A DNA stretch of 64,000 nt from an uncultured Candidatus Saccharibacteria bacterium (GCA_964615565.1 CAZTPC010000003.1:68-64067), one strand, 5' to 3'; shown: positions 1-64,000, counted from the first letter of the stretch. Translations and numbers: made by a program. The notes: generated from the letters alone by a model not told the origin.

Positions 1-228
1 TTCGGGATCTCTGGTGTTGATGACCACTCTGACATGACTCTTCTTGAGCTTCTCGAAGTGGGGCAAGAGGAAGTGGACTCTTTTGGTTGTCATATATGCG
101 CTTTCAATAATTATTTCGCTATGGCATTTCTTTAGATCTCGAACGAATGCCTCGTAGAACTTATTTTCGTCGTAAAGCTTTGAGTCAGGTGAAATTGGCT
201 GGATGCGTTGCAAAATACTACTGAGCAT
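1..228 (-). CDS. Partial CDS (first 76 aa, runs off the left edge): phospholipase D-like (PLD/Nuc-type) domain protein candidate
   Basis: My translation from the ATG at 228 is MLSSILQRIQPISPDSKLYDENKFYEAFVRDLKKCHSEIIIESAYMTTKRVHFLLPHFEKLKKSHVRVVINTRDPE. It stays open to position 1. The pattern matches the N-terminal lobe of PLD-like domains, but the HKD motif lies outside the window. Confidence 0.4.
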   Translation of the reverse strand, partial: MLSSILQRIQPISPDSKLYDENKFYEAFVRDLKKCHSEIIIESAYMTTKRVHFLLPHFEKLKKSHVRVVINTRDPE

Positions 229-341
229 TGCCTACCTCTTGATCTTCCTTGAGCAGTTCTTTGACTTCTTCTATGTTAAAGTTAGGGTCATGCTCGGTGG
301 AAAAGAAAGTTCCATAATCGGCCTCTTTGGCTAGCCAAAGT

Positions 342-372
342 AAAAAGCCCAGTTTTAGGACTGAGCTTTTTT
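342..372. terminator. Bidirectional rho-independent terminator candidate
   Basis: AGCCCAGT (346-353) pairs with ACTGAGCT (360-367) at 7 of 8 bp. An A-run lies on the 5' side and a T-run on the 3' side. It sits between a minus-strand and a plus-strand gene. Confidence 0.45.
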
Positions 373-417
373 CTTTGTATTATTGCTTTTTTGTCCATTA
401 TTTGTTGTAATACTGCG

Positions 418-1026
418 ATGCATTTGATAGTCGAGGTCGGCCCATACGACGAGCCAAGTCTACCTAAACACGGATTTGGTATAGAAGAAGATTACCTATA
501 TCTTGCGGTTGATAACGGCAGCAATGCCAAGGGTCGCGAGGTTAACGCTGAACAGGCTCAGTTCTTTTTAGAAGTGGCTCTCGACGCTGCTACAGACGTA
601 CCCGCTGTAGCGACAGCGGCTGATGCCCTGAACTTACCGATTGCCGATGGCATGGCTAGCGAAGTGATACTCAGTAATGTACTTGGCCAGAGTGACTTTT
701 TTGGTACTCCAGAGAAAAAAGCTCCGATTATTTGTGAGGCTCACCGGGTCCTGCGCCCTGGTGGCTTGATTACCATCTATGAGAATATAACTCCACCCTT
801 AAGTACTGGACTACTAACAATAGTTGAAGCTAGTGGGTTTGCCGTGACAGCGTTTCAGATGTCCAGGAGAGTATTCGCCTGGCCACGTTCTAGGCAGCTT
901 GCCGCACTAGACAAGAGATATAGCAAGAAAGCCGTTGACGCGTTTCTTAGTGACGAATCAATGGGAGCCTTTAACTCAGGGTTCTTTGGCCACCGCTATT
1001 ACATCCAAGCCAATAAGTCAGATTAA
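418..1026 (+). CDS. Class I SAM-dependent methyltransferase-like protein (degenerate motifs)
   Basis: ORF 391-1026. EAHRVLRPGGLITIYE resembles the post-II motif of Rossmann methyltransferases. The N-terminal IVEVGPYD is only a weak GxGxG equivalent. The start is probably the ATG at 418. Confidence 0.4.
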   Translation: MHLIVEVGPYDEPSLPKHGFGIEEDYLYLAVDNGSNAKGREVNAEQAQFFLEVALDAATDVPAVATAADALNLPIADGMASEVILSNVLGQSDFFGTPEKKAPIICEAHRVLRPGGLITIYENITPPLSTGLLTIVEASGFAVTAFQMSRRVFAWPRSRQLAALDKRYSKKAVDAFLSDESMGAFNSGFFGHRYYIQANKSD

Positions 1027-1032
1027 CTACTA

Positions 1033-1482
1033 TCAGACTGTTGCTGGTTCGACTCGAAATGCTTCAGCCAAAACCGTGTCGATAGTAGCTCTATCTGATG
1101 CCCATGTATAGATGGCACCCCTCAGACTATCTAGGGTCCACTTCCCCAAACCTAGTCGAACTTCATGCTCTTTACGATCAACAGGCTCTGGAACCCCAAT
1201 GGACATTCCAGGTACTTCCATGCCCGGGAGTTCATGACCTGCATCATCAGATCGGAGCGGAGTAAACGGTGTTAGATCAACCCTTGAAGCTAAGAGTGTT
1301 GCATAGCCATTAACCATAGTCGTGCCAATGGCAACATACTTTCTGGCATGCGATTCTTGATCACCAGCTTGCTCTAGTGCAATTGGAGTCATTCTGTGTG
1401 GGCATATCCATAACACAGAACCAGATTCGACTTCACGAGTGAAGCCAAGATGAGGGAGTGCGTTGTATGCAGTCGCTTTCAT
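1033..1482 (-). CDS. Hypothetical protein
   Basis: Long ORF. The ATG at 1482 is preceded by TATAAT (1494-1489) plus 6 nt, so I prefer it over the GTG at 1500. I recognise no motif. Confidence 0.5.
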   Translation of the reverse strand: MKATAYNALPHLGFTREVESGSVLWICPHRMTPIALEQAGDQESHARKYVAIGTTMVNGYATLLASRVDLTPFTPLRSDDAGHELPGMEVPGMSIGVPEPVDRKEHEVRLGLGKWTLDSLRGAIYTWASDRATIDTVLAEAFRVEPATV

Positions 1483-1488
1483 ATGCGG

Positions 1489-1494
1489 ATTATA
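1489..1494 (-). promoter_or_regulatory. -10 element TATAAT, 6 nt upstream of the ATG at 1482 (leaderless-type)
   Basis: The minus strand reads TTGTATAAT-CCGCAT-ATG. There is no Shine-Dalgarno. Confidence 0.35.
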
Positions 1495-1536
1495 CAACAC
1501 TTATCCACAGAATCATACCTCATACTTAGAGAAATG

Positions 1537-2592
1537 AAGATCGCTGTTGTAACCTGTTATTACCAACCAGACTATGTACGAGCCGTGACCCTACGCAACG
1601 CTGTCTATGACAACCCAGATCATGAGTTAATTGTTATCAAGAATAAACACAAAGGCTTGCTGCGTTATCCTGAGGTACTGGCCAAACTTATAAAGGTTAG
1701 AGTTACTCAAAAACCTGACGCGTATCTGTTAACTTTTAGAGCTTACGAGATATTCCCTTTTGCCAATATACTCACCTGGCCAAAACCACTCATCTACGAT
1801 GAGTTTTTAAACCCCTTGGAATGGTTAGATGAAGACCGCAAGGAATGGTGGGCAAAGCTCATTCCAAAAAGTCTACTTAGAGGCTTTTACAAGTTACTCA
1901 TCAAGAGGCCAGCGGTTATATTAGCCGATACGGACGCTCATGCATCGTACAGCCAAAAGATCCTAGGGGTAACGTCTCAAAAGTTCGTTGGACTGCCCGT
2001 AGGCACAGACGAATCAGTATTTCATTCTGTCAAACCAACGAAAATGACAAGCACTTTTACAGTCTTCTACTATGCAACGATGATCCCGCTCCATGGGCTT
2101 AATGTAGTACTTGAAGCATTCGAACAGCTGAAAAACGAGCCGATCAAGCTAGTATTCTCTGGAGGCGATAGCGAAACCGTTGCTGCTGTTAACGCCAGCG
2201 TAGAGCGCGGTGCAAATATTGAACATCACCTCTGGATCCCTTACAAAGAACTCAAAACGTATGTTGCAAACACGCAGTTAACTCTTGGTGGGCCATTTGG
2301 CGACACTACACAGGCTCGCATGGTTGTTACCGGTAAAACGTACCAGTTCTTAGCGTGTAACGCGCCTGTTTTGGTTGGCGAAACAGAAGTTAAAACTAGT
2401 TTTAAAGATGGGATAAACTGCTTGAGTGTACCATTGGGGGACCCACTAGCGTTAGCAAACAAGATTACCTGGGCATATAAAAATCCAAAGAAGTTAGAAG
2501 CTATTCGGGTTGCCGGTCGTAAACTGTACGAAGACGAATTTGCACCCGCCTCACTCAGCCATCAATTAGGGAAGATTCTGGAACGACTTTAG
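1537..2592 (+). CDS. Glycosyltransferase, GT-B fold (group 1/GT4-like)
   Basis: The start MKIAVVTCYYQPDY is typical of GT-B enzymes. The C-terminal half (VVTGKTYQFLACNAPVLVGETEV...DGINCLSVPLGDPLALANKI) matches the Glycos_transf_1 pattern. Confidence 0.7.
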   Translation, partial: KIAVVTCYYQPDYVRAVTLRNAVYDNPDHELIVIKNKHKGLLRYPEVLAKLIKVRVTQKPDAYLLTFRAYEIFPFANILTWPKPLIYDEFLNPLEWLDEDRKEWWAKLIPKSLLRGFYKLLIKRPAVILADTDAHASYSQKILGVTSQKFVGLPVGTDESVFHSVKPTKMTSTFTVFYYATMIPLHGLNVVLEAFEQLKNEPIKLVFSGGDSETVAAVNASVERGANIEHHLWIPYKELKTYVANTQLTLGGPFGDTTQARMVVTGKTYQFLACNAPVLVGETEVKTSFKDGINCLSVPLGDPLALANKITWAYKNPKKLEAIRVAGRKLYEDEFAPASLSHQLGKILERL

Positions 2593-3448
2593 TAAGCTTT
2601 TTGTGGCCATGCATAGCTAAGATCACAATAAAGACAATCCCTAGGAACACGACATAAATGCCACGATCGAGAATATTTGCAGCTACAATAGTTGATTCAT
2701 TGATACCATGAATATCCCGAGAGAAGTAAAGGAATGACTCTCTGAAGCCAAGCGCGCCTGGAGTTAGCGATACAAACAAAGCAAAGTTTGCTGCCCCCGT
2801 ATAGATAATAGCCTGTCCAAAGGATACTCCTGGGCTTAATGATCGCAGTTCGCTGAAGTAGATTACTGCGACGACCAATACTTGTAGGACGCTTAGTAGC
2901 ATTAGTATGCCAATAGACTTAATAGGTAGTATCTGCGGAATTAACTTCTTTACAGTCGGAATCTTTAATACCTTAGGCATGCCAAGATACATACTAACCA
3001 CCACGACACCAAACAGCGCCAGAATCCACCAGCCAAACACACCACTGAGTAGCATGAGTCCGCTAACCACTGCAAAGCACACATAGTACAAGAGACTAAC
3101 CCCAATATACGCGGGCACATTGATCTTATATTTACGCTTTAGATATACAAGCCGAAAACCAGGTCCACTTTGCAGTGGGCCGAAGAAGTTCACAACATTG
3201 GAATACATAGTAAGTAGCAGGTTCTCTTTAGCCGGAATCTTTACTTTGCAAATATCCGTCATGACCTTGTACAGGAGCGTCAGAACCCCTGTCATGGCAG
3301 CGTACCCAAGAATAACTAGAAGGATAGTTACTGGCTTTGTTTTCTGTAGCTGCCACCATACATTAGGATTTGCCTTTATAAAACGGACAAATACAACAAC
3401 TGTTAGTAAGATGATGCCCCATCCGGCAATAATTCGTAAGCGTTTCAC
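2555..3448 (-). CDS. Polytopic membrane protein, flippase-like / lysyl-PG-synthase TM-region (UPF0104) family candidate
   Basis: 297 aa with about 8 hydrophobic helices. The GALGFRESFLYF-type segment is typical of the LPG_synthase_TM family, which is often paired with glycosyltransferases. The start is a GTG. Confidence 0.5.
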   Translation of the reverse strand: MKRLRIIAGWGIILLTVVVFVRFIKANPNVWWQLQKTKPVTILLVILGYAAMTGVLTLLYKVMTDICKVKIPAKENLLLTMYSNVVNFFGPLQSGPGFRLVYLKRKYKINVPAYIGVSLLYYVCFAVVSGLMLLSGVFGWWILALFGVVVVSMYLGMPKVLKIPTVKKLIPQILPIKSIGILMLLSVLQVLVVAVIYFSELRSLSPGVSFGQAIIYTGAANFALFVSLTPGALGFRESFLYFSRDIHGINESTIVAANILDRGIYVVFLGIVFIVILAMHGHKKLTKVVPESSLIDG

Positions 3449-3455
3449 TACAAAT

Positions 3456-3461
3456 ATTCTA
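3456..3461 (-). promoter_or_regulatory. -10 element TAGAAT, 7 nt upstream of the GTG at 3448 (leaderless-type)
   Basis: The minus strand reads TAGAAT-ATTTGTA-GTG. It is back-to-back with the plus-strand TATACT at 3493-3498. Confidence 0.35.
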
Positions 3462-3492
3462 GCATCTCAGCGGATTTATCGTTTAGCTGCGC

Positions 3493-3498
3493 TATACT
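3493..3498 (+). promoter_or_regulatory. -10 element TATACT, 7 nt upstream of the ATG at 3506 (leaderless-type)
   Basis: TATACT-AATGCTA-ATG. The ATG at 3500 is only 1 nt from the hexamer, so 3506 is the more plausible start. Confidence 0.3.
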
Positions 3499-3505
3499 AA
3501 TGCTA

Positions 3506-5017
3506 ATGTCAAAACTATCAATCTCATCTAAGATTCTTAGTGCAGTGCGCTCTGAAATCTTCTTTAAACTTACCATTGCCTACTTTGCGTTACAGGCAGG
3601 ATGGCTGGCATTTACAGCACAGTACCCAATGGCCTACGACGAAGAGTTCCACTTTAATGTCATGCGTTTGTATGCCGAGAGGCTACACCCGTTCTGGACT
3701 GCAACACCTACCGGTAGTTCAACATATGGAGCGATATCCCGCGACCCTTCATATATGTATCACTTTGTTATGAGCTTCCCACTGCGGCTATTTGAGCAAT
3801 TTGTCCATACCGAAAGGTACCAGATACTATTCTTGCGGTTCTGCAGCATTGCCTTCTTTATTGTAGGTCTATGGCTGTTCAGAAAAGTTCTTAGACGTGC
3901 AAACGTTTCTAAGGCACTTAGTAATGTTGTTATTGTGATGGTTGCAGCAACTCCTCTGGTTCCTTTCTTGGCCGCGCAAATGAACTACGACAACTTAATA
4001 TTCCTTCTACTTCCAGCTGCAATACTTCAACTCCAGACTGTGCTAGCAAAACTCAAAGAGTCTCACAAACTTGATCTTCGAAGTTTCCTGTACTGGTGTC
4101 TCATTAGCATGTTCGCCAGCCTAGTAAAGTACGCCTTTTTACCGGTACTATTGGCAATGGGTCTAACTCTAGTCTTCTACTACTTCCGTCAGGGTCCTAA
4201 GACTTGGAAACTGCGATCAAAAAATATTAGGTCAGACTGGCAGAAAATAGGAACTAGAACAAGGATAGTCCTAGCGACACTTTTTGTTATCTTATTTGGT
4301 CTCTGCTTTGAACGCTACGGGGTTAATACAATCCGATACCATACCCCCGTACCTGAGTGTGACCAGGTCTTATCGATTAACGAATGTCTAGATTTTGGGC
4401 CATGGCGCCGGAACTACTACACCAGAAACAGTAAGCTTAGCGGCCAGCTCGTCCCAGAGAACATTACCTTTGGACAATTTGCGCTTCGTAAGTGGCTCAG
4501 CCAGACGACATACCATCTGTTCTACTCACTCGATGGACCAAGGGACGGCTACCAGCTTGCAAGAGCCTACCGAGTTAACCGTGAGTCCTCAGTGATCATA
4601 TTTATTGCAGGCGTCGTCTTTTATGTAGCTCAGTTTACATATCTCAGAAAGCACTACAAACTAGGAGTGCTCTTACTACTCGCTCTTCTATATCTATTCG
4701 TACTGCTATTACAGAACTACTCGGACTTCCGCCACCTTGGGTACCCATTTGGAATCCAAGGCCGATACTTGATACCGATGTTGCCGATTATTTACAGCGT
4801 TATAGGCGTAAGTTATGCGGGAATACTCCGCAGACTTCCTCGTGCCAAGCTAGCATTAGGAGTTATTGCTATGATGGTCATAATTACACAAGCTGGTGGA
4901 GCCTCAACCTATATTCTTCGAAGTGACTCAACCTGGTACTGGGTTGGCGACAACAGTGTATTGCAGATGAATAATGCTGCTAAGCGTGTTATTCGGCCTT
5001 TCGTAATCGGTAATTAA
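3506..5017 (+). CDS. Large polytopic membrane protein, GT-C-like (ArnT/PMT-type) glycosyltransferase candidate
   Basis: About 500 aa with more than 10 TM helices. A DE-containing first loop (PMAYDEEFHF) follows TM1, as in GT39/GT83 enzymes. Confidence 0.45.
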   Translation: MSKLSISSKILSAVRSEIFFKLTIAYFALQAGWLAFTAQYPMAYDEEFHFNVMRLYAERLHPFWTATPTGSSTYGAISRDPSYMYHFVMSFPLRLFEQFVHTERYQILFLRFCSIAFFIVGLWLFRKVLRRANVSKALSNVVIVMVAATPLVPFLAAQMNYDNLIFLLLPAAILQLQTVLAKLKESHKLDLRSFLYWCLISMFASLVKYAFLPVLLAMGLTLVFYYFRQGPKTWKLRSKNIRSDWQKIGTRTRIVLATLFVILFGLCFERYGVNTIRYHTPVPECDQVLSINECLDFGPWRRNYYTRNSKLSGQLVPENITFGQFALRKWLSQTTYHLFYSLDGPRDGYQLARAYRVNRESSVIIFIAGVVFYVAQFTYLRKHYKLGVLLLLALLYLFVLLLQNYSDFRHLGYPFGIQGRYLIPMLPIIYSVIGVSYAGILRRLPRAKLALGVIAMMVIITQAGGASTYILRSDSTWYWVGDNSVLQMNNAAKRVIRPFVIGN

Positions 5018-6360
5018 TTCTGTTCTCTCTTCCATGTACCAAGCGATTGTTGGTAGTTAGTGGCCGCGCCCAAGACCGTAACATCTTGCCCGACAATATA
5101 TACATCTGCTCGGCCGTCCCGATCATGATCACCTACAATGTAGCTTGATCCGTGTCCTAATTCTTGAAGTGGCGCATGCCACTCTGCTAGCGGAGCACTA
5201 AACTTACTACTTCCATCTAGGATACGGATATCGACCTGGGACTGGTCAAATTTCATAGAGTATAGATCCAGGCTGCCATTCCCATCGTAATCTGCAAGTG
5301 AGTAATCTTGTTTGGCAGTATCTGTTGCTTGGCTTGTTTCCCAGTCGCCTATCTTCTCTGTATAGCCCTTGGAACCATCAAGGATAATGACCTCGTTCTT
5401 ACGGCTAGCCGTGCCAGCTGACCGTACTATATATAAATCTAGCTGGCCGTCGGCATTAGCATCAGCGATCAAGAACGACAGCGAGACTTCCGTCATAAGT
5501 GACTGGCTGGTCTGCCAATGCTGTTGCCAGGCAGTGTTACCATCGTCGGCGCTCGTTCTACTTACTTCAATCTTGTCACTATTGGTCTTTTTATACTCCA
5601 CAGCGTAAATGTTAACTTCGTCCTTTTGTGGGTCAACTGCCGGGATATAGCTTACGCCATCTGTGGCTGGGAGCACGGAGCTAGCTGTCGCGGTTAGTGG
5701 CTCCAGTGGGGCGACTACTTCCTTTGGCTTTACTGCTTCTGGTGAAGCCACAACTTCAGCTGAAACCTGCTGCTGGGCAACGGGAGCTAACTCTTGCTTG
5801 TCGGCAATATGTATATAGTTATTTGCCCGGACACGCGACTGACGACTAAAAACACCAGTGCCGGCTTTGTTGTATTGCTCTACATTCACAGAACCGTCAG
5901 GGTTAACGGCGACCACATACGCCACGTGGCCGTAATAACTCTCCCATTGAGCTATCGAGCCTATAGCAGGGGTAGAATCAACACGGTATCCACTCCTCTT
6001 GGCGGAGGCATCCCAGTTTTTTGCATCTCCCCAGCCTGGTATATTCACCGCGAACTCTTGGTTTATTCGCCACGCAACATACGATGTACAGTTTCGCACA
6101 TCATATCGCCATGGGTCGCTTTCGAAATAGCGTACACCTAATTTACTGGTTGTATGGCCAGGACACGTTCCTGCGGCTTGCATCGCAGGCTGACAAGATC
6201 TATATCCCCAGTCGTAAGACGCGGACCTAACAAGAGTGGCGTCGGCCCACGGGTAACCTCCTGTATCTGTTGCTCCCAAGGAGTGAACCGGAATCAGCAC
6301 ACTACTTACCAGCATTGATACGGTTGCTACCGCACTTAGTATCTTGATTGTTGTCCTCAT
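5014..6360 (-). CDS. Secreted CHAP-domain peptidoglycan amidase/peptidase with C-terminal FG-GAP/VCBS-like repeats
   Basis: Signal peptide MRTTIKILSAVATVSMLVSS follows an AGAGGT Shine-Dalgarno. The CHAP Cys (NCTSYVAWRI) and His (YGHVAYVV) are present. There are three Ca-loop repeats: DANADGQLDLY, DYDGNGSLDLY and DHDRDGRADVY. Confidence 0.75.
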   Translation of the reverse strand: MRTTIKILSAVATVSMLVSSVLIPVHSLGATDTGGYPWADATLVRSASYDWGYRSCQPAMQAAGTCPGHTTSKLGVRYFESDPWRYDVRNCTSYVAWRINQEFAVNIPGWGDAKNWDASAKRSGYRVDSTPAIGSIAQWESYYGHVAYVVAVNPDGSVNVEQYNKAGTGVFSRQSRVRANNYIHIADKQELAPVAQQQVSAEVVASPEAVKPKEVVAPLEPLTATASSVLPATDGVSYIPAVDPQKDEVNIYAVEYKKTNSDKIEVSRTSADDGNTAWQQHWQTSQSLMTEVSLSFLIADANADGQLDLYIVRSAGTASRKNEVIILDGSKGYTEKIGDWETSQATDTAKQDYSLADYDGNGSLDLYSMKFDQSQVDIRILDGSSKFSAPLAEWHAPLQELGHGSSYIVGDHDRDGRADVYIVGQDVTVLGAATNYQQSLGTWKREQN

Positions 6361-6475
6361 GCTTACCTCTGTTATTACGTATTGCAATCATCTCGAACCA
6401 AAATGTTTAGTGTCAAAAGTTTCAGAACTACTTCAGAATTGACAGTACGAAGATGCTTATGCTTGAATTACTCTA

Positions 6476-7021
6476 ATGGCATTAAAATCTTCACCTTTGC
6501 GCGCACGGTTGCGCCGTCTGACAAATATTCATTATCTTCTCGCTGTGGCCTCTATAGGGCAGCTAGTTATCTTTGATGCAGGCAAGCTCATACCACCTGA
6601 GGTTGTTTTGCAACGATGGGTAGCAAGCGGGCTATTCGTAGGTCTCATAACGGTCATCTGGTATGTATCTCGTAATCGCTCAGGTCAGGAAGCTACACTA
6701 AAGAAACTACTCGCCGGACTCGTAGCCATCGATATCGCATTTGCTTCATTTGCTGTCTATACCCAGCGTGGTATGGCGAGTCGAGCAGTTGCGCTGTATG
6801 CAATTGCCATAATTGTAGCGGCGGCAATAAACAGGCGAAGTGCGCTCATTGCTAGTGCAATTCTAAGCGCCGCAGCATATATAACGACTTGTGTTTCATA
6901 TTTTGTGCTTCATTTTAACGAGGGCTATAAACTAGAACTATATGGCGAAACTGGATTCTATGCGGTGTGCATGATCTTATTCGCCCTCACCCTTTGGGCT
7001 GTGGTTAAACCCGAGAAGTAA
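6476..7021 (+). CDS. Hypothetical integral membrane protein
   Basis: 181-aa ORF with 5-6 hydrophobic segments and no recognisable motif. Confidence 0.45.
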   Translation: MALKSSPLRARLRRLTNIHYLLAVASIGQLVIFDAGKLIPPEVVLQRWVASGLFVGLITVIWYVSRNRSGQEATLKKLLAGLVAIDIAFASFAVYTQRGMASRAVALYAIAIIVAAAINRRSALIASAILSAAAYITTCVSYFVLHFNEGYKLELYGETGFYAVCMILFALTLWAVVKPEK

Positions 7022-7083
7022 CGTAAGATACTTAACTGTCATGTAGTGTCATTAGCTGTAATATTTAGTTACGGAGGTAAATT

Positions 7084-7332
7084 ATGCCTGAATTTTTACA
7101 GAATAGAGACAGTTCAAAATCGGTTAACGCCGAAAAGATAGAAGCAAGACGGATATTGAACCAAGCTAGAGTTTCAGAGAAACGCGTTGGCAAGTTCATG
7201 TTCCAACTATTTGAAGATATGCGGATGAAACTTAGAACAGGTAAAGAAAGACGCGTCATCATGCAAGAGGAGCAACGCCTTAGATTAAGGAGCAAGTGGG
7301 AGAAACTGATTGGACGTAGTCCGTCGTGGTAA
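7084..7332 (+). CDS. Small basic hypothetical protein (82 aa)
   Basis: A GGAGGT Shine-Dalgarno lies 6 nt upstream of the ATG. A strong terminator follows at 7361-7390. Confidence 0.5.
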   Translation: MPEFLQNRDSSKSVNAEKIEARRILNQARVSEKRVGKFMFQLFEDMRMKLRTGKERRVIMQEEQRLRLRSKWEKLIGRSPSW

Positions 7333-7360
7333 GCTCGTGGTAGGAGAATGCCAAGTAAAA

Positions 7361-7390
7361 AGCCCCGGCGATTGCCGGGGCTTTATTGTG
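7361..7390 (+). terminator. Rho-independent terminator
   Basis: AGCCCCGGC-GATT-GCCGGGGCT gives a perfect 9-bp GC-rich stem. It is followed by TTATTGTG. Confidence 0.65.
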
Positions 7391-7401
7391 TAGTTGAGGT
7401 A

Positions 7402-7542
7402 TTAATCTTGCAGTCGTGCGGGGATGATCTTTGGGACGACCATGTCGGCCATCTCCTCTGATATTGCCTCTAGGTATTCTAGGTCGAGTCTGCCACCTGT
7501 AGGAATTACGAAGTTTTTTCGTGCAATCTTCATTTGTTTCAT
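7402..7542 (-). CDS. Possible small ORF (46 aa), not in the ORF track
   Basis: My translation is MKQMKIARKNFVIPTGGRLDLEYLEAISEEMADMVVPKIIPARLQD. AAAGGAG lies just upstream. It fills an otherwise empty 330-nt gap. Confidence 0.3.
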   Translation of the reverse strand: MKQMKIARKNFVIPTGGRLDLEYLEAISEEMADMVVPKIIPARLQD

Positions 7543-7666
7543 GCTCCTTTTTAGTTGGTAGTTTCAGTGTAGCTTATGGTTACTGAAGGTCAGCTGTAAG
7601 ATACCTTACTTTAAGCCAGATTCCCAATACTTTACAAATTGTATTATTGGCTTAGTATACATAGTT

Positions 7667-8041
7667 ATGGTTCAAACAACACAAGAACAATTCGAAGCAA
7701 TCGTAAGTGAAGCCATCGATGCTATCCCCGAGAAATACTACCAACATATTGAAAACGTCGTATTCATGGTCGAAGACCAGCCATCACCTGAACAACGTAA
7801 AAAACTACAACTCCATGGAGGTCAAACATTGTTCGGATTATACGAAGGGATTCCCATAACCAAACGAAGCAGCGGTTACAATATGGTACTGCCTGACAAA
7901 ATAACAATATTCAAATTACCCTGTGAATGGGCGTGCGAAACCTTAGAGGAGCTCCGCAAGCAAGTACATCAAACCGTTTGGCATGAGGTTGCTCACTACT
8001 ACGGACTAGACCATTTACAGATTCACGAACTAGAGAGCTAG
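7667..8041 (+). CDS. Small zincin-type metallopeptidase family protein (DUF1025/Zincin_1-like)
   Basis: 124 aa with a C-terminal HEVAHYYG zinc-binding motif. The size and layout are typical of this family. Confidence 0.65.
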   Translation: MVQTTQEQFEAIVSEAIDAIPEKYYQHIENVVFMVEDQPSPEQRKKLQLHGGQTLFGLYEGIPITKRSSGYNMVLPDKITIFKLPCEWACETLEELRKQVHQTVWHEVAHYYGLDHLQIHELES

Positions 8042-8547
8042 TCGTAGCGGTTTCCTTTTACCCGAAAGTGCTTAAAAATGAGCCCATCAAAGAGCAAGTG
8101 ACTAAAATAGCCTGCAACCGCGGCACCGTAAATAAGTAATGCTGTAGCCAAGATACTGGATTTGTTAAGATACGGAACGAGAACAATTGGCAGCGGCACC
8201 AGAACCATAGCGATCTTACTATGCGTCCACCCACGATGACGACTCAGTACAGGCGTCATGGCTAGTAAACCAAAGTACGCGGCTGCCTCTAGTCGTCCGG
8301 AGGCAATTAATAACACATCTACAATAAAGCCAAGACCGTAGAAGATGTTCTGGCCCTTACTGTTAGTATCTATATCTGGCCATAGTGCAAACAGAACTGC
8401 TATCACATATAAACCAACAACTAGCTGCCAGTGGCTCACGATACCTGCTGTCTGGTAAAGGATACTTCCTGGGAATAGCTGCAGCACGCCTAGGTATGCC
8501 GTGTTGCACAATACTCCGCCAACAACGTGCCCCTTATAGTTGGCCAC
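8038..8547 (-). CDS. Membrane-bound metal-dependent hydrolase (DUF457/YdjM family)
   Basis: The N-terminal HVVGG, PDIDT, HRGWTHS and SHLLFDG motifs are spread across TM helices. Confidence 0.6.
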   Translation of the reverse strand: MANYKGHVVGGVLCNTAYLGVLQLFPGSILYQTAGIVSHWQLVVGLYVIAVLFALWPDIDTNSKGQNIFYGLGFIVDVLLIASGRLEAAAYFGLLAMTPVLSRHRGWTHSKIAMVLVPLPIVLVPYLNKSSILATALLIYGAAVAGYFSHLLFDGLIFKHFRVKGNRYD

Positions 8548-9223
8548 GAATCACCTGCCAGAATGTGTCAGCCCAAACTCTGTATGTGATGTTATTCGGA
8601 TGAAAGAAATCAGCAGCATAGCCAAAAATAGTATTCCGTTTAGTAGTTGCGCTTTGAAGTCCAACAAAGTGTAGATCAGAGCGAGTGCTTACCAACCGTT
8701 TAATAATCTTCGATGCCTGCTCTGCATTCTTACGACGCAGGGGACGAGTCTGGAAGAACGGCATGTCACTTACGTATGTTCCTTTGGGCAGTAATCGTAT
8801 AAGCTCGGTGTACTGAGAGGTGAACTTCTCTTCATCAAAATCTTTGACATCGTTACCACCAATTTCGATAGTGACTAGATTAGGTTTAAGGTTACCGATT
8901 TGAGGAATTTGCTTATCAACTACATCTTGCACTCGTGCACCGGAGACACTTAGGTTCACTACCTTGACCGACTTACCTGTTTGAGCCGCAACCCTATCAG
9001 CAATAAGACCAACATAGCCTTTTTGAGGTTGACTTGCTCCAAGGCCTTGGGCGGCGCTGTCTCCTAGGGCTAGGTATACAAAATCGCCAGCTTGCTTTGA
9101 TCGCAGTTGCCAGTACATTTTATTGCCAGAGACTTGGTTAATAAGCAGGATGAGCATTACCCCTTCAGCGAAGACAAGAGCAGCCACAACAGTAAGCACA
9201 TATAATGCGTATACTACTCTCAT
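8534..9223 (-). CDS. SGNH/GDSL-family hydrolase, membrane-anchored
   Basis: Block I is LALGDSAAQG, block III is IEIGGNDV and block V is DFFHPN. There is an N-terminal TM helix. Confidence 0.75.
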   Translation of the reverse strand: MRVVYALYVLTVVAALVFAEGVMLILLINQVSGNKMYWQLRSKQAGDFVYLALGDSAAQGLGASQPQKGYVGLIADRVAAQTGKSVKVVNLSVSGARVQDVVDKQIPQIGNLKPNLVTIEIGGNDVKDFDEEKFTSQYTELIRLLPKGTYVSDMPFFQTRPLRRKNAEQASKIIKRLVSTRSDLHFVGLQSATTKRNTIFGYAADFFHPNNITYRVWADTFWQVIRGQL

Positions 9224-9531
9224 AAGGCGACCGATATCATACTTCTAAGAATAAAAAACATAACGATTAGGCCAAGTGCTCGTCGTAGGTAGTTAGTGCC
9301 TTGGAAAATCTCTAGCCATGACCAGGTGAATATCGAGCCAAATTGAACGGCTGCGAGCAACTGTTCAAATACAGGGGTAGGTGTTAGTGCTCCCGGTTCA
9401 TGAATAATCCTAAGCAAAACAGAACACACCGCCCAGACTATGAGCGGTGTGTTTGGTTTCTGGAACAAAGTTATCTGTCCCTTTTTGTCCTTGAGGCAAC
9501 GATCCAAAATGGTTTGATGCCCACTAGACAT
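9220..9531 (-). CDS. Small hypothetical membrane protein
   Basis: 103-aa ORF with 2-3 hydrophobic segments. It overlaps the downstream SGNH gene by 4 nt. TAGTAT (9543-9538) lies 6 nt upstream of the ATG. Confidence 0.5.
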   Translation of the reverse strand: MSSGHQTILDRCLKDKKGQITLFQKPNTPLIVWAVCSVLLRIIHEPGALTPTPVFEQLLAAVQFGSIFTWSWLEIFQGTNYLRRALGLIVMFFILRSMISVAL

Positions 9532-9544
9532 GTCTAAATACTAT

Positions 9545-9865
9545 TTAGAATGACCCACTAGTCACTTGACCTTGGTCGCCACCGCTTAACTCAGTAGCGG
9601 CAGGGTCAGTTGGATCTGCAGCAGGAATATCAACCGCTGGAGCGTCAACTGGTGCTTCTACTGGATCGACTGTCGGTAGATCAGCCAAAGGATCAGTAAT
9701 AGGATCTGCAGGAGCTGAAAGGTCAACCGGCTGTGCTGGTGCTGGTGCTTCTACAGGCTCTGTAGGTGTTACAACTGGATCTAGTGGTGCGGCAACAGGG
9801 TCTACTGCTGGTGCTGCAGCTGGATCAACAGCTGGTGGTGTTGTTTGGTCTTGTAATGGATCCAT
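9545..9865 (-). CDS. Acidic Pro/Ala/Val/Asp-rich low-complexity protein
   Basis: A GGAGGG Shine-Dalgarno lies 9 nt upstream of the ATG of MDPLQDQ. The protein carries PAVDP/PVEAP-type repeats throughout and has no TM segment or signal peptide. Confidence 0.45.
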   Translation of the reverse strand: MDPLQDQTTPPAVDPAAAPAVDPVAAPLDPVVTPTEPVEAPAPAQPVDLSAPADPITDPLADLPTVDPVEAPVDAPAVDIPAADPTDPAATELSGGDQGQVTSGSF

Positions 9866-9918
9866 ACTGGTTTCCCTCCACGTATGCTTCAAATTAATAT
9901 CAGGTTCAGTATATCACG

Positions 9919-11253
9919 CTAGACGCTAAACAATGTGCCGCTGAAAGTGAGTTCGTCTAGTACCATTTGTTGCGCGTTAGATAACTCTTCTCGACCAAAC
10001 GCTTCCAGATCTTTAATACAACGTTTTGACTGTTCAAGTAACTTCTTGTTTAGCTCAATTACTCTCGGATCGACTTGGAGAGCCCTATTGTTTAGTCCTA
10101 ATAGGCTAAGCGTATCTAACCTTCGCACTCGCGATAATGCGACATATCCCATTCCAGGAATAAATGACTTACTCAGATCGATTTGTGCTGCATCCAGTGT
10201 CATGCCTTGGCTTTTATGAACCGTTATAGCCCATGCCAGTCGTAGTGGTAACTGGCTAATTTCGGCTATAACTTCTTCACCATCTTCAACTCGCCAGCTG
10301 GCCAGAACAGTATCAATTGTCTTGCCATTTGTTGTCTCGACCACCGGCATGCCGTCTCCGTCAAAATCTACAACAACTCCAAGCGTACCGTTAACGTACC
10401 CCTTGGCATAGTTGTTCTGCACGAACATAACGAGCGCGCCTTTCTTGAGTTTTAAATCTTCTGGGGCTAAGCAACTTGCTATCAAAGCTTTGGCAACGGC
10501 ACGGTCTCCTTTATGGGTCATGGTGAACGTTGAGGACTTTCCTTCGAGTCGTTCGAGCTCCATGGTATTTATCGCATCTACATCGGTATTATGGGTATAC
10601 AACTTTGTCGGAACAATATGTTTGCCTAGTACTGCATCTCGTCGACCCATGAGACGCTCGAGTGATTGCTCACTTACCTCGCCAGCGCGCATTTCGTTGA
10701 GTAACTGGCTTAGATGATCGTCATCATGTCGGTATTGATCAGTAAGGTAGCAAATCTGAATATCCATCTCTGCCCACGAAGCTGCCGCAGTAACGTACTC
10801 CGCACGTCCACCACGTGTTACCGGTGGAAGCTGGAATAGGTCGCCGCACAATACCACCTGGATACCCCCAAAAGGTTCGTCCTTGCCATGCATTTTGCGA
10901 AGTACAGCGTCTACCATATCTAGACGGTAATGATGTAGCATCGAGACCTCGTCAATGATGAGCACTTTAGCATCGGCGATCGCCTCCCGATATTCTCGAT
11001 TCTTAAAAATCCCTTCTAGGTCAGTTGGTGTAAGAAATTCCTTAATTCCGATATGAGCCCACGAATGAATGGTCTTGCCGTTCATATGGGTGGCTGCAAT
11101 ACCCGTCGATGCCGTAATAGCAACTGAAACATGATTCTTCTTTAAGTATTTGATGTATTTATTAAGAACATATGTTTTTCCGCTACCAGCAGCCCCAGTC
11201 AAAAAGACATTTTTACCAAGTTTAAGAATATCCAGTGCCTGCTTTTGGGTCAT
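9919..11253 (-). CDS. PIF1/RecD-like SF1B ATP-dependent DNA helicase
   Basis: Walker A is LTGAAGSGKTYV and Walker B is LIIDEVSM. GDLFQLPPV, the C-terminal TVHKSQG and YVALSR motifs are also present. Confidence 0.8.
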   Translation of the reverse strand: MTQKQALDILKLGKNVFLTGAAGSGKTYVLNKYIKYLKKNHVSVAITASTGIAATHMNGKTIHSWAHIGIKEFLTPTDLEGIFKNREYREAIADAKVLIIDEVSMLHHYRLDMVDAVLRKMHGKDEPFGGIQVVLCGDLFQLPPVTRGGRAEYVTAAASWAEMDIQICYLTDQYRHDDDHLSQLLNEMRAGEVSEQSLERLMGRRDAVLGKHIVPTKLYTHNTDVDAINTMELERLEGKSSTFTMTHKGDRAVAKALIASCLAPEDLKLKKGALVMFVQNNYAKGYVNGTLGVVVDFDGDGMPVVETTNGKTIDTVLASWRVEDGEEVIAEISQLPLRLAWAITVHKSQGMTLDAAQIDLSKSFIPGMGYVALSRVRRLDTLSLLGLNNRALQVDPRVIELNKKLLEQSKRCIKDLEAFGREELSNAQQMVLDELTFSGTLFSV

Positions 11254-11342
11254 AGTTACTACATTCTAGCAGTCACAGTAGTCATAAGCGTTGTAATAAT
11301 ATAGCATTCTGTCCGGCTGGCTGTGGTACGATATACCTAAGC

Positions 11343-12134
11343 ATGAGTGGTTTAACTTCCTTACTCCTTAATTTAGCAATAGTCTTGGCGATCTATATGA
11401 CTGGCTGGTTTTTTGTATCAGTTGTTCGTCGGCGAAATGACCTAGCCGACATAGCCTGGGGGCTTGGATTTGTTTTAGTAGCAATTGTTTCACAGCTGTT
11501 CAATAGTAATCCTGGCGACCTATCAAAATTGAGTGTTGCACTTACAACTGTCTGGGGCCTACGACTGTCAGTACATATCCTCCTTCGCAACCGTGGCAAG
11601 AACGAAGACTTCAGATATGCGAAATGGCGACACGACTGGGGTAAGTACTTCTACCTTCGAAGCTATTTACAGGTATTTATCCTACAGGGTTTCTTACTCT
11701 TCTTAGTATCTCTGCCAGTCATTCTGACTGCTGGTCGATCGACAGCTACAAATCTACAAGTCTGGGCACTTGCAGGTCTAGTAACTTGGCTAACCGGGTT
11801 CTTCTTTGAGGCAGTTGGCGATCTACAACTCAGTCAGTTCGTTAGCAACCCAAAGAATAAAGGTAAAATCATGACCTCCGGACTATGGAAATACACCCGC
11901 CATCCAAACTACTTTGGCGAGGTTACACAGTGGTGGGGTCTATGGCTGATTCTATGTGCATCTACTCTACCTACCAGTTACAAACTTATTGGCTTAATAG
12001 GCCCAATGACGATCACCACTCTCATTCTTTTCGTATCTGGCGTTCCACTTCTAGAAAAGAAATACGCAAAAAATGCCGATTATAAGAAATATGCTGCCAA
12101 AACCAGTAAGTTTATCCCGCGCGACCCTCGGTAG
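11343..12134 (+). CDS. DUF1295 / steroid 5-alpha-reductase-like membrane protein
   Basis: Polytopic. It carries [14 protein letters not shown], the signature of this family. Confidence 0.65.
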
Positions 12135-12183
12135 TTACCCCTTCTTAAACGTCAATCCTTATGTTATAATAGAGGCAAGTTAA

Positions 12184-12205
12184 GACCGCATTAGCGGTTC
12201 TTTTA
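12184..12205 (+). terminator. Weak terminator-like hairpin between the DUF1295 gene and typA
   Basis: GACCGC-ATTA-GCGGTT followed by CTTTTATT. The stem is short (5-6 bp). A TGtTATAAT box at 12162-12170 lies just upstream. Confidence 0.3.
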
Positions 12206-12222
12206 TTAAGGAATCGGTATTT

Positions 12223-14046
12223 ATGAACCCAACAAAAATTCGCAACGTCGCTATTATTGCCCACGTGGACCACGGCAAGACTACTCTTGTTGATGGCCTC
12301 CTAAAACAATCTAATGTTTTCCGTGATAATCAGGCTGAGATGAACCAAGACTTGATCATGGACAGTAACGACCAAGAACGCGAACGCGGCATCACCATTA
12401 CAGCCAAGATCACCGCTGTGAAGCACGAAGATTACCACATCAATATTATCGATACTCCAGGGCACGCCGACTTCGGTGGCGAAGTAGAGCGAACTCTCAA
12501 TATGGCTGATGGCTGTCTACTTATTGTTGATGCCCAAGAAGGCCCAATGCCACAGACCAAGTTCGTGCTTACAAAAGCTCTTGCCCTTAACCTTAAGCCA
12601 ATTGTTATTATCAACAAGATCGACAAACCTGGTAGCCGTATTCAAGAAGTTGAGGACGAACTAGCCGACCTATTCCTTGAACTTGCCGTGCATGAAGATC
12701 AACTGCATTACCCAATCTACTACGCAATTGGCCGTGAAGGTAAAGCCTGGAAAGAAATGCCAAGCGATCCAAACGGCGAAGGCGACCTTTCTGTTATCTT
12801 TGACAGTCTCATTAACGACGTACCAGCTCCGAGTGTTGAACCAGATCAACCGTTCCAGATGCTCGTCACCGCGCTTACTTGGGACAGTTTCCAGGGTAAG
12901 TATGCGGTTGGTCGCATCAACCGTGGACAGATCAAAGCTGGACAACAGATCAGTCTCTGCAAAAAAGATGGCAGTATTGTTAAAGCTAAGATTGATAAGA
13001 TCTATAACCATCAAGGTCTAGCTAAGATCGAGATTCCTACCGCAATCGCTGGTGACATCGTCAGCGTGACCGGCTCAGGCGATGTACAAATTGGCGAAAC
13101 GCTTGCTGACGCTGAAAACCCAGAAGCACTACCTGTACTAGAAGTTGAAGCACCGACTCTTAAGATCTACCTTGGTCCAAACACTTCTCCATTCAAAGGC
13201 AAAGAAGCAGAATTCAACACCAGTCGCCAGATTTTAGAACGTCTTAACAAAGAACTCGAAACAAACATCGGCTTACAAGTCGAACAAGATGGTATTGGCT
13301 TCCTTGTTGCAGGTCGTGGTGAACTACACCTTAGTGTGCTTATCGAAACCATGCGCCGCGAAGGCTTTGAATTTGAAGTTGGTCGTCCACAAGTCGTTAC
13401 TCATCAAGAAGATGGCAAAACAATGGAGCCACTCGAAGAAGTTATTATCGAAGTTGGGGCTGAGCAAGTTGGTGCAGTTCAGGCAGAACTTGGCCAGCGA
13501 CGCGCCAACCTAAAAGAGCAGTTCACTACCAATAAAGGCGTGACCAAGCTTATCTACGAAATGCCTACCCGAACACTCTTAGGGCTACGGAATGTTCTAA
13601 TGACCGCTACCAAGGGTACGGCCATCATGAATAGCCTTATCATCGGCTACCAAGAGCTCGGCTCAGCCCTAGAGCAACAGCGTAATGGTGTACTTATCGC
13701 CTTCCAAACCGGTGCTACCACTGCATATGCCCTCCAAACCGTTGAAGAACGTGGAACGTGTTTTGTTGGCCCTGGTGTCCAGGTGTATGCCGGCCAAATT
13801 ATCGGTCTTAATACTCGTGGTGATGACATGGAAATTAACGTTGCTAAAGAAAAGCACCTAACCAACATGCGCAGCAGTAGTAGCGACGGTGTTGTACAGC
13901 TAACTCCACCCGTCATCTTCAGTCTTGAGCAATGTCTAGATTTCCTAGAAAGCGATGAGCTGCTAGAAGTAACTCCAAAGAGCCTGCGTCTACGCAAGCG
14001 CGAACTCGATCCAAACAAGCGCAAACGCGCTAAGAGTAACGCCTAG
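12223..14046 (+). CDS. typA: Translational GTPase TypA/BipA
   Basis: [19 protein letters not shown] (G1), [12 protein letters not shown] (G3) and NKID (G4) are present, with the full-length 607-aa EF-G-like architecture. Confidence 0.95.
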
Positions 14047-14072
14047 AATCACTTTTGAGTTAGAATGTGGGT

Positions 14073-14192
14073 ATGGATATATTCGCCCACCACACAGTTG
14101 CCCACTCGGTTGAGAGCAACGCAATTTACTACCTCATTGCCGTAATAATTCTTGGGGTAATACTAGCCGTAAGTCTAGGGAGGAATAAGTAA
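14073..14192 (+). CDS. 39-aa mini-ORF encoding a single TM helix, stop overlapping the sodC ATG (TAATG)
   Basis: My translation is MDIFAHHTVAHSVESNAIYYLIAVIILGVILAVSLGRNK. It is not in the ORF track and may be the detached signal/anchor of SodC. Confidence 0.3.
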   Translation: MDIFAHHTVAHSVESNAIYYLIAVIILGVILAVSLGRNK

Positions 14193-14713
14193 TGACCGTT
14201 GACCTACTAGCCGAAGATAAAAAAGTCACCGCTACCGCTAAAGCTGTGCTCAAAGGTGATGATATCGATGGCCAAGCCACATTTACTGAATATGATGTTG
14301 ATGGATGGAAATACGTACACATCAAGCTTACCGTTAAGAGCAAGCTTGCGGCCGGCAAACATGCAGTTCACATCCACGAGAAGGCTGCATGCGACTGTGA
14401 AGGCTTTAAATGTGCTGGCGGCCACTTCGATCCAGGCCCCAACGGTAACACCGACCCAGATGCGAATCATGGCTATCATGCTGGCGACCTGCCAAGCATT
14501 ACTATCGATGAAGATGGCAACGGCGAATTACAGACCATCACTACCCGAGTCACTCTAAGCCCTGGTCCTGTGTCACTCCTCGGAAAAGAATCTGCGCCAG
14601 AAGGCACATCTATCATGATCCACGGTAATCACGATCCGTTCACACCTGGCGAAACAGGCTCCGGACACAGTGGTGGCCCACGAATGGCCTGCGGCAGTAT
14701 TGTCCAAGACTAA
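14192..14713 (+). CDS. sodC: Cu/Zn superoxide dismutase (no signal peptide in this ORF)
   Basis: All metal ligands are visible: HAVHIHE, GGHFDPG, NHGYHAGDLP and IHGNHD. The disulfide Cys pair is present. A GGGAGG Shine-Dalgarno lies upstream. Confidence 0.85.
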   Translation: MTVDLLAEDKKVTATAKAVLKGDDIDGQATFTEYDVDGWKYVHIKLTVKSKLAAGKHAVHIHEKAACDCEGFKCAGGHFDPGPNGNTDPDANHGYHAGDLPSITIDEDGNGELQTITTRVTLSPGPVSLLGKESAPEGTSIMIHGNHDPFTPGETGSGHSGGPRMACGSIVQD

Positions 14714-14731
14714 GAAATAACACAAGCAGTT

Positions 14732-14740
14732 TGCTACAAT
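14732..14740 (+). promoter_or_regulatory. Extended -10 TGcTACAAT, 7 nt upstream of the ATG at 14748 (leaderless-type)
   Basis: TGCTACAAT-AGTAGTA-ATG, with no Shine-Dalgarno. Confidence 0.4.
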
Positions 14741-14747
14741 AGTAGTA

Positions 14748-15605
14748 ATGGCAGATGCACTGGTACTGGATGGGGTAACTAAACGCTACCCGAATGGACG
14801 CGGGATTAAGAACGTCAGTTTTAGTGTTCCCAAGGGGGAAATCTTTGGTTTCCTTGGCCCTAATGGTGCCGGCAAAACGACAACTATCCGCACGATCATG
14901 GACTTTATGCGACCCGATAAAGGGACGATAACTATTCTCGACCTCGATGCGCACGATTCTTCAGTTACGGCAAAGTATCGTATCGGATACGTACCAGCCG
15001 ATAGACAGCTGTACCCAAACTGGACTGGCGAGAAGCACTTGGCCTTGTATCGATCTATGCGGCCCAAGAGCAAGCTAGATGTTTCAAAAAAACTGAATCT
15101 AGACATTCACACGCCGGTTAAACATCTCTCGACCGGTAACAAACAAAAGCTTGCTATCGCTCTAGCTCTCTGCGGACAACCAGACTTACTTATTATGGAT
15201 GAGCCGACTGCCGGCCTTGATCCACTCTTACAGCAAGCCATATACGAGATATTGGCTAAATATAAGCAGGCGGGTGGCACTATATTCTTGTCTTCACACA
15301 ATCTTGGAGAAGTTGAAAAGATCTGTGATCGGGTTGGGATTATAAAAGATGGTCGAATTGTTGCCGACCGAACCATGCAGGATATTCGGGATATGAATAT
15401 TCACGAAGTTAGTGTTGTCTCCGACAAACCACTTGCACTTACATTAGCCAACGTCCAGGTGATTCACGAGACAACAAATCATACCTCACTCCGTGTAACT
15501 GGCGACCTTAACCCGTTACTATCCCAGCTAGCAAAGCACAAAGTTGCCGACCTAGAGATAACCCACGCCAGCCTCGAAGACATCTTTCTGGAGTTCTACT
15601 CATGA
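14748..15605 (+). CDS. ABC transporter ATP-binding protein (ABC-2/DrrA-like)
   Basis: Walker A is GPNGAGKTT, the signature is LSTGNKQK, Walker B is LLIMDEPT and the H-loop is SSHNL. Confidence 0.9.
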   Translation: MADALVLDGVTKRYPNGRGIKNVSFSVPKGEIFGFLGPNGAGKTTTIRTIMDFMRPDKGTITILDLDAHDSSVTAKYRIGYVPADRQLYPNWTGEKHLALYRSMRPKSKLDVSKKLNLDIHTPVKHLSTGNKQKLAIALALCGQPDLLIMDEPTAGLDPLLQQAIYEILAKYKQAGGTIFLSSHNLGEVEKICDRVGIIKDGRIVADRTMQDIRDMNIHEVSVVSDKPLALTLANVQVIHETTNHTSLRVTGDLNPLLSQLAKHKVADLEITHASLEDIFLEFYS

Positions 15606-16417
15606 GCAGCATCATGAAGACTCTTATCGCAAAAGAACTCCGTGAACGTCGAACATCACTGATAGTCTACAGCCTTGTAGGTATCGGCTGCGTCTGGCTG
15701 TACGTATCAATCTTCCCATCTCTCCAAGGGCAAGCCAAGGAACTCAGCAAGGCGTATGCATCTATGCCAAAAGAAGTTCTCAAAGCATTTGGAGCCGAAG
15801 GCACAGGACTTAACACTGTAGAAAGTCTACTTGCCACTAAACAATTTGGGCTGGTTTGGCCAATCCTTGCAATACTTATCATGCTTAATCGATCAGCAAA
15901 CTACCTCGCAGGTGAAATAGAGAACGGCACGCTTGGGACGCTCCTAACACAGCCCTTAAGCCGTTCCCGCATATACCTAGCGAAGTACCTATCAGGGGTA
16001 TACACATTATTGATCTTCGTTATCTGTAGTGTCCTAATCAACATCCCAATCATTAGCGCCTACAAATTAGACTTCTCTGTGTCATACGAGCTACTATTCG
16101 CCATCGTCTGTACCTTGTTTGGCCTGGCTGTTCTCGGAGTTGGTATGCTTGTGTCTGCGCTCGCCACCGAGCGGAGCAAGGTCTATGGCATGATTGGTGG
16201 CGGAATAATGATAATGTTCATTCTCAACCTGGTATCTGGGCTAAAGCCCGCCCTCGACAATCTTAAGTACGGTTCCATCTTTTACTACTACAATGCTAAT
16301 GACATTATCGTGAATCATCATATAAACCAGGTATCGATCGCACTATTTGCCGGTATCGCAATAACTGGGTTTATTGCCGGGCTGATCGCCTTTAATCGGC
16401 GAGATATCCGGATCTAG
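15602..16417 (+). CDS. ABC-2 type transporter permease
   Basis: 4-nt overlap with the ATPase gene. It has 6 TM segments arranged as in ABC-2 permeases. Confidence 0.7.
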   Translation: MSSIMKTLIAKELRERRTSLIVYSLVGIGCVWLYVSIFPSLQGQAKELSKAYASMPKEVLKAFGAEGTGLNTVESLLATKQFGLVWPILAILIMLNRSANYLAGEIENGTLGTLLTQPLSRSRIYLAKYLSGVYTLLIFVICSVLINIPIISAYKLDFSVSYELLFAIVCTLFGLAVLGVGMLVSALATERSKVYGMIGGGIMIMFILNLVSGLKPALDNLKYGSIFYYYNANDIIVNHHINQVSIALFAGIAITGFIAGLIAFNRRDIRI

Positions 16418-17067
16418 TCTTCGGAAAGCTTACTGTTTTGCTCGCGCCACTTGGCGATCTCGGCATGATTACCACTAAGCAACACATCTGGCACTTTCAT
16501 CCCACGAAATTCTTCTGGTCGGGTGTACTGAGGAAACTCTAGAGTTTTACCATCACTGAAGCTTTCGATCTCTGTACTCTTCTCCCCACCGAGTACACCA
16601 GGGATAAGACGGATAACACTGTCGATGACTGTCATAGCAGGTAGTTCACCGCCGGTTAATACATAGTCGCCAACTGATACCTGACGGTCAACCACCGTAG
16701 TAATTCGTTCGTCGTAACCTTCGTAGCGGCCACAAATGATAATAAGCCCTTTGCCATCATCGGCAAGCTGCTGTGCTTTGGCTTGCACCCAGCGCTCGCC
16801 TCGAGCGGTCATCAGCAATACTAATGCGTCGGGGTCACTCTGCTTTGCAGATTCAACTGCAGCAAAGAGCGGTTCAGGTTTGAGCAGCATACCATCGCCA
16901 CCACCATATGGGGTATCGTCTACGGTCTGGCGAGGGCCAAGGCCAAAGTCGCGAAGATTAATATAACTGATCTCAAGATGATTCTTGTCTTGAGCTTTCC
17001 ACATCATGCTTGCATTCATAACGCCAGAGAACATCTCCGGGAAAAGCGTGATAACTTGTATTTTCAT
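16414..17067 (-). CDS. trmD: tRNA (guanine37-N1)-methyltransferase
   Basis: MKIQVITLFPEMF, PYGGGDGML, ICGRYEGYDERI, GDYVLTGGELPAM and LLSGNHAEIAKWR are classical TrmD blocks. Confidence 0.92.
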   Translation of the reverse strand: MKIQVITLFPEMFSGVMNASMMWKAQDKNHLEISYINLRDFGLGPRQTVDDTPYGGGDGMLLKPEPLFAAVESAKQSDPDALVLLMTARGERWVQAKAQQLADDGKGLIIICGRYEGYDERITTVVDRQVSVGDYVLTGGELPAMTVIDSVIRLIPGVLGGEKSTEIESFSDGKTLEFPQYTRPEEFRGMKVPDVLLSGNHAEIAKWREQNSKLSED

Positions 17068-17108
17068 AGGTTAATTATAGCGTACTTCTTGCAATTGTTG
17101 TAAAAATG

Positions 17109-17882
17109 TTACCGGATATCTATTGCTTCAGGCTTAAATTTTCGACCCCAATACCATAATAGAATACCTCTATATCCCATAGCGCGAGCCTTTCGAACAG
17201 AACCATACACTAAAGCCTTCTTATTCAGCCTAGCCTGGTGGCCGGGAATTAGTTGGCAAACTTTTAGATGTAGCTCTAGATCTTCGTCTGTATCATCGAT
17301 ACTTGACCGTGGGAAGCCACCTACCTGGAGGTATAGCTGTGATTCGATAGCCATATTTAGACCAGGTATCATAAATAGCGGATACTGCTGACCGGGGCGC
17401 CGAAAGAAGATTCGAGGCGAAAATTCTACTAAGCGGATGAGCATCTTGCCGAGTACTTGATCATACCACTTTGAAATCGCTTCATCAGTTCTTGGCTGCA
17501 ATCTACCCCCAACAATTCGGGCTCCAGTTCGAAAATCTTCCTTTAGTAGCTTTACCCAATCCTTACATGGTAAGGCATCTGCATCGGTGCGTGCGACTAC
17601 CGTTGCACCATTTTTGATTGCGTATCGAAAGCCAGTATCAGAAGCAGCACCAGTCCCCTTTTGCTTCTCGTGGATCAACCGGATACGCAGATTGGGATGT
17701 TTCTTAATGTAATCTTTTACAATCTTGGGCGATCGATCGGTACTGACATTATCGACACAAACCAGAGTAAAGTCGGTGTCACTCTGTGCTTTTAGGGCAT
17801 CAAGAGTACCCGTGATCAACTTCTCTTCATTATAAAAAGGGACGACAATCCAGAAGTTACTTTTTGTTTGTTTTTTGGCCAT
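17109..17882 (-). CDS. Family 2 glycosyltransferase
   Basis: WIVVPFYNEE, VCVDNVSTDRS and a DAD motif are present. The start is likely the ATG of MAKKQTK. Confidence 0.8.
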   Translation of the reverse strand: MAKKQTKSNFWIVVPFYNEEKLITGTLDALKAQSDTDFTLVCVDNVSTDRSPKIVKDYIKKHPNLRIRLIHEKQKGTGAASDTGFRYAIKNGATVVARTDADALPCKDWVKLLKEDFRTGARIVGGRLQPRTDEAISKWYDQVLGKMLIRLVEFSPRIFFRRPGQQYPLFMIPGLNMAIESQLYLQVGGFPRSSIDDTDEDLELHLKVCQLIPGHQARLNKKALVYGSVRKARAMGYRGILLWYWGRKFKPEAIDIR

Positions 17883-18432
17883 CGTTTTTGATTTTTTCAT
17901 AGAAGTACTTAAACATCAATATTGTGACCACCAGCACACATAGGCCACTGATCAGGTGCACTACGCTTTCTACGCCTTGCGTACTTACACTGTCGCTGAG
18001 TAAATATCCAGCTGTAAACAAGGTTACCCCTTTAAGTATCGAGGTTGCGATGCTCATTGTTAGAAAGGTCGGCAACCTCATCTCAGAAACCCCTGCGAGC
18101 ACAATGGCCGGCATAGCCAGGACATCTGACATCTTGGCAAAGAACAACGTCACCTTTCCATGCTTATCGTAATACCCCTTAACCACGGCTAGACGATGAT
18201 GATTAATGCCAACATATTTGGCGTATTTGCTCTCGAGCACGGCACTACTAGATCTGCCGATCAAGTAATAGGTAATATCACTAACAATATCTGCGATCAT
18301 CAAGACAGTTAACGCCACCGAAAAGTTCAAGCCTGTTGCAGGTAACGATAAGCCGGCACCGAGGGTGATTATGGATCCTTCCAGAAAATTCAGGACAAAA
18401 AGCATTAGATATCGGGATAGCGTGCCGCTCAT
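17857..18432 (-). CDS. DedA/VTT-domain family membrane protein
   Basis: The NFLEGSIITLGAG, YYLIGRSS, YDKHGKVTLFFAKMSD and LAGVSEMRLPTFL layout matches the DedA family. Confidence 0.55.
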   Translation of the reverse strand: MSGTLSRYLMLFVLNFLEGSIITLGAGLSLPATGLNFSVALTVLMIADIVSDITYYLIGRSSSAVLESKYAKYVGINHHRLAVVKGYYDKHGKVTLFFAKMSDVLAMPAIVLAGVSEMRLPTFLTMSIATSILKGVTLFTAGYLLSDSVSTQGVESVVHLISGLCVLVVTILMFKYFYEKIKNDGQKTNKK

Positions 18433-18509
18433 TACACTTATGATATATCAAACCATGAGTTTTGATGTTATACCTAATTCCGGTGTACTATCATTGCAAG
18501 AGGTAATCG

Positions 18510-19364
18510 ATTATCAAGAACCTACGTATCGGCTCAAACACAGTTGCATATATAGAAGCCGGCTCTGGTAAGCCAATGCTATTTTTACACAACGGCGGAA
18601 GCGGTCATTGGGTTTGGCAGCACCAGGTACAACACTTTGCCAAGGACTACCATGTTTTCGCTTTTGACATGCTGGGCTGTGGAGCATCGGATCGCCCAAA
18701 TACAACCTATGATCTCGATTTTTATGCTCAGATGACAAATGACATCATGAAAAAACTCAATCTTCAGAACGTTATCTTAGTCGGTAACTGCGTAGGTGCT
18801 GCAGCATCGCTTGAGTACGCATCGCTAGATTCGTCTCGCGTTAAAGCGCTGATTCTATTTAATCTCTGTGGCGGCCACGATATGATGTCGCCACTGGTTC
18901 GCTGGGTGAGCACTCCAATGCCAAAGCCCTTGCAACATGTTCAGAAAAAGGCGCTCAAAGTATTTCGACGCATACCTGGTATGGTTGCGTCTGCTGTTCG
19001 TACGAATTTTGCAGGCAAGCCCAACCCTAAGGATCCTGTATTTATAGCTGAAACGATAGAGGCCAACAACCCAAAACAGTCCGATTCGCGACTTAACCTA
19101 ATGAACGGATTATCGTCATTCAATAAGTTTAGTAGTAAGTTTGTTAGGCCTGAATCACTACCTCCTGTGTTAGTGTTTTGGGGTCAAGAGAACCGCGTCC
19201 TGCCTGTTTCTAAAGGGCTACGATTTTGTGAACGCCTTCAGCCCACAAAAACGCATACTATTAATGGCGCCGGCCATTTACTTATGGCAGAACAACCATC
19301 TTTAGTGAACGCTTATATCGAGACGTTCCTAAACGATTTAGTGATACAGCCAATTAATTCTTGA
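18510..19364 (+). CDS. Alpha/beta hydrolase (start codon uncertain, possibly non-AUG)
   Basis: LFLHNGGSGHWVW, the nucleophile elbow VGNCVGA and a C-terminal GAGHLLMAEQP are present. The conserved N-terminal strand (IGSNTVAYIEAGSGKP) lies upstream of the first ATG at 18576, in the same open frame. Confidence 0.7.
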   Translation: MIKNLRIGSNTVAYIEAGSGKPMLFLHNGGSGHWVWQHQVQHFAKDYHVFAFDMLGCGASDRPNTTYDLDFYAQMTNDIMKKLNLQNVILVGNCVGAAASLEYASLDSSRVKALILFNLCGGHDMMSPLVRWVSTPMPKPLQHVQKKALKVFRRIPGMVASAVRTNFAGKPNPKDPVFIAETIEANNPKQSDSRLNLMNGLSSFNKFSSKFVRPESLPPVLVFWGQENRVLPVSKGLRFCERLQPTKTHTINGAGHLLMAEQPSLVNAYIETFLNDLVIQPINS

Positions 19365-21000
19365 TTAGATGTCGCTTAACCTTAAGGGTTGAGGTCCTGA
19401 CAAAGTCATCATCTCTGATGTCCACTACTTGTATCTGTTCGTAGTCGGCCAGCTGCTGATTGACATGCTCCACATGGTCATTGGCTTGTCTGCTTAGTTT
19501 GACCCTCCGTACCTTACTGTTTGTATCTGCCAGTACAATGCTAGCGCAGACCTGAGGTCCACGCTTGGATGCAATGGTATGTACTACGACATCTCGAATT
19601 GATGAATGGCTGACTAGCAGTGCCTCGACCTCTTCTGGATATATCTTCTTACCATTGCTTGCCACGATCATATTTTTAAGACGACCAACAATCTTAAGAC
19701 TGCCGTTTGGCTTGATGTATCCGAGATCGCCAGTGGCAAAACTTCCGTTGTTTAGTACTCGCCTAGTAGCTGCCGCATCCTTATAGTACCCAAGCATTAC
19801 CTGGGGACCTTTAATAATCACCTCTCCCACGCCGTCTTCGCCCTTCTGGGCAATAGTAATGGTAGTTCCGGCAATAGGTGGACCTACCGAGTCAATGTCG
19901 TTATTGCCAAAATATGTGAGGGCAACAGCTGGCGAGCACTCGGTTAGACCATACCCCTGGAACAAACCAAATCCTAACCCGAGCATTTCGTTGGCGATTT
20001 TCTCGTTGAGTGGAGCCGCGCCGCTAAGGAATATTCTAACCCTGCCACCAAGTTCGTCGTGAATTGCTGCAAATAATCGCCTCCTTAGGGTGATGCTATG
20101 CTTGCCTAGTACACTCGTGGCAGTGACTAATAGCCGAACAGTGCGCTCTTTATTTTTAGCCCTGATACCTTTCCAAATCTTGGCGTGCAATGAATCAATA
20201 ACCCTGGGCACACAGACGACAACTGTAGGCCTGACCGACTTGAACTCATCAGCAACATAACGGATACCCCGACTAAAGTGAATTGTACTACCAGAGTAAA
20301 GCGGTGCGAGGAATCCAGCATTACATTCAAACATATGATGCATGGGTAGAATCGAAAGAAATACGTCTTGGGAATTGATACCGAATGGCCGAACACCTCG
20401 CTGCATATCTAACATGATCGATCGTTGTGACAACATCACAATCTTAGATCTCGATGTAGTCCCAGATGTAAACAGCAGCGCAGCACACTGGTTTGGATTA
20501 ATCTTGATCGTACGAGGTTTCTTGCTGCCTTGTCTAATAATATTAGAGCCGTCCGTAAGGTATGCTGCAAGAGTAGTGGCACCAGAACGACTACTCATAG
20601 ATATACATGTTGTTTTGCTACTTTTTCGTTTAGCTGATGTCACTTTGGTTTTAACATCGCTAGAGTAGAACAAGATATCTAAATTGACCCTCTCGATGGA
20701 ATCAGCTAGTTCTTTGGGGGTGAGTTCTTTGTCTAGCGGCACAACAGTTCCACCTCCGCACATAACCGCAAAGTACACAACCGCCCACTGATAGGAGTTC
20801 TTACCCATGATGCCGACTTTATGAACGATTCTTGAGCGTCCCATTAATCGTGCAGTAAGCGCAGCGACATCGCTTGCAAACTGAGCATAGGTAATCTCTG
20901 CGATGTCACCGTTGTTATCTGGTTGCCGGAATGCAACCCTGTCGCCGTACAGTTTTGCGCTACGACGTAATAGCGAAGGGATTGTTGTTAGTTCGGCCAT
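19354..21000 (-). CDS. Long-chain acyl-CoA (or acyl-ACP) synthetase, ANL superfamily
   Basis: LLFTSGTTSRSK (A3), GYGLTEC (A5) and FATGDLGY...GRLKNMIV..NGKKIYPEEVE (A7-A8) are present. Confidence 0.85.
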   Translation of the reverse strand: MAELTTIPSLLRRSAKLYGDRVAFRQPDNNGDIAEITYAQFASDVAALTARLMGRSRIVHKVGIMGKNSYQWAVVYFAVMCGGGTVVPLDKELTPKELADSIERVNLDILFYSSDVKTKVTSAKRKSSKTTCISMSSRSGATTLAAYLTDGSNIIRQGSKKPRTIKINPNQCAALLFTSGTTSRSKIVMLSQRSIMLDMQRGVRPFGINSQDVFLSILPMHHMFECNAGFLAPLYSGSTIHFSRGIRYVADEFKSVRPTVVVCVPRVIDSLHAKIWKGIRAKNKERTVRLLVTATSVLGKHSITLRRRLFAAIHDELGGRVRIFLSGAAPLNEKIANEMLGLGFGLFQGYGLTECSPAVALTYFGNNDIDSVGPPIAGTTITIAQKGEDGVGEVIIKGPQVMLGYYKDAAATRRVLNNGSFATGDLGYIKPNGSLKIVGRLKNMIVASNGKKIYPEEVEALLVSHSSIRDVVVHTIASKRGPQVCASIVLADTNSKVRRVKLSRQANDHVEHVNQQLADYEQIQVVDIRDDDFVRTSTLKVKRHLIKN

Positions 21001-22220
21001 TTCTTGAACACCAGACATGCATTATGCCCACCAAAACCAAACGAATTACTCATGACCAAATCTAACTCTTTCTTAATACCAGTATTTGTTACAACGTTAA
21101 CCAAACACATCGGGTCGACATTTGTAACATTGATAGTTGCTGGTACAAAACCATTCTGGAGAGACAGCACTGAAGCGATTGCCTCAACTGCACCGCCTGC
21201 ACCAAGCAAATGACCGGTCATTGATTTTGTTGAAGAGACTAACACCGGCGAATCACTGCCAAATACCCGTGTAATTGCCTTCGACTCGGTTGCATCGTTA
21301 AGGACAGTTGCTGTTCCGTGTGCGTTAATATACCCAACCTTATCAGCACTAACCCCAGCATCGTCCAGAGCTAATTGCATAGCTTGTCCGATTGTCACTC
21401 CTTCTTGCTCGGGAGTAGTAATACTGTAAGCGTCGCAGTTAGTCCCGTAGCCAACTACCTCGGCCAGGATCTGTGCACCCCTTGCTGTGGCATGCACTAG
21501 ATCCTCGAGAATCACAATGCCCGCACCCTCACCCATAACCGTTCCACTTCGTTCAGTATCGAACGGTATACATGCACGCTCTGGGCCGTCACCTGTGTAC
21601 ATAGCACGCATTGCCGCAAACCCTGAGAGCGTCAAGGGAGTAATTGCTGCCTCGGCAGCACCAGCAATAATGACATCTTGATCGCCACGCTGTATTGCCT
21701 TGAAGGCCTCACCTATCGAGTTTGACCCGCTGGCACATGCGGTGACGATAGCCAGGTTTGGACCCTTTGCTTGGAAGTCGATGGCAATAGCTCCTGAAGC
21801 CAGGTTAACTAGCGTGTTTGGGATTAAATACGGCGAAACACGGGACGGCGCATTCCGATCAAAAGAGTCGTAACTTTCTTCTAGTGCCTCAATCCCGCCA
21901 ATACTCGTGGAAACATATACACCAAACCTACTTGGAACTACATCGTCTTTCTGCAAACCACTGTTCTTGTATGCTTGTTTAGCAGCGATACGAGCAAACT
22001 GCATAAACCTAGAATTGTACCTGGCATCGTGTTTACCCAGGAATTCTACTGGGTCGAGATCACGCACTTCGGCAGCAATCTTTACTGGACAATTTGTAGT
22101 ATCGAATGATGTGACATGACTAATACCGCTCTTGCCGGCTTTGAGTCCTTCCCAATAACTTTGCACATCATTACCAATTGGCGTAATGGCACCCATGCCA
22201 GTAATAACAACCCTACGCAT
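20988..22220 (-). CDS. fabF: Beta-ketoacyl-ACP synthase II-type elongating ketosynthase
   Basis: The start is MRRVVITGMGAITPIG. The Cys-His-His triad is visible as ACASGSNSIG, NAHGTAT and GHLLGAGG. It ends SFGFGGHNACLVF. Confidence 0.9.
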   Translation of the reverse strand: MRRVVITGMGAITPIGNDVQSYWEGLKAGKSGISHVTSFDTTNCPVKIAAEVRDLDPVEFLGKHDARYNSRFMQFARIAAKQAYKNSGLQKDDVVPSRFGVYVSTSIGGIEALEESYDSFDRNAPSRVSPYLIPNTLVNLASGAIAIDFQAKGPNLAIVTACASGSNSIGEAFKAIQRGDQDVIIAGAAEAAITPLTLSGFAAMRAMYTGDGPERACIPFDTERSGTVMGEGAGIVILEDLVHATARGAQILAEVVGYGTNCDAYSITTPEQEGVTIGQAMQLALDDAGVSADKVGYINAHGTATVLNDATESKAITRVFGSDSPVLVSSTKSMTGHLLGAGGAVEAIASVLSLQNGFVPATINVTNVDPMCLVNVVTNTGIKKELDLVMSNSFGFGGHNACLVFKKWPN

Positions 22221-23184
22221 TAGCTGCCTCAATCTTTTGTAGCATTGTGGCGATATCATCGTATTTCTCAACTACATGCGTCTCAGCCCGTAAACCTAAT
22301 GCCTTGGCATTCTCTCGGGCATAAGCTGCAAGCGAGACTCCAGGTCCAATTGCGATAAAACGCGTTATTCCATCTCTGCACATATTTTCGATTGTCTTCT
22401 GTAACTGAACTGGACGATAGAACTGCGCAACCTCAATATCACCAATGCCTGTATGCCCGGTCTCGCCATCGACGTTATAGTATACCGGCAATTCTGGCGC
22501 TTTAAATACAAAGTTTTGCTTCTCGATCTCTGAAGCAAATAACTCGGCAGCAGGCCTAGCCAAGCTAGAGTGGAAGGCCCTGGAGGTCCCAAGTTTGACT
22601 GCCTGCACCCTTTTTCTCGCCGCACATTGCTCTATAACAGAATTTACTGCCTTGTTGTCTCCAGTGACTACAAGGCGTGTATCAGTAGAATATGTGGCTA
22701 TCTGGCAGGCACCATACTGCTGGGCTTCACTGCAAATACTCTCTAAGGCTTCGGCATCCAGCCCAATGATAGATGCCATGCCCGAACCATCTGGAATAGC
22801 CTCAGCCATAATCCTACCTCGACTGGCCATAAGTGTGACACCAGATTGCACATCGAATGATCCTGCATAGCAAAGCGCTGCATACTCACCCAGGCTTAGA
22901 CCAGCAACGGCATCGGCATGGATCCCGGCGCCCTCTAACGCCAGCGATACGGCCATGGAAGCCAAAAATAAGCTAGCTTGAACGTAACGCGTATCCGTTA
23001 GCTGCTCGCTACCTTCAAGACATAAAGTCCTGAGCGACATGCCATCATCAAACCGGAAATCAATCGAGTCCACAAGCTCTCGCACAGATTGATCGTTATC
23101 ATAAAATGTCCGGAATGCTTCCGGGTCCAATGGCAAGCCCTGCCCAGGGAAAAGGATGGCAGTTTTTGCTTCACTCGCGCTCAT
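22213..23184 (-). CDS. fabD: Malonyl-CoA:ACP transacylase
   Basis: The N-terminal ILFPGQG, the active-site GLSLGEYAAL and the SRAFHS motif are present. Confidence 0.85.
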   Translation of the reverse strand: MSASEAKTAILFPGQGLPLDPEAFRTFYDNDQSVRELVDSIDFRFDDGMSLRTLCLEGSEQLTDTRYVQASLFLASMAVSLALEGAGIHADAVAGLSLGEYAALCYAGSFDVQSGVTLMASRGRIMAEAIPDGSGMASIIGLDAEALESICSEAQQYGACQIATYSTDTRLVVTGDNKAVNSVIEQCAARKRVQAVKLGTSRAFHSSLARPAAELFASEIEKQNFVFKAPELPVYYNVDGETGHTGIGDIEVAQFYRPVQLQKTIENMCRDGITRFIAIGPGVSLAAYARENAKALGLRAETHVVEKYDDIATMLQKIEAANA

Positions 23185-23185
23185 G

Positions 23186-23425
23186 TTACTTGGAAGATAC
23201 TGCTTTTTTGGATTCGAGGAGACTTACAATGTCACCAACGGTTTTTAAGTCGGCAAGCTCTTCGTCAGATATTTTGACATCGAACTTTCCTTCTATTTCG
23301 AATGACAAATTAACCGCTGCCATACTGTCAATATGAAGATCATTGCGTAGATTCGCCTCGGGAGTCACTTCTTCTTTATCTACATCAAACTCTTCGCTAA
23401 TGATATCTTGAATTTCATCAAGCAT
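23186..23425 (-). CDS. Acyl carrier protein (dedicated)
   Basis: 79 aa and acidic, with a DSMAAV phosphopantetheine-attachment serine motif. Confidence 0.85.
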   Translation of the reverse strand: MLDEIQDIISEEFDVDKEEVTPEANLRNDLHIDSMAAVNLSFEIEGKFDVKISDEELADLKTVGDIVSLLESKKAVSSK

Positions 23426-23429
23426 GCTC

Positions 23430-24368
23430 TTACACCTCCATCACAAGAATATTTGCTGTTAATCCTGCTGCCGTCCCACACAGTAGCACTCTGTTTCCTG
23501 AAGTAATTATACCATTCTCAAGAAGTTTGCAGAGTACAAACGGAACAGAAACCGAAACCATGTTGCCATATTCTTTTACCCAGTTAATATAGCTGCCTTC
23601 AGGCGCGCCCATTTTGCTCATTATCATGTTGAGAACTCGACTAGCCTGATGAGGGATGATAACGTCCACATCCTTCATTCCTATACCAAACTCATTAGAA
23701 AAGTCTTTGACCATAGCCGGTAACCGCTGTGCTGCGATACGCAAAACTGCTCGACCATTCATATCGAACATATAGTCTTCTTTATTCTCTTCTGTGTAGA
23801 ACTGTGGTCTCAGCCCAGTTAGCCCACCTCGTATTTCTGTAGTATGCACACCTTCAGACCAGGTACGCTGCATACTTGCTATAACTCCTTGATTTTCATT
23901 ATCTGAAGAAGAAAGCACTATTGCAGCCGCCCCATCCGAAAAGAGTTCGTAGCTTTCTTTTTGCTTTGGGTTAAGGCCAAGTGATCCTACCTCACTTGAT
24001 ACGATTAGTACCTTCTTGTAACGGCCAGCATCTATCAGGTAGGAGGTCAGATCGACTGCAGTCAAAAAACTGGTACAAGTAGTATTAATGTCTAGAGCCG
24101 GTATCTCGGTGCCCTTTGCAATTTGCTCGTGAATCAAAGCTGCAGTGCATGGTAAGGGCTGAATCCCTACAGCACTAGCCGAAACAATACAATCGATATC
24201 AGTGATATCTAGACCGGCAACCTGCAAAGCATCCTTACAAGCAGCAACTGCCATAGAAAGCTGTGTTTCGTCGCCTGTCACCCGGTAGCGTGTGCCACCG
24301 TCGAATTGCACTGGATGAGAAGGAAGATACGTTCCCCAGCCTGTAATCTTACAGTTACGAACTTTCAC
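23430..24368 (-). CDS. KASIII (FabH-family) ketosynthase
   Basis: The Cys (NTTCTSFLTA), His (IPHQAS) and Asn (YGNMVSVSVP) triad is present. The 312-aa size fits the family. Confidence 0.85.
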   Translation of the reverse strand: MKVRNCKITGWGTYLPSHPVQFDGGTRYRVTGDETQLSMAVAACKDALQVAGLDITDIDCIVSASAVGIQPLPCTAALIHEQIAKGTEIPALDINTTCTSFLTAVDLTSYLIDAGRYKKVLIVSSEVGSLGLNPKQKESYELFSDGAAAIVLSSSDNENQGVIASMQRTWSEGVHTTEIRGGLTGLRPQFYTEENKEDYMFDMNGRAVLRIAAQRLPAMVKDFSNEFGIGMKDVDVIIPHQASRVLNMIMSKMGAPEGSYINWVKEYGNMVSVSVPFVLCKLLENGIITSGNRVLLCGTAAGLTANILVMEV

Positions 24369-25656
24369 TAAACTGCCTTTCTATACGTTTTAACTTACGT
24401 TTCATATCTAATGAATATGTTTCAAATGTAATGCGTGGCGATACAAATGACATCTTCTTGGCGAGATTCGCAAACTCGGCTGCGATAGCTTGTCGTACTG
24501 TCGCAGCTTGGGTATCAATCTGAACTACGATCGTATCGTGCGATGTTTGAGTCACCCTGTACTCTCCTATACCTTTAGTATATATCACACATCGGGCAAT
24601 AATATCTGGGAAGACCTTAATAGTCCGTCCGGCTTTATCCTTAAATAAGAAGATGTCATCTTCGCGGCCTTCGATTCGATCAATTACTGTGGTAGTCATA
24701 CCACAGGAACACTTCTTCTTGGACAGAACAAGGATATCGTTGAGCCTGTACCGAACAATAGGCTGTGTCTTCCGCCGAAAGTCTGTGATAATCGGTACGA
24801 ACCGACGGTCGTCGATAAACTCTTTCTCAATATAGACAATATCTTCATTCAAGTGCAGCGATCCCTCATGACAGGTGTGTGCCAGGAATCCTTCAGTACA
24901 CTGGTATGCCTGGTAGATGTACTTCTGACGAAAAACTCTCTTGAATCGTTTCTCGTCGCCAACCGATAATACCTCTGCTACCGATATAACCTTCTGAGCA
25001 TGCAAGGATATAACTTTCTGTTCTACTGCATTTGCAATCAGCCCCAGAACAGACGGCGGAGCAATAAGTACTGTTGGTTCGTATTGCTCGAGTTCGCTAA
25101 TGAGCTTTGTCATATCCTTATACATATCAAAATACCTAAAGGTGATGAACCGTGAATTAACAGATTCGTACAAGTTGTTGTTTGCCCGCAGGAAGAAGGC
25201 TACTCTATGACCGCTTATACTACCCTTTGGTAGAAACTTTGCCAGTACGGCTCCCGCCCAGGAAGCTCGCTCGTAATCACTCGCTACAAACAATCCTCGG
25301 TGGCCACTGGTACCTGACGAAAGTCCAACTGAAACGCCATTATAGGTAGGTGTAAAGTTACGAGTTCGTTCACTTTTAATTGCAATCGCCAGTGCCTTAT
25401 CGCGTTTTAGGCCGCGAGTATTCATAGTATTAAAGCTAGCCAGCGAAGCAGCCTTATCCATTATTGGTAAGTCCTGAAGGTCACCAATACCCCGAATAAG
25501 CTGACGTTTTGCAAAGTACGGTGAATGTGTATGCAAATATGCAAAGTGTCTGCGGATCATTCTAGATTGCAACCGCTCTACGGATTTTCTAGTTCGCAAC
25601 TTCTGTAGCCAACGTGTCTGGACAAAGTACCAAAGAGTTATTAGTTTTTCTTTCAC
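24355..25656 (-). CDS. PaaK / coenzyme-F390-synthetase-related adenylate-forming enzyme
   Basis: 433 aa. It carries an SSGTSGHRG P-loop, YQCTEG and VRYRLNDIL, plus a C-terminal subdomain as in phenylacetate-CoA ligase-like enzymes. Confidence 0.7.
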   Translation of the reverse strand: MKEKLITLWYFVQTRWLQKLRTRKSVERLQSRMIRRHFAYLHTHSPYFAKRQLIRGIGDLQDLPIMDKAASLASFNTMNTRGLKRDKALAIAIKSERTRNFTPTYNGVSVGLSSGTSGHRGLFVASDYERASWAGAVLAKFLPKGSISGHRVAFFLRANNNLYESVNSRFITFRYFDMYKDMTKLISELEQYEPTVLIAPPSVLGLIANAVEQKVISLHAQKVISVAEVLSVGDEKRFKRVFRQKYIYQAYQCTEGFLAHTCHEGSLHLNEDIVYIEKEFIDDRRFVPIITDFRRKTQPIVRYRLNDILVLSKKKCSCGMTTTVIDRIEGREDDIFLFKDKAGRTIKVFPDIIARCVIYTKGIGEYRVTQTSHDTIVVQIDTQAATVRQAIAAEFANLAKKMSFVSPRITFETYSLDMKRKLKRIERQFSESS

Positions 25657-26456
25657 AACAGCTGCCTTTTCCTGTAAGTGTCGTGACTAAAGCAAACAGC
25701 AACCCCTTTGGTTTGTAGCTTCTGTAGTGCAACTACAGTTTGTTTGTAATGGCTGTAATCGTGTTGTACTTGCTTAGCCACAAAGCGAAGATTATGTGAG
25801 TGCTCTAGTAAATCTTGGCCCCAGCTTGCATCTCCCGCCAACAGCATCTTGCCAGGGATGTAGGCGCCTAGATGGCCTTTGGTGTGACCTGGCAGGCCTA
25901 CTACAAATAGACTCTTGTCTCCAAAGAGGTCGAAACCGCGTAATCCATCGGTTCGCACTTTCATATCGGTATCTTTTATGACCATAAACTGCTGCTCAAC
26001 GTTTTTAGGCAGTAATCCCTTTAATAGTAGATCTTTAGTTCGAGGTTTTTGAAAGGTATCGTATGTATCCTTACCTATAATTACCTTAGCTTTCGGAAAG
26101 AACTTGACCCCGCCAATATGGTCTGGATGCATGTGTGACAAGATCACATACCGTATATCGGCAAGCTTGATGCCATCTTTCCGAAGCTGTGAGGCAATTT
26201 CGTCGCTCCTCTGCACGAACGTCGGGTTGAACCTACAGTAGACCTTACCAATTATGCCCTGCCTGTAGATATCAGTTGAGTATCCGGTATCAAATAATAC
26301 GTAACCAAACCTTGGGTGCAGAATCAAAAAGACACCGGATGGGAATGTTCTTCTTTCCTTGGGATGGTCTCGGTAGACATGAGACAGCTGGTTTACGCAG
26401 TGACCACATCGATAATACGTTACGGTCAGCGGGTTAGAGTTTGTTTGCTGCGACAT
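25653..26456 (-). CDS. MBL-fold metallo-hydrolase
   Basis: LSHMHPDHIGG (HxHxDH) is present, with downstream GHTKGH and a D/H ligand. Confidence 0.8.
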   Translation of the reverse strand: MSQQTNSNPLTVTYYRCGHCVNQLSHVYRDHPKERRTFPSGVFLILHPRFGYVLFDTGYSTDIYRQGIIGKVYCRFNPTFVQRSDEIASQLRKDGIKLADIRYVILSHMHPDHIGGVKFFPKAKVIIGKDTYDTFQKPRTKDLLLKGLLPKNVEQQFMVIKDTDMKVRTDGLRGFDLFGDKSLFVVGLPGHTKGHLGAYIPGKMLLAGDASWGQDLLEHSHNLRFVAKQVQHDYSHYKQTVVALQKLQTKGVAVCFSHDTYRKRQLL

Positions 26457-27405
26457 ATTGGTGTATCCCCGTATCTAAACTCACTTTTGGTACATAACCT
26501 AAATCGCGCTTAGCCCTGGAAATGTCTAGTGTCTGAGAGTACCCAAGCGTGCAAACAGTGTAGCGTGTGATAGGTGGTTCTTTCGTAATCCTAAGAAGCC
26601 GGTAAATCAATTCGATGATAACAGCTACTCTATACACTACATGTACATTGCGATGGCGAAAACGAGGAGTTATACCAAGACCTTCGAACAGCTGCTTGAC
26701 TATCGCTTTAAACGGGCGCGGTTCGCCATTGGTAATGTTGTAGGTCTTGCCCACTGCCCTTGGCGACTCTGCCGCAAGCCTGCAGGCCAACGCAACATTC
26801 TCGACACAAGTAAGATCTACTTTGTTGGTACCGTCACGAAAGAGCGGGATACCAAAAGATGCATTGGCAGCCAACAGGCGTGGCACAATACTGGTATCAC
26901 CGACGCCAATGATACCTCTTGGGCGCAGGATAACAACTTCAATGTCTCTGGCGCAGCCCATGACTACTTGCTCGGCAGCAATCTTGCTACGTATATAGTT
27001 ATTAAGGTTATTCCTTCTATCAACTTCTGGCTCTTTGATCTTGAGTCTGTCCCCGGTTCTAGAGTAAACACTTGGTGACGACACAAAGACTAACCGTTTA
27101 ACGCCAATCGCGCGACAGAAGTCGACGACATGTTGTGTTCCTTGGACATTATCGGCGTAGAAATCTTTCCAGGAGCCCCAGACAGTTGATCGTGCGGCTG
27201 CGTGCACAACAATATCAATCTTGTCAGATACTTTACCCAAATTGGCGAGATCTCCGGCAAACGTCAGTATACCGGCTTTACGAAACTTCGAGAGCTTCTG
27301 TTTATTCCGACCTGCAGCGATAACACGGTAACCTTTTTTCGAAAACTCTTGGACAATATATTCACCCAAGAACCCGGTTGCGCCTGTTACGAGGACAGTC
27401 TTCAT
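26434..27405 (-). CDS. Extended SDR (NAD-dependent epimerase/dehydratase family; thioester-reductase-like)
   Basis: The N-terminal VLVTGATGFLGEY and the catalytic YIRSK (YxxxK) are present. 323 aa. Confidence 0.8.
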   Translation of the reverse strand: MKTVLVTGATGFLGEYIVQEFSKKGYRVIAAGRNKQKLSKFRKAGILTFAGDLANLGKVSDKIDIVVHAAARSTVWGSWKDFYADNVQGTQHVVDFCRAIGVKRLVFVSSPSVYSRTGDRLKIKEPEVDRRNNLNNYIRSKIAAEQVVMGCARDIEVVILRPRGIIGVGDTSIVPRLLAANASFGIPLFRDGTNKVDLTCVENVALACRLAAESPRAVGKTYNITNGEPRPFKAIVKQLFEGLGITPRFRHRNVHVVYRVAVIIELIYRLLRITKEPPITRYTVCTLGYSQTLDISRAKRDLGYVPKVSLDTGIHQYVAANKL

Positions 27406-28001
27406 ACTTGCCCTACAGCAATCTTGGCGTTCTGGTCGCTACAGAATACAGCCAGAGTATAATCGTTATCCTGAATTACTACATTATTAGTCTCTTCCAG
27501 TAGATCAGAGGTAGAGTACCGAGAAAACCCAAGGCCGAGCCCTTCGCCGACTAACTTTGAGTAGGCCTCTTTAATCACCCAGGCTCGGAGTGGATCCGCT
27601 CCTAATCGCATCTCTTGTGTAGTTAGTATCCTACTATGCAACTTTGCAGGGATCACTCTGGTTTGCTCAACATCCAGGCCTACATTTGAACTCGAGACTA
27701 CACAGGCAATGTAATTGCCTGTATGTGCATATGAAAAGAAGTAACCATTTGTACGGTGATACGGTTTCCCTTTTGAAGTGACAAGAATATCGCTTGGGCT
27801 ATACTTCTTATCTGTAAATGTCCAAAGCATCTGTGCCAATAGTGCATAGGCTAATTTTGTCTCCAGACGAACAGTACCATCGTAATGTCTTGGCACGGCA
27901 ACTTTAGGCAGCTCTGCAAGTTCTGTAAGAGTAAGCACACATACATTTGTAAAAACACTTACTTCGGTAGTTGCAGGACTCATTAGGCCATATGGTAACA
28001 C
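27402..28001 (-). CDS. Sfp-type 4'-phosphopantetheinyl transferase
   Basis: GKPY, FSYAHTGNYIACVV, VGLDVE and WVIKEAYSKLVGEG motifs are present. The start is a GTG. Confidence 0.75.
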   Translation of the reverse strand: MLPYGLMSPATTEVSVFTNVCVLTLTELAELPKVAVPRHYDGTVRLETKLAYALLAQMLWTFTDKKYSPSDILVTSKGKPYHRTNGYFFSYAHTGNYIACVVSSSNVGLDVEQTRVIPAKLHSRILTTQEMRLGADPLRAWVIKEAYSKLVGEGLGLGFSRYSTSDLLEETNNVVIQDNDYTLAVFCSDQNAKIAVGQV

Positions 28002-28021
28002 AGTTCTATTAGCGGCTCTTG

Positions 28022-28027
28022 TATAAT
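28022..28027 (+). promoter_or_regulatory. -10 element TATAAT, 6 nt upstream of the ATG at 28034 (leaderless-type)
   Basis: TATAAT-ACGGCC-ATG. It lies only 21 nt from the divergent PPTase start codon. Confidence 0.4.
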
Positions 28028-28033
28028 ACGGCC

Positions 28034-29266
28034 ATGCACATTGCCATGTTCACGGATTACTACCTGCCGACACTCGGGGGCGTCCAAACGTCTATCAAAG
28101 CACAAAAAGAAGCACTGGAACTCGCTGGTCATACTGTTACCGTATTTTGCCCATTAACTAAACCAAGCACAGACCCAACTATCGTCAGACTTCCAACCTC
28201 TAGAAAGTTTAGTCCTGGTGGATACCCCTTTGTGTGGCCACCGCAAAAGGCAATTAAAACTGCTCGTGACGAGCTCATAAAACTGGGTGATATAGATATT
28301 GTCCACACCCATAGCGAGATGGGCGCAACAATCGCCGGCTTAGTTGCCGGTAAGGAGCTGGGAATACCTCTGGTTCAGACAATGCACGGCCGAATCGATG
28401 TATATACCAAACACCTACCAGCTCCGGTGCTGATGTCGCATATCTTAGAGAAACTACACAGTAAACACATACAACACCTTTCGATCGTCAAAAATGATAG
28501 TTCACACTACACCAAAACAGCTTTGGCACGACGTATGTGGAAGATCATGGTTAATCAGGCAAATTTTACCAATCATGTTATCGTCCCTTCCAAACATTTT
28601 GCCGACAAGTTACTAAAACAAGGTGTTACAACGCCTTTGTCCGTGCTCTCTAATGGCTTAGAGGATTCTGTTTTGCAGCAGCTAGTGCGCAGTAAACCAA
28701 GGAAACTAGCCAAGAATCAGAAGCTAAAGATACTTTGGTGCGGCCGCGTATCCCCAGAGAAGCGACCGATCGAGTTCTTGAAAGCCGTTCGGTTCCTAAA
28801 AAACGTAGAAGTTAGTATGTACGGCGACGGTGTGGACATGGCAAAGGTGAAGCGGTATATCGTACGCTACCACCTCGAGGATCGAGTAACCGTCTACGGT
28901 GGTGTGCCTCAAAAAGATATCTTGCGGGCAATGGCTAGTTGTCATCTATTCATTTCTACATCATACGACTTCGATAACCAACCCATGGTATTACTCGAGG
29001 CTATGGCTGCTGGCCTACCGGCAATGTTTTGTGACCCTGACATGACCGAGGTAGTCCCAGCTAAAGGATCGACCTTAACAAATTCCCCAGATGCGCAAGG
29101 TATTGCCGAGTCTATCGAAAAGTTACAGGATTCGCCTGAGCAGATCAGCCATATGAGTAAGGCTATGCTTAGTAGCAAGAAACAGGCCGCCCAACAAAGC
29201 TATACCACGCAGCTACTTCGGATCTACGCTACAGCTATCAAGCAATCTGCTTCGCCTCAGAAATAA
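28034..29266 (+). CDS. GT4 glycosyltransferase resembling diacylglycerol glycosyltransferases (MGS-type glycolipid synthases)
   Basis: The N-terminus MHIAMFTDYYLPTLGGVQTSIKAQKEALELAGHTVTVFCP follows the FxxxYxPxxxGVxTS pattern of alpha-monoglucosyl-DAG synthases. The C-terminal E(x7)E region is LLEAMAAGLP. Confidence 0.7.
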   Translation: MHIAMFTDYYLPTLGGVQTSIKAQKEALELAGHTVTVFCPLTKPSTDPTIVRLPTSRKFSPGGYPFVWPPQKAIKTARDELIKLGDIDIVHTHSEMGATIAGLVAGKELGIPLVQTMHGRIDVYTKHLPAPVLMSHILEKLHSKHIQHLSIVKNDSSHYTKTALARRMWKIMVNQANFTNHVIVPSKHFADKLLKQGVTTPLSVLSNGLEDSVLQQLVRSKPRKLAKNQKLKILWCGRVSPEKRPIEFLKAVRFLKNVEVSMYGDGVDMAKVKRYIVRYHLEDRVTVYGGVPQKDILRAMASCHLFISTSYDFDNQPMVLLEAMAAGLPAMFCDPDMTEVVPAKGSTLTNSPDAQGIAESIEKLQDSPEQISHMSKAMLSSKKQAAQQSYTTQLLRIYATAIKQSASPQK

Positions 29267-30029
29267 TATAGTCTGCCAGGAACTTGTATTGTTTGAGAGG
29301 TAAGTGATGCCCGCCGGCAAGATTAATAACCTTCATCTTGTCAGCTCGTAGTGACGTTAGCTCACTACCTGAGTAGTATTTATCGTCTTTGGAATAAATG
29401 ACGCTAACAGGCATAGGCAATGAATGCAGGTCGCTCAACGGCTGATAACCGATGATTGTGTTACGCAGGCTTCGCAGAAATGATGCTCTAGTATGGGTAA
29501 AGTACTCATCAGCAATGTCAGCCATATTTGGCTTGGAACCATGTAGAAATCGAGGTACTTTCTTGCCGATCCGAGTACCTAGGCCAGCATGAACTGCTCG
29601 CCCAAGTGGACTAACATATGCCTTATGGAAGATCGACTGCGTGCCAAGTATCATTTTTTGGGCTTGTTTTTTATCGGTGAATGTAGGCATATTCACTAGC
29701 ACAAGCCGAGAGACGAGTTCCGGGTGTGTCTTGGCAATCCTAGTTGCGATCATTGCGCCCATAGAATGCCCAACGAGAACTACAGGTCCTTCAAGATCGG
29801 CAAGCACATTGTGTACGATACTCTCGGCATGTTGGTCTACATCGTATAGCCCATCTTTGGGCTTTTGTGACAACCCGAAACCAAGTATGTCGGGAGTGAT
29901 CACCTGTAGTGTCTTGGTAGGGAGCCGCTTAACAACGAGATCCCAATACTTATGGGACGTTTCAAAACCATGAAGGAAGACCACTGGTGTACCAGTTCCT
30001 TTCTGAACCGTATGAAGCATATAGTCCAT
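29238..30029 (-). CDS. Alpha/beta hydrolase
   Basis: VVFLHGF and the nucleophile elbow GHSMGA are present, with a C-terminal GGHHLP. The start is taken at the ATG of MDYMLHTV, immediately downstream of the terminator. Confidence 0.75.
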   Translation of the reverse strand: MDYMLHTVQKGTGTPVVFLHGFETSHKYWDLVVKRLPTKTLQVITPDILGFGLSQKPKDGLYDVDQHAESIVHNVLADLEGPVVLVGHSMGAMIATRIAKTHPELVSRLVLVNMPTFTDKKQAQKMILGTQSIFHKAYVSPLGRAVHAGLGTRIGKKVPRFLHGSKPNMADIADEYFTHTRASFLRSLRNTIIGYQPLSDLHSLPMPVSVIYSKDDKYYSGSELTSLRADKMKVINLAGGHHLPLKQYKFLADYIISEAKQIA

Positions 30030-30035
30030 TGTAAC

Positions 30036-30060
30036 AAAAAGAACCCCGATTAAGGGGTTC
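30036..30060 (-). terminator. Rho-independent terminator ending the rpsP-KH transcription unit
   Basis: The minus strand reads GAACCCC-TTAATC-GGGGTTC-TTTTT, a perfect 7-bp stem with a T-run. Confidence 0.7.
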
Positions 30061-30178
30061 CGTCTGTCACATAAAGCTCCCAATGATTCTGAGTTACAGG
30101 TCACTGGCTCGCAAGAGCTTGTTTTCTATTTCAATAAAAAACCTTTTTGTCTTTGTAAGACTAGGTAGAAGTTTACGC

Positions 30179-30673
30179 TTAGATGTCTAAGTCGTCAAGG
30201 TCTTCAAGTTCGCGGCGAGTTTTCTTAGCCATATCACTTGGCTCGTCGCTGACGTCATCCAACTCAGGTTCGCCCGCTTCAATGACTTCGTCATTAGCAG
30301 CCGCAACGGTTGTGGTGTCGTCTTGCGCGGTGTCGTCTGCTGAATCATCGGATGAAGTATTGTCGCTTGAATCATTTGCTTGGGCTGACTCTGGCTTACG
30401 AGCAGGTCGCTCGTAGTCTTCTGGGCCGTTGTCTACGATCTTAAGGTTATAACGAGCATCGTTCTTGGTTCCTAGTGCACGAAGCAGTGTGCGAAGGCTC
30501 TGTGCGGTTGCACCGCGCTTACCAATGATGCGACCGAGGTCTTCTGGGTCAACGGTGAGCTCTAGGAGCACGCCTTTCTCGTCGATTCGACGCTCGATAA
30601 CAACTTGATCTGGATTCCCAACGAGGGATTTTACGATATATTCAACAAAGTCTTGGTCAATATTACTGCTCAT
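30179..30673 (-). CDS. KH-domain RNA-binding protein (KhpA/YlqC-like) with a long acidic C-terminal tail
   Basis: A CAGGAG Shine-Dalgarno lies 8 nt upstream of MSSNIDQ. The KH core is VIERRIDEKGVLLELTVDPEDLGRIIGKRGATAQSLRTLL. The tail is about 85 aa and rich in D, E and S. Confidence 0.8.
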   Translation of the reverse strand: MSSNIDQDFVEYIVKSLVGNPDQVVIERRIDEKGVLLELTVDPEDLGRIIGKRGATAQSLRTLLRALGTKNDARYNLKIVDNGPEDYERPARKPESAQANDSSDNTSSDDSADDTAQDDTTTVAAANDEVIEAGEPELDDVSDEPSDMAKKTRRELEDLDDLDI

Positions 30674-30775
30674 GGCTGAACTCCTGTTTACTCTGACCTT
30701 TTCAGTATAGCAAACTGCCAAACAAAAAGTCCGGGATTGTCCCGGACTTTGAAAGATTCTTGCGATTTAAAAAGC

Positions 30776-31240
30776 TTAGGCTTCTTCTTTTTTCTCTTCT
30801 TCTACAGCTTCTTCAGCTGGAGCTTCGGTTACTTCTTCAGTAGTTTCTACTGTAGCTTCAGCTGCAGGTGCTTCTTCAGCAACGTCTGCCGGAGCTTCTT
30901 CTGCGACTTCTTCAGCCTTTTCTTCAGCTGGCTGGTTCTTGCGAAGCTTTTCAGCATTACGGATTGTGCGAGCACGATCGGTAGAAAGCGCTACCCATTC
31001 TGGGAGCTTAACACCTTCTTTTTGTAGTAGACGGGCAACACGGTCTGATGGTTGTGCTCCGTTACTTAGGTAAAAGCTAGCTTTTTCGGTGTCCACAGAT
31101 ACAGCCTTGGTATGTGGGTCGTAGTGACCGAGGTTGGCAACTACTTTACCACTGGTTGGGGTTAGGCGTGAGTCTTGAACAACAACGCGGAACATTGCAT
31201 GTCCCTTACGTCCGGTTCGTTGCATTCGAATAGCTAGCAT
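30776..31240 (-). CDS. rpsP: 30S ribosomal protein S16 with an acidic Glu/Ala-rich C-terminal extension
   Basis: MLAIRMQRTGRKGHAMFRVVVQDSR is the classical S16 N-terminus. The last 55 aa or so are EEAPA/EEV repeats. Confidence 0.9.
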   Translation of the reverse strand: MLAIRMQRTGRKGHAMFRVVVQDSRLTPTSGKVVANLGHYDPHTKAVSVDTEKASFYLSNGAQPSDRVARLLQKEGVKLPEWVALSTDRARTIRNAEKLRKNQPAEEKAEEVAEEAPADVAEEAPAAEATVETTEEVTEAPAEEAVEEEKKEEA

Positions 31241-31319
31241 AGGTTTACGATCTTCTCTTTCTTGTATCCATTTAGATTTCTAAAATGACTTTGCTCTATT
31301 TTACAGATAACGACCTCTA

Positions 31320-31349
31320 TTGTCAACTCTTGCCAATCCAGGCTACAAT
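31320..31349 (+). promoter_or_regulatory. Sigma70-like promoter TTGTCA-N18-TACAAT, 7 nt upstream of the ATG at 31357 (leaderless-type)
   Basis: Read directly from the sequence. There is no Shine-Dalgarno before the ATG of MKGDKTT. Confidence 0.45.
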
Positions 31350-31356
31350 ACCTGAA

Positions 31357-33147
31357 ATGAAGGGCGACAAAACTACAAAAAACCTAGCCCGTGATAAAGC
31401 AGTGACACGAGGAGCTATCAAGCTGTTCTTTACAGCAATGCGCGCCAGGCGAGTAATATCGATTTGGAGCTATTTGGGGTACGTCGTAAATATTGTAAGT
31501 GGGGTTGTCGTTCCGTTTTACATTGCTTCGATAATTGAGAAGATAGCGTACCGTCAGTTCGATAGCGCAATGTCATTAATAATCTGGCTCAGTGTGATCC
31601 TTGCCGCGAACCTTGTTATACGAACTATCTGGAACACCGTTTTCGCCCTAAACGGAGTGGCGACATCGAACTATCTGTATAAAATTATGTTCGATAAGAC
31701 TATTCACCAGGATTACGATTTTTTCTCTAGCCAGTACACTGGAGCCCTGTCATCTCACGTCCAGCGTATGTCAAATGCTGCAATTGACTTCCATAACTTA
31801 TGGTATGAGACGCTCCCTGCGGTCGTCACGACCATTTTAGGTAGCACTATCGTTCTGTGTATTAAATCCCCGTTTCTTGGGCTGATAACGGCGCTCTGTG
31901 TCATTGTAATCACCATAATAACAACCATTGCAGCTAGCTTACGCCTGGGGCTGCGGCGGAAGTTCTCGGTTAGTGTAGGAATATTAGCTGGGCAGTTATC
32001 TGATTCTCTTAGTCACGCTGTCACCGTTAAGTCTTTAGCCAAGGAAAATTCCGAGGCTAAAAGGCTGGAGGGGTACGTTAATGATTGGTCAAAGAACCAG
32101 TTACTAATGTGGCATAGCTACACAGCCGCTGATAGCGTACGCACAGCTTTCCATAGCGTTATGTTCATAATTATCCTTGTCACATCGCTCTTGCTCTTTA
32201 GGGACGGCAAGATTGGCATCGCGACCATTACACTCGTGCAGCTATATACTATTCGCCTCTTGGATGCCACGGTTCAGGTAGCATCAATGATCAAGCGATA
32301 TGAGAACCAGATGAGTGACGCGTATCAGATGATGCGGATACTCCAGAGACAGCCCGAGATTCAGGATCGGCCAGAAACAGTAAAACTGCCTAAAACCAAC
32401 AAATATAATCTTGCGTTTAACGCTGTAAGTTTTGCATACGATACATCTTCCGAGAAGGTACTTAACGATTTCTCATTATCTATTCGCCCAGGTGAGCGCA
32501 TTGGGGTGGTCGGCGCAAGTGGCGCCGGAAAGTCAACTCTAACCAAACTCATCCTTCGCTTTCACGATGTTACCGACGGGTCCATAACAATAAACGATAT
32601 TGACATCCGTGATCTCTCTCAGAAAGATCTTCGGAGACTGGTTAGCTATGTACCACAAGAGCCATTGCTATTTCACCGTAGCATTCTAGAGAATATTTCG
32701 TACGCAAATGAGAACGCGCCCATTGAAGCAGTCAAGAAAGCCGCCGACATGGCAACCGTTTCGGCATTCACTAATAAACTACCCGAGGGATTAGACACTT
32801 TGGTTGGTGAGCGTGGTGTAAAGCTAAGCGGCGGGCAACGTCAACGGGTTGCTATTGCACGGGCAATTCTACATGATGCGCCAATATTAGTCTTGGATGA
32901 AGCTACCAGCGCCCTGGATAGCGAGACCGAGGTGCATATTCAAAAAGCCCTGTGGAGCCTCATGAAGGGCAAGACAGCCATTGTAATAGCCCACCGACTA
33001 AGCACAATCCAAAAGATGGACCGCATCATTGTAGTGGACGATGGTGTCCTGCTGGAGCAAGGCACCCATGATGAACTACTCACTCAAGACGGAATTTATG
33101 CAAGATTATGGAAGCACCAATCTGGCGGTTTCCTTGGTTCACTCTAA
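31357..33147 (+). CDS. ABC exporter, fused permease/ATPase (MsbA/type I exporter-like)
   Basis: A 6-TM N-terminal half is followed by Walker A GASGAGKST, signature LSGGQRQR, Walker B LVLDEATSALD and H-loop AHRL. Confidence 0.85.
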   Translation: MKGDKTTKNLARDKAVTRGAIKLFFTAMRARRVISIWSYLGYVVNIVSGVVVPFYIASIIEKIAYRQFDSAMSLIIWLSVILAANLVIRTIWNTVFALNGVATSNYLYKIMFDKTIHQDYDFFSSQYTGALSSHVQRMSNAAIDFHNLWYETLPAVVTTILGSTIVLCIKSPFLGLITALCVIVITIITTIAASLRLGLRRKFSVSVGILAGQLSDSLSHAVTVKSLAKENSEAKRLEGYVNDWSKNQLLMWHSYTAADSVRTAFHSVMFIIILVTSLLLFRDGKIGIATITLVQLYTIRLLDATVQVASMIKRYENQMSDAYQMMRILQRQPEIQDRPETVKLPKTNKYNLAFNAVSFAYDTSSEKVLNDFSLSIRPGERIGVVGASGAGKSTLTKLILRFHDVTDGSITINDIDIRDLSQKDLRRLVSYVPQEPLLFHRSILENISYANENAPIEAVKKAADMATVSAFTNKLPEGLDTLVGERGVKLSGGQRQRVAIARAILHDAPILVLDEATSALDSETEVHIQKALWSLMKGKTAIVIAHRLSTIQKMDRIIVVDDGVLLEQGTHDELLTQDGIYARLWKHQSGGFLGSL

Positions 33148-33927
33148 TTATTTACGTGGCTGGCTAAGTGCTTCGTCAAGAAGCAAACTTACTTCGTTAT
33201 ATTGATCTAGAACGCGCTCAGTAGCTGGACCGGCTGGCGTATAAGTTGTGAACTGTGTGTTATTCACAGAAAATGTTGGACCAAGATCATTAAGTCTTTC
33301 GCCATTGTCGCTGTACATAGTGAAGGTGTTCCCAAGATCAAAGTCGTTTCCACTAAAATCATACTTGAAGTATGGGCCGCCTGAAGTTTGAGGATCATCA
33401 ATAGTGTCGGTATAGAAGGAAAGTTTCTTGAATAAACCAGTAGAGCTACGTAGTAGTGAGAATTCCTTGGAAGTCATGCCGACTTTGTCTTCGAAAGTTA
33501 AACGAATTGTTTCATCACCTGTTTCTGGATCGACAGAGTTATTGACAGCCATGGTGCGACCATCTTCTAGTGTGTAGTCACCGCCAATGGCATTAGCAGA
33601 TGTGATCTTACCTGCAATGTCGCCCATAAGGAATGGCATAGCACCACGAAGATCGCGCTCCATATGGTCTTGATCGTCGCCATATTCGTCGGAGTCGTCG
33701 CCATGCTCATCTACGTTTTTATCAAGTGTGTTTAGCGCTTGCTGTGTTGTGGCAAATTCTGTACCGCGCTCGCTCCAGTTGATGTACTTATCAAAGCCAA
33801 AAGCACCACCAACAACCACTGCAAAACCACCGACAGCGAGAACACTGCGTACGGCGAATCTGCGCCATTCGTTAGGGGTGTGCTGTGCATCACCCAACTG
33901 TAGAGTAGGGTCTGAATTCATAGACAT
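33148..33927 (-). CDS. Hypothetical membrane-anchored protein
   Basis: 259-aa ORF with one N-terminal TM helix (VLAVGGFAVVVGGAFGF) and no recognised domain. Confidence 0.45.
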   Translation of the reverse strand: MSMNSDPTLQLGDAQHTPNEWRRFAVRSVLAVGGFAVVVGGAFGFDKYINWSERGTEFATTQQALNTLDKNVDEHGDDSDEYGDDQDHMERDLRGAMPFLMGDIAGKITSANAIGGDYTLEDGRTMAVNNSVDPETGDETIRLTFEDKVGMTSKEFSLLRSSTGLFKKLSFYTDTIDDPQTSGGPYFKYDFSGNDFDLGNTFTMYSDNGERLNDLGPTFSVNNTQFTTYTPAGPATERVLDQYNEVSLLLDEALSQPRK

Positions 33928-33956
33928 ATTTTACTACTTTAGACTGTTTTTGTCAA

Positions 33957-34658
33957 TTACTCAGTTGTGTTATAGGTTGCAAGAGCAGCTTCGGCGGCTT
34001 TTTGCTGACCGGCTTGTTTACTTGGGCCAGTTCCCTGACCTTTGAGCTTACCAGCCACAAAAACACCTACCGTAAAGACTTTGTCGTGATCCGGGCCTTC
34101 TTCACTCAAGACCTTGTATACAGGAGTAGCGCCGTCGCGACTCTGAGCGGCCTCTTGGAAATGAGACTTTGGATCCATCCATGAACCTGTGGCTAGAATT
34201 TCGTCAAAAGTACAAATGAGGCTGTCGTGGATGAATTTGCTTGCAGCGTCATAACCTTGATCTAGGTATATAGCACCAACAACCGCTTCGTAGCAGTTTG
34301 CTAAAATCTGAGCACGTGCACGGTCGGTACCGCGCTTTTCGCCCCGGCTAAGACGCAGTAATGGCTCGAAGTCGTGCTTTGAGGCGGCAGCACTAATGCT
34401 CTCGGTGCGAACGAGTGCACTGCGCCAGTTGGTCAGTACGCCCTCTGGGTCTTTGTAGTTTCCGTACAAATAGCTGGTAACTACTAGTTCGAGCACGGCA
34501 TCGCCAAGAAATTCGAGGCGTTCGTTGTGCTCGCTAGCGGTTTTACGGTGTTCGTTAACATACGAACGGTGCGTAAACGCCGTTACGAGTAGTTGGGTGT
34601 CCGAGAAAGTTACGTGTAGTTTATCGGTCGCGAAGGTCTTGTATGCAGAAAAATCCAT
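33957..34658 (-). CDS. rnc: Ribonuclease III
   Basis: The signature NERLEFLGDAVLE is present, followed by a C-terminal dsRBD (GPDHDKVFTVGV...GTGPSKQAGQQKAAEAAL). Confidence 0.92.
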   Translation of the reverse strand: MDFSAYKTFATDKLHVTFSDTQLLVTAFTHRSYVNEHRKTASEHNERLEFLGDAVLELVVTSYLYGNYKDPEGVLTNWRSALVRTESISAAASKHDFEPLLRLSRGEKRGTDRARAQILANCYEAVVGAIYLDQGYDAASKFIHDSLICTFDEILATGSWMDPKSHFQEAAQSRDGATPVYKVLSEEGPDHDKVFTVGVFVAGKLKGQGTGPSKQAGQQKAAEAALATYNTTE

Positions 34659-34661
34659 AGG

Positions 34662-35273
34662 TTATAGCCCTAGTTTACCATCACGTATCTTCTTAAGTGC
34701 CAATAAAATAAGCTTTTGGATATCGTCGTATTCAATTTTGTCCAAGGCCTCTGAGGCTGGGAACCACTTAATTCCGTTCATCCAGTCTTCTGGAGTAATA
34801 TCGTTTGTATCACCAAGTGCCTGAATTAGAAATATTTCCGTGGTCATAAGTACAAGACTGTTTGTTCGGCGGTAACGGAAGTTAATCTTACCTAACCAAT
34901 TAAGTACCCGTACTTTCTTTAACCCAGTTTCTTCGCCAACTTCGCGCTCTGCGGTCTGTTTTGCTTCTTCGCCCTCTTCGATATGCCCTTTAGGGATAGT
35001 CCAGCGATCTTTGGCGTCCTGAATAAGCAAGATTTCAATCTCTTGCTTTTCACTACGACGAAATACCACACCGCCTGCGGTAGGCTCACGTACTACTTCG
35101 CTAATTGCAGGTCGTCGCTTTACGTACTTCTTAATATTCTGAAATGGTCGATTAAATGGACCCTTGGAAACACTCTTGGAAGGACTATTTGTAGTAGCAC
35201 TGTCTGGAGTGTTAGCAGAATTGTTCGAAGAGTTATTCTGAGATCGTTTTAATGGGTTACTTGGTCGTTTCAT
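34662..35273 (-). CDS. NUDIX hydrolase with a Ser/Asn/Pro-rich basic N-terminal region
   Basis: The Nudix box is GHIEEGEEAKQTAEREVGEETGL (Gx5Ex7REUxEExGU). Confidence 0.8.
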   Translation of the reverse strand: MKRPSNPLKRSQNNSSNNSANTPDSATTNSPSKSVSKGPFNRPFQNIKKYVKRRPAISEVVREPTAGGVVFRRSEKQEIEILLIQDAKDRWTIPKGHIEEGEEAKQTAEREVGEETGLKKVRVLNWLGKINFRYRRTNSLVLMTTEIFLIQALGDTNDITPEDWMNGIKWFPASEALDKIEYDDIQKLILLALKKIRDGKLGL

Positions 35274-35746
35274 GCGTTAGCTTTCTTTAAGTTCAAGCTT
35301 TCAGGCAACTGTAGTGTCTTATCTTCGATACTGCGAAGGATAGTCCCTAGCACACCATTGATAAACTTAGAGCTGTTCTCGCCTCCAAATGCTTTGGATA
35401 GCTCAACAGCTTCGTTAATGACTACCTTTGGTGGCACGTCATCTTCACTAAGCAGTTCGTACAGGCTCAACCTGAGAACCATGCGGTCCATACGGGCAAT
35501 TTGGGCAATTGGCCATTCCGGCGCAACTGGCTGTAGGACTGCGTCTAGATCTTCGTAGAGTTTAGCAACTCCTTCGGAAAGACGCTTAATAAAATCAGTG
35601 TCATCTACGGTTTCGGCGTAACGGCGAACATTACGCTCTAGAATTTCGACAAGATCAACATTTTCATCCCCACAATCGCGGCGAAAGTCATACTCATAAA
35701 GAGTCTGGAGTGCCAGGATACGACCGAGGTGACGGTTTGATGCCAT
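35270..35746 (-). CDS. nusB: Transcription antitermination factor NusB
   Basis: RHLGRILALQTLYEYDF and INEAVELSKAFGGENSSKFINGVLG are typical NusB blocks. Confidence 0.85.
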   Translation of the reverse strand: MASNRHLGRILALQTLYEYDFRRDCGDENVDLVEILERNVRRYAETVDDTDFIKRLSEGVAKLYEDLDAVLQPVAPEWPIAQIARMDRMVLRLSLYELLSEDDVPPKVVINEAVELSKAFGGENSSKFINGVLGTILRSIEDKTLQLPESLNLKKANA

Positions 35747-35819
35747 ATTGTTAAATCCTATCTGCTACAGAGCTATCTCTGTAGACATAACCATTATAAC
35801 CCAGATTAAATGTCCGAGA

Positions 35820-35969
35820 CTATTTACTTAGTGTCTTGCCGCTCTCACGGCGAGTAGTAAAGATCTTTACCGGTGATTTACCGTTAACGACGCGTGCTAG
35901 TTTAAGAACTAGGTGGCTTCGTCGTGTGCCGGTTCGTCGGGGACTGGTTCGCTTCTTTGGTTTTCCCAT
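35820..35969 (-). CDS. rpmF: 50S ribosomal protein L32-like (49 aa, no Cys ribbon), not in the ORF track
   Basis: My translation is MGKPKKRTSPRRTGTRRSHLVLKLARVVNGKSPVKIFTTRRESGKTLSK. The N-terminal PKKRTSxxRxxxRRSH matches the L32 signature. AGGAG lies upstream. Confidence 0.55.
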   Translation of the reverse strand: MGKPKKRTSPRRTGTRRSHLVLKLARVVNGKSPVKIFTTRRESGKTLSK

Positions 35970-36082
35970 AGAAAAACAGAACTCCTGTTAGATTAGTTAA
36001 TAAGTTATGCTCAAGTATACTCTATTTCACCCCTATAAACAAGCTTCACTAGTTACTAGTCAGTTCTTTGTAAAAAACGACG

Positions 36083-36111
36083 TTGACGGGTTGTTTTTAT
36101 TTGGGTAGCCT
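36083..36111 (+). promoter_or_regulatory. Promoter TTGACG-N17-TAGCCT, 6 nt upstream of the ATG at 36118 (leaderless-type)
   Basis: Read directly from the sequence, with no Shine-Dalgarno. Confidence 0.35.
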
Positions 36112-36117
36112 GGCTAC

Positions 36118-36618
36118 ATGCCAAGTAAGTCCGAGCTCGAGAGTTTAGGCACACCGCTGGAGAGTCCGAGAATGCCTACGCTTGTTAAGATTGGTCAGTG
36201 GTATGCGTACAGACATAACAGGACTATGCCCGCCAAAGCCACACCAGAAGATTACCGCAACTGGCATTGGCAAGGCGTGCGCGCAATCGCTAAATATTCG
36301 GCGATCATTGCATTATCCTTAACAACTGTCGTACTACCTTTACGCTGCGCAATGAATAGGGCCAAAGAGGAGTGCAAAGATTACACAATGCTCGACTTCG
36401 GAGAAACATCAGAGCAGGCATTTAGCCACACTGAGGACATACTAGTAACCCCCAAAGGCTACAAGATAAACGAGCTCTACAATGTCTTCGACGAAGGCGG
36501 AACGATACATACTTGCGTGTACGACACTATACAGAAGTTAGACAGCGTTGCAGCCGACTTCCGTACCGCAAGCGGCGATTACGACACTACTGCAGCAACA
36601 ACTACACTACCAAGTTGA
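36118..36618 (+). CDS. Hypothetical protein with one TM segment
   Basis: 166-aa ORF. Its 3' end overlaps the leuS 3' end by 17 nt, and the two genes converge. Confidence 0.45.
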   Translation: MPSKSELESLGTPLESPRMPTLVKIGQWYAYRHNRTMPAKATPEDYRNWHWQGVRAIAKYSAIIALSLTTVVLPLRCAMNRAKEECKDYTMLDFGETSEQAFSHTEDILVTPKGYKINELYNVFDEGGTIHTCVYDTIQKLDSVAADFRTASGDYDTTAATTTLPS

Positions 36619-39490
36619 CTAGTTTACCTGGGACAAAGATTTCTTTCTTGATTTCTTTTCCATCCAGGAAAGTAGCTACATGTTCATCCGACTTGGCAGC
36701 CGTAATAGCGTCTTCTTTACTAATGTCAGCTGCCACTTGCAGCTGAGCGCGTACCTTGCCGTTTACTTGGACTACAAGGGTAATTGTTTCATCAATCAGG
36801 TATTGATCTTCCCAAACTGGCCAGTGGTCTCGGTGGATTGAATCACTGTGACCCATCTGCTGCCATAGCTCATCGCTAATGTGCGGCGCGAATGGTGCAA
36901 TCATCATAGTTACGAACTCGAGAGCCTGCTTCCATGCGTCTGAAGTACCAAACGGTAACTCAGTCTTAGCTAGGTAGAGCTTGTTTACGGCCTCCATACT
37001 TGCAGCAATAGCAGTATTGAAGCGGTTCTCTTCGATGTCTTCGGTAACCTTTCGAGCAGCTTTGTGGACAATTCCAAGCAGTTGCTTGGTTTGTGAATTT
37101 GATAGCTCTACAGGCTCGGACTCGTTGTATTCTTGGGTAATATTCCAAAGTCGTGACAAGAATCGGTGAGCACCAGGTACACCTTGTTCATCCCATCGGG
37201 CACCAAACTCTAGTGGAGCGGCAAACATTAGGTAAGTGCGTAATGCATCAGCACCGTAACCCTGCTCGATAATCTTGAGAGGGTCCGGACCGTTACCTAA
37301 AGTCTTACTAAAAGCGCTACCGTCCGCTGCGGTGACCTTACCGTTGTATAGCATTTGCTTAAACGGTTCTGGATTATTAAGTAAACCAATCTTAGTAAAG
37401 AAGCGGGTGAGGAAGCGAGCGTAGAGCAAGTGAGCAGTGGCGTGATCGGCGCCGTTATAGAAGTCGACAGCCATCCACTTATTTGCTATCTCTGTGTCGA
37501 AAACTTTTGAAGAGTCGTGAGGCGCTAAGTAACGTAGCATATACCACGCACTATCTACATAGGTATCCATGGTGTCGGTTTCTCTTTCGGCTGGGCCATC
37601 ACAATTCGGACAAGTAGTCACTAACCAGTCTTTGGCTCGCGCTAAAGCACTACGACCATCACCACTTGGCTTAAAGTCGACCAGTTCCGGGAGAACTACT
37701 GGCAGATGTTCCTCGCCAAGCACAACCGGGCCACAATCAGGGCAGTTAACTACAGGGATTGGAGCTCCCCAGTAACGCTGACGACTGATACTCCAGTCGC
37801 GCATGCGATAGTTAATACGAACCGTAGCCAACTTCTTTTTTTCTAGATCGGCGACTATTTTCTCGCGTGCATCCGAGGTGCTCATGCGATTGTATTCACC
37901 CGATTCAATGAGTCGTCCTTCGCCACCATAGACGTAATCGCCTTCATTTACCCATTTAACGATATACTCAAGACCGCCTACGGGGCCAAGCTTGGCTAGA
38001 TCCTGTTTATCCACCCAGACAAGCTCGAAATCTTCGTGTGATTCACGCTTAGTATCGACAGTTTTGTCAGACTTTAGTTCGAACTGCAGTACATCAACAC
38101 GAATGTCGCGGTTCACGTCTTTGTGGGCGGCATAGAATACTGAATTAAGTGCAAACGGCATACGGCCAGTGAATTCTAGATCTACCAGTCCGGTTTCTTC
38201 ACGGATTTCACGAAGTGCAGCGTCGACAAGGTCTTCACCCTCGTCGATACCACCCATTACCAAAGTCTGCCAATCGTGTTTGCGCCATTTAAGCGTAGCG
38301 TATTTACCTTCTTTATTCTTAATCACGCAGATAGCGGTGTTGCGTTCGGTGTTCTTCTTGCCTTCCTTCGGCGGATTGTCATCATCAAAAGTGTAGGCCT
38401 CGACAACTTCGATAATAGGCAGTTCAAACTTCTTGGCGAACTGAAAGTCACGATCATCATGACCAGGTACAGCCATGATGGCACCCGTGCCGTATCCGGA
38501 TAGGACATAGTCAGCAATATAGATAGGAATTTCCTCGTTATTTACGGGGTTAATCGCGTAGGAGCCAATAAATACACCGGTCTTCTCTTTACTTGCCTGG
38601 CGCTCAACTTCGGTTTTTTTGGCAGTTTCTTTAACATAAGCCTCAACTTCATCCTTTTTGTCAGCTGCAGATAACTCTTTAACAAGAGAGTGGTCTGGAG
38701 CTAAGACCATGAAAGTAACGCCAAACAAGGTGTCTGGCCGAGTAGTAAACACTGTAAGCGATTCTTTAGATCCCTTAATTGCAAATTGCACTTCGGCGCC
38801 CTGGCTGCGGCCGATCCAGTTCTTCTGAGCTAACTTGACACTCTCAGTCCAGTCAAGCTCGTCGGTTGCCTCGAGTAATTCGTCTGCGTAATCTGTAATT
38901 TTGAAGAACCACTGTTTGACTTCTTTCTTCTCTACCTGCAGGTCATCTTTACCGTCATGACGCCAGCATTTGCCATCGATAACTTGCTCGTTTGCGAGTA
39001 CTGTCTGACATTTGGTACACCACCACTGCCAGCGACTATCTTGATAAGCAAGCCCATTCTCATGCATCTTGGTAAAGATCCACTGCGTCCATTTGTAGTA
39101 CTCTGGCTCACAGGTATTGATCTCTTTCTTCCAGTCGTCACTCCAACCCATGGCGCGGTATTTTATACGGTAGTCGGGGATAAGAACCCCCATACTCTCC
39201 TGGGGAGAAACACCGGCCTTGATGGCATAGTTTTCTGCTGGCAACCCAAATGAGTCCCAACCAACTGGATGATAGGCTTCGTAACCTTGTTGTCGCTTAA
39301 ATCGTGACTTAATATCACTGATTGTAAAGTTCATGGCATGCCCAACGTGCAAGTTGCCACTTGGGTAGTTAAACATCCCAAAAGCAAGATGTTTTGGCTT
39401 ATCGCTAGTAAGATCGGCCGTATAGACGTCTGTCTCTTGCCATATCTTTTGCCACTTTGGTTCAATCTCTTTTGGGTTATAGCGCTTCAT
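36602..39490 (-). CDS. leuS: Leucyl-tRNA synthetase carrying an inserted Nudix domain
   Basis: HIGH reads as HVGH. The CP1 editing motifs TTRPDTLFG and GTGAIMAVPGHDDRD are present, along with YRMRDWSISRQRYWGAPIP and the Zn knuckles. The KMSKS region reads AFSKTLGN. At 962 aa it is about 100-150 aa longer than usual. Confidence 0.95.
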   Translation of the reverse strand: MKRYNPKEIEPKWQKIWQETDVYTADLTSDKPKHLAFGMFNYPSGNLHVGHAMNFTISDIKSRFKRQQGYEAYHPVGWDSFGLPAENYAIKAGVSPQESMGVLIPDYRIKYRAMGWSDDWKKEINTCEPEYYKWTQWIFTKMHENGLAYQDSRWQWWCTKCQTVLANEQVIDGKCWRHDGKDDLQVEKKEVKQWFFKITDYADELLEATDELDWTESVKLAQKNWIGRSQGAEVQFAIKGSKESLTVFTTRPDTLFGVTFMVLAPDHSLVKELSAADKKDEVEAYVKETAKKTEVERQASKEKTGVFIGSYAINPVNNEEIPIYIADYVLSGYGTGAIMAVPGHDDRDFQFAKKFELPIIEVVEAYTFDDDNPPKEGKKNTERNTAICVIKNKEGKYATLKWRKHDWQTLVMGGIDEGEDLVDAALREIREETGLVDLEFTGRMPFALNSVFYAAHKDVNRDIRVDVLQFELKSDKTVDTKRESHEDFELVWVDKQDLAKLGPVGGLEYIVKWVNEGDYVYGGEGRLIESGEYNRMSTSDAREKIVADLEKKKLATVRINYRMRDWSISRQRYWGAPIPVVNCPDCGPVVLGEEHLPVVLPELVDFKPSGDGRSALARAKDWLVTTCPNCDGPAERETDTMDTYVDSAWYMLRYLAPHDSSKVFDTEIANKWMAVDFYNGADHATAHLLYARFLTRFFTKIGLLNNPEPFKQMLYNGKVTAADGSAFSKTLGNGPDPLKIIEQGYGADALRTYLMFAAPLEFGARWDEQGVPGAHRFLSRLWNITQEYNESEPVELSNSQTKQLLGIVHKAARKVTEDIEENRFNTAIAASMEAVNKLYLAKTELPFGTSDAWKQALEFVTMMIAPFAPHISDELWQQMGHSDSIHRDHWPVWEDQYLIDETITLVVQVNGKVRAQLQVAADISKEDAITAAKSDEHVATFLDGKEIKKEIFVPGKLVNLVV
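37931..38398 (-). other. In-frame Nudix-hydrolase domain inserted in LeuRS (aa ~365-520; Nudix box 38186-38254)
   Basis: GGIDEGEDLVDAALREIREETGL satisfies Gx5Ex7REUxEExGU exactly. It is flanked by the LeuRS segments FELPIIEVVEA and YGGEGRLIESGEYN. Confidence 0.8.
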
Positions 39491-39510
39491 AAGGGGTAAT
39501 TATACCAGCT

Positions 39511-40278
39511 CTAAGCTGTTAGAGCGAAGTAGTCTGGATTAGGTGCCATGTGCAACACCGAATACGGTTTGCCAGGAAACTCAAGGACTACATTGAGCAA
39601 TCCTTGGTCATGCAATATCCGAGCAGCATCGAGCGCAGCCTCCATGATTCGCTGGTCGTATTCGTCTGCATATTTGCCAACAAACGTTTGCTCAAGGTAA
39701 CCATCGCGGCTAATACGTTGTCTCATAGATTCACCCGCATTAATCCTGTCTTGCCTTGCACCCGGATCGGTACACGAAACCCAACTTCCGTCAGGTTGTT
39801 GTACGTAATAACCGGAGTCATCAAAGTCAAAAGCTACACCGGCCATGTGCTTACTCTTAGGAGAGGCGAACCGCCCTTGCCGAACGAGTTCATTCTGATA
39901 ATCCTCCGATCGCGTCATAGAAGTCATAGCCAAACGCAGTTCAGGCCTATCGATCCCATACTCTTCGGTTAGGACTTTTCTCCACAATCTCCCGTAGTCG
40001 TGTGCTGCGACCACGGAATGGAGCGCTAGGACTGGCCAGCAGCCTGGATACTCCAGATCAAACCGTGGGAGTCGTCGAATATTGTCATCGTTAACAAACT
40101 CCACTAATTCATCGTTAAAGATTGCAGTTGCAATATCGTATGGAGTCCGATACTTTACTGCGCCTTCGTACCACTCGGTTTCTCGAGCAAGTGCGTCAAC
40201 TAACTCCTGGTTATTAGCTGCCTGACCAAGAGGTGCGATACTGGCGAATAGTTCAATCTCTGCTGTGGCAGTGGGCAT
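39511..40278 (-). CDS. Hypothetical protein, possible LAS/M15-type (VanY-like) D-Ala-D-Ala peptidase
   Basis: SKHMAGVAFDFD fits the SxHxxGxAxD zinc motif of peptidase M15. A distal His lies in SVLHMAP. It is adjacent to ddl and murF. Confidence 0.35.
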   Translation of the reverse strand: MPTATAEIELFASIAPLGQAANNQELVDALARETEWYEGAVKYRTPYDIATAIFNDELVEFVNDDNIRRLPRFDLEYPGCWPVLALHSVVAAHDYGRLWRKVLTEEYGIDRPELRLAMTSMTRSEDYQNELVRQGRFASPKSKHMAGVAFDFDDSGYYVQQPDGSWVSCTDPGARQDRINAGESMRQRISRDGYLEQTFVGKYADEYDQRIMEAALDAARILHDQGLLNVVLEFPGKPYSVLHMAPNPDYFALTA

Positions 40279-40279
40279 A

Positions 40280-41455
40280 TTAAAACTGTTTTAGGAAGTT
40301 TGTAGAAAAGGAAGTCTGTCGGGCTGAATCGCGGGTGTGCCGGGCAATACCAAAGTCGATCATCTTATCGACCAGATCAACGGCAGAATACCCTTTAGCT
40401 CTCCAGTTATGCGCGTACAAGCTACCTGGTAATGGGTTAACTTCGTTGAACATAACCTTCTTGGTTTTGCCGTCGATAAGCATATCGACACGAGCCATAC
40501 CTTCGGCACCAATTGCTTTATAGACAGCAAGCCCCATTTGTTCGGCCTTATCGTATACGTCTTTCGGTAGCTCCGCTGGGATCTTGCTATAGCCCTGGGC
40601 ACCTTGTTTGGCACCGGCGGACATTTTCTTGCCACCTTTCTTGCCACCGTTACCCATATACTTGGTCTCGAAGTCAAAGAAATCATCAGCGTTGAGGAGT
40701 GGTTGTTCTAGATATGCTGGGATTGGCTGCTCGTTGCCGATAATTGGCAGCGTAACTTCAATAAGGTTTGGTACTGCCTCTTCTACAATAACCTTGTTGT
40801 CATAGTGAGCGGCGACTTCGAGGGCGTTATTAAGATTCTCTGGCTTATCTACTTTAGTAATACCAATACTCGAGCCTAGTCGTGCTGGCTTAACAAATAA
40901 TGGGTACGTAAGGGTATTAATCCGCTTTATTACTTCGGAGTGCTTCTGAAGAAGCTCATGTGAATAGAACCAAACCCAGGGTGTGGTTGCTATGCCTTCG
41001 CTAGCTGTAACTTGCTTACAAAGTACCTTATCCATGGCAACCGCACTGGCGGCGACACCACATCCAACATATGGCACATTAGCCATCTCGAAGATGCCCA
41101 TTAGTTCACCATCTTCACCATGTGTGCCGTGCATAGCAGTAAAAGCAATATCAATCTTCTTGTACTGCTTACGCCCAGCAAATTGGCTGGACTTCACAAG
41201 TGTTAGCCCATTATCGAACAGAATGTGTGTCTTAGGTGCTTTGGTCATAAAGTCTTCTATCTCACCAGATTGAAACAGACTAATATCTTTGAGTTTTTGA
41301 TCCCAAAACCAAGAGCCGTCTTTTGCAATGTAGACCGGTTCTACATGATATTTCTTGCTTAGCTCAAGCGGCTTAATGATGCTGGCTATTGCCGTAACAA
41401 TAGACACATCGTGTTCGGCCGAGCGGCCTCCAAAAAATACTGCAACTGTCTTCAT
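40280..41455 (-). CDS. ddl: D-alanine--D-alanine ligase (long form with a Gly/Lys-rich loop insertion)
   Basis: MKTVAVFFGGRSAEHDVS, HGTHGEDGELMG, the ATP-grasp core, FFDFETKY and EVNPLPG are present. Confidence 0.9.
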   Translation of the reverse strand: MKTVAVFFGGRSAEHDVSIVTAIASIIKPLELSKKYHVEPVYIAKDGSWFWDQKLKDISLFQSGEIEDFMTKAPKTHILFDNGLTLVKSSQFAGRKQYKKIDIAFTAMHGTHGEDGELMGIFEMANVPYVGCGVAASAVAMDKVLCKQVTASEGIATTPWVWFYSHELLQKHSEVIKRINTLTYPLFVKPARLGSSIGITKVDKPENLNNALEVAAHYDNKVIVEEAVPNLIEVTLPIIGNEQPIPAYLEQPLLNADDFFDFETKYMGNGGKKGGKKMSAGAKQGAQGYSKIPAELPKDVYDKAEQMGLAVYKAIGAEGMARVDMLIDGKTKKVMFNEVNPLPGSLYAHNWRAKGYSAVDLVDKMIDFGIARHTRDSARQTSFSTNFLKQF

Positions 41456-41530
41456 ACAACTCCTTATTTGGGACGTTAATACACTGAGTATAGCATCGTC
41501 ATTACAATTAGTACATACAATTAATGCAGT

Positions 41531-42973
41531 TTAATTGTAATTGTCCGTCCAGTCGTTCTGCATCAGCAGTACGTCACCAACAGCAATAACCTGACTCATG
41601 TTAGTGTAAAAGTTCAGTGGATCGTCTTCAATAATTAGTTCGCCTTTGTAGGCGTGTTGGTCCATACCGGTCTGAATCCAATCGGTGACGGAGTTCTTCA
41701 TGAGTACAACCTTGTCAGGGTTAGCTTGGGCGATTAAGCGACCGACTTCTTTGTGCACTCGTTCTGACTCCGTACCTTGGTCTACCAGACCTGGCGTGAC
41801 ATAGATCTTCCGTTTAGCCTTGAGTTCAGTTAATAGCGCTAGGCCGGCACGTAGCCCCTCGAGATTGCCGTTGTAACTGTCGTCAATAATCCAACCGCCG
41901 GCTAGCATGCGAGGCTGCATACGGTGCTCAAATGGCTTAGTATTGGCAACGCCAGCTTTGATCTGCTCATCTGTAAGTCCAGCGTCGGCGGCAATTGCAA
42001 CTACCATGGCCAACGTGCCGACAAGATGACGGCCAACAAGCTGCGTTTTTAGGGACAACTTTCGTTTTCCATGCGTCATAGTAAATGACATACCATCAAC
42101 TTCAACCTTGATGCGACTTACCTTCCAGCCAAGCACACCATCAATGTTGTAAGAAATAAATGAACGATTAATGTAGGCTAACGCATCCGGGGATTCCTGG
42201 TTAACAAACACCTGTTTTACGGTCTTGCCGTCAGCTACAGAGAAAATGTCCTTGGCAGCTTGGTCGAGCGATTTGTATTTGTCTAGGTGAGCTGGAGCAA
42301 TACCAGTTATAACTGCAATATCCGGCTCAGTAGTTGCAGTAAATCTTGCCACGTCACCTGGCTCACCCTCGCCGTATTCAATTACCACCACCTCTTCGTT
42401 GCCGGACAGCTTACGAGCAAATGCTGCATGCGAGCTGGCCACGTTCTTGTTTGCTGGCGTAGCAGCAACCTTCTTACCCTCGGAAAGCACAGTAAGTAGC
42501 AGCTCTTTTGCCGTAGTCTTGCCATAGCTACCTGCTACAGCAATAACGATCCCAGGGTGTTCTTTAAAGATCTTGCCTGAGGCCTTAATGAGCTTCTTTT
42601 GTTTTGGTGCAACAATGAGTTTTCGAGCGAAGATCATAGGGAGCAAAATCACATGACCCCAGATAATTGGGTAGCTTAAGAACACAAATCCTGCGATAAG
42701 CAGTTGTTGGTTAGAGCTGTTTTGCCATCCGTTATAAGCTAAGAAACCTGCAAGGATAATCTGTAGTGCAATACCGATTCGAAGTGCTAATAACAATAAT
42801 CGCGCAGCTTTGGTTAACTCAAGCGTGCGGCGCTTTGCGACAGACTTATACCTAAAGTCGAGTGCTCGCCAGTACCAACCTAGGTATGCTTTTGTGTCGT
42901 ACTCAGTAGACTGGAGCATATATATAAGAGACTTGGCATAGCTGGGTGCAAACGGAGTTAGTAAACCAAACAC
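41531..42973 (-). CDS. murF: MurF-like Mur ligase with an N-terminal transmembrane module
   Basis: The P-loop AVAGSYGKTT, IIDDSYNGN and the TPGLVDQG...HKEVG C-terminal domain are present. The first 135 aa or so contain 2-3 hydrophobic helices instead of the usual N-terminal domain. Confidence 0.7.
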   Translation of the reverse strand: MFGLLTPFAPSYAKSLIYMLQSTEYDTKAYLGWYWRALDFRYKSVAKRRTLELTKAARLLLLALRIGIALQIILAGFLAYNGWQNSSNQQLLIAGFVFLSYPIIWGHVILLPMIFARKLIVAPKQKKLIKASGKIFKEHPGIVIAVAGSYGKTTAKELLLTVLSEGKKVAATPANKNVASSHAAFARKLSGNEEVVVIEYGEGEPGDVARFTATTEPDIAVITGIAPAHLDKYKSLDQAAKDIFSVADGKTVKQVFVNQESPDALAYINRSFISYNIDGVLGWKVSRIKVEVDGMSFTMTHGKRKLSLKTQLVGRHLVGTLAMVVAIAADAGLTDEQIKAGVANTKPFEHRMQPRMLAGGWIIDDSYNGNLEGLRAGLALLTELKAKRKIYVTPGLVDQGTESERVHKEVGRLIAQANPDKVVLMKNSVTDWIQTGMDQHAYKGELIIEDDPLNFYTNMSQVIAVGDVLLMQNDWTDNYN

Positions 42974-43716
42974 TATAAGAACTCCTTAATGTGCTTATAC
43001 ACTTCTTCAGTGTTTTCGGTTGGCAGCCAGTGTTCTCCGTCCGGGATAACGACCATGGTTGATCCACTGATGGCTTTGTGGAGAATTTGGCCAAACTTCA
43101 AAGGAGTTGATACGTCTTTGTCGCCGTATATAAGGAGGGTTGGAACACTCACCTCCACTGCTTCTTTACGAACATCGTCGGTCACAACTCTTTTGAAAGT
43201 CTCTTGTAGGTGTTCGGCAACTAGCATATCCGACCCAACTGTGGTGTATAACTTTCGCCTAAGACGTTTCTTGATGTGGGCCGGCAGCGGATAGGTAGCA
43301 AGCTTGGCAGTCTTGGTGGCATATCGGAGCAACCGCATGCGGCCTTTGTATTCACCTCTAATGCCTGCAGACGCTACAAGGATCAACTTGCCAGTCTTTA
43401 GCCCCTTAGATAGTGCGCGGATAGCTATAGAACCACCGGTAGAGTGCCCAATTACGACTACTGGCTTCACATTTGCATTCAGAAGGAACTGCCGGATAAG
43501 GTCGGCGTAATCATCGAGGCCCCAGACAGCGTCTGGAGCTTGAGTACCTCCAAAACCAGGTAAATCTACAGCCGTGACACGGAATGAGGCGGACAATAAC
43601 TTCGCTAGTGGAGCCATACTCTTACTGGTGTCACCCCACCCATGCAAGATTAATACATCTTTACCATTACCAGTTTGAGAGAAGGTGGTCATCAGATTAT
43701 CAACAACTGCCTGCAT
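42973..43716 (-). CDS. Alpha/beta hydrolase
   Basis: VLILHGWG and the nucleophile elbow GHSTGG are present, with a C-terminal DGEHWL. Confidence 0.75.
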   Translation of the reverse strand: MQAVVDNLMTTFSQTGNGKDVLILHGWGDTSKSMAPLAKLLSASFRVTAVDLPGFGGTQAPDAVWGLDDYADLIRQFLLNANVKPVVVIGHSTGGSIAIRALSKGLKTGKLILVASAGIRGEYKGRMRLLRYATKTAKLATYPLPAHIKKRLRRKLYTTVGSDMLVAEHLQETFKRVVTDDVRKEAVEVSVPTLLIYGDKDVSTPLKFGQILHKAISGSTMVVIPDGEHWLPTENTEEVYKHIKEFL

Positions 43717-43724
43717 ACGCCCGC

Positions 43725-44621
43725 CTACTGAACCGCTTGGATTTTTTGCTGTAAGTCGCTAAATGGAATAGTCTTTTCTGGGACTTCTACAGCTTGGTTG
43801 ATACCGTAAGCGCTGTAGACTTCTTTTTGTTGTCCGTAGTTTACTTCGATAATCTGTCGAGATAATTTATCGACAACAATAGTGATGTTCACATCTGGCT
43901 GATCTTTGTACTGCGCAGGATCAAGAGTCTCGAAGCCACCGATGCCTGCAGACTTGGTGATCTCCTTGAGCATCTCAATGTACTTAGCAGGATTGACAGC
44001 TACAGAGAAGTCGATAGCTGATTTACCATTGATCTTCTTAGGTTTTGTGGAGGCATAGTTCACTTTGTAGACGCCCTTTGAGTTAATCAAGCTAATTATC
44101 TTCGAGCGATCAGTGGCGCTTAAGTTAGCGAATGGCACAAGACCTTGCATAGCCTGAGACAAATATTGTGGCTCACCATCTGAAAGACTGGACTTACCCC
44201 AGATACCTTCAACTGATTTATATGGTGAGTTAGCTGTCTTGGCACCCACATTAATCTTTAAATACTTGCTATAGTCAGCGGCCTGGGTGCCGATGGTCTC
44301 AGTCTCGACTGTCGCTTGACCGGTCTGAGAGGGTTGAACAAGCTTAATGTATGTCCTGGTCGCTATAGGCTGTAAAAAGTTTAGTTGCTCGATTCGCTCA
44401 AAGCCTTGCTGATCCGAAGAGGTGCTCGTCCGGGTAACGCTTGAGGTTGAGAGGTTGTTACGAAGCATGCCTTCGAATACACGCCTTGGGCTGTTATAGA
44501 TCTTGGTCCACCACAGCCCACCGAAGACAATAAACAATATTAGACCGATGATTATGAGAACCGCTGGAGTATTGGTAACGATGAATGGTTTTGCTTCTGT
44601 CGCTTCGGTCTTTTTTGGCAT
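43725..44621 (-). CDS. Hypothetical membrane-anchored protein
   Basis: The ATG at 44621 (MPKKTEA) is preceded by TACAAT (44633-44628) plus 6 nt. It has a single N-terminal TM helix. Confidence 0.5.
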   Translation of the reverse strand: MPKKTEATEAKPFIVTNTPAVLIIIGLILFIVFGGLWWTKIYNSPRRVFEGMLRNNLSTSSVTRTSTSSDQQGFERIEQLNFLQPIATRTYIKLVQPSQTGQATVETETIGTQAADYSKYLKINVGAKTANSPYKSVEGIWGKSSLSDGEPQYLSQAMQGLVPFANLSATDRSKIISLINSKGVYKVNYASTKPKKINGKSAIDFSVAVNPAKYIEMLKEITKSAGIGGFETLDPAQYKDQPDVNITIVVDKLSRQIIEVNYGQQKEVYSAYGINQAVEVPEKTIPFSDLQQKIQAVQ

Positions 44622-44627
44622 AGCTCT

Positions 44628-44633
44628 ATTGTA
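44628..44633 (-). promoter_or_regulatory. -10 element TACAAT, 6 nt upstream of the ATG at 44621 (leaderless-type)
   Basis: The minus strand reads TACAAT-AGAGCT-ATG. Confidence 0.35.
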
Positions 44634-44671
44634 CCGTACGTCGCTCGTAAACAAAGCGTAAGCTGGCTAGA

Positions 44672-46078
44672 TTACGGTATTAATCTTTCGATTTTTGCAC
44701 CAAGTACTGGCTGGTCGCCGTAAAGATTCATCACTTCACTGATAAGCGTCGTGATCGGCTTGCTATCGGCAGGCTTTTCGATTATTACAGGGCTATAGTC
44801 AAATGTTGCATCAATAGTCGCTGACATGCCTGAGCTTTTCTCATCTTTTGGATCGGTCTGGAATGCTACGCGTGCAATGGTTTTAGTCTTTTTATTAACC
44901 CAAAGTGTAAAAGAACTTTTGCCATCACCCGATAAGCTATCGCTCAGTTCATTTGTCACATCTTTATCCAAAGTAGCGCCTGAACCGCTAGAATCTGCAC
45001 TCTTGTCGCACTCAGATACTTTCTTGAAAAGCGATGTCTTCTCAAGATCACTGCCATAGCTGTTAGCCTTCTTCTCGTCGATAGTTAGTTGGAATTTTGT
45101 GGCAGATTTACCATCAACACTATCGCTGGTCGAACTGTCGATGGCTACAAAAGGGTTCTTTTCATAGGCGTCTGCAAGTAGTTTGTAGTCTGAGTCATTA
45201 ATACTTATGTCTGATTCAAGTACACAGTCGGCGTTAGCCTGCTTAAGGAGTGTACTGTCAACTTCGTACCACTGGTTAGCGACCTTTTTACTGAGATCGG
45301 TGATCATAGTGGCATATTGCTGATCGGCACTGTCACTTGATAGTCCGGCTGCTGATGAGATGATATCGGTGATATTACTAAGATCGCCGACTTTAACATA
45401 TGCTGACTTGTCTACGTAGCGAGCCTCGCCAGTAAAGGTAAATCCGCTGACTGTCACGCTAGCATCAAGCCCTAAGGTCTTCTTATCCCTGTTAGACTTG
45501 GTCGTTATAGTCGATTTATAGGCTACAGAGTCTGCCTTACCTTCGGCTGTGATTTTTGCAGTGACGTTCTTTTGCGACGCTGTATTCTTGAATGCGGCTT
45601 TTAGAACGTTTTCTGGCTTGTTAGGTAGCATTACTCCAAAGTATGCGGCAGCTGATCCACCACCAAGAACAAAGACTCCTGCAAGTGCAATAAGCGCGAT
45701 CTTTAGCTTTCCACTACCTTTTGATGCGGTGGCTGCAGATGTTTGGCTAAAAGATTGAGGCATTACACCGGGTTGACCTGGCACTGCACCTGGCACGTCG
45801 GCACCAAATACTTGCGGGCCAACAGAAGGAGAAGCAGGAGTAGCCATTGGCGCGACCATCCCTGGGTTAGTAGCTGGGTCAGTTGGTGGTGTGAATAGTG
45901 GTGAAGGTGTTGGCTGTCCTATTGGTGCTGCAGATATCTGCGAAAAATCAGCTGGAGCCGGTGGTGTGAATGGAGCGGCGGCTGGGTCAGAAGCTGGAGC
46001 CGGTGGAGTAAATGGATCTGGGACCGGGCCACCAGGTAATGGATTAGGTTGTTGAGGAGTTGGTGCTTGCGGATCCAT
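44672..46078 (-). CDS. Hypothetical protein: Pro-rich N-terminus, one TM helix, large extracytoplasmic domain
   Basis: 468-aa ORF. The first 115 aa are P/A/T-rich, followed by KIALIALAGVFVLGGGSAAAYFGV. AAAGGAAA lies upstream. Confidence 0.5.
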   Translation of the reverse strand: MDPQAPTPQQPNPLPGGPVPDPFTPPAPASDPAAAPFTPPAPADFSQISAAPIGQPTPSPLFTPPTDPATNPGMVAPMATPASPSVGPQVFGADVPGAVPGQPGVMPQSFSQTSAATASKGSGKLKIALIALAGVFVLGGGSAAAYFGVMLPNKPENVLKAAFKNTASQKNVTAKITAEGKADSVAYKSTITTKSNRDKKTLGLDASVTVSGFTFTGEARYVDKSAYVKVGDLSNITDIISSAAGLSSDSADQQYATMITDLSKKVANQWYEVDSTLLKQANADCVLESDISINDSDYKLLADAYEKNPFVAIDSSTSDSVDGKSATKFQLTIDEKKANSYGSDLEKTSLFKKVSECDKSADSSGSGATLDKDVTNELSDSLSGDGKSSFTLWVNKKTKTIARVAFQTDPKDEKSSGMSATIDATFDYSPVIIEKPADSKPITTLISEVMNLYGDQPVLGAKIERLIP

Positions 46079-46168
46079 GCAATTTCCTTTAGATGTACCT
46101 TCAAGGGTGCCTTGGTACTTATGGTTAACTTACCACCGATTATACAGTACTTGCCTAAACTACTGTAG

Positions 46169-46187
46169 ACACTAGTAAAACTAGTGT
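46169..46187. repeat. Perfect 8-bp inverted repeat ACACTAGT-AAA-ACTAGTGT followed by a T-run, upstream of tRNA-Ala
   Basis: Read directly from the sequence. It lies in the divergent region between the Pro-rich gene and the tRNA promoter (TAGAAT at 46196-46201). Confidence 0.4.
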
Positions 46188-46228
46188 TTTTACGGTAGAA
46201 TCTATCTGTTAAAGCCATTTGGCAACAT

Positions 46229-46305
46229 GGGGCCATAGCTCAGCTGATTAGAGCGCAGCGCTGGCAGCGCTGAGGTCCGGGGTTTGAATCCCCGTGGCTC
46301 CACCA
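46229..46305 (+). tRNA. tRNA-Ala (anticodon GGC), CCA encoded
   Basis: Folded by hand. The acceptor GGGGCCA/TGGCTCC carries the G3:U70 Ala identity pair. The anticodon loop is CTGGCAG and the T-arm is CCGGGGTTTGAATCCCCGT. Confidence 0.9.
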
Positions 46306-46310
46306 ATACT

Positions 46311-46333
46311 AAACTCCTGTGGGAGTTTTTTTT
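46311..46333 (+). terminator. Rho-independent terminator after tRNA-Ala
   Basis: AAACTCC-TGTG-GGAGTTT followed by T8. Confidence 0.7.
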
Positions 46334-46337
46334 GTTA

Positions 46338-46343
46338 TAGAAT
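46338..46343 (+). promoter_or_regulatory. -10 element TAGAAT, 6 nt upstream of the ATG at 46350 (leaderless-type)
   Basis: TAGAAT-CTAGTA-ATG. Confidence 0.35.
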
Positions 46344-46349
46344 CTAGTA

Positions 46350-46604
46350 ATGAATAGAGAACCCGTCCCCAGAGTTGGCCGAATATCTGTTGCACGCTTT
46401 GCAGCTGTGCTTTGCTTGTCTCTAGTTGGGGGTTTAAGCTTTTACGCCGCAGAGCAAGATGCAATTGAGTTCTCGAAGAGCACGCCTATGGTGAGCTCAA
46501 TCGAGCTAATGAAGTTGGGTGAAGAAGTTGCTGCAGAGTTATTGGTGGCGGCGGTTTCACTTGGCGCAGCAGTTCGTGTTGCTACCGATCCTGATCGAAG
46601 ATAA
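46350..46604 (+). CDS. Small hypothetical membrane protein (84 aa)
   Basis: The ORF is bracketed by a -10 box and a strong terminator. I prefer it over the overlapping antisense ORF at 46442-46726. Confidence 0.45.
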   Translation: MNREPVPRVGRISVARFAAVLCLSLVGGLSFYAAEQDAIEFSKSTPMVSSIELMKLGEEVAAELLVAAVSLGAAVRVATDPDRR

Positions 46605-46631
46605 AAAATACTCCGTACAGGAGTATTTTTT
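46603..46631. terminator. Bidirectional rho-independent terminator
   Basis: A6-ATACTCC-GTACA-GGAGTAT-T6. It serves the 46350 ORF on the plus strand and the beta-helix gene on the minus strand. Confidence 0.7.
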
Positions 46632-46762
46632 ATGTGTCGTGCGTGCCCACCCACGGCGGGTGATTTTTGTTTCACAGTTTTTGTTTTATAGGTACGCGCC
46701 GTAGAACGCACGATTACTTTAATCATAAGCGCTTAACCAGAGATGTCAAGAGTTTTAGCGGG

Positions 46763-49369
46763 TTAAGGAATCTGCTTGACGGTACAGTTAAATAGCCACC
46801 AGCCACAGTTTGCCTGTGCCTTCACGGTTGTCTTTGGGGATTCAGAAGTACCATTCGTGGCTACGATATCAAAACTGTACACCTTACCAATGGTAATACC
46901 TGACTGCGTAAAGTTAGCCGTGGACTGTGTCTTAGTCGTAGGAACCTGGCTATCGGGGGTAAAGGTGACTTTATAGCCGGTTGCCCCAGCTACAGCCGAC
47001 CAGCGCATACCAATACCGTAGTTTAGGAATCCTTGATCTAGGCCGAATGATAGCCCAGTTGGCTTGGTGAGACTTGGTTGCGGTACAGGCACAGGAGTCG
47101 GAACTACTGCAGCTGCATTAACTACTACTGACTGACTAGTAGAAGTTGTTACGGCTGTAGGGCTAGCGTTGTCATAAGCCCTGGCAGCATAGGTAAAGGT
47201 ACCTGCACCGTAACCATTTGCATCGTATCGACACGTGATGGTGTTGTAGCAGGTGTAGACAACGGCATTATTCTGCAGAATCTCGAGCTTAGTGATTGAT
47301 CCGTCTGGGTCACTTGCGACTGCGTTTACCTTGAAAGCGGCATCAGCTACAGAGGTAGCAAGCGTGAGACTGCTTGATGTGGCAGTTACGCTGGCAGTTG
47401 GCACCTTGTTCGCTGGAGCTGGCGGAGGAGTTACAGGATCTGGCGTAGCGATTGCAACACTACTTTCGCTACCGTTTCGCCAGCTAACCGCACCACGACT
47501 AACAATCTGACCGGCATTAAGCCCAAGGGCGTTAGCGACATCCGCTGGCAAAGCCTCGCCACTATTTACTGCACCAGAACCGCTAACTAGTTTAAAGTCA
47601 CCTTTAGAAGCATCCTTAAAAATAGTACCTATTGCTTTACCGTCGATAAGAACACTATTAGCTTCTCGGCCTGTTTGACTCCTTAGCGTCGTATCAAGCG
47701 TTGTGTATCCGTAGTTAGCGTTAGTGCCAACCCACAGCAAAATATTCTTTGGTAGCCCTGCTGAACTCCTGAAGTAAAGGTTGTAATCCATCCCCTTCAC
47801 CGTCTGCCCAACATTAGTACGGTTCATCCAAAGCCGAAGTAGCGGCGAATAGGCAGTTGAACGTGGGCCGGATGCGCTAATATTATTCTTTATTTCAATA
47901 TTTGCAGAAGCGATGCGAGACGTATCTGGGTCGTCGTAGCTGAAGATGTTCTCTACACCGTTATTATAGCTGGTATTATTATAGATTTTTATTTGCTGGC
48001 CACTGGCTTTTACCCCGGCCTGACCATTGTTATATGCAACGTTTGAAGCGAGGATACCACCGTAGCTGATTTCGTAGTAGATTCCGTTAATTAAGTTACC
48101 ACGAGACATGTTGCCGGTAATTGCTACATTTTGACAAGCTAGATCGCACCAAAAACCGGTACCATAGTTGTCCTGAAAGAGATTATTCTTAACGGTCGCA
48201 TTAGTAAGTCGGGCAAATTTGGCACCAGCAAACGAGCCATACGTTCCTTCCCACTGTGCTTTTTCAGTGTTGTTGTTATAAAAGATATTATTTTCGAGAT
48301 TCGTGCCGTCGGTGTAATTTCCAGATAGTCCCGAGGTGCCGTTGCTTGCGAACAAACTATTCTTGATGACGAGACCGGTAGATTTATCACTACTTGAACC
48401 GGTGACAAATAAGCCACTTCCACCTGACTGCGTAAAGACCATACTATCGAATTCTATTCCCTTTGCGCCGTTGCTAACTTCGATCTGTCCTGGCTTAGAG
48501 GTAAAGACAATCTTTGATGCAAAGCGACGTACCCCAATCCCACGGAGCTTGCTGCCAGCTACTTTATCTTGGTAATACTGAATTGCTTGCTGCCTAGTAG
48601 AGCCTTCTACCATCTTGCCACTTGGGTTATCACCGATGAACACCTGGTTAGTATCGCGATTTACATAAAATGTTCCGCCTTTAACTTCTGCTTTGGTCAT
48701 AACTTGCTTAAGTTGTGTGCCCCCTACGAAGAACATATCTGGCAAGAAAGATGCTGGGTTTTCAGGAGTAACCAATACCTGTGAACCTTCACCGCCAGGC
48801 GTATAGCAACTGTAGTTAACTGCAGCGTCAGGGTTGCTCGCATCTGAAGGAGTTGCATTTTTTGGACACATTGCATTGGCTGCGGTCCAGCCGTCTTTTC
48901 GCCAGGCAGTACCATCTTGCACCCAACCGGTTACTTCGTCCGAGCCATCTAGCCATACTTCTTCATTAGGGTATGCCTGAATGGTAAGTGCTTTGGTGAC
49001 AGTCGCGGGAGATTCACGGTATATTCCGGCTCGGAGCACGATGGTATTGCCGGCAACCGCCTTGCTTCGGATTGCGTAAGTAAGGGTTTTAAGCGGTAAG
49101 TCTTTTGAACCTCTTGTACTGCTATCTACTCCGTCGGGCGAAACAAAGATAGCGTTTGCCGGGTAGTCAAACTGCGTTTTAATAATGTTCACCGTGACAG
49201 CTGAAGGATCTGCAGCGCTTGAGAAAGCTAAGAAAGAAACACCAATAGCAATAAATAACGCTGCAATAACTAAAACAGTACGTTTACTGAGGTTAATAGT
49301 TGATGAGACTGCTTGAACGGTTTTTACTCGGTTTTTTTGAGAGAATGGTTTTTTTGTTTGTTTTTTCAT
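46763..49369 (-). CDS. Secreted right-handed parallel beta-helix protein (polysaccharide lyase/hydrolase-like) with C-terminal Ig-like and FN3-like modules
   Basis: An N-terminal signal anchor is present. There are repeated NN(I/L)F..N.. turns (NNIFYNNN, KNNLFQDNYGTGFW, IYNNTSYNNG, IKNNIS). The C-terminus carries ASDPDGSITKLE and WSAVAGATGYKVTF. Confidence 0.7.
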   Translation of the reverse strand: MKKQTKKPFSQKNRVKTVQAVSSTINLSKRTVLVIAALFIAIGVSFLAFSSAADPSAVTVNIIKTQFDYPANAIFVSPDGVDSSTRGSKDLPLKTLTYAIRSKAVAGNTIVLRAGIYRESPATVTKALTIQAYPNEEVWLDGSDEVTGWVQDGTAWRKDGWTAANAMCPKNATPSDASNPDAAVNYSCYTPGGEGSQVLVTPENPASFLPDMFFVGGTQLKQVMTKAEVKGGTFYVNRDTNQVFIGDNPSGKMVEGSTRQQAIQYYQDKVAGSKLRGIGVRRFASKIVFTSKPGQIEVSNGAKGIEFDSMVFTQSGGSGLFVTGSSSDKSTGLVIKNSLFASNGTSGLSGNYTDGTNLENNIFYNNNTEKAQWEGTYGSFAGAKFARLTNATVKNNLFQDNYGTGFWCDLACQNVAITGNMSRGNLINGIYYEISYGGILASNVAYNNGQAGVKASGQQIKIYNNTSYNNGVENIFSYDDPDTSRIASANIEIKNNISASGPRSTAYSPLLRLWMNRTNVGQTVKGMDYNLYFRSSAGLPKNILLWVGTNANYGYTTLDTTLRSQTGREANSVLIDGKAIGTIFKDASKGDFKLVSGSGAVNSGEALPADVANALGLNAGQIVSRGAVSWRNGSESSVAIATPDPVTPPPAPANKVPTASVTATSSSLTLATSVADAAFKVNAVASDPDGSITKLEILQNNAVVYTCYNTITCRYDANGYGAGTFTYAARAYDNASPTAVTTSTSQSVVVNAAAVVPTPVPVPQPSLTKPTGLSFGLDQGFLNYGIGMRWSAVAGATGYKVTFTPDSQVPTTKTQSTANFTQSGITIGKVYSFDIVATNGTSESPKTTVKAQANCGWWLFNCTVKQIP

Positions 49370-49386
49370 ACTTAAGCATAAGTATA

Positions 49387-52435
<3,049 letters not shown>

Positions 52436-52436
<1 letters not shown>

Positions 52437-53317
52437 TAGGCTTTCTCCATTTGTCGCAGGCGCTTAATTCGATCCTCAACTGGAGGATGCGTACTAAAGA
52501 GATTACTTAGTGTCTTGCCTTTGAGTGGGTTAGCAAAAAACAAATGTGCAGTGCTGGTGTTTTGCTTGCGAAGTACGCTGCCTTCGGCGGCAATCTTTTC
52601 GAGTGCACTTGCGAGGCCTTCTGGGTAGCGAGTCGTCATAGCGCCGGTAGCATCGGCTAGATACTCTCGCTGCCGAGAAACTGCAGCCTGAATAAGTGCT
52701 GCCACAATTGGCGACAGAATAATAGCGAGTACACCAACAGCCATAAAGATTGGGTTAGCCGCTGGGCCATCATCGTCATTACCGCCGCCCCAGAACCACA
52801 TGCGGATTACAAAGTCGCTAATCAGGCTAATCACCGATGCCAGAGCAAAAGCTACTAAACTAACACGGATATCGTAGTTCTTTACATGCCCCATCTCGTG
52901 CGCCATAACACCTTGCAGTTCACTGTCGTCCATGACGTCGAGCAAGCCTCTGGTAGCGCACACTACTGCATGGTTTGGATCACGACCAGTGGCAAAGGCG
53001 TTTAGTGCCTTATCTTCCATAACATAGACTTTGGGCATTGGCATACCATTGGTAATCGATAAGTTTTCTACGGTGCGATATAGCCTCGGCTCGTCCTTTT
53101 TGGTGACTTCTTTAGCACCGTTAACGGCCAGCGCAAGCTTACTGCCGGCAAAGTATGAGAAAACTACATACAAGAGTGCTGCAAAAACAGCGTATGGCGC
53201 AAAGCTTTTATCACCTAGATAAAAACCAGCGAAGTATGCGATAAGCGAAGCGAAGGCAGCAAAGGCCACCATAATCACTACGCTTTTTCGTTTATTCTCA
53301 GCAATCTGATCGTACAT
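52436..53317 (-). CDS. htpX: M48-family zinc protease HtpX
   Basis: The HEMGH motif is in a TM context, and the C-terminal FSTHPPVEDRIKRL is present. Confidence 0.9.
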
Positions 53318-53347
53318 ACTCGGGCAAGATCTCGTTTGTTGGGTCTA

Positions 53348-53908
53348 TTAAAACTTAACTTCTGTTGGGTTTTGAACTTTCGCGTTCTCAGCTTCGTCTA
53401 GCTCGTAGAACTCTCGCTTCTTAAATCCAAGCATACCGGCAAAAATGTTGGTTGGGAATGTCTGAACCTTGATGTTTAGATCGCGAGCAGAACCATTGTA
53501 GAATCGGCGAGCAGCTTGGATCTTATCTTCGGTGTCGGTTAGTTCAGCCTGGAGTTGTGCAAAGTTTTCGTTTGCTTTGAGCTGTGGGTACGCTTCGGCG
53601 ACAGCGAACAGGCTCTTTAGAGCACCGGTGAATTGGTTGTCAGCGGCAGCTGTTTCTTCTACGCCAGTTGCGCCCATGATTGCAGCACGAGCCTTGGTAA
53701 CGTTCTCGAAGACTTCTTTTTCGTGCTTAGCATAACCTTTTACGGTCTCTACCAGGTTAGGAATAAGGTCGGCACGACGCTTAAGCTGAACAGTAATGTC
53801 GCTCCAAGCTTCGTCGACACGCACGTTAGAACGAACCAAGCCGTTGTACATTCCAGCAACAATTGCTCCAAGAACTGCGATGACGGCGATAACGATAATA
53901 ATAGGCAT
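53348..53908 (-). CDS. lemA: LemA family protein
   Basis: An N-terminal TM helix is followed by YNGLV..R..V.EAWSDI..QLKRR.DLIPNLV, the canonical LemA pattern. An AGGGAG Shine-Dalgarno is present. Confidence 0.85.
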
Positions 53909-53970
53909 CTTCTACTCCCTAAAAGTTAACACTTTAATTACCCTCTAATTATAGCACTTTGTACCCTTGA

Positions 53971-53997
53971 AATAACAAAACTATCCAATGGATAGTT
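53971..53997 (-). terminator. Rho-independent terminator after the tRNA-Cys/tRNA-Leu pair
   Basis: The minus strand reads AACTATCC-ATT-GGATAGTT-TTGTTATTT, a perfect 8-bp stem. Confidence 0.65.
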
Positions 53998-54001
53998 AGT
54001 A

Positions 54002-54089
54002 TGGTGGGCGAGGAGGGACTTGAACCCTCAAGGTTTTTGAGACCAACGGATTTTAAGTCCGTCGCGTATACCAATTCCGCCACTCGCCC
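54002..54089 (-). tRNA. tRNA-Leu (anticodon UAA), class II long variable arm, CCA encoded
   Basis: Folded by hand. The acceptor is GGGCGAG/CTCGCCC, the anticodon loop CTTAAAA and the T-arm GAGGGTTCAAGTCCCTC. Confidence 0.9.
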
Positions 54090-54101
54090 GGAATAATAAA
54101 A

Positions 54102-54175
54102 TGGAGGTGCGTACGGGTAACGCTCCCGTCTACCAGGTTTTGCAGACCTGTGCCTAACTTCTCGGCCAACGCACC
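54102..54175 (-). tRNA. tRNA-Cys (anticodon GCA), CCA encoded, non-canonical D and T loops
   Basis: The acceptor is GGTGCGT/ACGCACC with discriminator U73, the Cys identity element. The anticodon arm is CAGGT-CTGCAAA-ACCTG. The T-arm ACGGG-AGCGTTA-CCCGT lacks TTC, and the D-loop GAGAAGTTA lacks GG. Confidence 0.7.
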
Positions 54176-54217
54176 ATTTCGCGGGTATTATACGTCAGAT
54201 GGCCTCTATTGAGTAGT

Positions 54218-54775
54218 CTAATAAACTGGATTGCGGCGTTTGAACTCTGCAAGACCCTGCCAAGGATCGGTACCAGTAATTTCGAGTTGGATGGCATCGA
54301 GTCCAAGTGCTCGAAGCCGTTGTCGGGGCGCACGTGACCGCAGGTATGGGACGCGAGACACCGTCCATGCACCGTGTCGTATTGGAACATGTGTGATGGT
54401 TACCAACCCACTAGTAAGGTTTGTCACCGCAACCGCACCCTCAATGGCAATTGCTCCAGAGTGCTTTGAGACACCATGTCTGTCTGTAGGGAGAAGCGTG
54501 CCACCGAATCTATCTAGTCGTAGTGCAACTAGGTCTACTGCGCTCAGATCTTCGAAATCGTACTCGTCCTGTTCTGGATCAGGCAAGCTATGGCTAACTA
54601 TGCCGGCATTATGTGGAGATGGAAGTACGCCAAAAGCGATATCACCTACAATATCTGCAGCAAAAGGAACCCGATCCACGGATGCGTCAATGACGACTCC
54701 TGGCTCTGAAGCCATAGGCCGATAGTAGGAACTGGGCGACTCAGGCACGCGACCAAATTCAGCAGTAGCAAGCAT
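54218..54775 (-). CDS. Hypothetical protein (Cys-free, G+C-rich gene)
   Basis: 185-aa ORF. The antisense frame is open for 164 aa, which fits a compositional bias. I recognise no motif. Confidence 0.4.
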   Translation of the reverse strand: MLATAEFGRVPESPSSYYRPMASEPGVVIDASVDRVPFAADIVGDIAFGVLPSPHNAGIVSHSLPDPEQDEYDFEDLSAVDLVALRLDRFGGTLLPTDRHGVSKHSGAIAIEGAVAVTNLTSGLVTITHVPIRHGAWTVSRVPYLRSRAPRQRLRALGLDAIQLEITGTDPWQGLAEFKRRNPVY

Positions 54776-54908
54776 ATATAACTCCTTCCAAGTAGATATT
54801 TATTTTCTAAGGCGAGCTAATAGATTAACATTATCGCTAATGCTTGTCAATAGATTAGGTCGCAGACACGCTGCTTTTATTACGCTAGTGATATACTTAT
54901 GATTAATT

Positions 54909-55526
54909 ATGATCTACGTCGGCATCGTTCTACTCGCTATCGCCGCGGCACTCTACCTATTCTGGAAAGTAGTGTTTCTGCGCAACCCCCGAAGATTTCC
55001 ACCTAAGGGTAACAACGTTATCGCGCCGGCAGATGGTGTTGTAATTGAGGTCTTCGAGTTCGTAGGCGAAGAAGTCAAACTATTCAAAGGTAACCGTCGC
55101 CTACTCGGGCTAATTAATACCCTAACTAAAGATGTAGCCAAGGAGGGCTATATTGTGTCGGTCTTTATGTCACCCATGGATGTACATATCAACCGAGCAC
55201 CAATTACTGGCGAAGTAGTAAGTGTTACGCACAGCAATGGTAAGTTCCTGGCTGTTAACACGTTTGAAGCCGGACTAGTGAACGAGAAGGCCGAGACTGT
55301 CATCAAGGGTGCAATTACTGTAAAGATGATTCAGATAGCCGGTTTTTTGGCGCGACGAGTTGTGACCAATGTAGCCCCGGGCGACAAAGTACAAGCTGGA
55401 GAAGAGGTTGGCCTGATCAATCTTGGTTCGCAAGTTACTATGATATTGCCAAAATCTGTCACGCTAAAAATTAAGAAAGGCGACCGTACAGTTGCCGGGG
55501 AGACTATTCTTGCAAAAATCAATTAG
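54909..55526 (+). CDS. psd: Phosphatidylserine decarboxylase-related protein (short form)
   Basis: An N-terminal TM helix is followed by APADGVV, MSPMDVHINRAP, QIAGFLARR and an LGSQV self-cleavage-type motif. Confidence 0.75.
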   Translation: MIYVGIVLLAIAAALYLFWKVVFLRNPRRFPPKGNNVIAPADGVVIEVFEFVGEEVKLFKGNRRLLGLINTLTKDVAKEGYIVSVFMSPMDVHINRAPITGEVVSVTHSNGKFLAVNTFEAGLVNEKAETVIKGAITVKMIQIAGFLARRVVTNVAPGDKVQAGEEVGLINLGSQVTMILPKSVTLKIKKGDRTVAGETILAKIN

Positions 55527-55533
55527 GCGCATC

Positions 55534-56025
55534 ATGAAGTTGCCCGACTATATAACGTGTCTAAATCTTATCTCTGGATTATTATCGATCTACTCGGCTA
55601 TCCATCATTATTTTGGCTGGGCAGCATTGCTTCTACTAGCTGGCGTGTTCTTTGATGCCATCGATGGCTTTGTGGCTCGACGTCTCAAGATAGAATCGAA
55701 GTTCGGTGCCGAACTAGACTCCTTATCGGATCTCGTAACCTTTGGTGTTGCTCCAATGGTTTTGGTTACTGCCTATTACAACACTCCTTGGTTGTCGTTG
55801 CTAGCCATCCTAATCCCGGTCTGTGGTGCGCTGCGCCTTGCACGACACAACATTAATCGACATCTCACTAAGGGTTACTTAATTGGCCTACCAATCACCA
55901 TGAGCGGTGTGGTCATGCCACTGTTGATCGTCTTCTCGGCAAGCGTACATATTGCTGCAGTCACAATTGTAGCTCTGTCACTGTTTTACGTCAGTACACG
56001 TCGTGTAAACAAGCTTCTGCACTAG
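55534..56025 (+). CDS. pssA: CDP-alcohol phosphatidyltransferase (phosphatidylserine synthase-type)
   Basis: DAIDGFVARRLKIESKFGAELDSLSDL matches DGx2ARx8Gx3Dx3D. The start is taken at MKLPDYITCLN. Confidence 0.75.
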   Translation: MKLPDYITCLNLISGLLSIYSAIHHYFGWAALLLLAGVFFDAIDGFVARRLKIESKFGAELDSLSDLVTFGVAPMVLVTAYYNTPWLSLLAILIPVCGALRLARHNINRHLTKGYLIGLPITMSGVVMPLLIVFSASVHIAAVTIVALSLFYVSTRRVNKLLH

Positions 56026-56026
56026 C

Positions 56027-56725
56027 CTACTGGACTTCTGCTGGGATCGGTAGACCCAGCTTCTGACGATATTCCATCAAATATTCTATGGTATCGCGTT
56101 CTTGGTTGTAAGCATCTTGGACTTGCCGCCCTACTGCGTCAAACATTGGTAAATACGGGGTGTAGGTCCCAGCACTGCTTGGTGAAGAAACACTATTGTT
56201 TGCTACACGATCACGGATAGTGTCGAGATCGACGCCAACCTGACATCCAATACTGAATCGAGGCCCTAGTTCTGATCCATAGATTGTCACCACCCGGTTC
56301 TTTGATCCAAAATGACCAATGTGCATAATCGTGCGCTGACTAGGTACGATTGCGCCAGGCCCCAACTCAACTTCATTATGCAAGTCTACTCCCAAGCCAA
56401 TTGTTGACATAGGGCTTACTTTACGTGCATCTGATGAGTGTCGATTAACGTAATCTGGACAGATTTTTGCACCGTGCATAAACAAAGTTGCATGTCCTAC
56501 TACTACACCTGCACCAACGGTTACTCTTTCTAGTACATGTACGTCCCAGCTCAACTCTGCCGCACTATTAACAACACTCATGGCGCCAACAGAGCTGTTA
56601 GGCCCAACAGAAGCACCTTTCATGATTGTCGCTGTATCATGAATTGAAGCAGTTGGATGAACATTTGATTCGGGGTGAACTCTACCCATAGGCGAATTAT
56701 TATATAATTTTTTTGTGTTATGCAC
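56027..56725 (-). CDS. Hypothetical protein with hexapeptide/beta-helix-like periodicity
   Basis: 232-aa ORF with repeated [IV]G..[ST].[IV] segments. The start codon is uncertain (GTG at 56725 or an internal ATG). Confidence 0.35.
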   Translation of the reverse strand: MHNTKKLYNNSPMGRVHPESNVHPTASIHDTATIMKGASVGPNSSVGAMSVVNSAAELSWDVHVLERVTVGAGVVVGHATLFMHGAKICPDYVNRHSSDARKVSPMSTIGLGVDLHNEVELGPGAIVPSQRTIMHIGHFGSKNRVVTIYGSELGPRFSIGCQVGVDLDTIRDRVANNSVSSPSSAGTYTPYLPMFDAVGRQVQDAYNQERDTIEYLMEYRQKLGLPIPAEVQ

Positions 56726-56773
56726 AATTCTCTAAGTCGTTTTCTATACTGTAGATTTTAATTACGTAATTAA

Positions 56774-56802
56774 TTGCTTATACGTTTTTGACTTGGTATT
56801 CT
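56774..56802 (+). promoter_or_regulatory. Promoter TTGCTT-N17-TATTCT, 7 nt upstream of the ATG at 56810 (leaderless-type)
   Basis: Read directly from the sequence, with no Shine-Dalgarno. Confidence 0.4.
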
Positions 56803-56809
56803 CGTAGGT

Positions 56810-56986
56810 ATGGCACGACCTGACAATGATCAAACCGGAATCCGAAAACTAAATATGGTAGGCGGCAAGTCATTTGCCGTGAGCCTGCCCGTAGACGTTA
56901 TTAAGCAACTAGGTTGGACAAAAGGCACGACCCTAATGGTGCGGCGTCAGGGCGATAAAGTAATTATCGAGAAAGTGAGCGAATAG
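56810..56986 (+). CDS. AbrB/MazE/SpoVT-type DNA-binding protein (58 aa), not in the ORF track
   Basis: My translation is MARPDNDQTGIRKLNMVGGKSFAVSLPVDVIKQLGWTKGTTLMVRRQGDKVIIEKVSE, a swapped-hairpin SpoVT/AbrB pattern. The TAG stop abuts the glmS ATG. Confidence 0.6.
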   Translation: MARPDNDQTGIRKLNMVGGKSFAVSLPVDVIKQLGWTKGTTLMVRRQGDKVIIEKVSE

Positions 56987-58795
56987 ATGTGTGGAATTAT
57001 GGGCTATATCGGTGGGCGAACAGCTAAGGATATTATCTACACCGGCCTCAAACAGCAAGAGTATCGTGGCTACGACTCTGCCGGTATCGCTGTGGTAGAT
57101 AAAAAGGTATCTATTACTAAGGTGCTGGGCGATACTAGCGGACTTGACCTCGCCAAATTATCAGACAAAGCGACTGCCGGGATTGGACACACTCGCTGGG
57201 CTACTCATGGCCAACCGTCAGTCGCTAACGCACACCCGCACGTCTTTGGCGACATTGTTATGGTACATAACGGCATTATCGAAAACTTCGAAGAACTCAA
57301 GAAAACGATCAAGGAATCCGAGCTAAAGAGCCAGACCGATAGCGAGGTTTTGGCTGCGGTAATTGATAGACAGTATCAAAAGAGTCATGACCTGTTGACA
57401 GCAATCCAGGCTGCTCTTGCCGAAACAAAAGGCACCTTTGGGATATTAGCCATGGCCAAGTCTGATCCTAATACCATCATCGCCGCTCGGCGAGGTAGCC
57501 CGGTAGTTATTGGCGTAGACGACGACCAATATTATATTGCCAGCGATCCAGGTGCGATTATTGACCATACAGATAAAGTTGTATATCTAGCTGACGATCA
57601 GGTCGCCCGTATCACCACAACAGGACTCGAGATATTTGACGTACGGATGCAAGCGCAAAACGTTTCAGTAACCCAGCTAGATGAGATGGACCACAAAGCC
57701 AGTCTTGGCTCGTACAAAAGCTATCTAGAGAAAGAAATCTTCGAGCAACCAGAAGCGCTGCGCAATACCATGCGGGGCCGGGTCGGCGAAGACGGATCGA
57801 TTGTACTAGGCGGACCAAATATCACTCTAGAAGAAATGCAAAGTATCCGCGACATCCTGATTATTGGCTGTGGAAGCGCCTATTATGCCGGCTACTACGC
57901 TAAGTATCGACTAGAGGAAATGCTCGGCGTCCATGTTAGCGTAGAGCATGCAAGTGAGTTCCGCTATCGCTTTGGAGCATATGATCCCGAACGTACACTG
58001 GCCATATTTATGAGTCAGTCTGGCGAGACAGCCGACACACTAGCTTCGCTTCAAGAAGCCAAACGACGACGTATGATGACCATGGGTATTGTAAATGCGG
58101 TTGGCTCGTCTGTTGCTCGTGAGGTGGATCATGGTGGAATCTACTTGCATGCCGGCGTCGAAACTTCTGTAGCCAGCACTAAAGCATTCACCAGCATGGT
58201 TGTTGCGTTACTGATGTTCGGCGCGTTCATAGCCAACAAGCTGGGACAAAATCAGATGATTATGCGCCAGCTCGCTAAAGAGCTCCGAGCCTTACCAGAA
58301 GAAGTAGAGGCTACGCTTAGTCTTCGGGGACAGATTGTTAAGCTAGCCGCAGAACTATATGACAAGCACGACTGGTTCTACCTAGGACGAGGCGAACTGT
58401 ACCCGACTGCTCAAGAGGGTGCACTCAAGTTGTCTGAAGTAGCCTATGCACATGCCCAAGCCTTCCCTTCTGGCGAGATGAAACATGGGCCAATCTCGTT
58501 AATCGATAAGAATCATATTTCAGTACTTCTATTGCCAGAAGATGAGTTACTGTATGAAAAAGGTTTATCTAGCCTACAAGAAATCAAGGCTCGATCTGGC
58601 AAAGTCTTAACCCTATCTACTCGACCAAAACCAAATGGCAGCGACTACCACTTACAAGTAGCACACCTTGGGCAGAATACTGATGGGCTAATCATGAATA
58701 CCTGTTTGCAGCTTTTGGCTCTCGAGATTGCCAGCAAAAATGGTCGCAATATTGATAAACCTCGTAACCTAGCAAAATCTGTAACGGTGGAGTAA
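56987..58795 (+). CDS. glmS: Glutamine--fructose-6-phosphate aminotransferase
   Basis: The start MCGIMGYIG carries the N-terminal nucleophile Cys. Two SIS domains are present, and the protein ends NLAKSVTVE. Confidence 0.95.
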   Translation: MCGIMGYIGGRTAKDIIYTGLKQQEYRGYDSAGIAVVDKKVSITKVLGDTSGLDLAKLSDKATAGIGHTRWATHGQPSVANAHPHVFGDIVMVHNGIIENFEELKKTIKESELKSQTDSEVLAAVIDRQYQKSHDLLTAIQAALAETKGTFGILAMAKSDPNTIIAARRGSPVVIGVDDDQYYIASDPGAIIDHTDKVVYLADDQVARITTTGLEIFDVRMQAQNVSVTQLDEMDHKASLGSYKSYLEKEIFEQPEALRNTMRGRVGEDGSIVLGGPNITLEEMQSIRDILIIGCGSAYYAGYYAKYRLEEMLGVHVSVEHASEFRYRFGAYDPERTLAIFMSQSGETADTLASLQEAKRRRMMTMGIVNAVGSSVAREVDHGGIYLHAGVETSVASTKAFTSMVVALLMFGAFIANKLGQNQMIMRQLAKELRALPEEVEATLSLRGQIVKLAAELYDKHDWFYLGRGELYPTAQEGALKLSEVAYAHAQAFPSGEMKHGPISLIDKNHISVLLLPEDELLYEKGLSSLQEIKARSGKVLTLSTRPKPNGSDYHLQVAHLGQNTDGLIMNTCLQLLALEIASKNGRNIDKPRNLAKSVTVE

Positions 58796-58799
58796 ATAC

Positions 58800-59789
58800 A
58801 TGGCACGAACAATAACGGGCGCCTTGCCGCCCCCTGAGATTATTGGTGAGTTTTCGCAAAAAGGAGCCATTGGCTGCAATCGCATGTCAGGCGGAAGCGT
58901 ATGCGAGACCTTTACGGTCCAAGTCGACAACTCTGAACGGATGATTGTGCAAAAGATTGGGCCAATGATCAACCCAAGGACCACCGAAGATTATGCCGTA
59001 GTTGCCGATCATCTAGCAACGCGAGGCTGGGAGGTAGCTATACCAATCGTTAGTCGCCTCGGCGAACTAACCGTAGAAGATGCGACTGGAGCCCATTGGC
59101 GCGCAGCGACATTCATTCAATCTGATGGTAAAAGCCCACCGGTGGGCATCTCGACCGGTATAGCGCTCGGTCGATTCTTGGGCGAGCTAGATCATGATCT
59201 AGCAGAACTAGACTTTGTACCAGAACATTCAATCCCCGGTTTACGTGATCAAGATACGTATATTGCTCAGCTTCTGGAAGTTATCCCAGGAATGCCGCCT
59301 AGTGATGCAGAACTTGCTATGAATGTTATCGAGATGCTTCGTGGCGAAGAGCCGATCCAGGGCAGAGCTCAACCAATCCACAATGACACCAAGCTTGGAA
59401 ACATCTTGTTCCGCCACAAATCACCACAGGCCATAATTGACTGGGACAACCTAATATCGGCGCCGGCTCTGTATGATCTTGGTGACATGCTACGATCGAT
59501 AACCGGAGAAATAAGAGAAAGTGACCCCGAGAGGTTTGGGCCAGTATCACTACTCCCGATAATCGAGGCCTACCGACGCCAGTTTGCACCAGATGAAGCC
59601 ACTGGCGACTTTTTCTATGAAGCCTTGAGCGCTACACGCGTAATCTGCCTAGAGCTATCAGTCAGGTACCTAATCGATAGTGTCCGCGGTGATTATTTCC
59701 AATGGGATTCCTCTACGTATCCTGACTTTGTAACCCAGAACCAATACCGCGCGCTTCGGCAACTCAATAACTACCTTGCGCTCACCTAG
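58800..59789 (+). CDS. APH/ChoK-fold phosphotransferase (possible amino-sugar kinase)
   Basis: The catalytic loop is HNDTKLGNILF and the metal-binding IDWD is present. It begins 4 nt after glmS. Confidence 0.55.
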   Translation: MARTITGALPPPEIIGEFSQKGAIGCNRMSGGSVCETFTVQVDNSERMIVQKIGPMINPRTTEDYAVVADHLATRGWEVAIPIVSRLGELTVEDATGAHWRAATFIQSDGKSPPVGISTGIALGRFLGELDHDLAELDFVPEHSIPGLRDQDTYIAQLLEVIPGMPPSDAELAMNVIEMLRGEEPIQGRAQPIHNDTKLGNILFRHKSPQAIIDWDNLISAPALYDLGDMLRSITGEIRESDPERFGPVSLLPIIEAYRRQFAPDEATGDFFYEALSATRVICLELSVRYLIDSVRGDYFQWDSSTYPDFVTQNQYRALRQLNNYLALT

Positions 59790-59873
59790 CCATATCTGGG
59801 AGAAACAAGCATAAGAGGGTATACTGGGAAGTAATATCACAAAAACTAAAAGAGAAAACCAAAGAGCAGTAAC

Positions 59874-61982
59874 ATGGCACAAAAAACTGTTAAGCAAAAC
59901 TCGAGCACGGCCAAGGTTTTTGGCGCAACAAACGTAAAGTCCAACGGCGAGTTTAATACTACTAAAAAACTCCGAGCAATCTTGATTGCATTGGTTATTT
60001 GTCTTTTGGGTGCAGCGGCGCTTGTGTATAGCCAGGCAGCGACCAGCCCACAAGTCCTCACTGGCTCAGCGCCAGACGGCTACAGCCTTAAGTGGTCAGA
60101 CGAATTCACCGGATCGGCGATTGACGCTACGAAGTGGAATGTTCCAACAACCAACTTTGGTACCGGCAACCTAGAAGATCAGTGTTACCTGCCAGCAAAT
60201 GCCACAGTGATTAACGGCAATGCCGAACTTACCGCTCGCCGCGTAACCCCAACCAAAACTTGTGGTACAAACCCGGATGGCAATGGTAATTACCATTTCA
60301 CCTCAGCCATGCTGAGCACGCGAAGTGAAGGTAACTCTCCACTGAAATATGAATTTAAAAAGGGCTACGTCGAAGCAAACATCAAGATGCCTGCCGGCAA
60401 CCCATTCTGGTTAGGCTTCTGGCTAGTTGGTGGTTCGAATGCTCCTGGCTGGCCTGAGTATGGCGAGATGGACATTACTGAGCTTATTAGTATGCGCCCG
60501 GATGTAACCAATGGTACCTATCACTATAAAGGTACCGATGGCACCAGCCATCTACACACTGCCTTCAGCAACCGGTTCAATATGGACCTGAAAACTACCA
60601 ATACTTGCTACATGTGTAGCGCAAACTTTGGCAAACAAGATAACAACGCAACCACCATGACAACGGGTGCCATGCAAAACTACCACCGCTACGGCTTACT
60701 TTGGGAAGATAGTAAAGTCACTTGGTACCTCGATGGATACCCATTCCGCAGTCTTGCTTCGGACGGAACAATTACCGAATATTATGGTGCGAATGCAACT
60801 GCAAAAGTGGTGACAAATTCAGATGGTTCGCCTCGCAAGGCTCAAGCCTTCGACGCAAAGACCTTTGGCTATAACCACACTATTCTGCTAACCAACTCAG
60901 TCGGCGGTAACTTCCCTAAGAGTTACGGCTACACAGGAGGAGAAAATGTTGATGGCACTTACAATAATGGAAACCTAAACCGTCTAAAGACTATCGGTGA
61001 ATCTGCGAGCACGCTTATCGACTATGTCCGAGTCTACCAGTTTACTGGCGCAACAACACCAACCAACACAGCCCCTGCCGTAGGCCTAACCAGCCCAACT
61101 AACGGGCAATCTTATACTGGCGCACCTGCAAGCGTTACCCTAGCAGCCAATGCATCTGATGCTGACGGCATTAAAAGTGTTGAGTTCTTTGACGGAACAA
61201 CATCACTCGGCACCGCAACAACCGCACCGTACACACTAACAGTAAGTGCTATAGCCGGAAGTCACAGCTATACCGCCAAAGCCGCTGACAACAATGTCGC
61301 TGTTCTATCTAGTACGTCTAGCCCTGTGAGCGTTACGGTAACTGCCGTCCCACCTACCACCGGCATTCTGAATACGCCGACCAACATCAAGGCTATGCCT
61401 GGTGATGGTCAAGTAACCCTGACATGGGCTGCTGTAGCCGGTGCCGATAACTACACTGTACGATGGGGTACAGGTGGCAACTATCCAGCCGAAAACTACT
61501 CGAACGCCAGCGGGCGATCAAACCCAACCACCAATAGTTACGTCATTCCCTCCTTGGTGAACGGCACGACGTACAACTTCTCTGTCCGTTCAAAAGATAA
61601 CACCGGCAAGCTTACCCAGAGTGCTTATAGCACCGATCCAGTGACTGCCGTTCCTGTAGCCCCCGCCGTACCGCTCGCCGTTACACCAAGCAACGTAGTA
61701 TTCAAGCCTTACATCAACTGGAGTGAGCTATTCGCTGGCACAGCTTGTAAGATGACTATCTCATGGACGGCCTCACCAACCGCAGGAGTAAGCTACGAAG
61801 TGGTCATTAACGGCCGAACTCTTAGCCCAACAACTACAACCAAGGTAACACTCAATGTTACCAGCGGAGCTAAGTACAATGCCTCAGTCCGTGCAATTAA
61901 TTCCGAAGGTAAACCATCGGCAGGCGCTGCTACTGGTAGCAAAACACCTACATGCAATCTATGGACCGGCCAAGCCAACTAA
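59874..61982 (+). CDS. Secreted GH16-family beta-glucanase (laminarinase-like) with Ig-like and FN3-like C-terminal modules
   Basis: A signal anchor is present. The catalytic motif is GEMDITE (ExDxxE). WEDSKVTWYLDG is present. The C-terminus carries ASDADGIKSVEFF and LTWAAVAGADNYTVRW. Confidence 0.8.
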   Translation: MAQKTVKQNSSTAKVFGATNVKSNGEFNTTKKLRAILIALVICLLGAAALVYSQAATSPQVLTGSAPDGYSLKWSDEFTGSAIDATKWNVPTTNFGTGNLEDQCYLPANATVINGNAELTARRVTPTKTCGTNPDGNGNYHFTSAMLSTRSEGNSPLKYEFKKGYVEANIKMPAGNPFWLGFWLVGGSNAPGWPEYGEMDITELISMRPDVTNGTYHYKGTDGTSHLHTAFSNRFNMDLKTTNTCYMCSANFGKQDNNATTMTTGAMQNYHRYGLLWEDSKVTWYLDGYPFRSLASDGTITEYYGANATAKVVTNSDGSPRKAQAFDAKTFGYNHTILLTNSVGGNFPKSYGYTGGENVDGTYNNGNLNRLKTIGESASTLIDYVRVYQFTGATTPTNTAPAVGLTSPTNGQSYTGAPASVTLAANASDADGIKSVEFFDGTTSLGTATTAPYTLTVSAIAGSHSYTAKAADNNVAVLSSTSSPVSVTVTAVPPTTGILNTPTNIKAMPGDGQVTLTWAAVAGADNYTVRWGTGGNYPAENYSNASGRSNPTTNSYVIPSLVNGTTYNFSVRSKDNTGKLTQSAYSTDPVTAVPVAPAVPLAVTPSNVVFKPYINWSELFAGTACKMTISWTASPTAGVSYEVVINGRTLSPTTTTKVTLNVTSGAKYNASVRAINSEGKPSAGAATGSKTPTCNLWTGQAN

Positions 61983-61991
61983 AAACTGGGA

Positions 61992-61997
61992 TATACT
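61992..61997 (+). promoter_or_regulatory. -10 element TATACT, 6 nt upstream of the ATG at 62004 (leaderless-type)
   Basis: TATACT-TACACT-ATG. Confidence 0.35.
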
Positions 61998-62003
61998 TAC
62001 ACT

Positions 62004-62300
62004 ATGAAGTTACTAGATGACAGCAAAACACATAAGCTGCCTGCTGACATGACTAAGGCGCTACAAGCAAACCCTAAAGCAGGACTTGCATGGAACAGTA
62101 TTACTCCCCTTGCTCGAAATGAATGGATTTGCTGGACCACTACAGTAAAGACGGCCGATACTCGTACCAACCATGTCGCTCGTACCGTCAAAGAGTTAGC
62201 TGAAGGAAAGCGTCGCCCGTGCTGCTGGATTGGCTGCGTTCATCGTGCAGATAAAGCGATGAGTGCCTCCCAGAAGTTTATACTGGGTCGGAAGAAGTAG
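62004..62300 (+). CDS. YdeI/OmpD-associated family protein
   Basis: NSITPLARNEWICWTTTVKTADTRTNHVARTVKELAEG matches the YdeI C-terminal pattern. Confidence 0.55.
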   Translation: MKLLDDSKTHKLPADMTKALQANPKAGLAWNSITPLARNEWICWTTTVKTADTRTNHVARTVKELAEGKRRPCCWIGCVHRADKAMSASQKFILGRKK

Positions 62301-62835
62301 GTGGTTCTTCGGGGAATAGTTCGGCAAACATGCCGCCACTAAAGCTATCGCGTACGACATACAATGGGCTCATTCCATCTGCGAGTTCGGGGATTTCGCG
62401 GAGTATCCCTTGTTCCCTTGCATAGACTAACCCGGCAAGCGCACTCTGCTGGTCACCCATCTCAAACCCAACTGTCCATAGCGTGCCGCCGACTGAATTT
62501 AGTTCATCACCGTAGCAGGACTCAACCGCGCGAGTAGCGAGCTCTTTAATACGAACTAGGCTTTCGCCCTCTACCCAAAATAAGTCCGTGACTGAATTTT
62601 CTGCCGGAAAACCTGCAACATTAATACCGTTACGCACAACTGCTGCCTCGACCTCCTCGGGCAAAAAACCATTCGTGACGAAGTCACCCGCCAGCGCACA
62701 TTCGTATTCCAACATGTATTCGGCGGGGCTTCGAAATTGTCGGTCTGACATAAGCCCATTGAGGAATATAGGCATTATCCGCTCTGGGAATTTGTACGGG
62801 TTTTCGGGTGTGTATATAGCCATAAGGTAAACCAT
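62278..62835 (-). CDS. Hypothetical protein
   Basis: 185-aa ORF with no recognised motif. The start may be the internal MAIYTPE. Confidence 0.4.
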   Translation of the reverse strand: MVYLMAIYTPENPYKFPERIMPIFLNGLMSDRQFRSPAEYMLEYECALAGDFVTNGFLPEEVEAAVVRNGINVAGFPAENSVTDLFWVEGESLVRIKELATRAVESCYGDELNSVGGTLWTVGFEMGDQQSALAGLVYAREQGILREIPELADGMSPLYVVRDSFSGGMFAELFPEEPPTSSDPV

Positions 62836-63008
62836 ATAATAACATTTATTGCTAATTTATACAACTTACGTAAGGCATTCAAAGCTAGTGCCAAAACCGT
62901 TAGCCGTACAGTACTATTTGCCATCGGCGAAAAGCTGAGTGATATTGAGAACCCTAGCCGCAAAGTCCGTGCAGCCAAATGGCTGACCCGCGCGATCGCA
63001 ACCTCTAT

Positions 63009-63443
63009 CTAGCCCAAGCTATCGATTATCTTTTGAATACGTCGTAGTCGCGTATCTTCTGCTTTTGCTTCTGCAACGAGTCGAGCATATTCCTTACGTT
63101 TAGAGTATATAAGGTCATGGAATACCTGGCTTAGTTTGACATTTTCTAACGCTGCGGCGAGTTCCTCTGGAACTTCTACCTCACGGTAACCGTCATCAAG
63201 CTCTAGTGTAACAATGATGGTATCACCTGCTTTTGCGCCCGTTGCTTCGCGGTCTCGAGTTGGAAAAACCACCATACATACGCCGTCTACAGCCGTAGCC
63301 GTACTTTGGTAGGTGTGCCCGTTAATAGTTACCTTTAGTGGGGCACGTTTGTTGCCGCCAATCTCTGCTAAGTTCTGCTCTGGGATTTCGATGGAAGCAT
63401 GGTTTCCGAACCCTAACACAACTGTCTTATACGAAGTCTTCAT
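63009..63443 (-). CDS. DUF1905 plus YdeI-like domain protein
   Basis: The N-terminal ASIEIPEQNLAEIGGNKRAPLKVTINGHTY is DUF1905-like. The C-terminal SKRKEYARLVAEAKAEDTRLRRIQKII is YdeI-like. Confidence 0.6.
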   Translation of the reverse strand: MKTSYKTVVLGFGNHASIEIPEQNLAEIGGNKRAPLKVTINGHTYQSTATAVDGVCMVVFPTRDREATGAKAGDTIIVTLELDDGYREVEVPEELAAALENVKLSQVFHDLIYSKRKEYARLVAEAKAEDTRLRRIQKIIDSLG

Positions 63444-63928
63444 GCGGCTATCCTAGTTAGGATGTCATCGGCAACCGTATTGATTGGTTTTGTGGCATCG
63501 ATTACTACCGAGCCAATACTCTCGGCGTATCCAACAATACCTTGGTTCCACTCGAGTTGCCGAGCCAAGTCTTCTGGCTCTTTGCCAAAGTCACTGTTGG
63601 TTCTGGTTAGAAGGCGATGTTTTAGTGTTTTGTCGTCTACTACCAGAGTAAAACGATAATCAAAGACGTCCTTGATCTTATTCTGATTCATGGAACCACC
63701 ACAAATGAATACTGTTTTGTCAGCTGATTCACTCGCCAATGTCCGGATCTTATCTAAATCCCAGATCCAATTCAACTGATGATGTGTTTCTGTTGGTTCG
63801 CCGGTTTCCGGGTCGCCCCAGTAGCCAAACGCTTCGTCAGCATCAAAGGTTGTGTAACCGCGTTTAGCGAGCTCTCCAGCTATAGTAGTTTTGCCTGTTC
63901 CAGACAGACCATCGATTTGAATAAACAT
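63440..63928 (-). CDS. P-loop NTPase / small-molecule kinase-like protein
   Basis: The start MFIQIDGLSGTGKTTIAGELAKRGY contains a Walker A. TATCAT (63940-63935) lies 6 nt upstream of the ATG. Confidence 0.55.
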   Translation of the reverse strand: MFIQIDGLSGTGKTTIAGELAKRGYTTFDADEAFGYWGDPETGEPTETHHQLNWIWDLDKIRTLASESADKTVFICGGSMNQNKIKDVFDYRFTLVVDDKTLKHRLLTRTNSDFGKEPEDLARQLEWNQGIVGYAESIGSVVIDATKPINTVADDILTRIAA

Positions 63929-64000
63929 AGGTTAATGATAACAGATCGGCAACACCTGCATTGACTTTTACATGTTTTTGTGGTACTATTATGCAATGTT

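Follow-up and report, generated by a model that had tools for sequence, protein, structure and literature searches.

A probable horizontally acquired biosynthetic island between the KH-domain gene and trmD in a lineage of Saccharibacteria

The stretch of DNA analysed here (the window; 64,000 nucleotides from an uncultured Candidatus Saccharibacteria bacterium, GCA_964615565.1 CAZTPC010000003.1:68-64067) carries rpsP, a KH-domain gene and trmD on one strand and in the expected order, but, as an earlier note on this DNA had pointed out, 13.1 kb apart. The genes named in that note were all found where it had placed them or within a few codons. The features of the locus are the following.

16414..17067, minus strand: trmD (PF01746, 180.6 bits), downstream flank of the proposed insertion
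17109..17900, minus strand: GT2 glycosyltransferase (PF00535, 83 bits), last gene of the block
17857..18432, minus strand: DedA/VTT-family membrane protein (PF09335)
18576..19364, plus strand: alpha/beta-hydrolase 1, haloalkane-dehalogenase-like fold (PF00561, 101 bits; PDB matches)
19354..21018, minus strand: long-chain acyl-CoA/AMP ligase-like adenylating enzyme, 554 aa (PF00501, 217 bits; PRK06187, 240 bits, below cutoff)
20988..22271, minus strand: FabF, beta-ketoacyl-ACP synthase II (TIGR03150, 543.8 bits, above the cutoff of 493.75)
22213..23184, minus strand: FabD-like malonyl/acyl transferase (PF00698; TIGR00128, 166.8 bits, below the cutoff of 260.9)
23186..23425, minus strand: acyl carrier protein (ACP), 79 aa, DSM motif (NCBIfam ACP, 71.8 bits against a cutoff of 71)
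23430..24368, minus strand: KASIII-type ketosynthase, closest to MxnB/CorB (PDB 4v2p and 4yuc)
24355..25656, minus strand: TIGR02304 'F390 synthetase-related' (PaaK-like) adenylate-forming enzyme (489.6 bits, above the cutoff of 251.9)
25653..26456, minus strand: metallo-beta-lactamase (MBL)-fold hydrolase, lactonase- or thioesterase-like (PF00753; AttM-type lactonase, 85 bits, below cutoff)
26434..27405, minus strand: extended SDR reductase, closest to OleD (2-alkyl-3-oxoalkanoate reductase)
27402..28001, minus strand: 4'-phosphopantetheinyl transferase (PPTase; PF01648), first gene of the nine-gene operon
28019..29266, plus strand: GT4 glycosyltransferase (PF13439 and PF00534), divergent from the nine-gene operon
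29238..30029, minus strand: alpha/beta-hydrolase 2, weakly thioesterase-like (PF00561, weak PF00975), first gene of the block
30033..30121, minus strand: conserved structured RNA motif and intrinsic terminator (junction reads, alignments, covariance model, terminator)
30179..30721, minus strand: KH-domain (KhpA-like) gene (PF13083, 79 bits), upstream flank of the proposed insertion
30776..31240, minus strand: rpsP (S16, long form; PF00886 and TIGR00002)
31285-33147, plus strand: MsbA-like ABC exporter (TIGR02203, 362 bits, below cutoff)
33148-33927, minus strand: 259-aa ORF, function unassigned, neighbour of the exporter

The block is dominated by a translationally coupled nine-gene operon on the minus strand (19354-28001), made up of the PPTase, SDR, MBL, TIGR02304, KASIII, ACP, FabD-like, FabF and acyl ligase genes. 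Five of the nine proteins score under the cutoff of their best NCBIfam model, and the NCBIfam match of the PPTase is weak. The best NCBIfam family of the SDR reductase is OleD, at 225 bits against a cutoff of 580, with the second-best family at 117 bits. The TIGR02304 enzyme matched PaaK structures at 49 bits, and the MBL hydrolase matched AHL lactonase structures in the PDB. In the KASIII-type enzyme the Cys-His-Asn triad is intact (TTCTSF, PHQASR and YGNMVS align with the catalytic residues); it matched MxnB/CorB at 146 bits (4v2p, E = 1.4e-41) and 138 bits (4yuc, E = 4.9e-39), as against at most 111 bits for FabH structures and about 47 bits for OleA structures (3row, 3s21), and PqsD and PqsC were also among its PDB matches. 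Outside the operon, the DedA protein resembles the undecaprenyl-phosphate transporter UptA (NCBIfam, 46.5 bits, below the model cutoff). Alpha/beta-hydrolase 2, which matched the CurM thioesterase (PDB 3qit) at 54 bits, has its true start at the ATG at 30029 and not at the GTG at 30104. At the other end of the block the stop codon of the GT2 gene lies 41 nt before the trmD ATG, and trmD has kept its own -10 box (TATAAT, 17079-17074).

Both upstream genes of the unit are followed by terminators. A strong one lies after rpsP (30750-30726), and the one described earlier behind the KH gene was confirmed (30061-30040, minus strand); its stem has 8 pairs (5 GC) and is followed by a T-run, about 10 nt past which lies the ATG of alpha/beta-hydrolase 2. 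The spacer that separates KH from trmD is retained in the window and carries a conserved structured RNA. The covariance-model match, in which covariation was counted, spans 30065-30121 (49.5 bits), and the order KH, motif, trmD is general in metagenome loci with context. A comparison of this RNA with 4227 Rfam covariance models gave no match, the two matches returned being at chance level (E above 5); the RNA is absent from Rfam.

The block (approximately 17100-30032, 12.9 kb) is probably a horizontally acquired biosynthetic island. In five relatives with a TrmD 80-87% identical to that of the window (L003, L005, L087, L088 and L089) the site is empty and nusB, NUDIX, rnc, rpsP, KH and trmD are contiguous; the flanks match those of the window on the rpsP side and, in most, also on the trmD side. 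The distance from the KH-side terminator to trmD was usually 50–130 nt and always less than 2 kb in these five relatives and in about 20 metagenome contigs, namely those with enough sequence to place trmD relative to the KH-side motif and terminator. Among the relatives compared, the block was found only in the window and in a sister species (TrmD 91% identical), where an identical junction follows directly after the KH-side terminator (...TTTTTGTTACAATG...), which argues for one old insertion. The point of insertion is the 3' end of the RNA motif/terminator element, and the island runs in the same direction as the genes on either side of it. Thus, the synteny comparison favours the insertion into the rpsP-trmD region that the earlier note had proposed, and rpsP and trmD, for which an ancestral separation would have spoken against it, are linked in the relatives. 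The claim that the insertion had interrupted an operon holds in part: the block does lie between KH and trmD, but the terminator that separates these genes predates it, so that no single transcript was split. Likewise, rimM and rplS are indeed missing from the 64-kb window (no RimM or L19 domain), but they cannot be counted as members of the ancestral unit, as no RimM or L19 domain was found next to trmD in the relatives; the unit of this lineage is rpsP-KH-trmD. We suggest a single integration in the ancestor shared by the window's species and the sister species, into the spacer between the KH-side RNA motif/terminator and the promoter of trmD, which would have been followed by vertical inheritance under purifying selection at a locus that was still changing.

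The locus grew in steps, with GT4, the MsbA-like exporter and the neighbouring ORF found only in the window's lineage. GT4 is absent in the sister lineage (L090-L092). The exporter and the 259-aa ORF (31285..33927) lie between rnc and rpsP, are absent in the sister lineage and the five relatives, and represent a second, window-specific insertion. The restriction of GT4 and the exporter to the window's lineage may reflect gain there or loss in the sister. As reported earlier for the borders, no mobility genes were seen: the 64-kb window holds no integrase or transposase, there is no recombinase at the borders, a search for direct repeats at the block borders returned only chance-level matches, and there is no tRNA target at the borders, the nearest tRNA being 16 kb away.

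Composition gave a mixed picture. Codon usage sets the block apart from the rest of the window, with an RSCU correlation of 0.695 that lies outside all 200 random 14-gene subsets used as controls (mean 0.923, minimum 0.830), a difference that could partly reflect expression level. The GC content (0.452 against 0.471, p = 0.012) and GC3 (0.436 against 0.448, not significant) resemble those of the host. The tetranucleotide correlation, 0.846, falls at the low end of the range seen in the window and is a marginal signal. Ameliorated GC and GC3 alongside distinct codon usage fit the old acquisition that had been suggested. The block is also old and functional: no ORF in it is broken in either the window or the sister, and dN lies far under the saturated dS; dN is 0.05-0.28 in block genes and 0.02-0.08 in the flanks.

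Phylogenetic incongruence, for which the earlier note had proposed a test, was found in a concatenated neighbour-joining tree of four genes of the operon (SDR, MBL, TIGR02304 and KASIII). This distance-based, midpoint-rooted tree places the window's clade with Actinobacteria (100% bootstrap), and none of 200 replicates recovers Saccharibacteria as a monophyletic group, in conflict with the organismal phylogeny. Transfer from Actinobacteria to Saccharibacteria would fit such a tree as well as the reverse. The nearest relatives of these genes outside Saccharibacteria are MAG contigs labelled Corynebacterium, and the named homologs of GT4 are from Actinobacteria in all cases, while those of trmD are named Saccharibacteria or Saccharimonadales. 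Judged by sequence, the four genes appear most closely related to actinobacterial versions. Actinobacteria are the phylum on which Saccharibacteria parasites live.

Two other accounts of the junction were weighed against acquisition. That the block was ancestral to this Saccharibacteria group and has been removed, precisely and more than once, from every other lineage is highly improbable: host-like GC and GC3, and borders without mobility genes or repeats, speak for it, but in at least five genomes and about 20 metagenome contigs a short spacer leads from the terminator directly to trmD, other Saccharibacteria carry the cluster at different loci, and the phylogeny and codon usage are discordant. 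An assembly or binning chimera of a foreign contig and Saccharibacteria DNA might be suspected, as the window comes from a metagenome-type assembly and some related contigs are MAG-derived. This was excluded and can be given practically no credence, as both junctions recur in at least four other samples (Logan SRR12350684; ENA ERZ27248703, ERZ15185638 and ERZ28614589) in orthologous but diverged sequence, and both flanks show synteny with Saccharibacteria contigs that are 698 kb and 804 kb long.

The island can be read as two modules with their neighbours. The first is the four-gene core used for the tree (SDR keto-reductase, MBL-fold hydrolase, PaaK-like TIGR02304 enzyme and MxnB/CorB-like KASIII), which is common to Saccharibacteria, Actinobacteria and Firmicutes and has kept its gene order in all 80 loci returned by a GTDB genome scan. 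A glycosyltransferase adjoins the core in 53 of 70 loci, and in S. oralis a cardiolipin synthase does so; the core is also present in organisms with a full type II fatty-acid synthesis (FAS II), e.g. Streptococcus and Microbacterium. In other Saccharibacteria the cluster lies at unrelated loci. The GT2 gene accompanies it in L007 and L008 (70-76% identity), and the L008 copy adjoins a large serine recombinase and phage genes, a recombinase that was not found beside other cluster copies. In the window's lineage the core has been joined by its own PPTase, ACP, FabD-like transferase, FabF and long-chain acyl ligase, which we infer to be a second module, a self-sufficiency kit. According to published reports (PMC10939385, PMC7786006), CPR bacteria including Saccharibacteria have no fatty-acid or lipid synthesis, and in a host without FAS II such a kit would be needed to present acyl or 3-oxoacyl-ACP to the core.

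From the predicted activities of these genes, the block may turn scavenged fatty acids into a specialised, glycosylated lipid. The ligase would activate a scavenged fatty acid, which would be loaded on holo-ACP, and FabF and FabD would carry out one extension to 3-oxoacyl-ACP. The KASIII would then join or extend chains, with a second substrate activated by the TIGR02304 enzyme, the keto group would be reduced by the SDR, and the product could be released by the MBL hydrolase or one of the alpha/beta-hydrolases, glycosylated by GT4 or GT2 and moved across the membrane via DedA and the MsbA-like exporter. What results would be a specialised lipid, probably glycosylated and either secreted or placed in the envelope, and not a bulk membrane fatty acid.

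Other products were considered. A minimal fatty-acid synthase that provides membrane fatty acids de novo is very unlikely, even though a true FabF equivalog, an ACP at its cutoff, a FabD-like protein and a KASIII below theirs, and a PPTase are all present. No FabG, FabZ/A, FabI/K/L or acetyl-CoA carboxylase was found in the block or in the rest of the 64 kb of genome that is visible, and FabG, FabZ or FabI could lie elsewhere; nor was a source of malonyl-CoA (ACC or MatB) identified in these 64 kb. Moreover, the KASIII resembles MxnB/CorB more than FabH, and the core also occurs in full-FAS II organisms such as Streptococcus and Microbacterium, there beside a glycosyltransferase. The OleD-like reductase (225 and 197 bits) raises an Ole-type pathway, in which head-to-head condensation, reduction, beta-lactone formation and decarboxylation give a long-chain olefin (or the beta-lactone as end product); analogues of all four Ole roles can be named (KASIII, SDR, adenylating enzymes and haloalkane-dehalogenase-like alpha/beta-hydrolases), as can a lactonase-like MBL protein. 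We think this pathway quite unlikely, given an OleD score far under its cutoff, a KASIII that matches MxnB at 146 bits and OleA structures at about 47, a glycosyltransferase linkage that is not an Ole feature, and the absence of any OleA, OleB or OleC model among the NCBIfam matches listed, which comprise all 21 of the KASIII, 25 of the 26 of alpha/beta-hydrolase 1 and 25 of the 99 of the acyl ligase. A small diffusible molecule in place of an envelope lipid, such as a dialkyl-pyrone-type signal or antibiotic acting between epibiont and host, is rather unlikely. It would accord with a lactonase-like MBL hydrolase, an adjacent ABC exporter and a KASIII closest to the pyrone-forming MxnB and CorB, enzymes of a kind that makes quorum signals in other bacteria (PMC4578411). 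The identity to MxnB is moderate, though, the cluster has no PKS assembly lines, and the linkage to glycosyltransferase, DedA and cardiolipin synthase genes speaks for membrane lipids.

Taking the specialised lipid as the product, it is possible, and we propose it tentatively, that Saccharibacteria took a glycolipid/branched-lipid pathway from their actinobacterial hosts, or exchanged it with them, gained autonomy through the added ACP, PPTase, FabD, FabF and acyl ligase, and wired its expression through a previously undescribed RNA attenuator that normally precedes trmD. If so, some CPR bacteria would not be purely lipid scavengers, and host fatty acids would be re-tailored into a surface or signalling lipid of their own, possibly used at the epibiont-host interface.

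The trmD operon is rpsP-rimM-trmD-rplS in E. coli and rpsP-ylqC(KH)-rimM-trmD-rplS in Bacillus. Like these, the unit described here has rpsP, the KH gene and trmD on one strand in canonical order, contiguous in the relatives. It differs in having no rimM or rplS, in the structured RNA and terminator between KH and trmD and, in the window, in the 12.9-kb island at that point. The island resembles classical integrase-mediated genomic islands in its sporadic distribution, the empty site in close relatives, incongruent phylogeny, distinct codon usage and stepwise accretion of content. Unlike them, it stands in a window without integrase, tRNA target or direct repeats, its GC is ameliorated, and it is carried by a CPR bacterium of reduced genome, a group in which, to our knowledge, such clusters have rarely been reported.

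Among enzyme systems, MxnB and CorB of myxopyronin and corallopyronin synthesis (PDB 4v2p, 4yuc; PMC4578411) are the best solved homologs of the KASIII (about 276 residues aligned, triad conserved). The sequence likeness suggests a chain-joining relative of the MxnB/CorB type for which pyrone formation is putative here. The block has no type I PKS/NRPS assembly lines; the KASIII is instead accompanied by FabF, FabD and a stand-alone ACP, together with a PaaK-like ligase, an SDR and an MBL protein. OleABCD likewise combines a thiolase-fold condensing enzyme with an SDR, an adenylating enzyme and an alpha/beta-hydrolase, and OleD is the best family of our reductase; its match is under cutoff, however, the KASIII is not OleA-like, and the MBL protein, glycosyltransferases and ACP system are foreign to Ole clusters. 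The PqsABCDE alkyl-quinolone pathway uses an aryl/acyl-CoA ligase, KASIII-type condensing enzymes and the MBL-fold thioesterase PqsE, a combination that offers a mechanistic analogy, although similarity is low, no anthranilate-related gene is present in the block and the context here is one of glycosyltransferase and lipid genes. In the cyl (granadaene) cluster of group B Streptococcus, dissociated FabD, ACP and KS proteins with a glycosyltransferase and an ABC exporter yield a glycosylated specialised lipid. Although the core enzymes differ (TIGR02304, MBL, OleD-like SDR) and no equivalents of CylG (KR), CylZ (DH), CylE, CylF or CylK were seen here, the locus, like cyl, brings together a dissociated FabD/ACP/KS set, glycosyltransferases and an ABC exporter.

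The rpsP and KH genes of the window are separated from trmD by a block of 12.9 kb (about 17100-30032), and the interpretation that this block was inserted between KH and trmD is supported, with amendments, by the comparisons reported here. All of the genes that an earlier note had listed were recovered by Pfam, NCBIfam and ORF calls, and their order, read along the minus strand starting from rpsP, is as follows.

30776-31240, minus strand: rpsP, followed by a terminator at 30750-30726
30179-30721, minus strand: KH gene, followed by a conserved spacer with a second terminator at its end
true ATG at 30029, minus strand: alpha/beta-hydrolase 2, starting about 10 nt past the T-run
28019-29266, opposite (plus) strand: GT4 glycosyltransferase, between alpha/beta-hydrolase 2 and the nine-gene operon
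minus strand: operon of nine genes whose stops and starts overlap, in the order PPTase, SDR reductase, MBL hydrolase, TIGR02304 adenylating enzyme, KASIII, ACP, FabD-like transferase, FabF, long-chain acyl ligase
opposite (plus) strand: alpha/beta-hydrolase 1, past the nine-gene operon
minus strand: DedA, GT2, a 41-nt gap and trmD (16414-17067), at the downstream end of the block

The rpsP-KH terminator (30726-30750, minus strand) is a strong intrinsic one with an 11-bp stem, so that even these two genes may not strictly share one transcript; the terminator reported 3' of KH was found at 30061-30040. As the note had stated, rimM and rplS are absent from the whole 64 kb, and neither an integrase nor a transposase was found anywhere in it.

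Contigs encoding TrmD of graded identity to that of the window were compared, and every TrmD homolog with a source name came from Candidatus Saccharibacteria or Saccharimonadales. Five relatives, on contigs L003, L005, L087, L088 and L089 (TrmD identity 86%, 83%, 86%, 81% and 80%, respectively), share the order leuS...nusB-NUDIX-rnc-rpsP-KH-trmD, with a KH-trmD gap of 130-330 bp in the first four and of about 1 kb in L089. Genes downstream of trmD in the first four, including typA and DUF1295, are recognisable as the window's neighbours; those in L089 are unlike them. The nearest relative, termed here the sister (TrmD 91%; L001, L002 and L090-L092; four further samples), carries the block at the same position. 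Furthermore, when metagenomes were scanned for the invariant core of the KH-trmD spacer, 80 loci (L093-L172) were returned, about 58 of them having KH upstream, trmD downstream or both (TrmD identity as low as 51%); wherever the sequence was long enough, trmD was found less than 2 kb from the spacer element, mostly at 50-130 nt. The short KH-trmD distance in the relatives and in the metagenome loci leads to the conclusion that rpsP-KH-spacer-trmD is the ancestral state. The conserved rpsP-KH-rimM-trmD-rplS unit from which the note had started therefore stands for rpsP, KH and trmD, which are linked in the relatives and not ancestrally unlinked, but not for rimM and rplS, which lie outside this lineage's unit. 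The insertion that it had proposed agrees with sites that are empty in the relatives and occupied only in the window and its sister.

The spacer of the empty sites is kept in the window directly 3' of KH, and the block begins immediately past the terminator T-run. The KH-side junction reads TTTTTGTTACAATGGAC in the window and TTTTTGTTACAATGAAG in the sister, and this identity shows that a single insertion took place. On the trmD side a TATAAT box is kept at 17079-17074, where the empty sites have TAAAAT or TACAAT, placing the insertion in intergenic DNA between the terminator and trmD's own promoter; the island has the orientation of the flanking genes. Direct and inverted repeats and target-site duplications were sought at the borders and gave only chance-level matches, in keeping with the lack of repeats noted earlier. 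A loose TTTTTnnnACAAT likeness of the two junctions, spotted by eye, was not taken as significant.

The sister's block is otherwise collinear with that of the window and lacks GT4, leaving a hydrolase-PPTase gap of 36-54 bp. Within the window GT4 lies divergently beside the reductase operon, mirroring an arrangement seen in Actinobacteria. The window also has, between rnc and rpsP, an MsbA-like ABC exporter and a 259-aa ORF that matched no family (31285-33927); the sister lacks them, its rnc-rpsP gap being 84 bp. Both GT4 and the exporter with its ORF are likewise absent in all five empty-site relatives, and the locus thus appears to have grown in steps. Since L087 has an insertion sequence (rve integrase) at the same rnc-rpsP position, this gap is a second variable spot. 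Farther upstream, the LeuRS of the window (36602-39490, 962 aa) contains an inserted NUDIX domain (residues 383-500) immediately past the editing domain; the insertion was also present in the sister (L090, L091) and L003, and absent in L005, L088 and L089 (LeuRS of about 805-824 aa).

A structured RNA with an intrinsic terminator was found to be conserved between KH and trmD across Saccharibacteria, at 30033-30121 (minus strand) in the window, in L003, L005, L087, L088 and L091 and in about 55 of the metagenome loci. Its parts are as follows.

outer helix: AGCUC/GAGCU
5' internal loop, invariant: (N)UGCGAG
inner hairpin: 3 to more than 20 bp, sequence free to vary, cap often GAAA
3' part: GGGAG-CUUU-AUG-UGA (Shine-Dalgarno-like, then adjacent start and stop codons), then the intrinsic terminator

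The inner hairpin had a mean MFE of -4.8 kcal/mol, compared with -1.2 when shuffled (p = 7.5e-11, 57 distinct instances). A covariance model gave 62 instances in the sequences analysed, with standard pairs in 98.6% of cells of the model-fitted alignment and compensatory changes at two pairs (32 and 23 sequences). The covariation score, for which only the inner helix is informative since the 3' half of the motif is fixed by the search pattern, was 0.201 versus 0.066 for shuffled alignments (0/500 reached 0.201); slid controls did not exceed 0.058. No known Rfam family was matched, either by the window at gathering thresholds or by the spacer at E up to 10. One metagenome locus, L163, has two copies of the motif upstream of trmD (1238-1283 and 2406-2447), separated by about 1.1 kb. 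We speculate that the motif may be an attenuator for trmD; its terminator lies about 10 nt ahead of the first island gene, so that transcripts entering the island from upstream would have to read through it.

Between the window and its sister, synonymous sites are saturated in block and flank genes alike, ORFs are intact in both lineages, and dN is 0.05-0.28 for block genes and 0.02-0.08 for flank genes, from which it follows that the insertion is older than a deep species split, as the "old" acquisition envisaged earlier would be. With dS saturated, the comparison yields no more than the bound dN << dS, and these substitution patterns indicate that the block is under purifying selection, more relaxed than that on the flanks. 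GC is about 0.46 along the whole window. A compositional comparison of the block with its surroundings, as proposed in the note, set it clearly apart in codon usage (RSCU correlation with the rest 0.695; 200 random 14-gene subsets had a mean of 0.923 and a minimum of 0.830), but GC3 was host-like (0.436 vs 0.448) and the other shifts were slight, with GC of 0.452 vs 0.471 (p = 0.012) and a tetranucleotide correlation of 0.846, near the bottom of the range (0.841-0.905) of same-size segments elsewhere in the window.

At least 568 GTDB species genomes, many oral streptococci among them as well as Microbacterium and Lachnospiraceae, were confirmed by a scan with alignment to hold relatives of the TIGR02304 protein. 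The core order reductase-MBL-TIGR02304-KASIII is kept, on a tblastn map, in oral streptococci, Microbacterium, Jonesia, Stomatobaculum and other Firmicutes, as well as in four MAG contigs labelled 'Corynebacterium' and seven Saccharibacteria loci. Neighbor-joining on the concatenated core (1294 columns, 200 bootstraps) grouped the window with its sister (100%), these with L007 and L008 (98%), and these four with L014 and Actinobacteria, apart from all Firmicutes (100%). The Firmicutes were joined by a second pair from Saccharibacteria, L022 and L026 (100%). Saccharibacteria were monophyletic in 0/200 replicates, and the incongruence expected of an acquired block was thus found, although these distance-based, midpoint-rooted trees give affinity and not the direction of transfer, and the single-gene reductase tree is unreliable owing to the missing L001 sequence. 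Named relatives of GT4 were all Actinobacteria, such as Jonesia (56% identity), Microbacterium, Tessaracoccus and Arthrobacter. The remaining copies mapped in Saccharibacteria all lie away from rpsP, KH and trmD. In L008 (16306-21190) the cluster is flanked by smpB-NUDIX on one side and directly by a large serine recombinase on the other, with DUF4352, terminase and DNA methylase genes beyond it. A prophage or integrative element may carry or adjoin this cluster; no homolog of this recombinase was found beside the other cluster copies.

The core is associated with glycosyltransferases, one being directly upstream in 53 of 70 loci, of the GT4 type in Actinobacteria and Saccharibacteria and GT28/EryCIII-like in streptococci. 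For example, Microbacterium phyllosphaerae (L035 6962-12216) has GT4 and the four-gene core between the topoisomerase IV genes parE and parC, and S. oralis J22 (L056 6915-13884) has the core between a GT28/EryCIII-like gene and cardiolipin synthase; of 43 streptococcal loci, 25 have cls next after the core. Actinobacteria and streptococci with their own FAS II have only the core and the glycosyltransferase. In Saccharibacteria the cluster additionally includes PPTase, ACP, FabD, FabF and acyl ligase, as it does in part in some low-GC Firmicutes. CPR bacteria, including Saccharibacteria, were described as host-dependent and without fatty-acid or membrane-lipid synthesis (PMC10939385, PMC7786006). 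An organism without FAS II would itself have to supply the carrier-bound acyl and 3-oxoacyl substrates, which the added toolkit would fit.

Several products were considered. A minimal FAS might be read from FabF, a true equivalog (544 bits, cutoff 494), and an ACP scoring at its family cutoff; however, the genes of the reductive cycle are missing, with no FabG, FabZ, FabI or ACC in the block or the 64-kb window, and this reading was demoted, though kept as a rival. An Ole-type olefin or beta-lactone was likewise demoted and kept: OleD is the best family for the reductase, but at 225 bits against a cutoff of 580, and the KASIII, its catalytic triad intact, matches OleA at only about 47 bits and FabH structures at 111 bits or less. 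Its closest matches are the chain-joining ketosynthases MxnB (146 bits) and CorB (138 bits), and a pyrone-type signal is kept as a further rival. The TIGR02304 protein scored 490 bits (cutoff 252) and the MBL is lactonase-like; both alpha/beta-hydrolases are generic, alpha/beta-hydrolase 2 also giving a weak thioesterase signal, and the acyl ligase had no match in a PDB search at E up to 1e-30. From the toolkit in an organism without FAS II and the glycosyltransferase context, we propose that the product would be a glycosylated specialised lipid made from scavenged fatty acids. The window also encodes phosphatidylserine decarboxylase, CDP-alcohol phosphatidyltransferase and a lysyl-PG synthase transmembrane-domain protein (54909-56025; 2555-3448), so that phospholipid head-group enzymes are present in a group without fatty-acid synthesis.

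An intact, selectively kept, ACP-dependent acyl cluster suggests that some CPR bacteria are able to re-work scavenged lipids chemically, and the proposed glycolipid offers a concrete, testable candidate molecule for the epibiont envelope or host interaction, its core being related to versions in the host phylum. Literature searches (TIGR02304/CoF/F390 synthetase, ketoacyl, Saccharibacteria FabF) found no description of the cluster; as the core with its glycosyltransferase is widespread, what it makes is of interest outside CPR biology as well. With its clean pair of empty and occupied sites, the locus is also well suited to studying how large clusters enter reduced genomes without recognisable mobility genes. 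As a horizontally acquired biosynthetic island the block is of a known kind; what is unusual is its CPR host, its self-contained acyl-ACP toolkit and its affinity with the host phylum, Actinobacteria.
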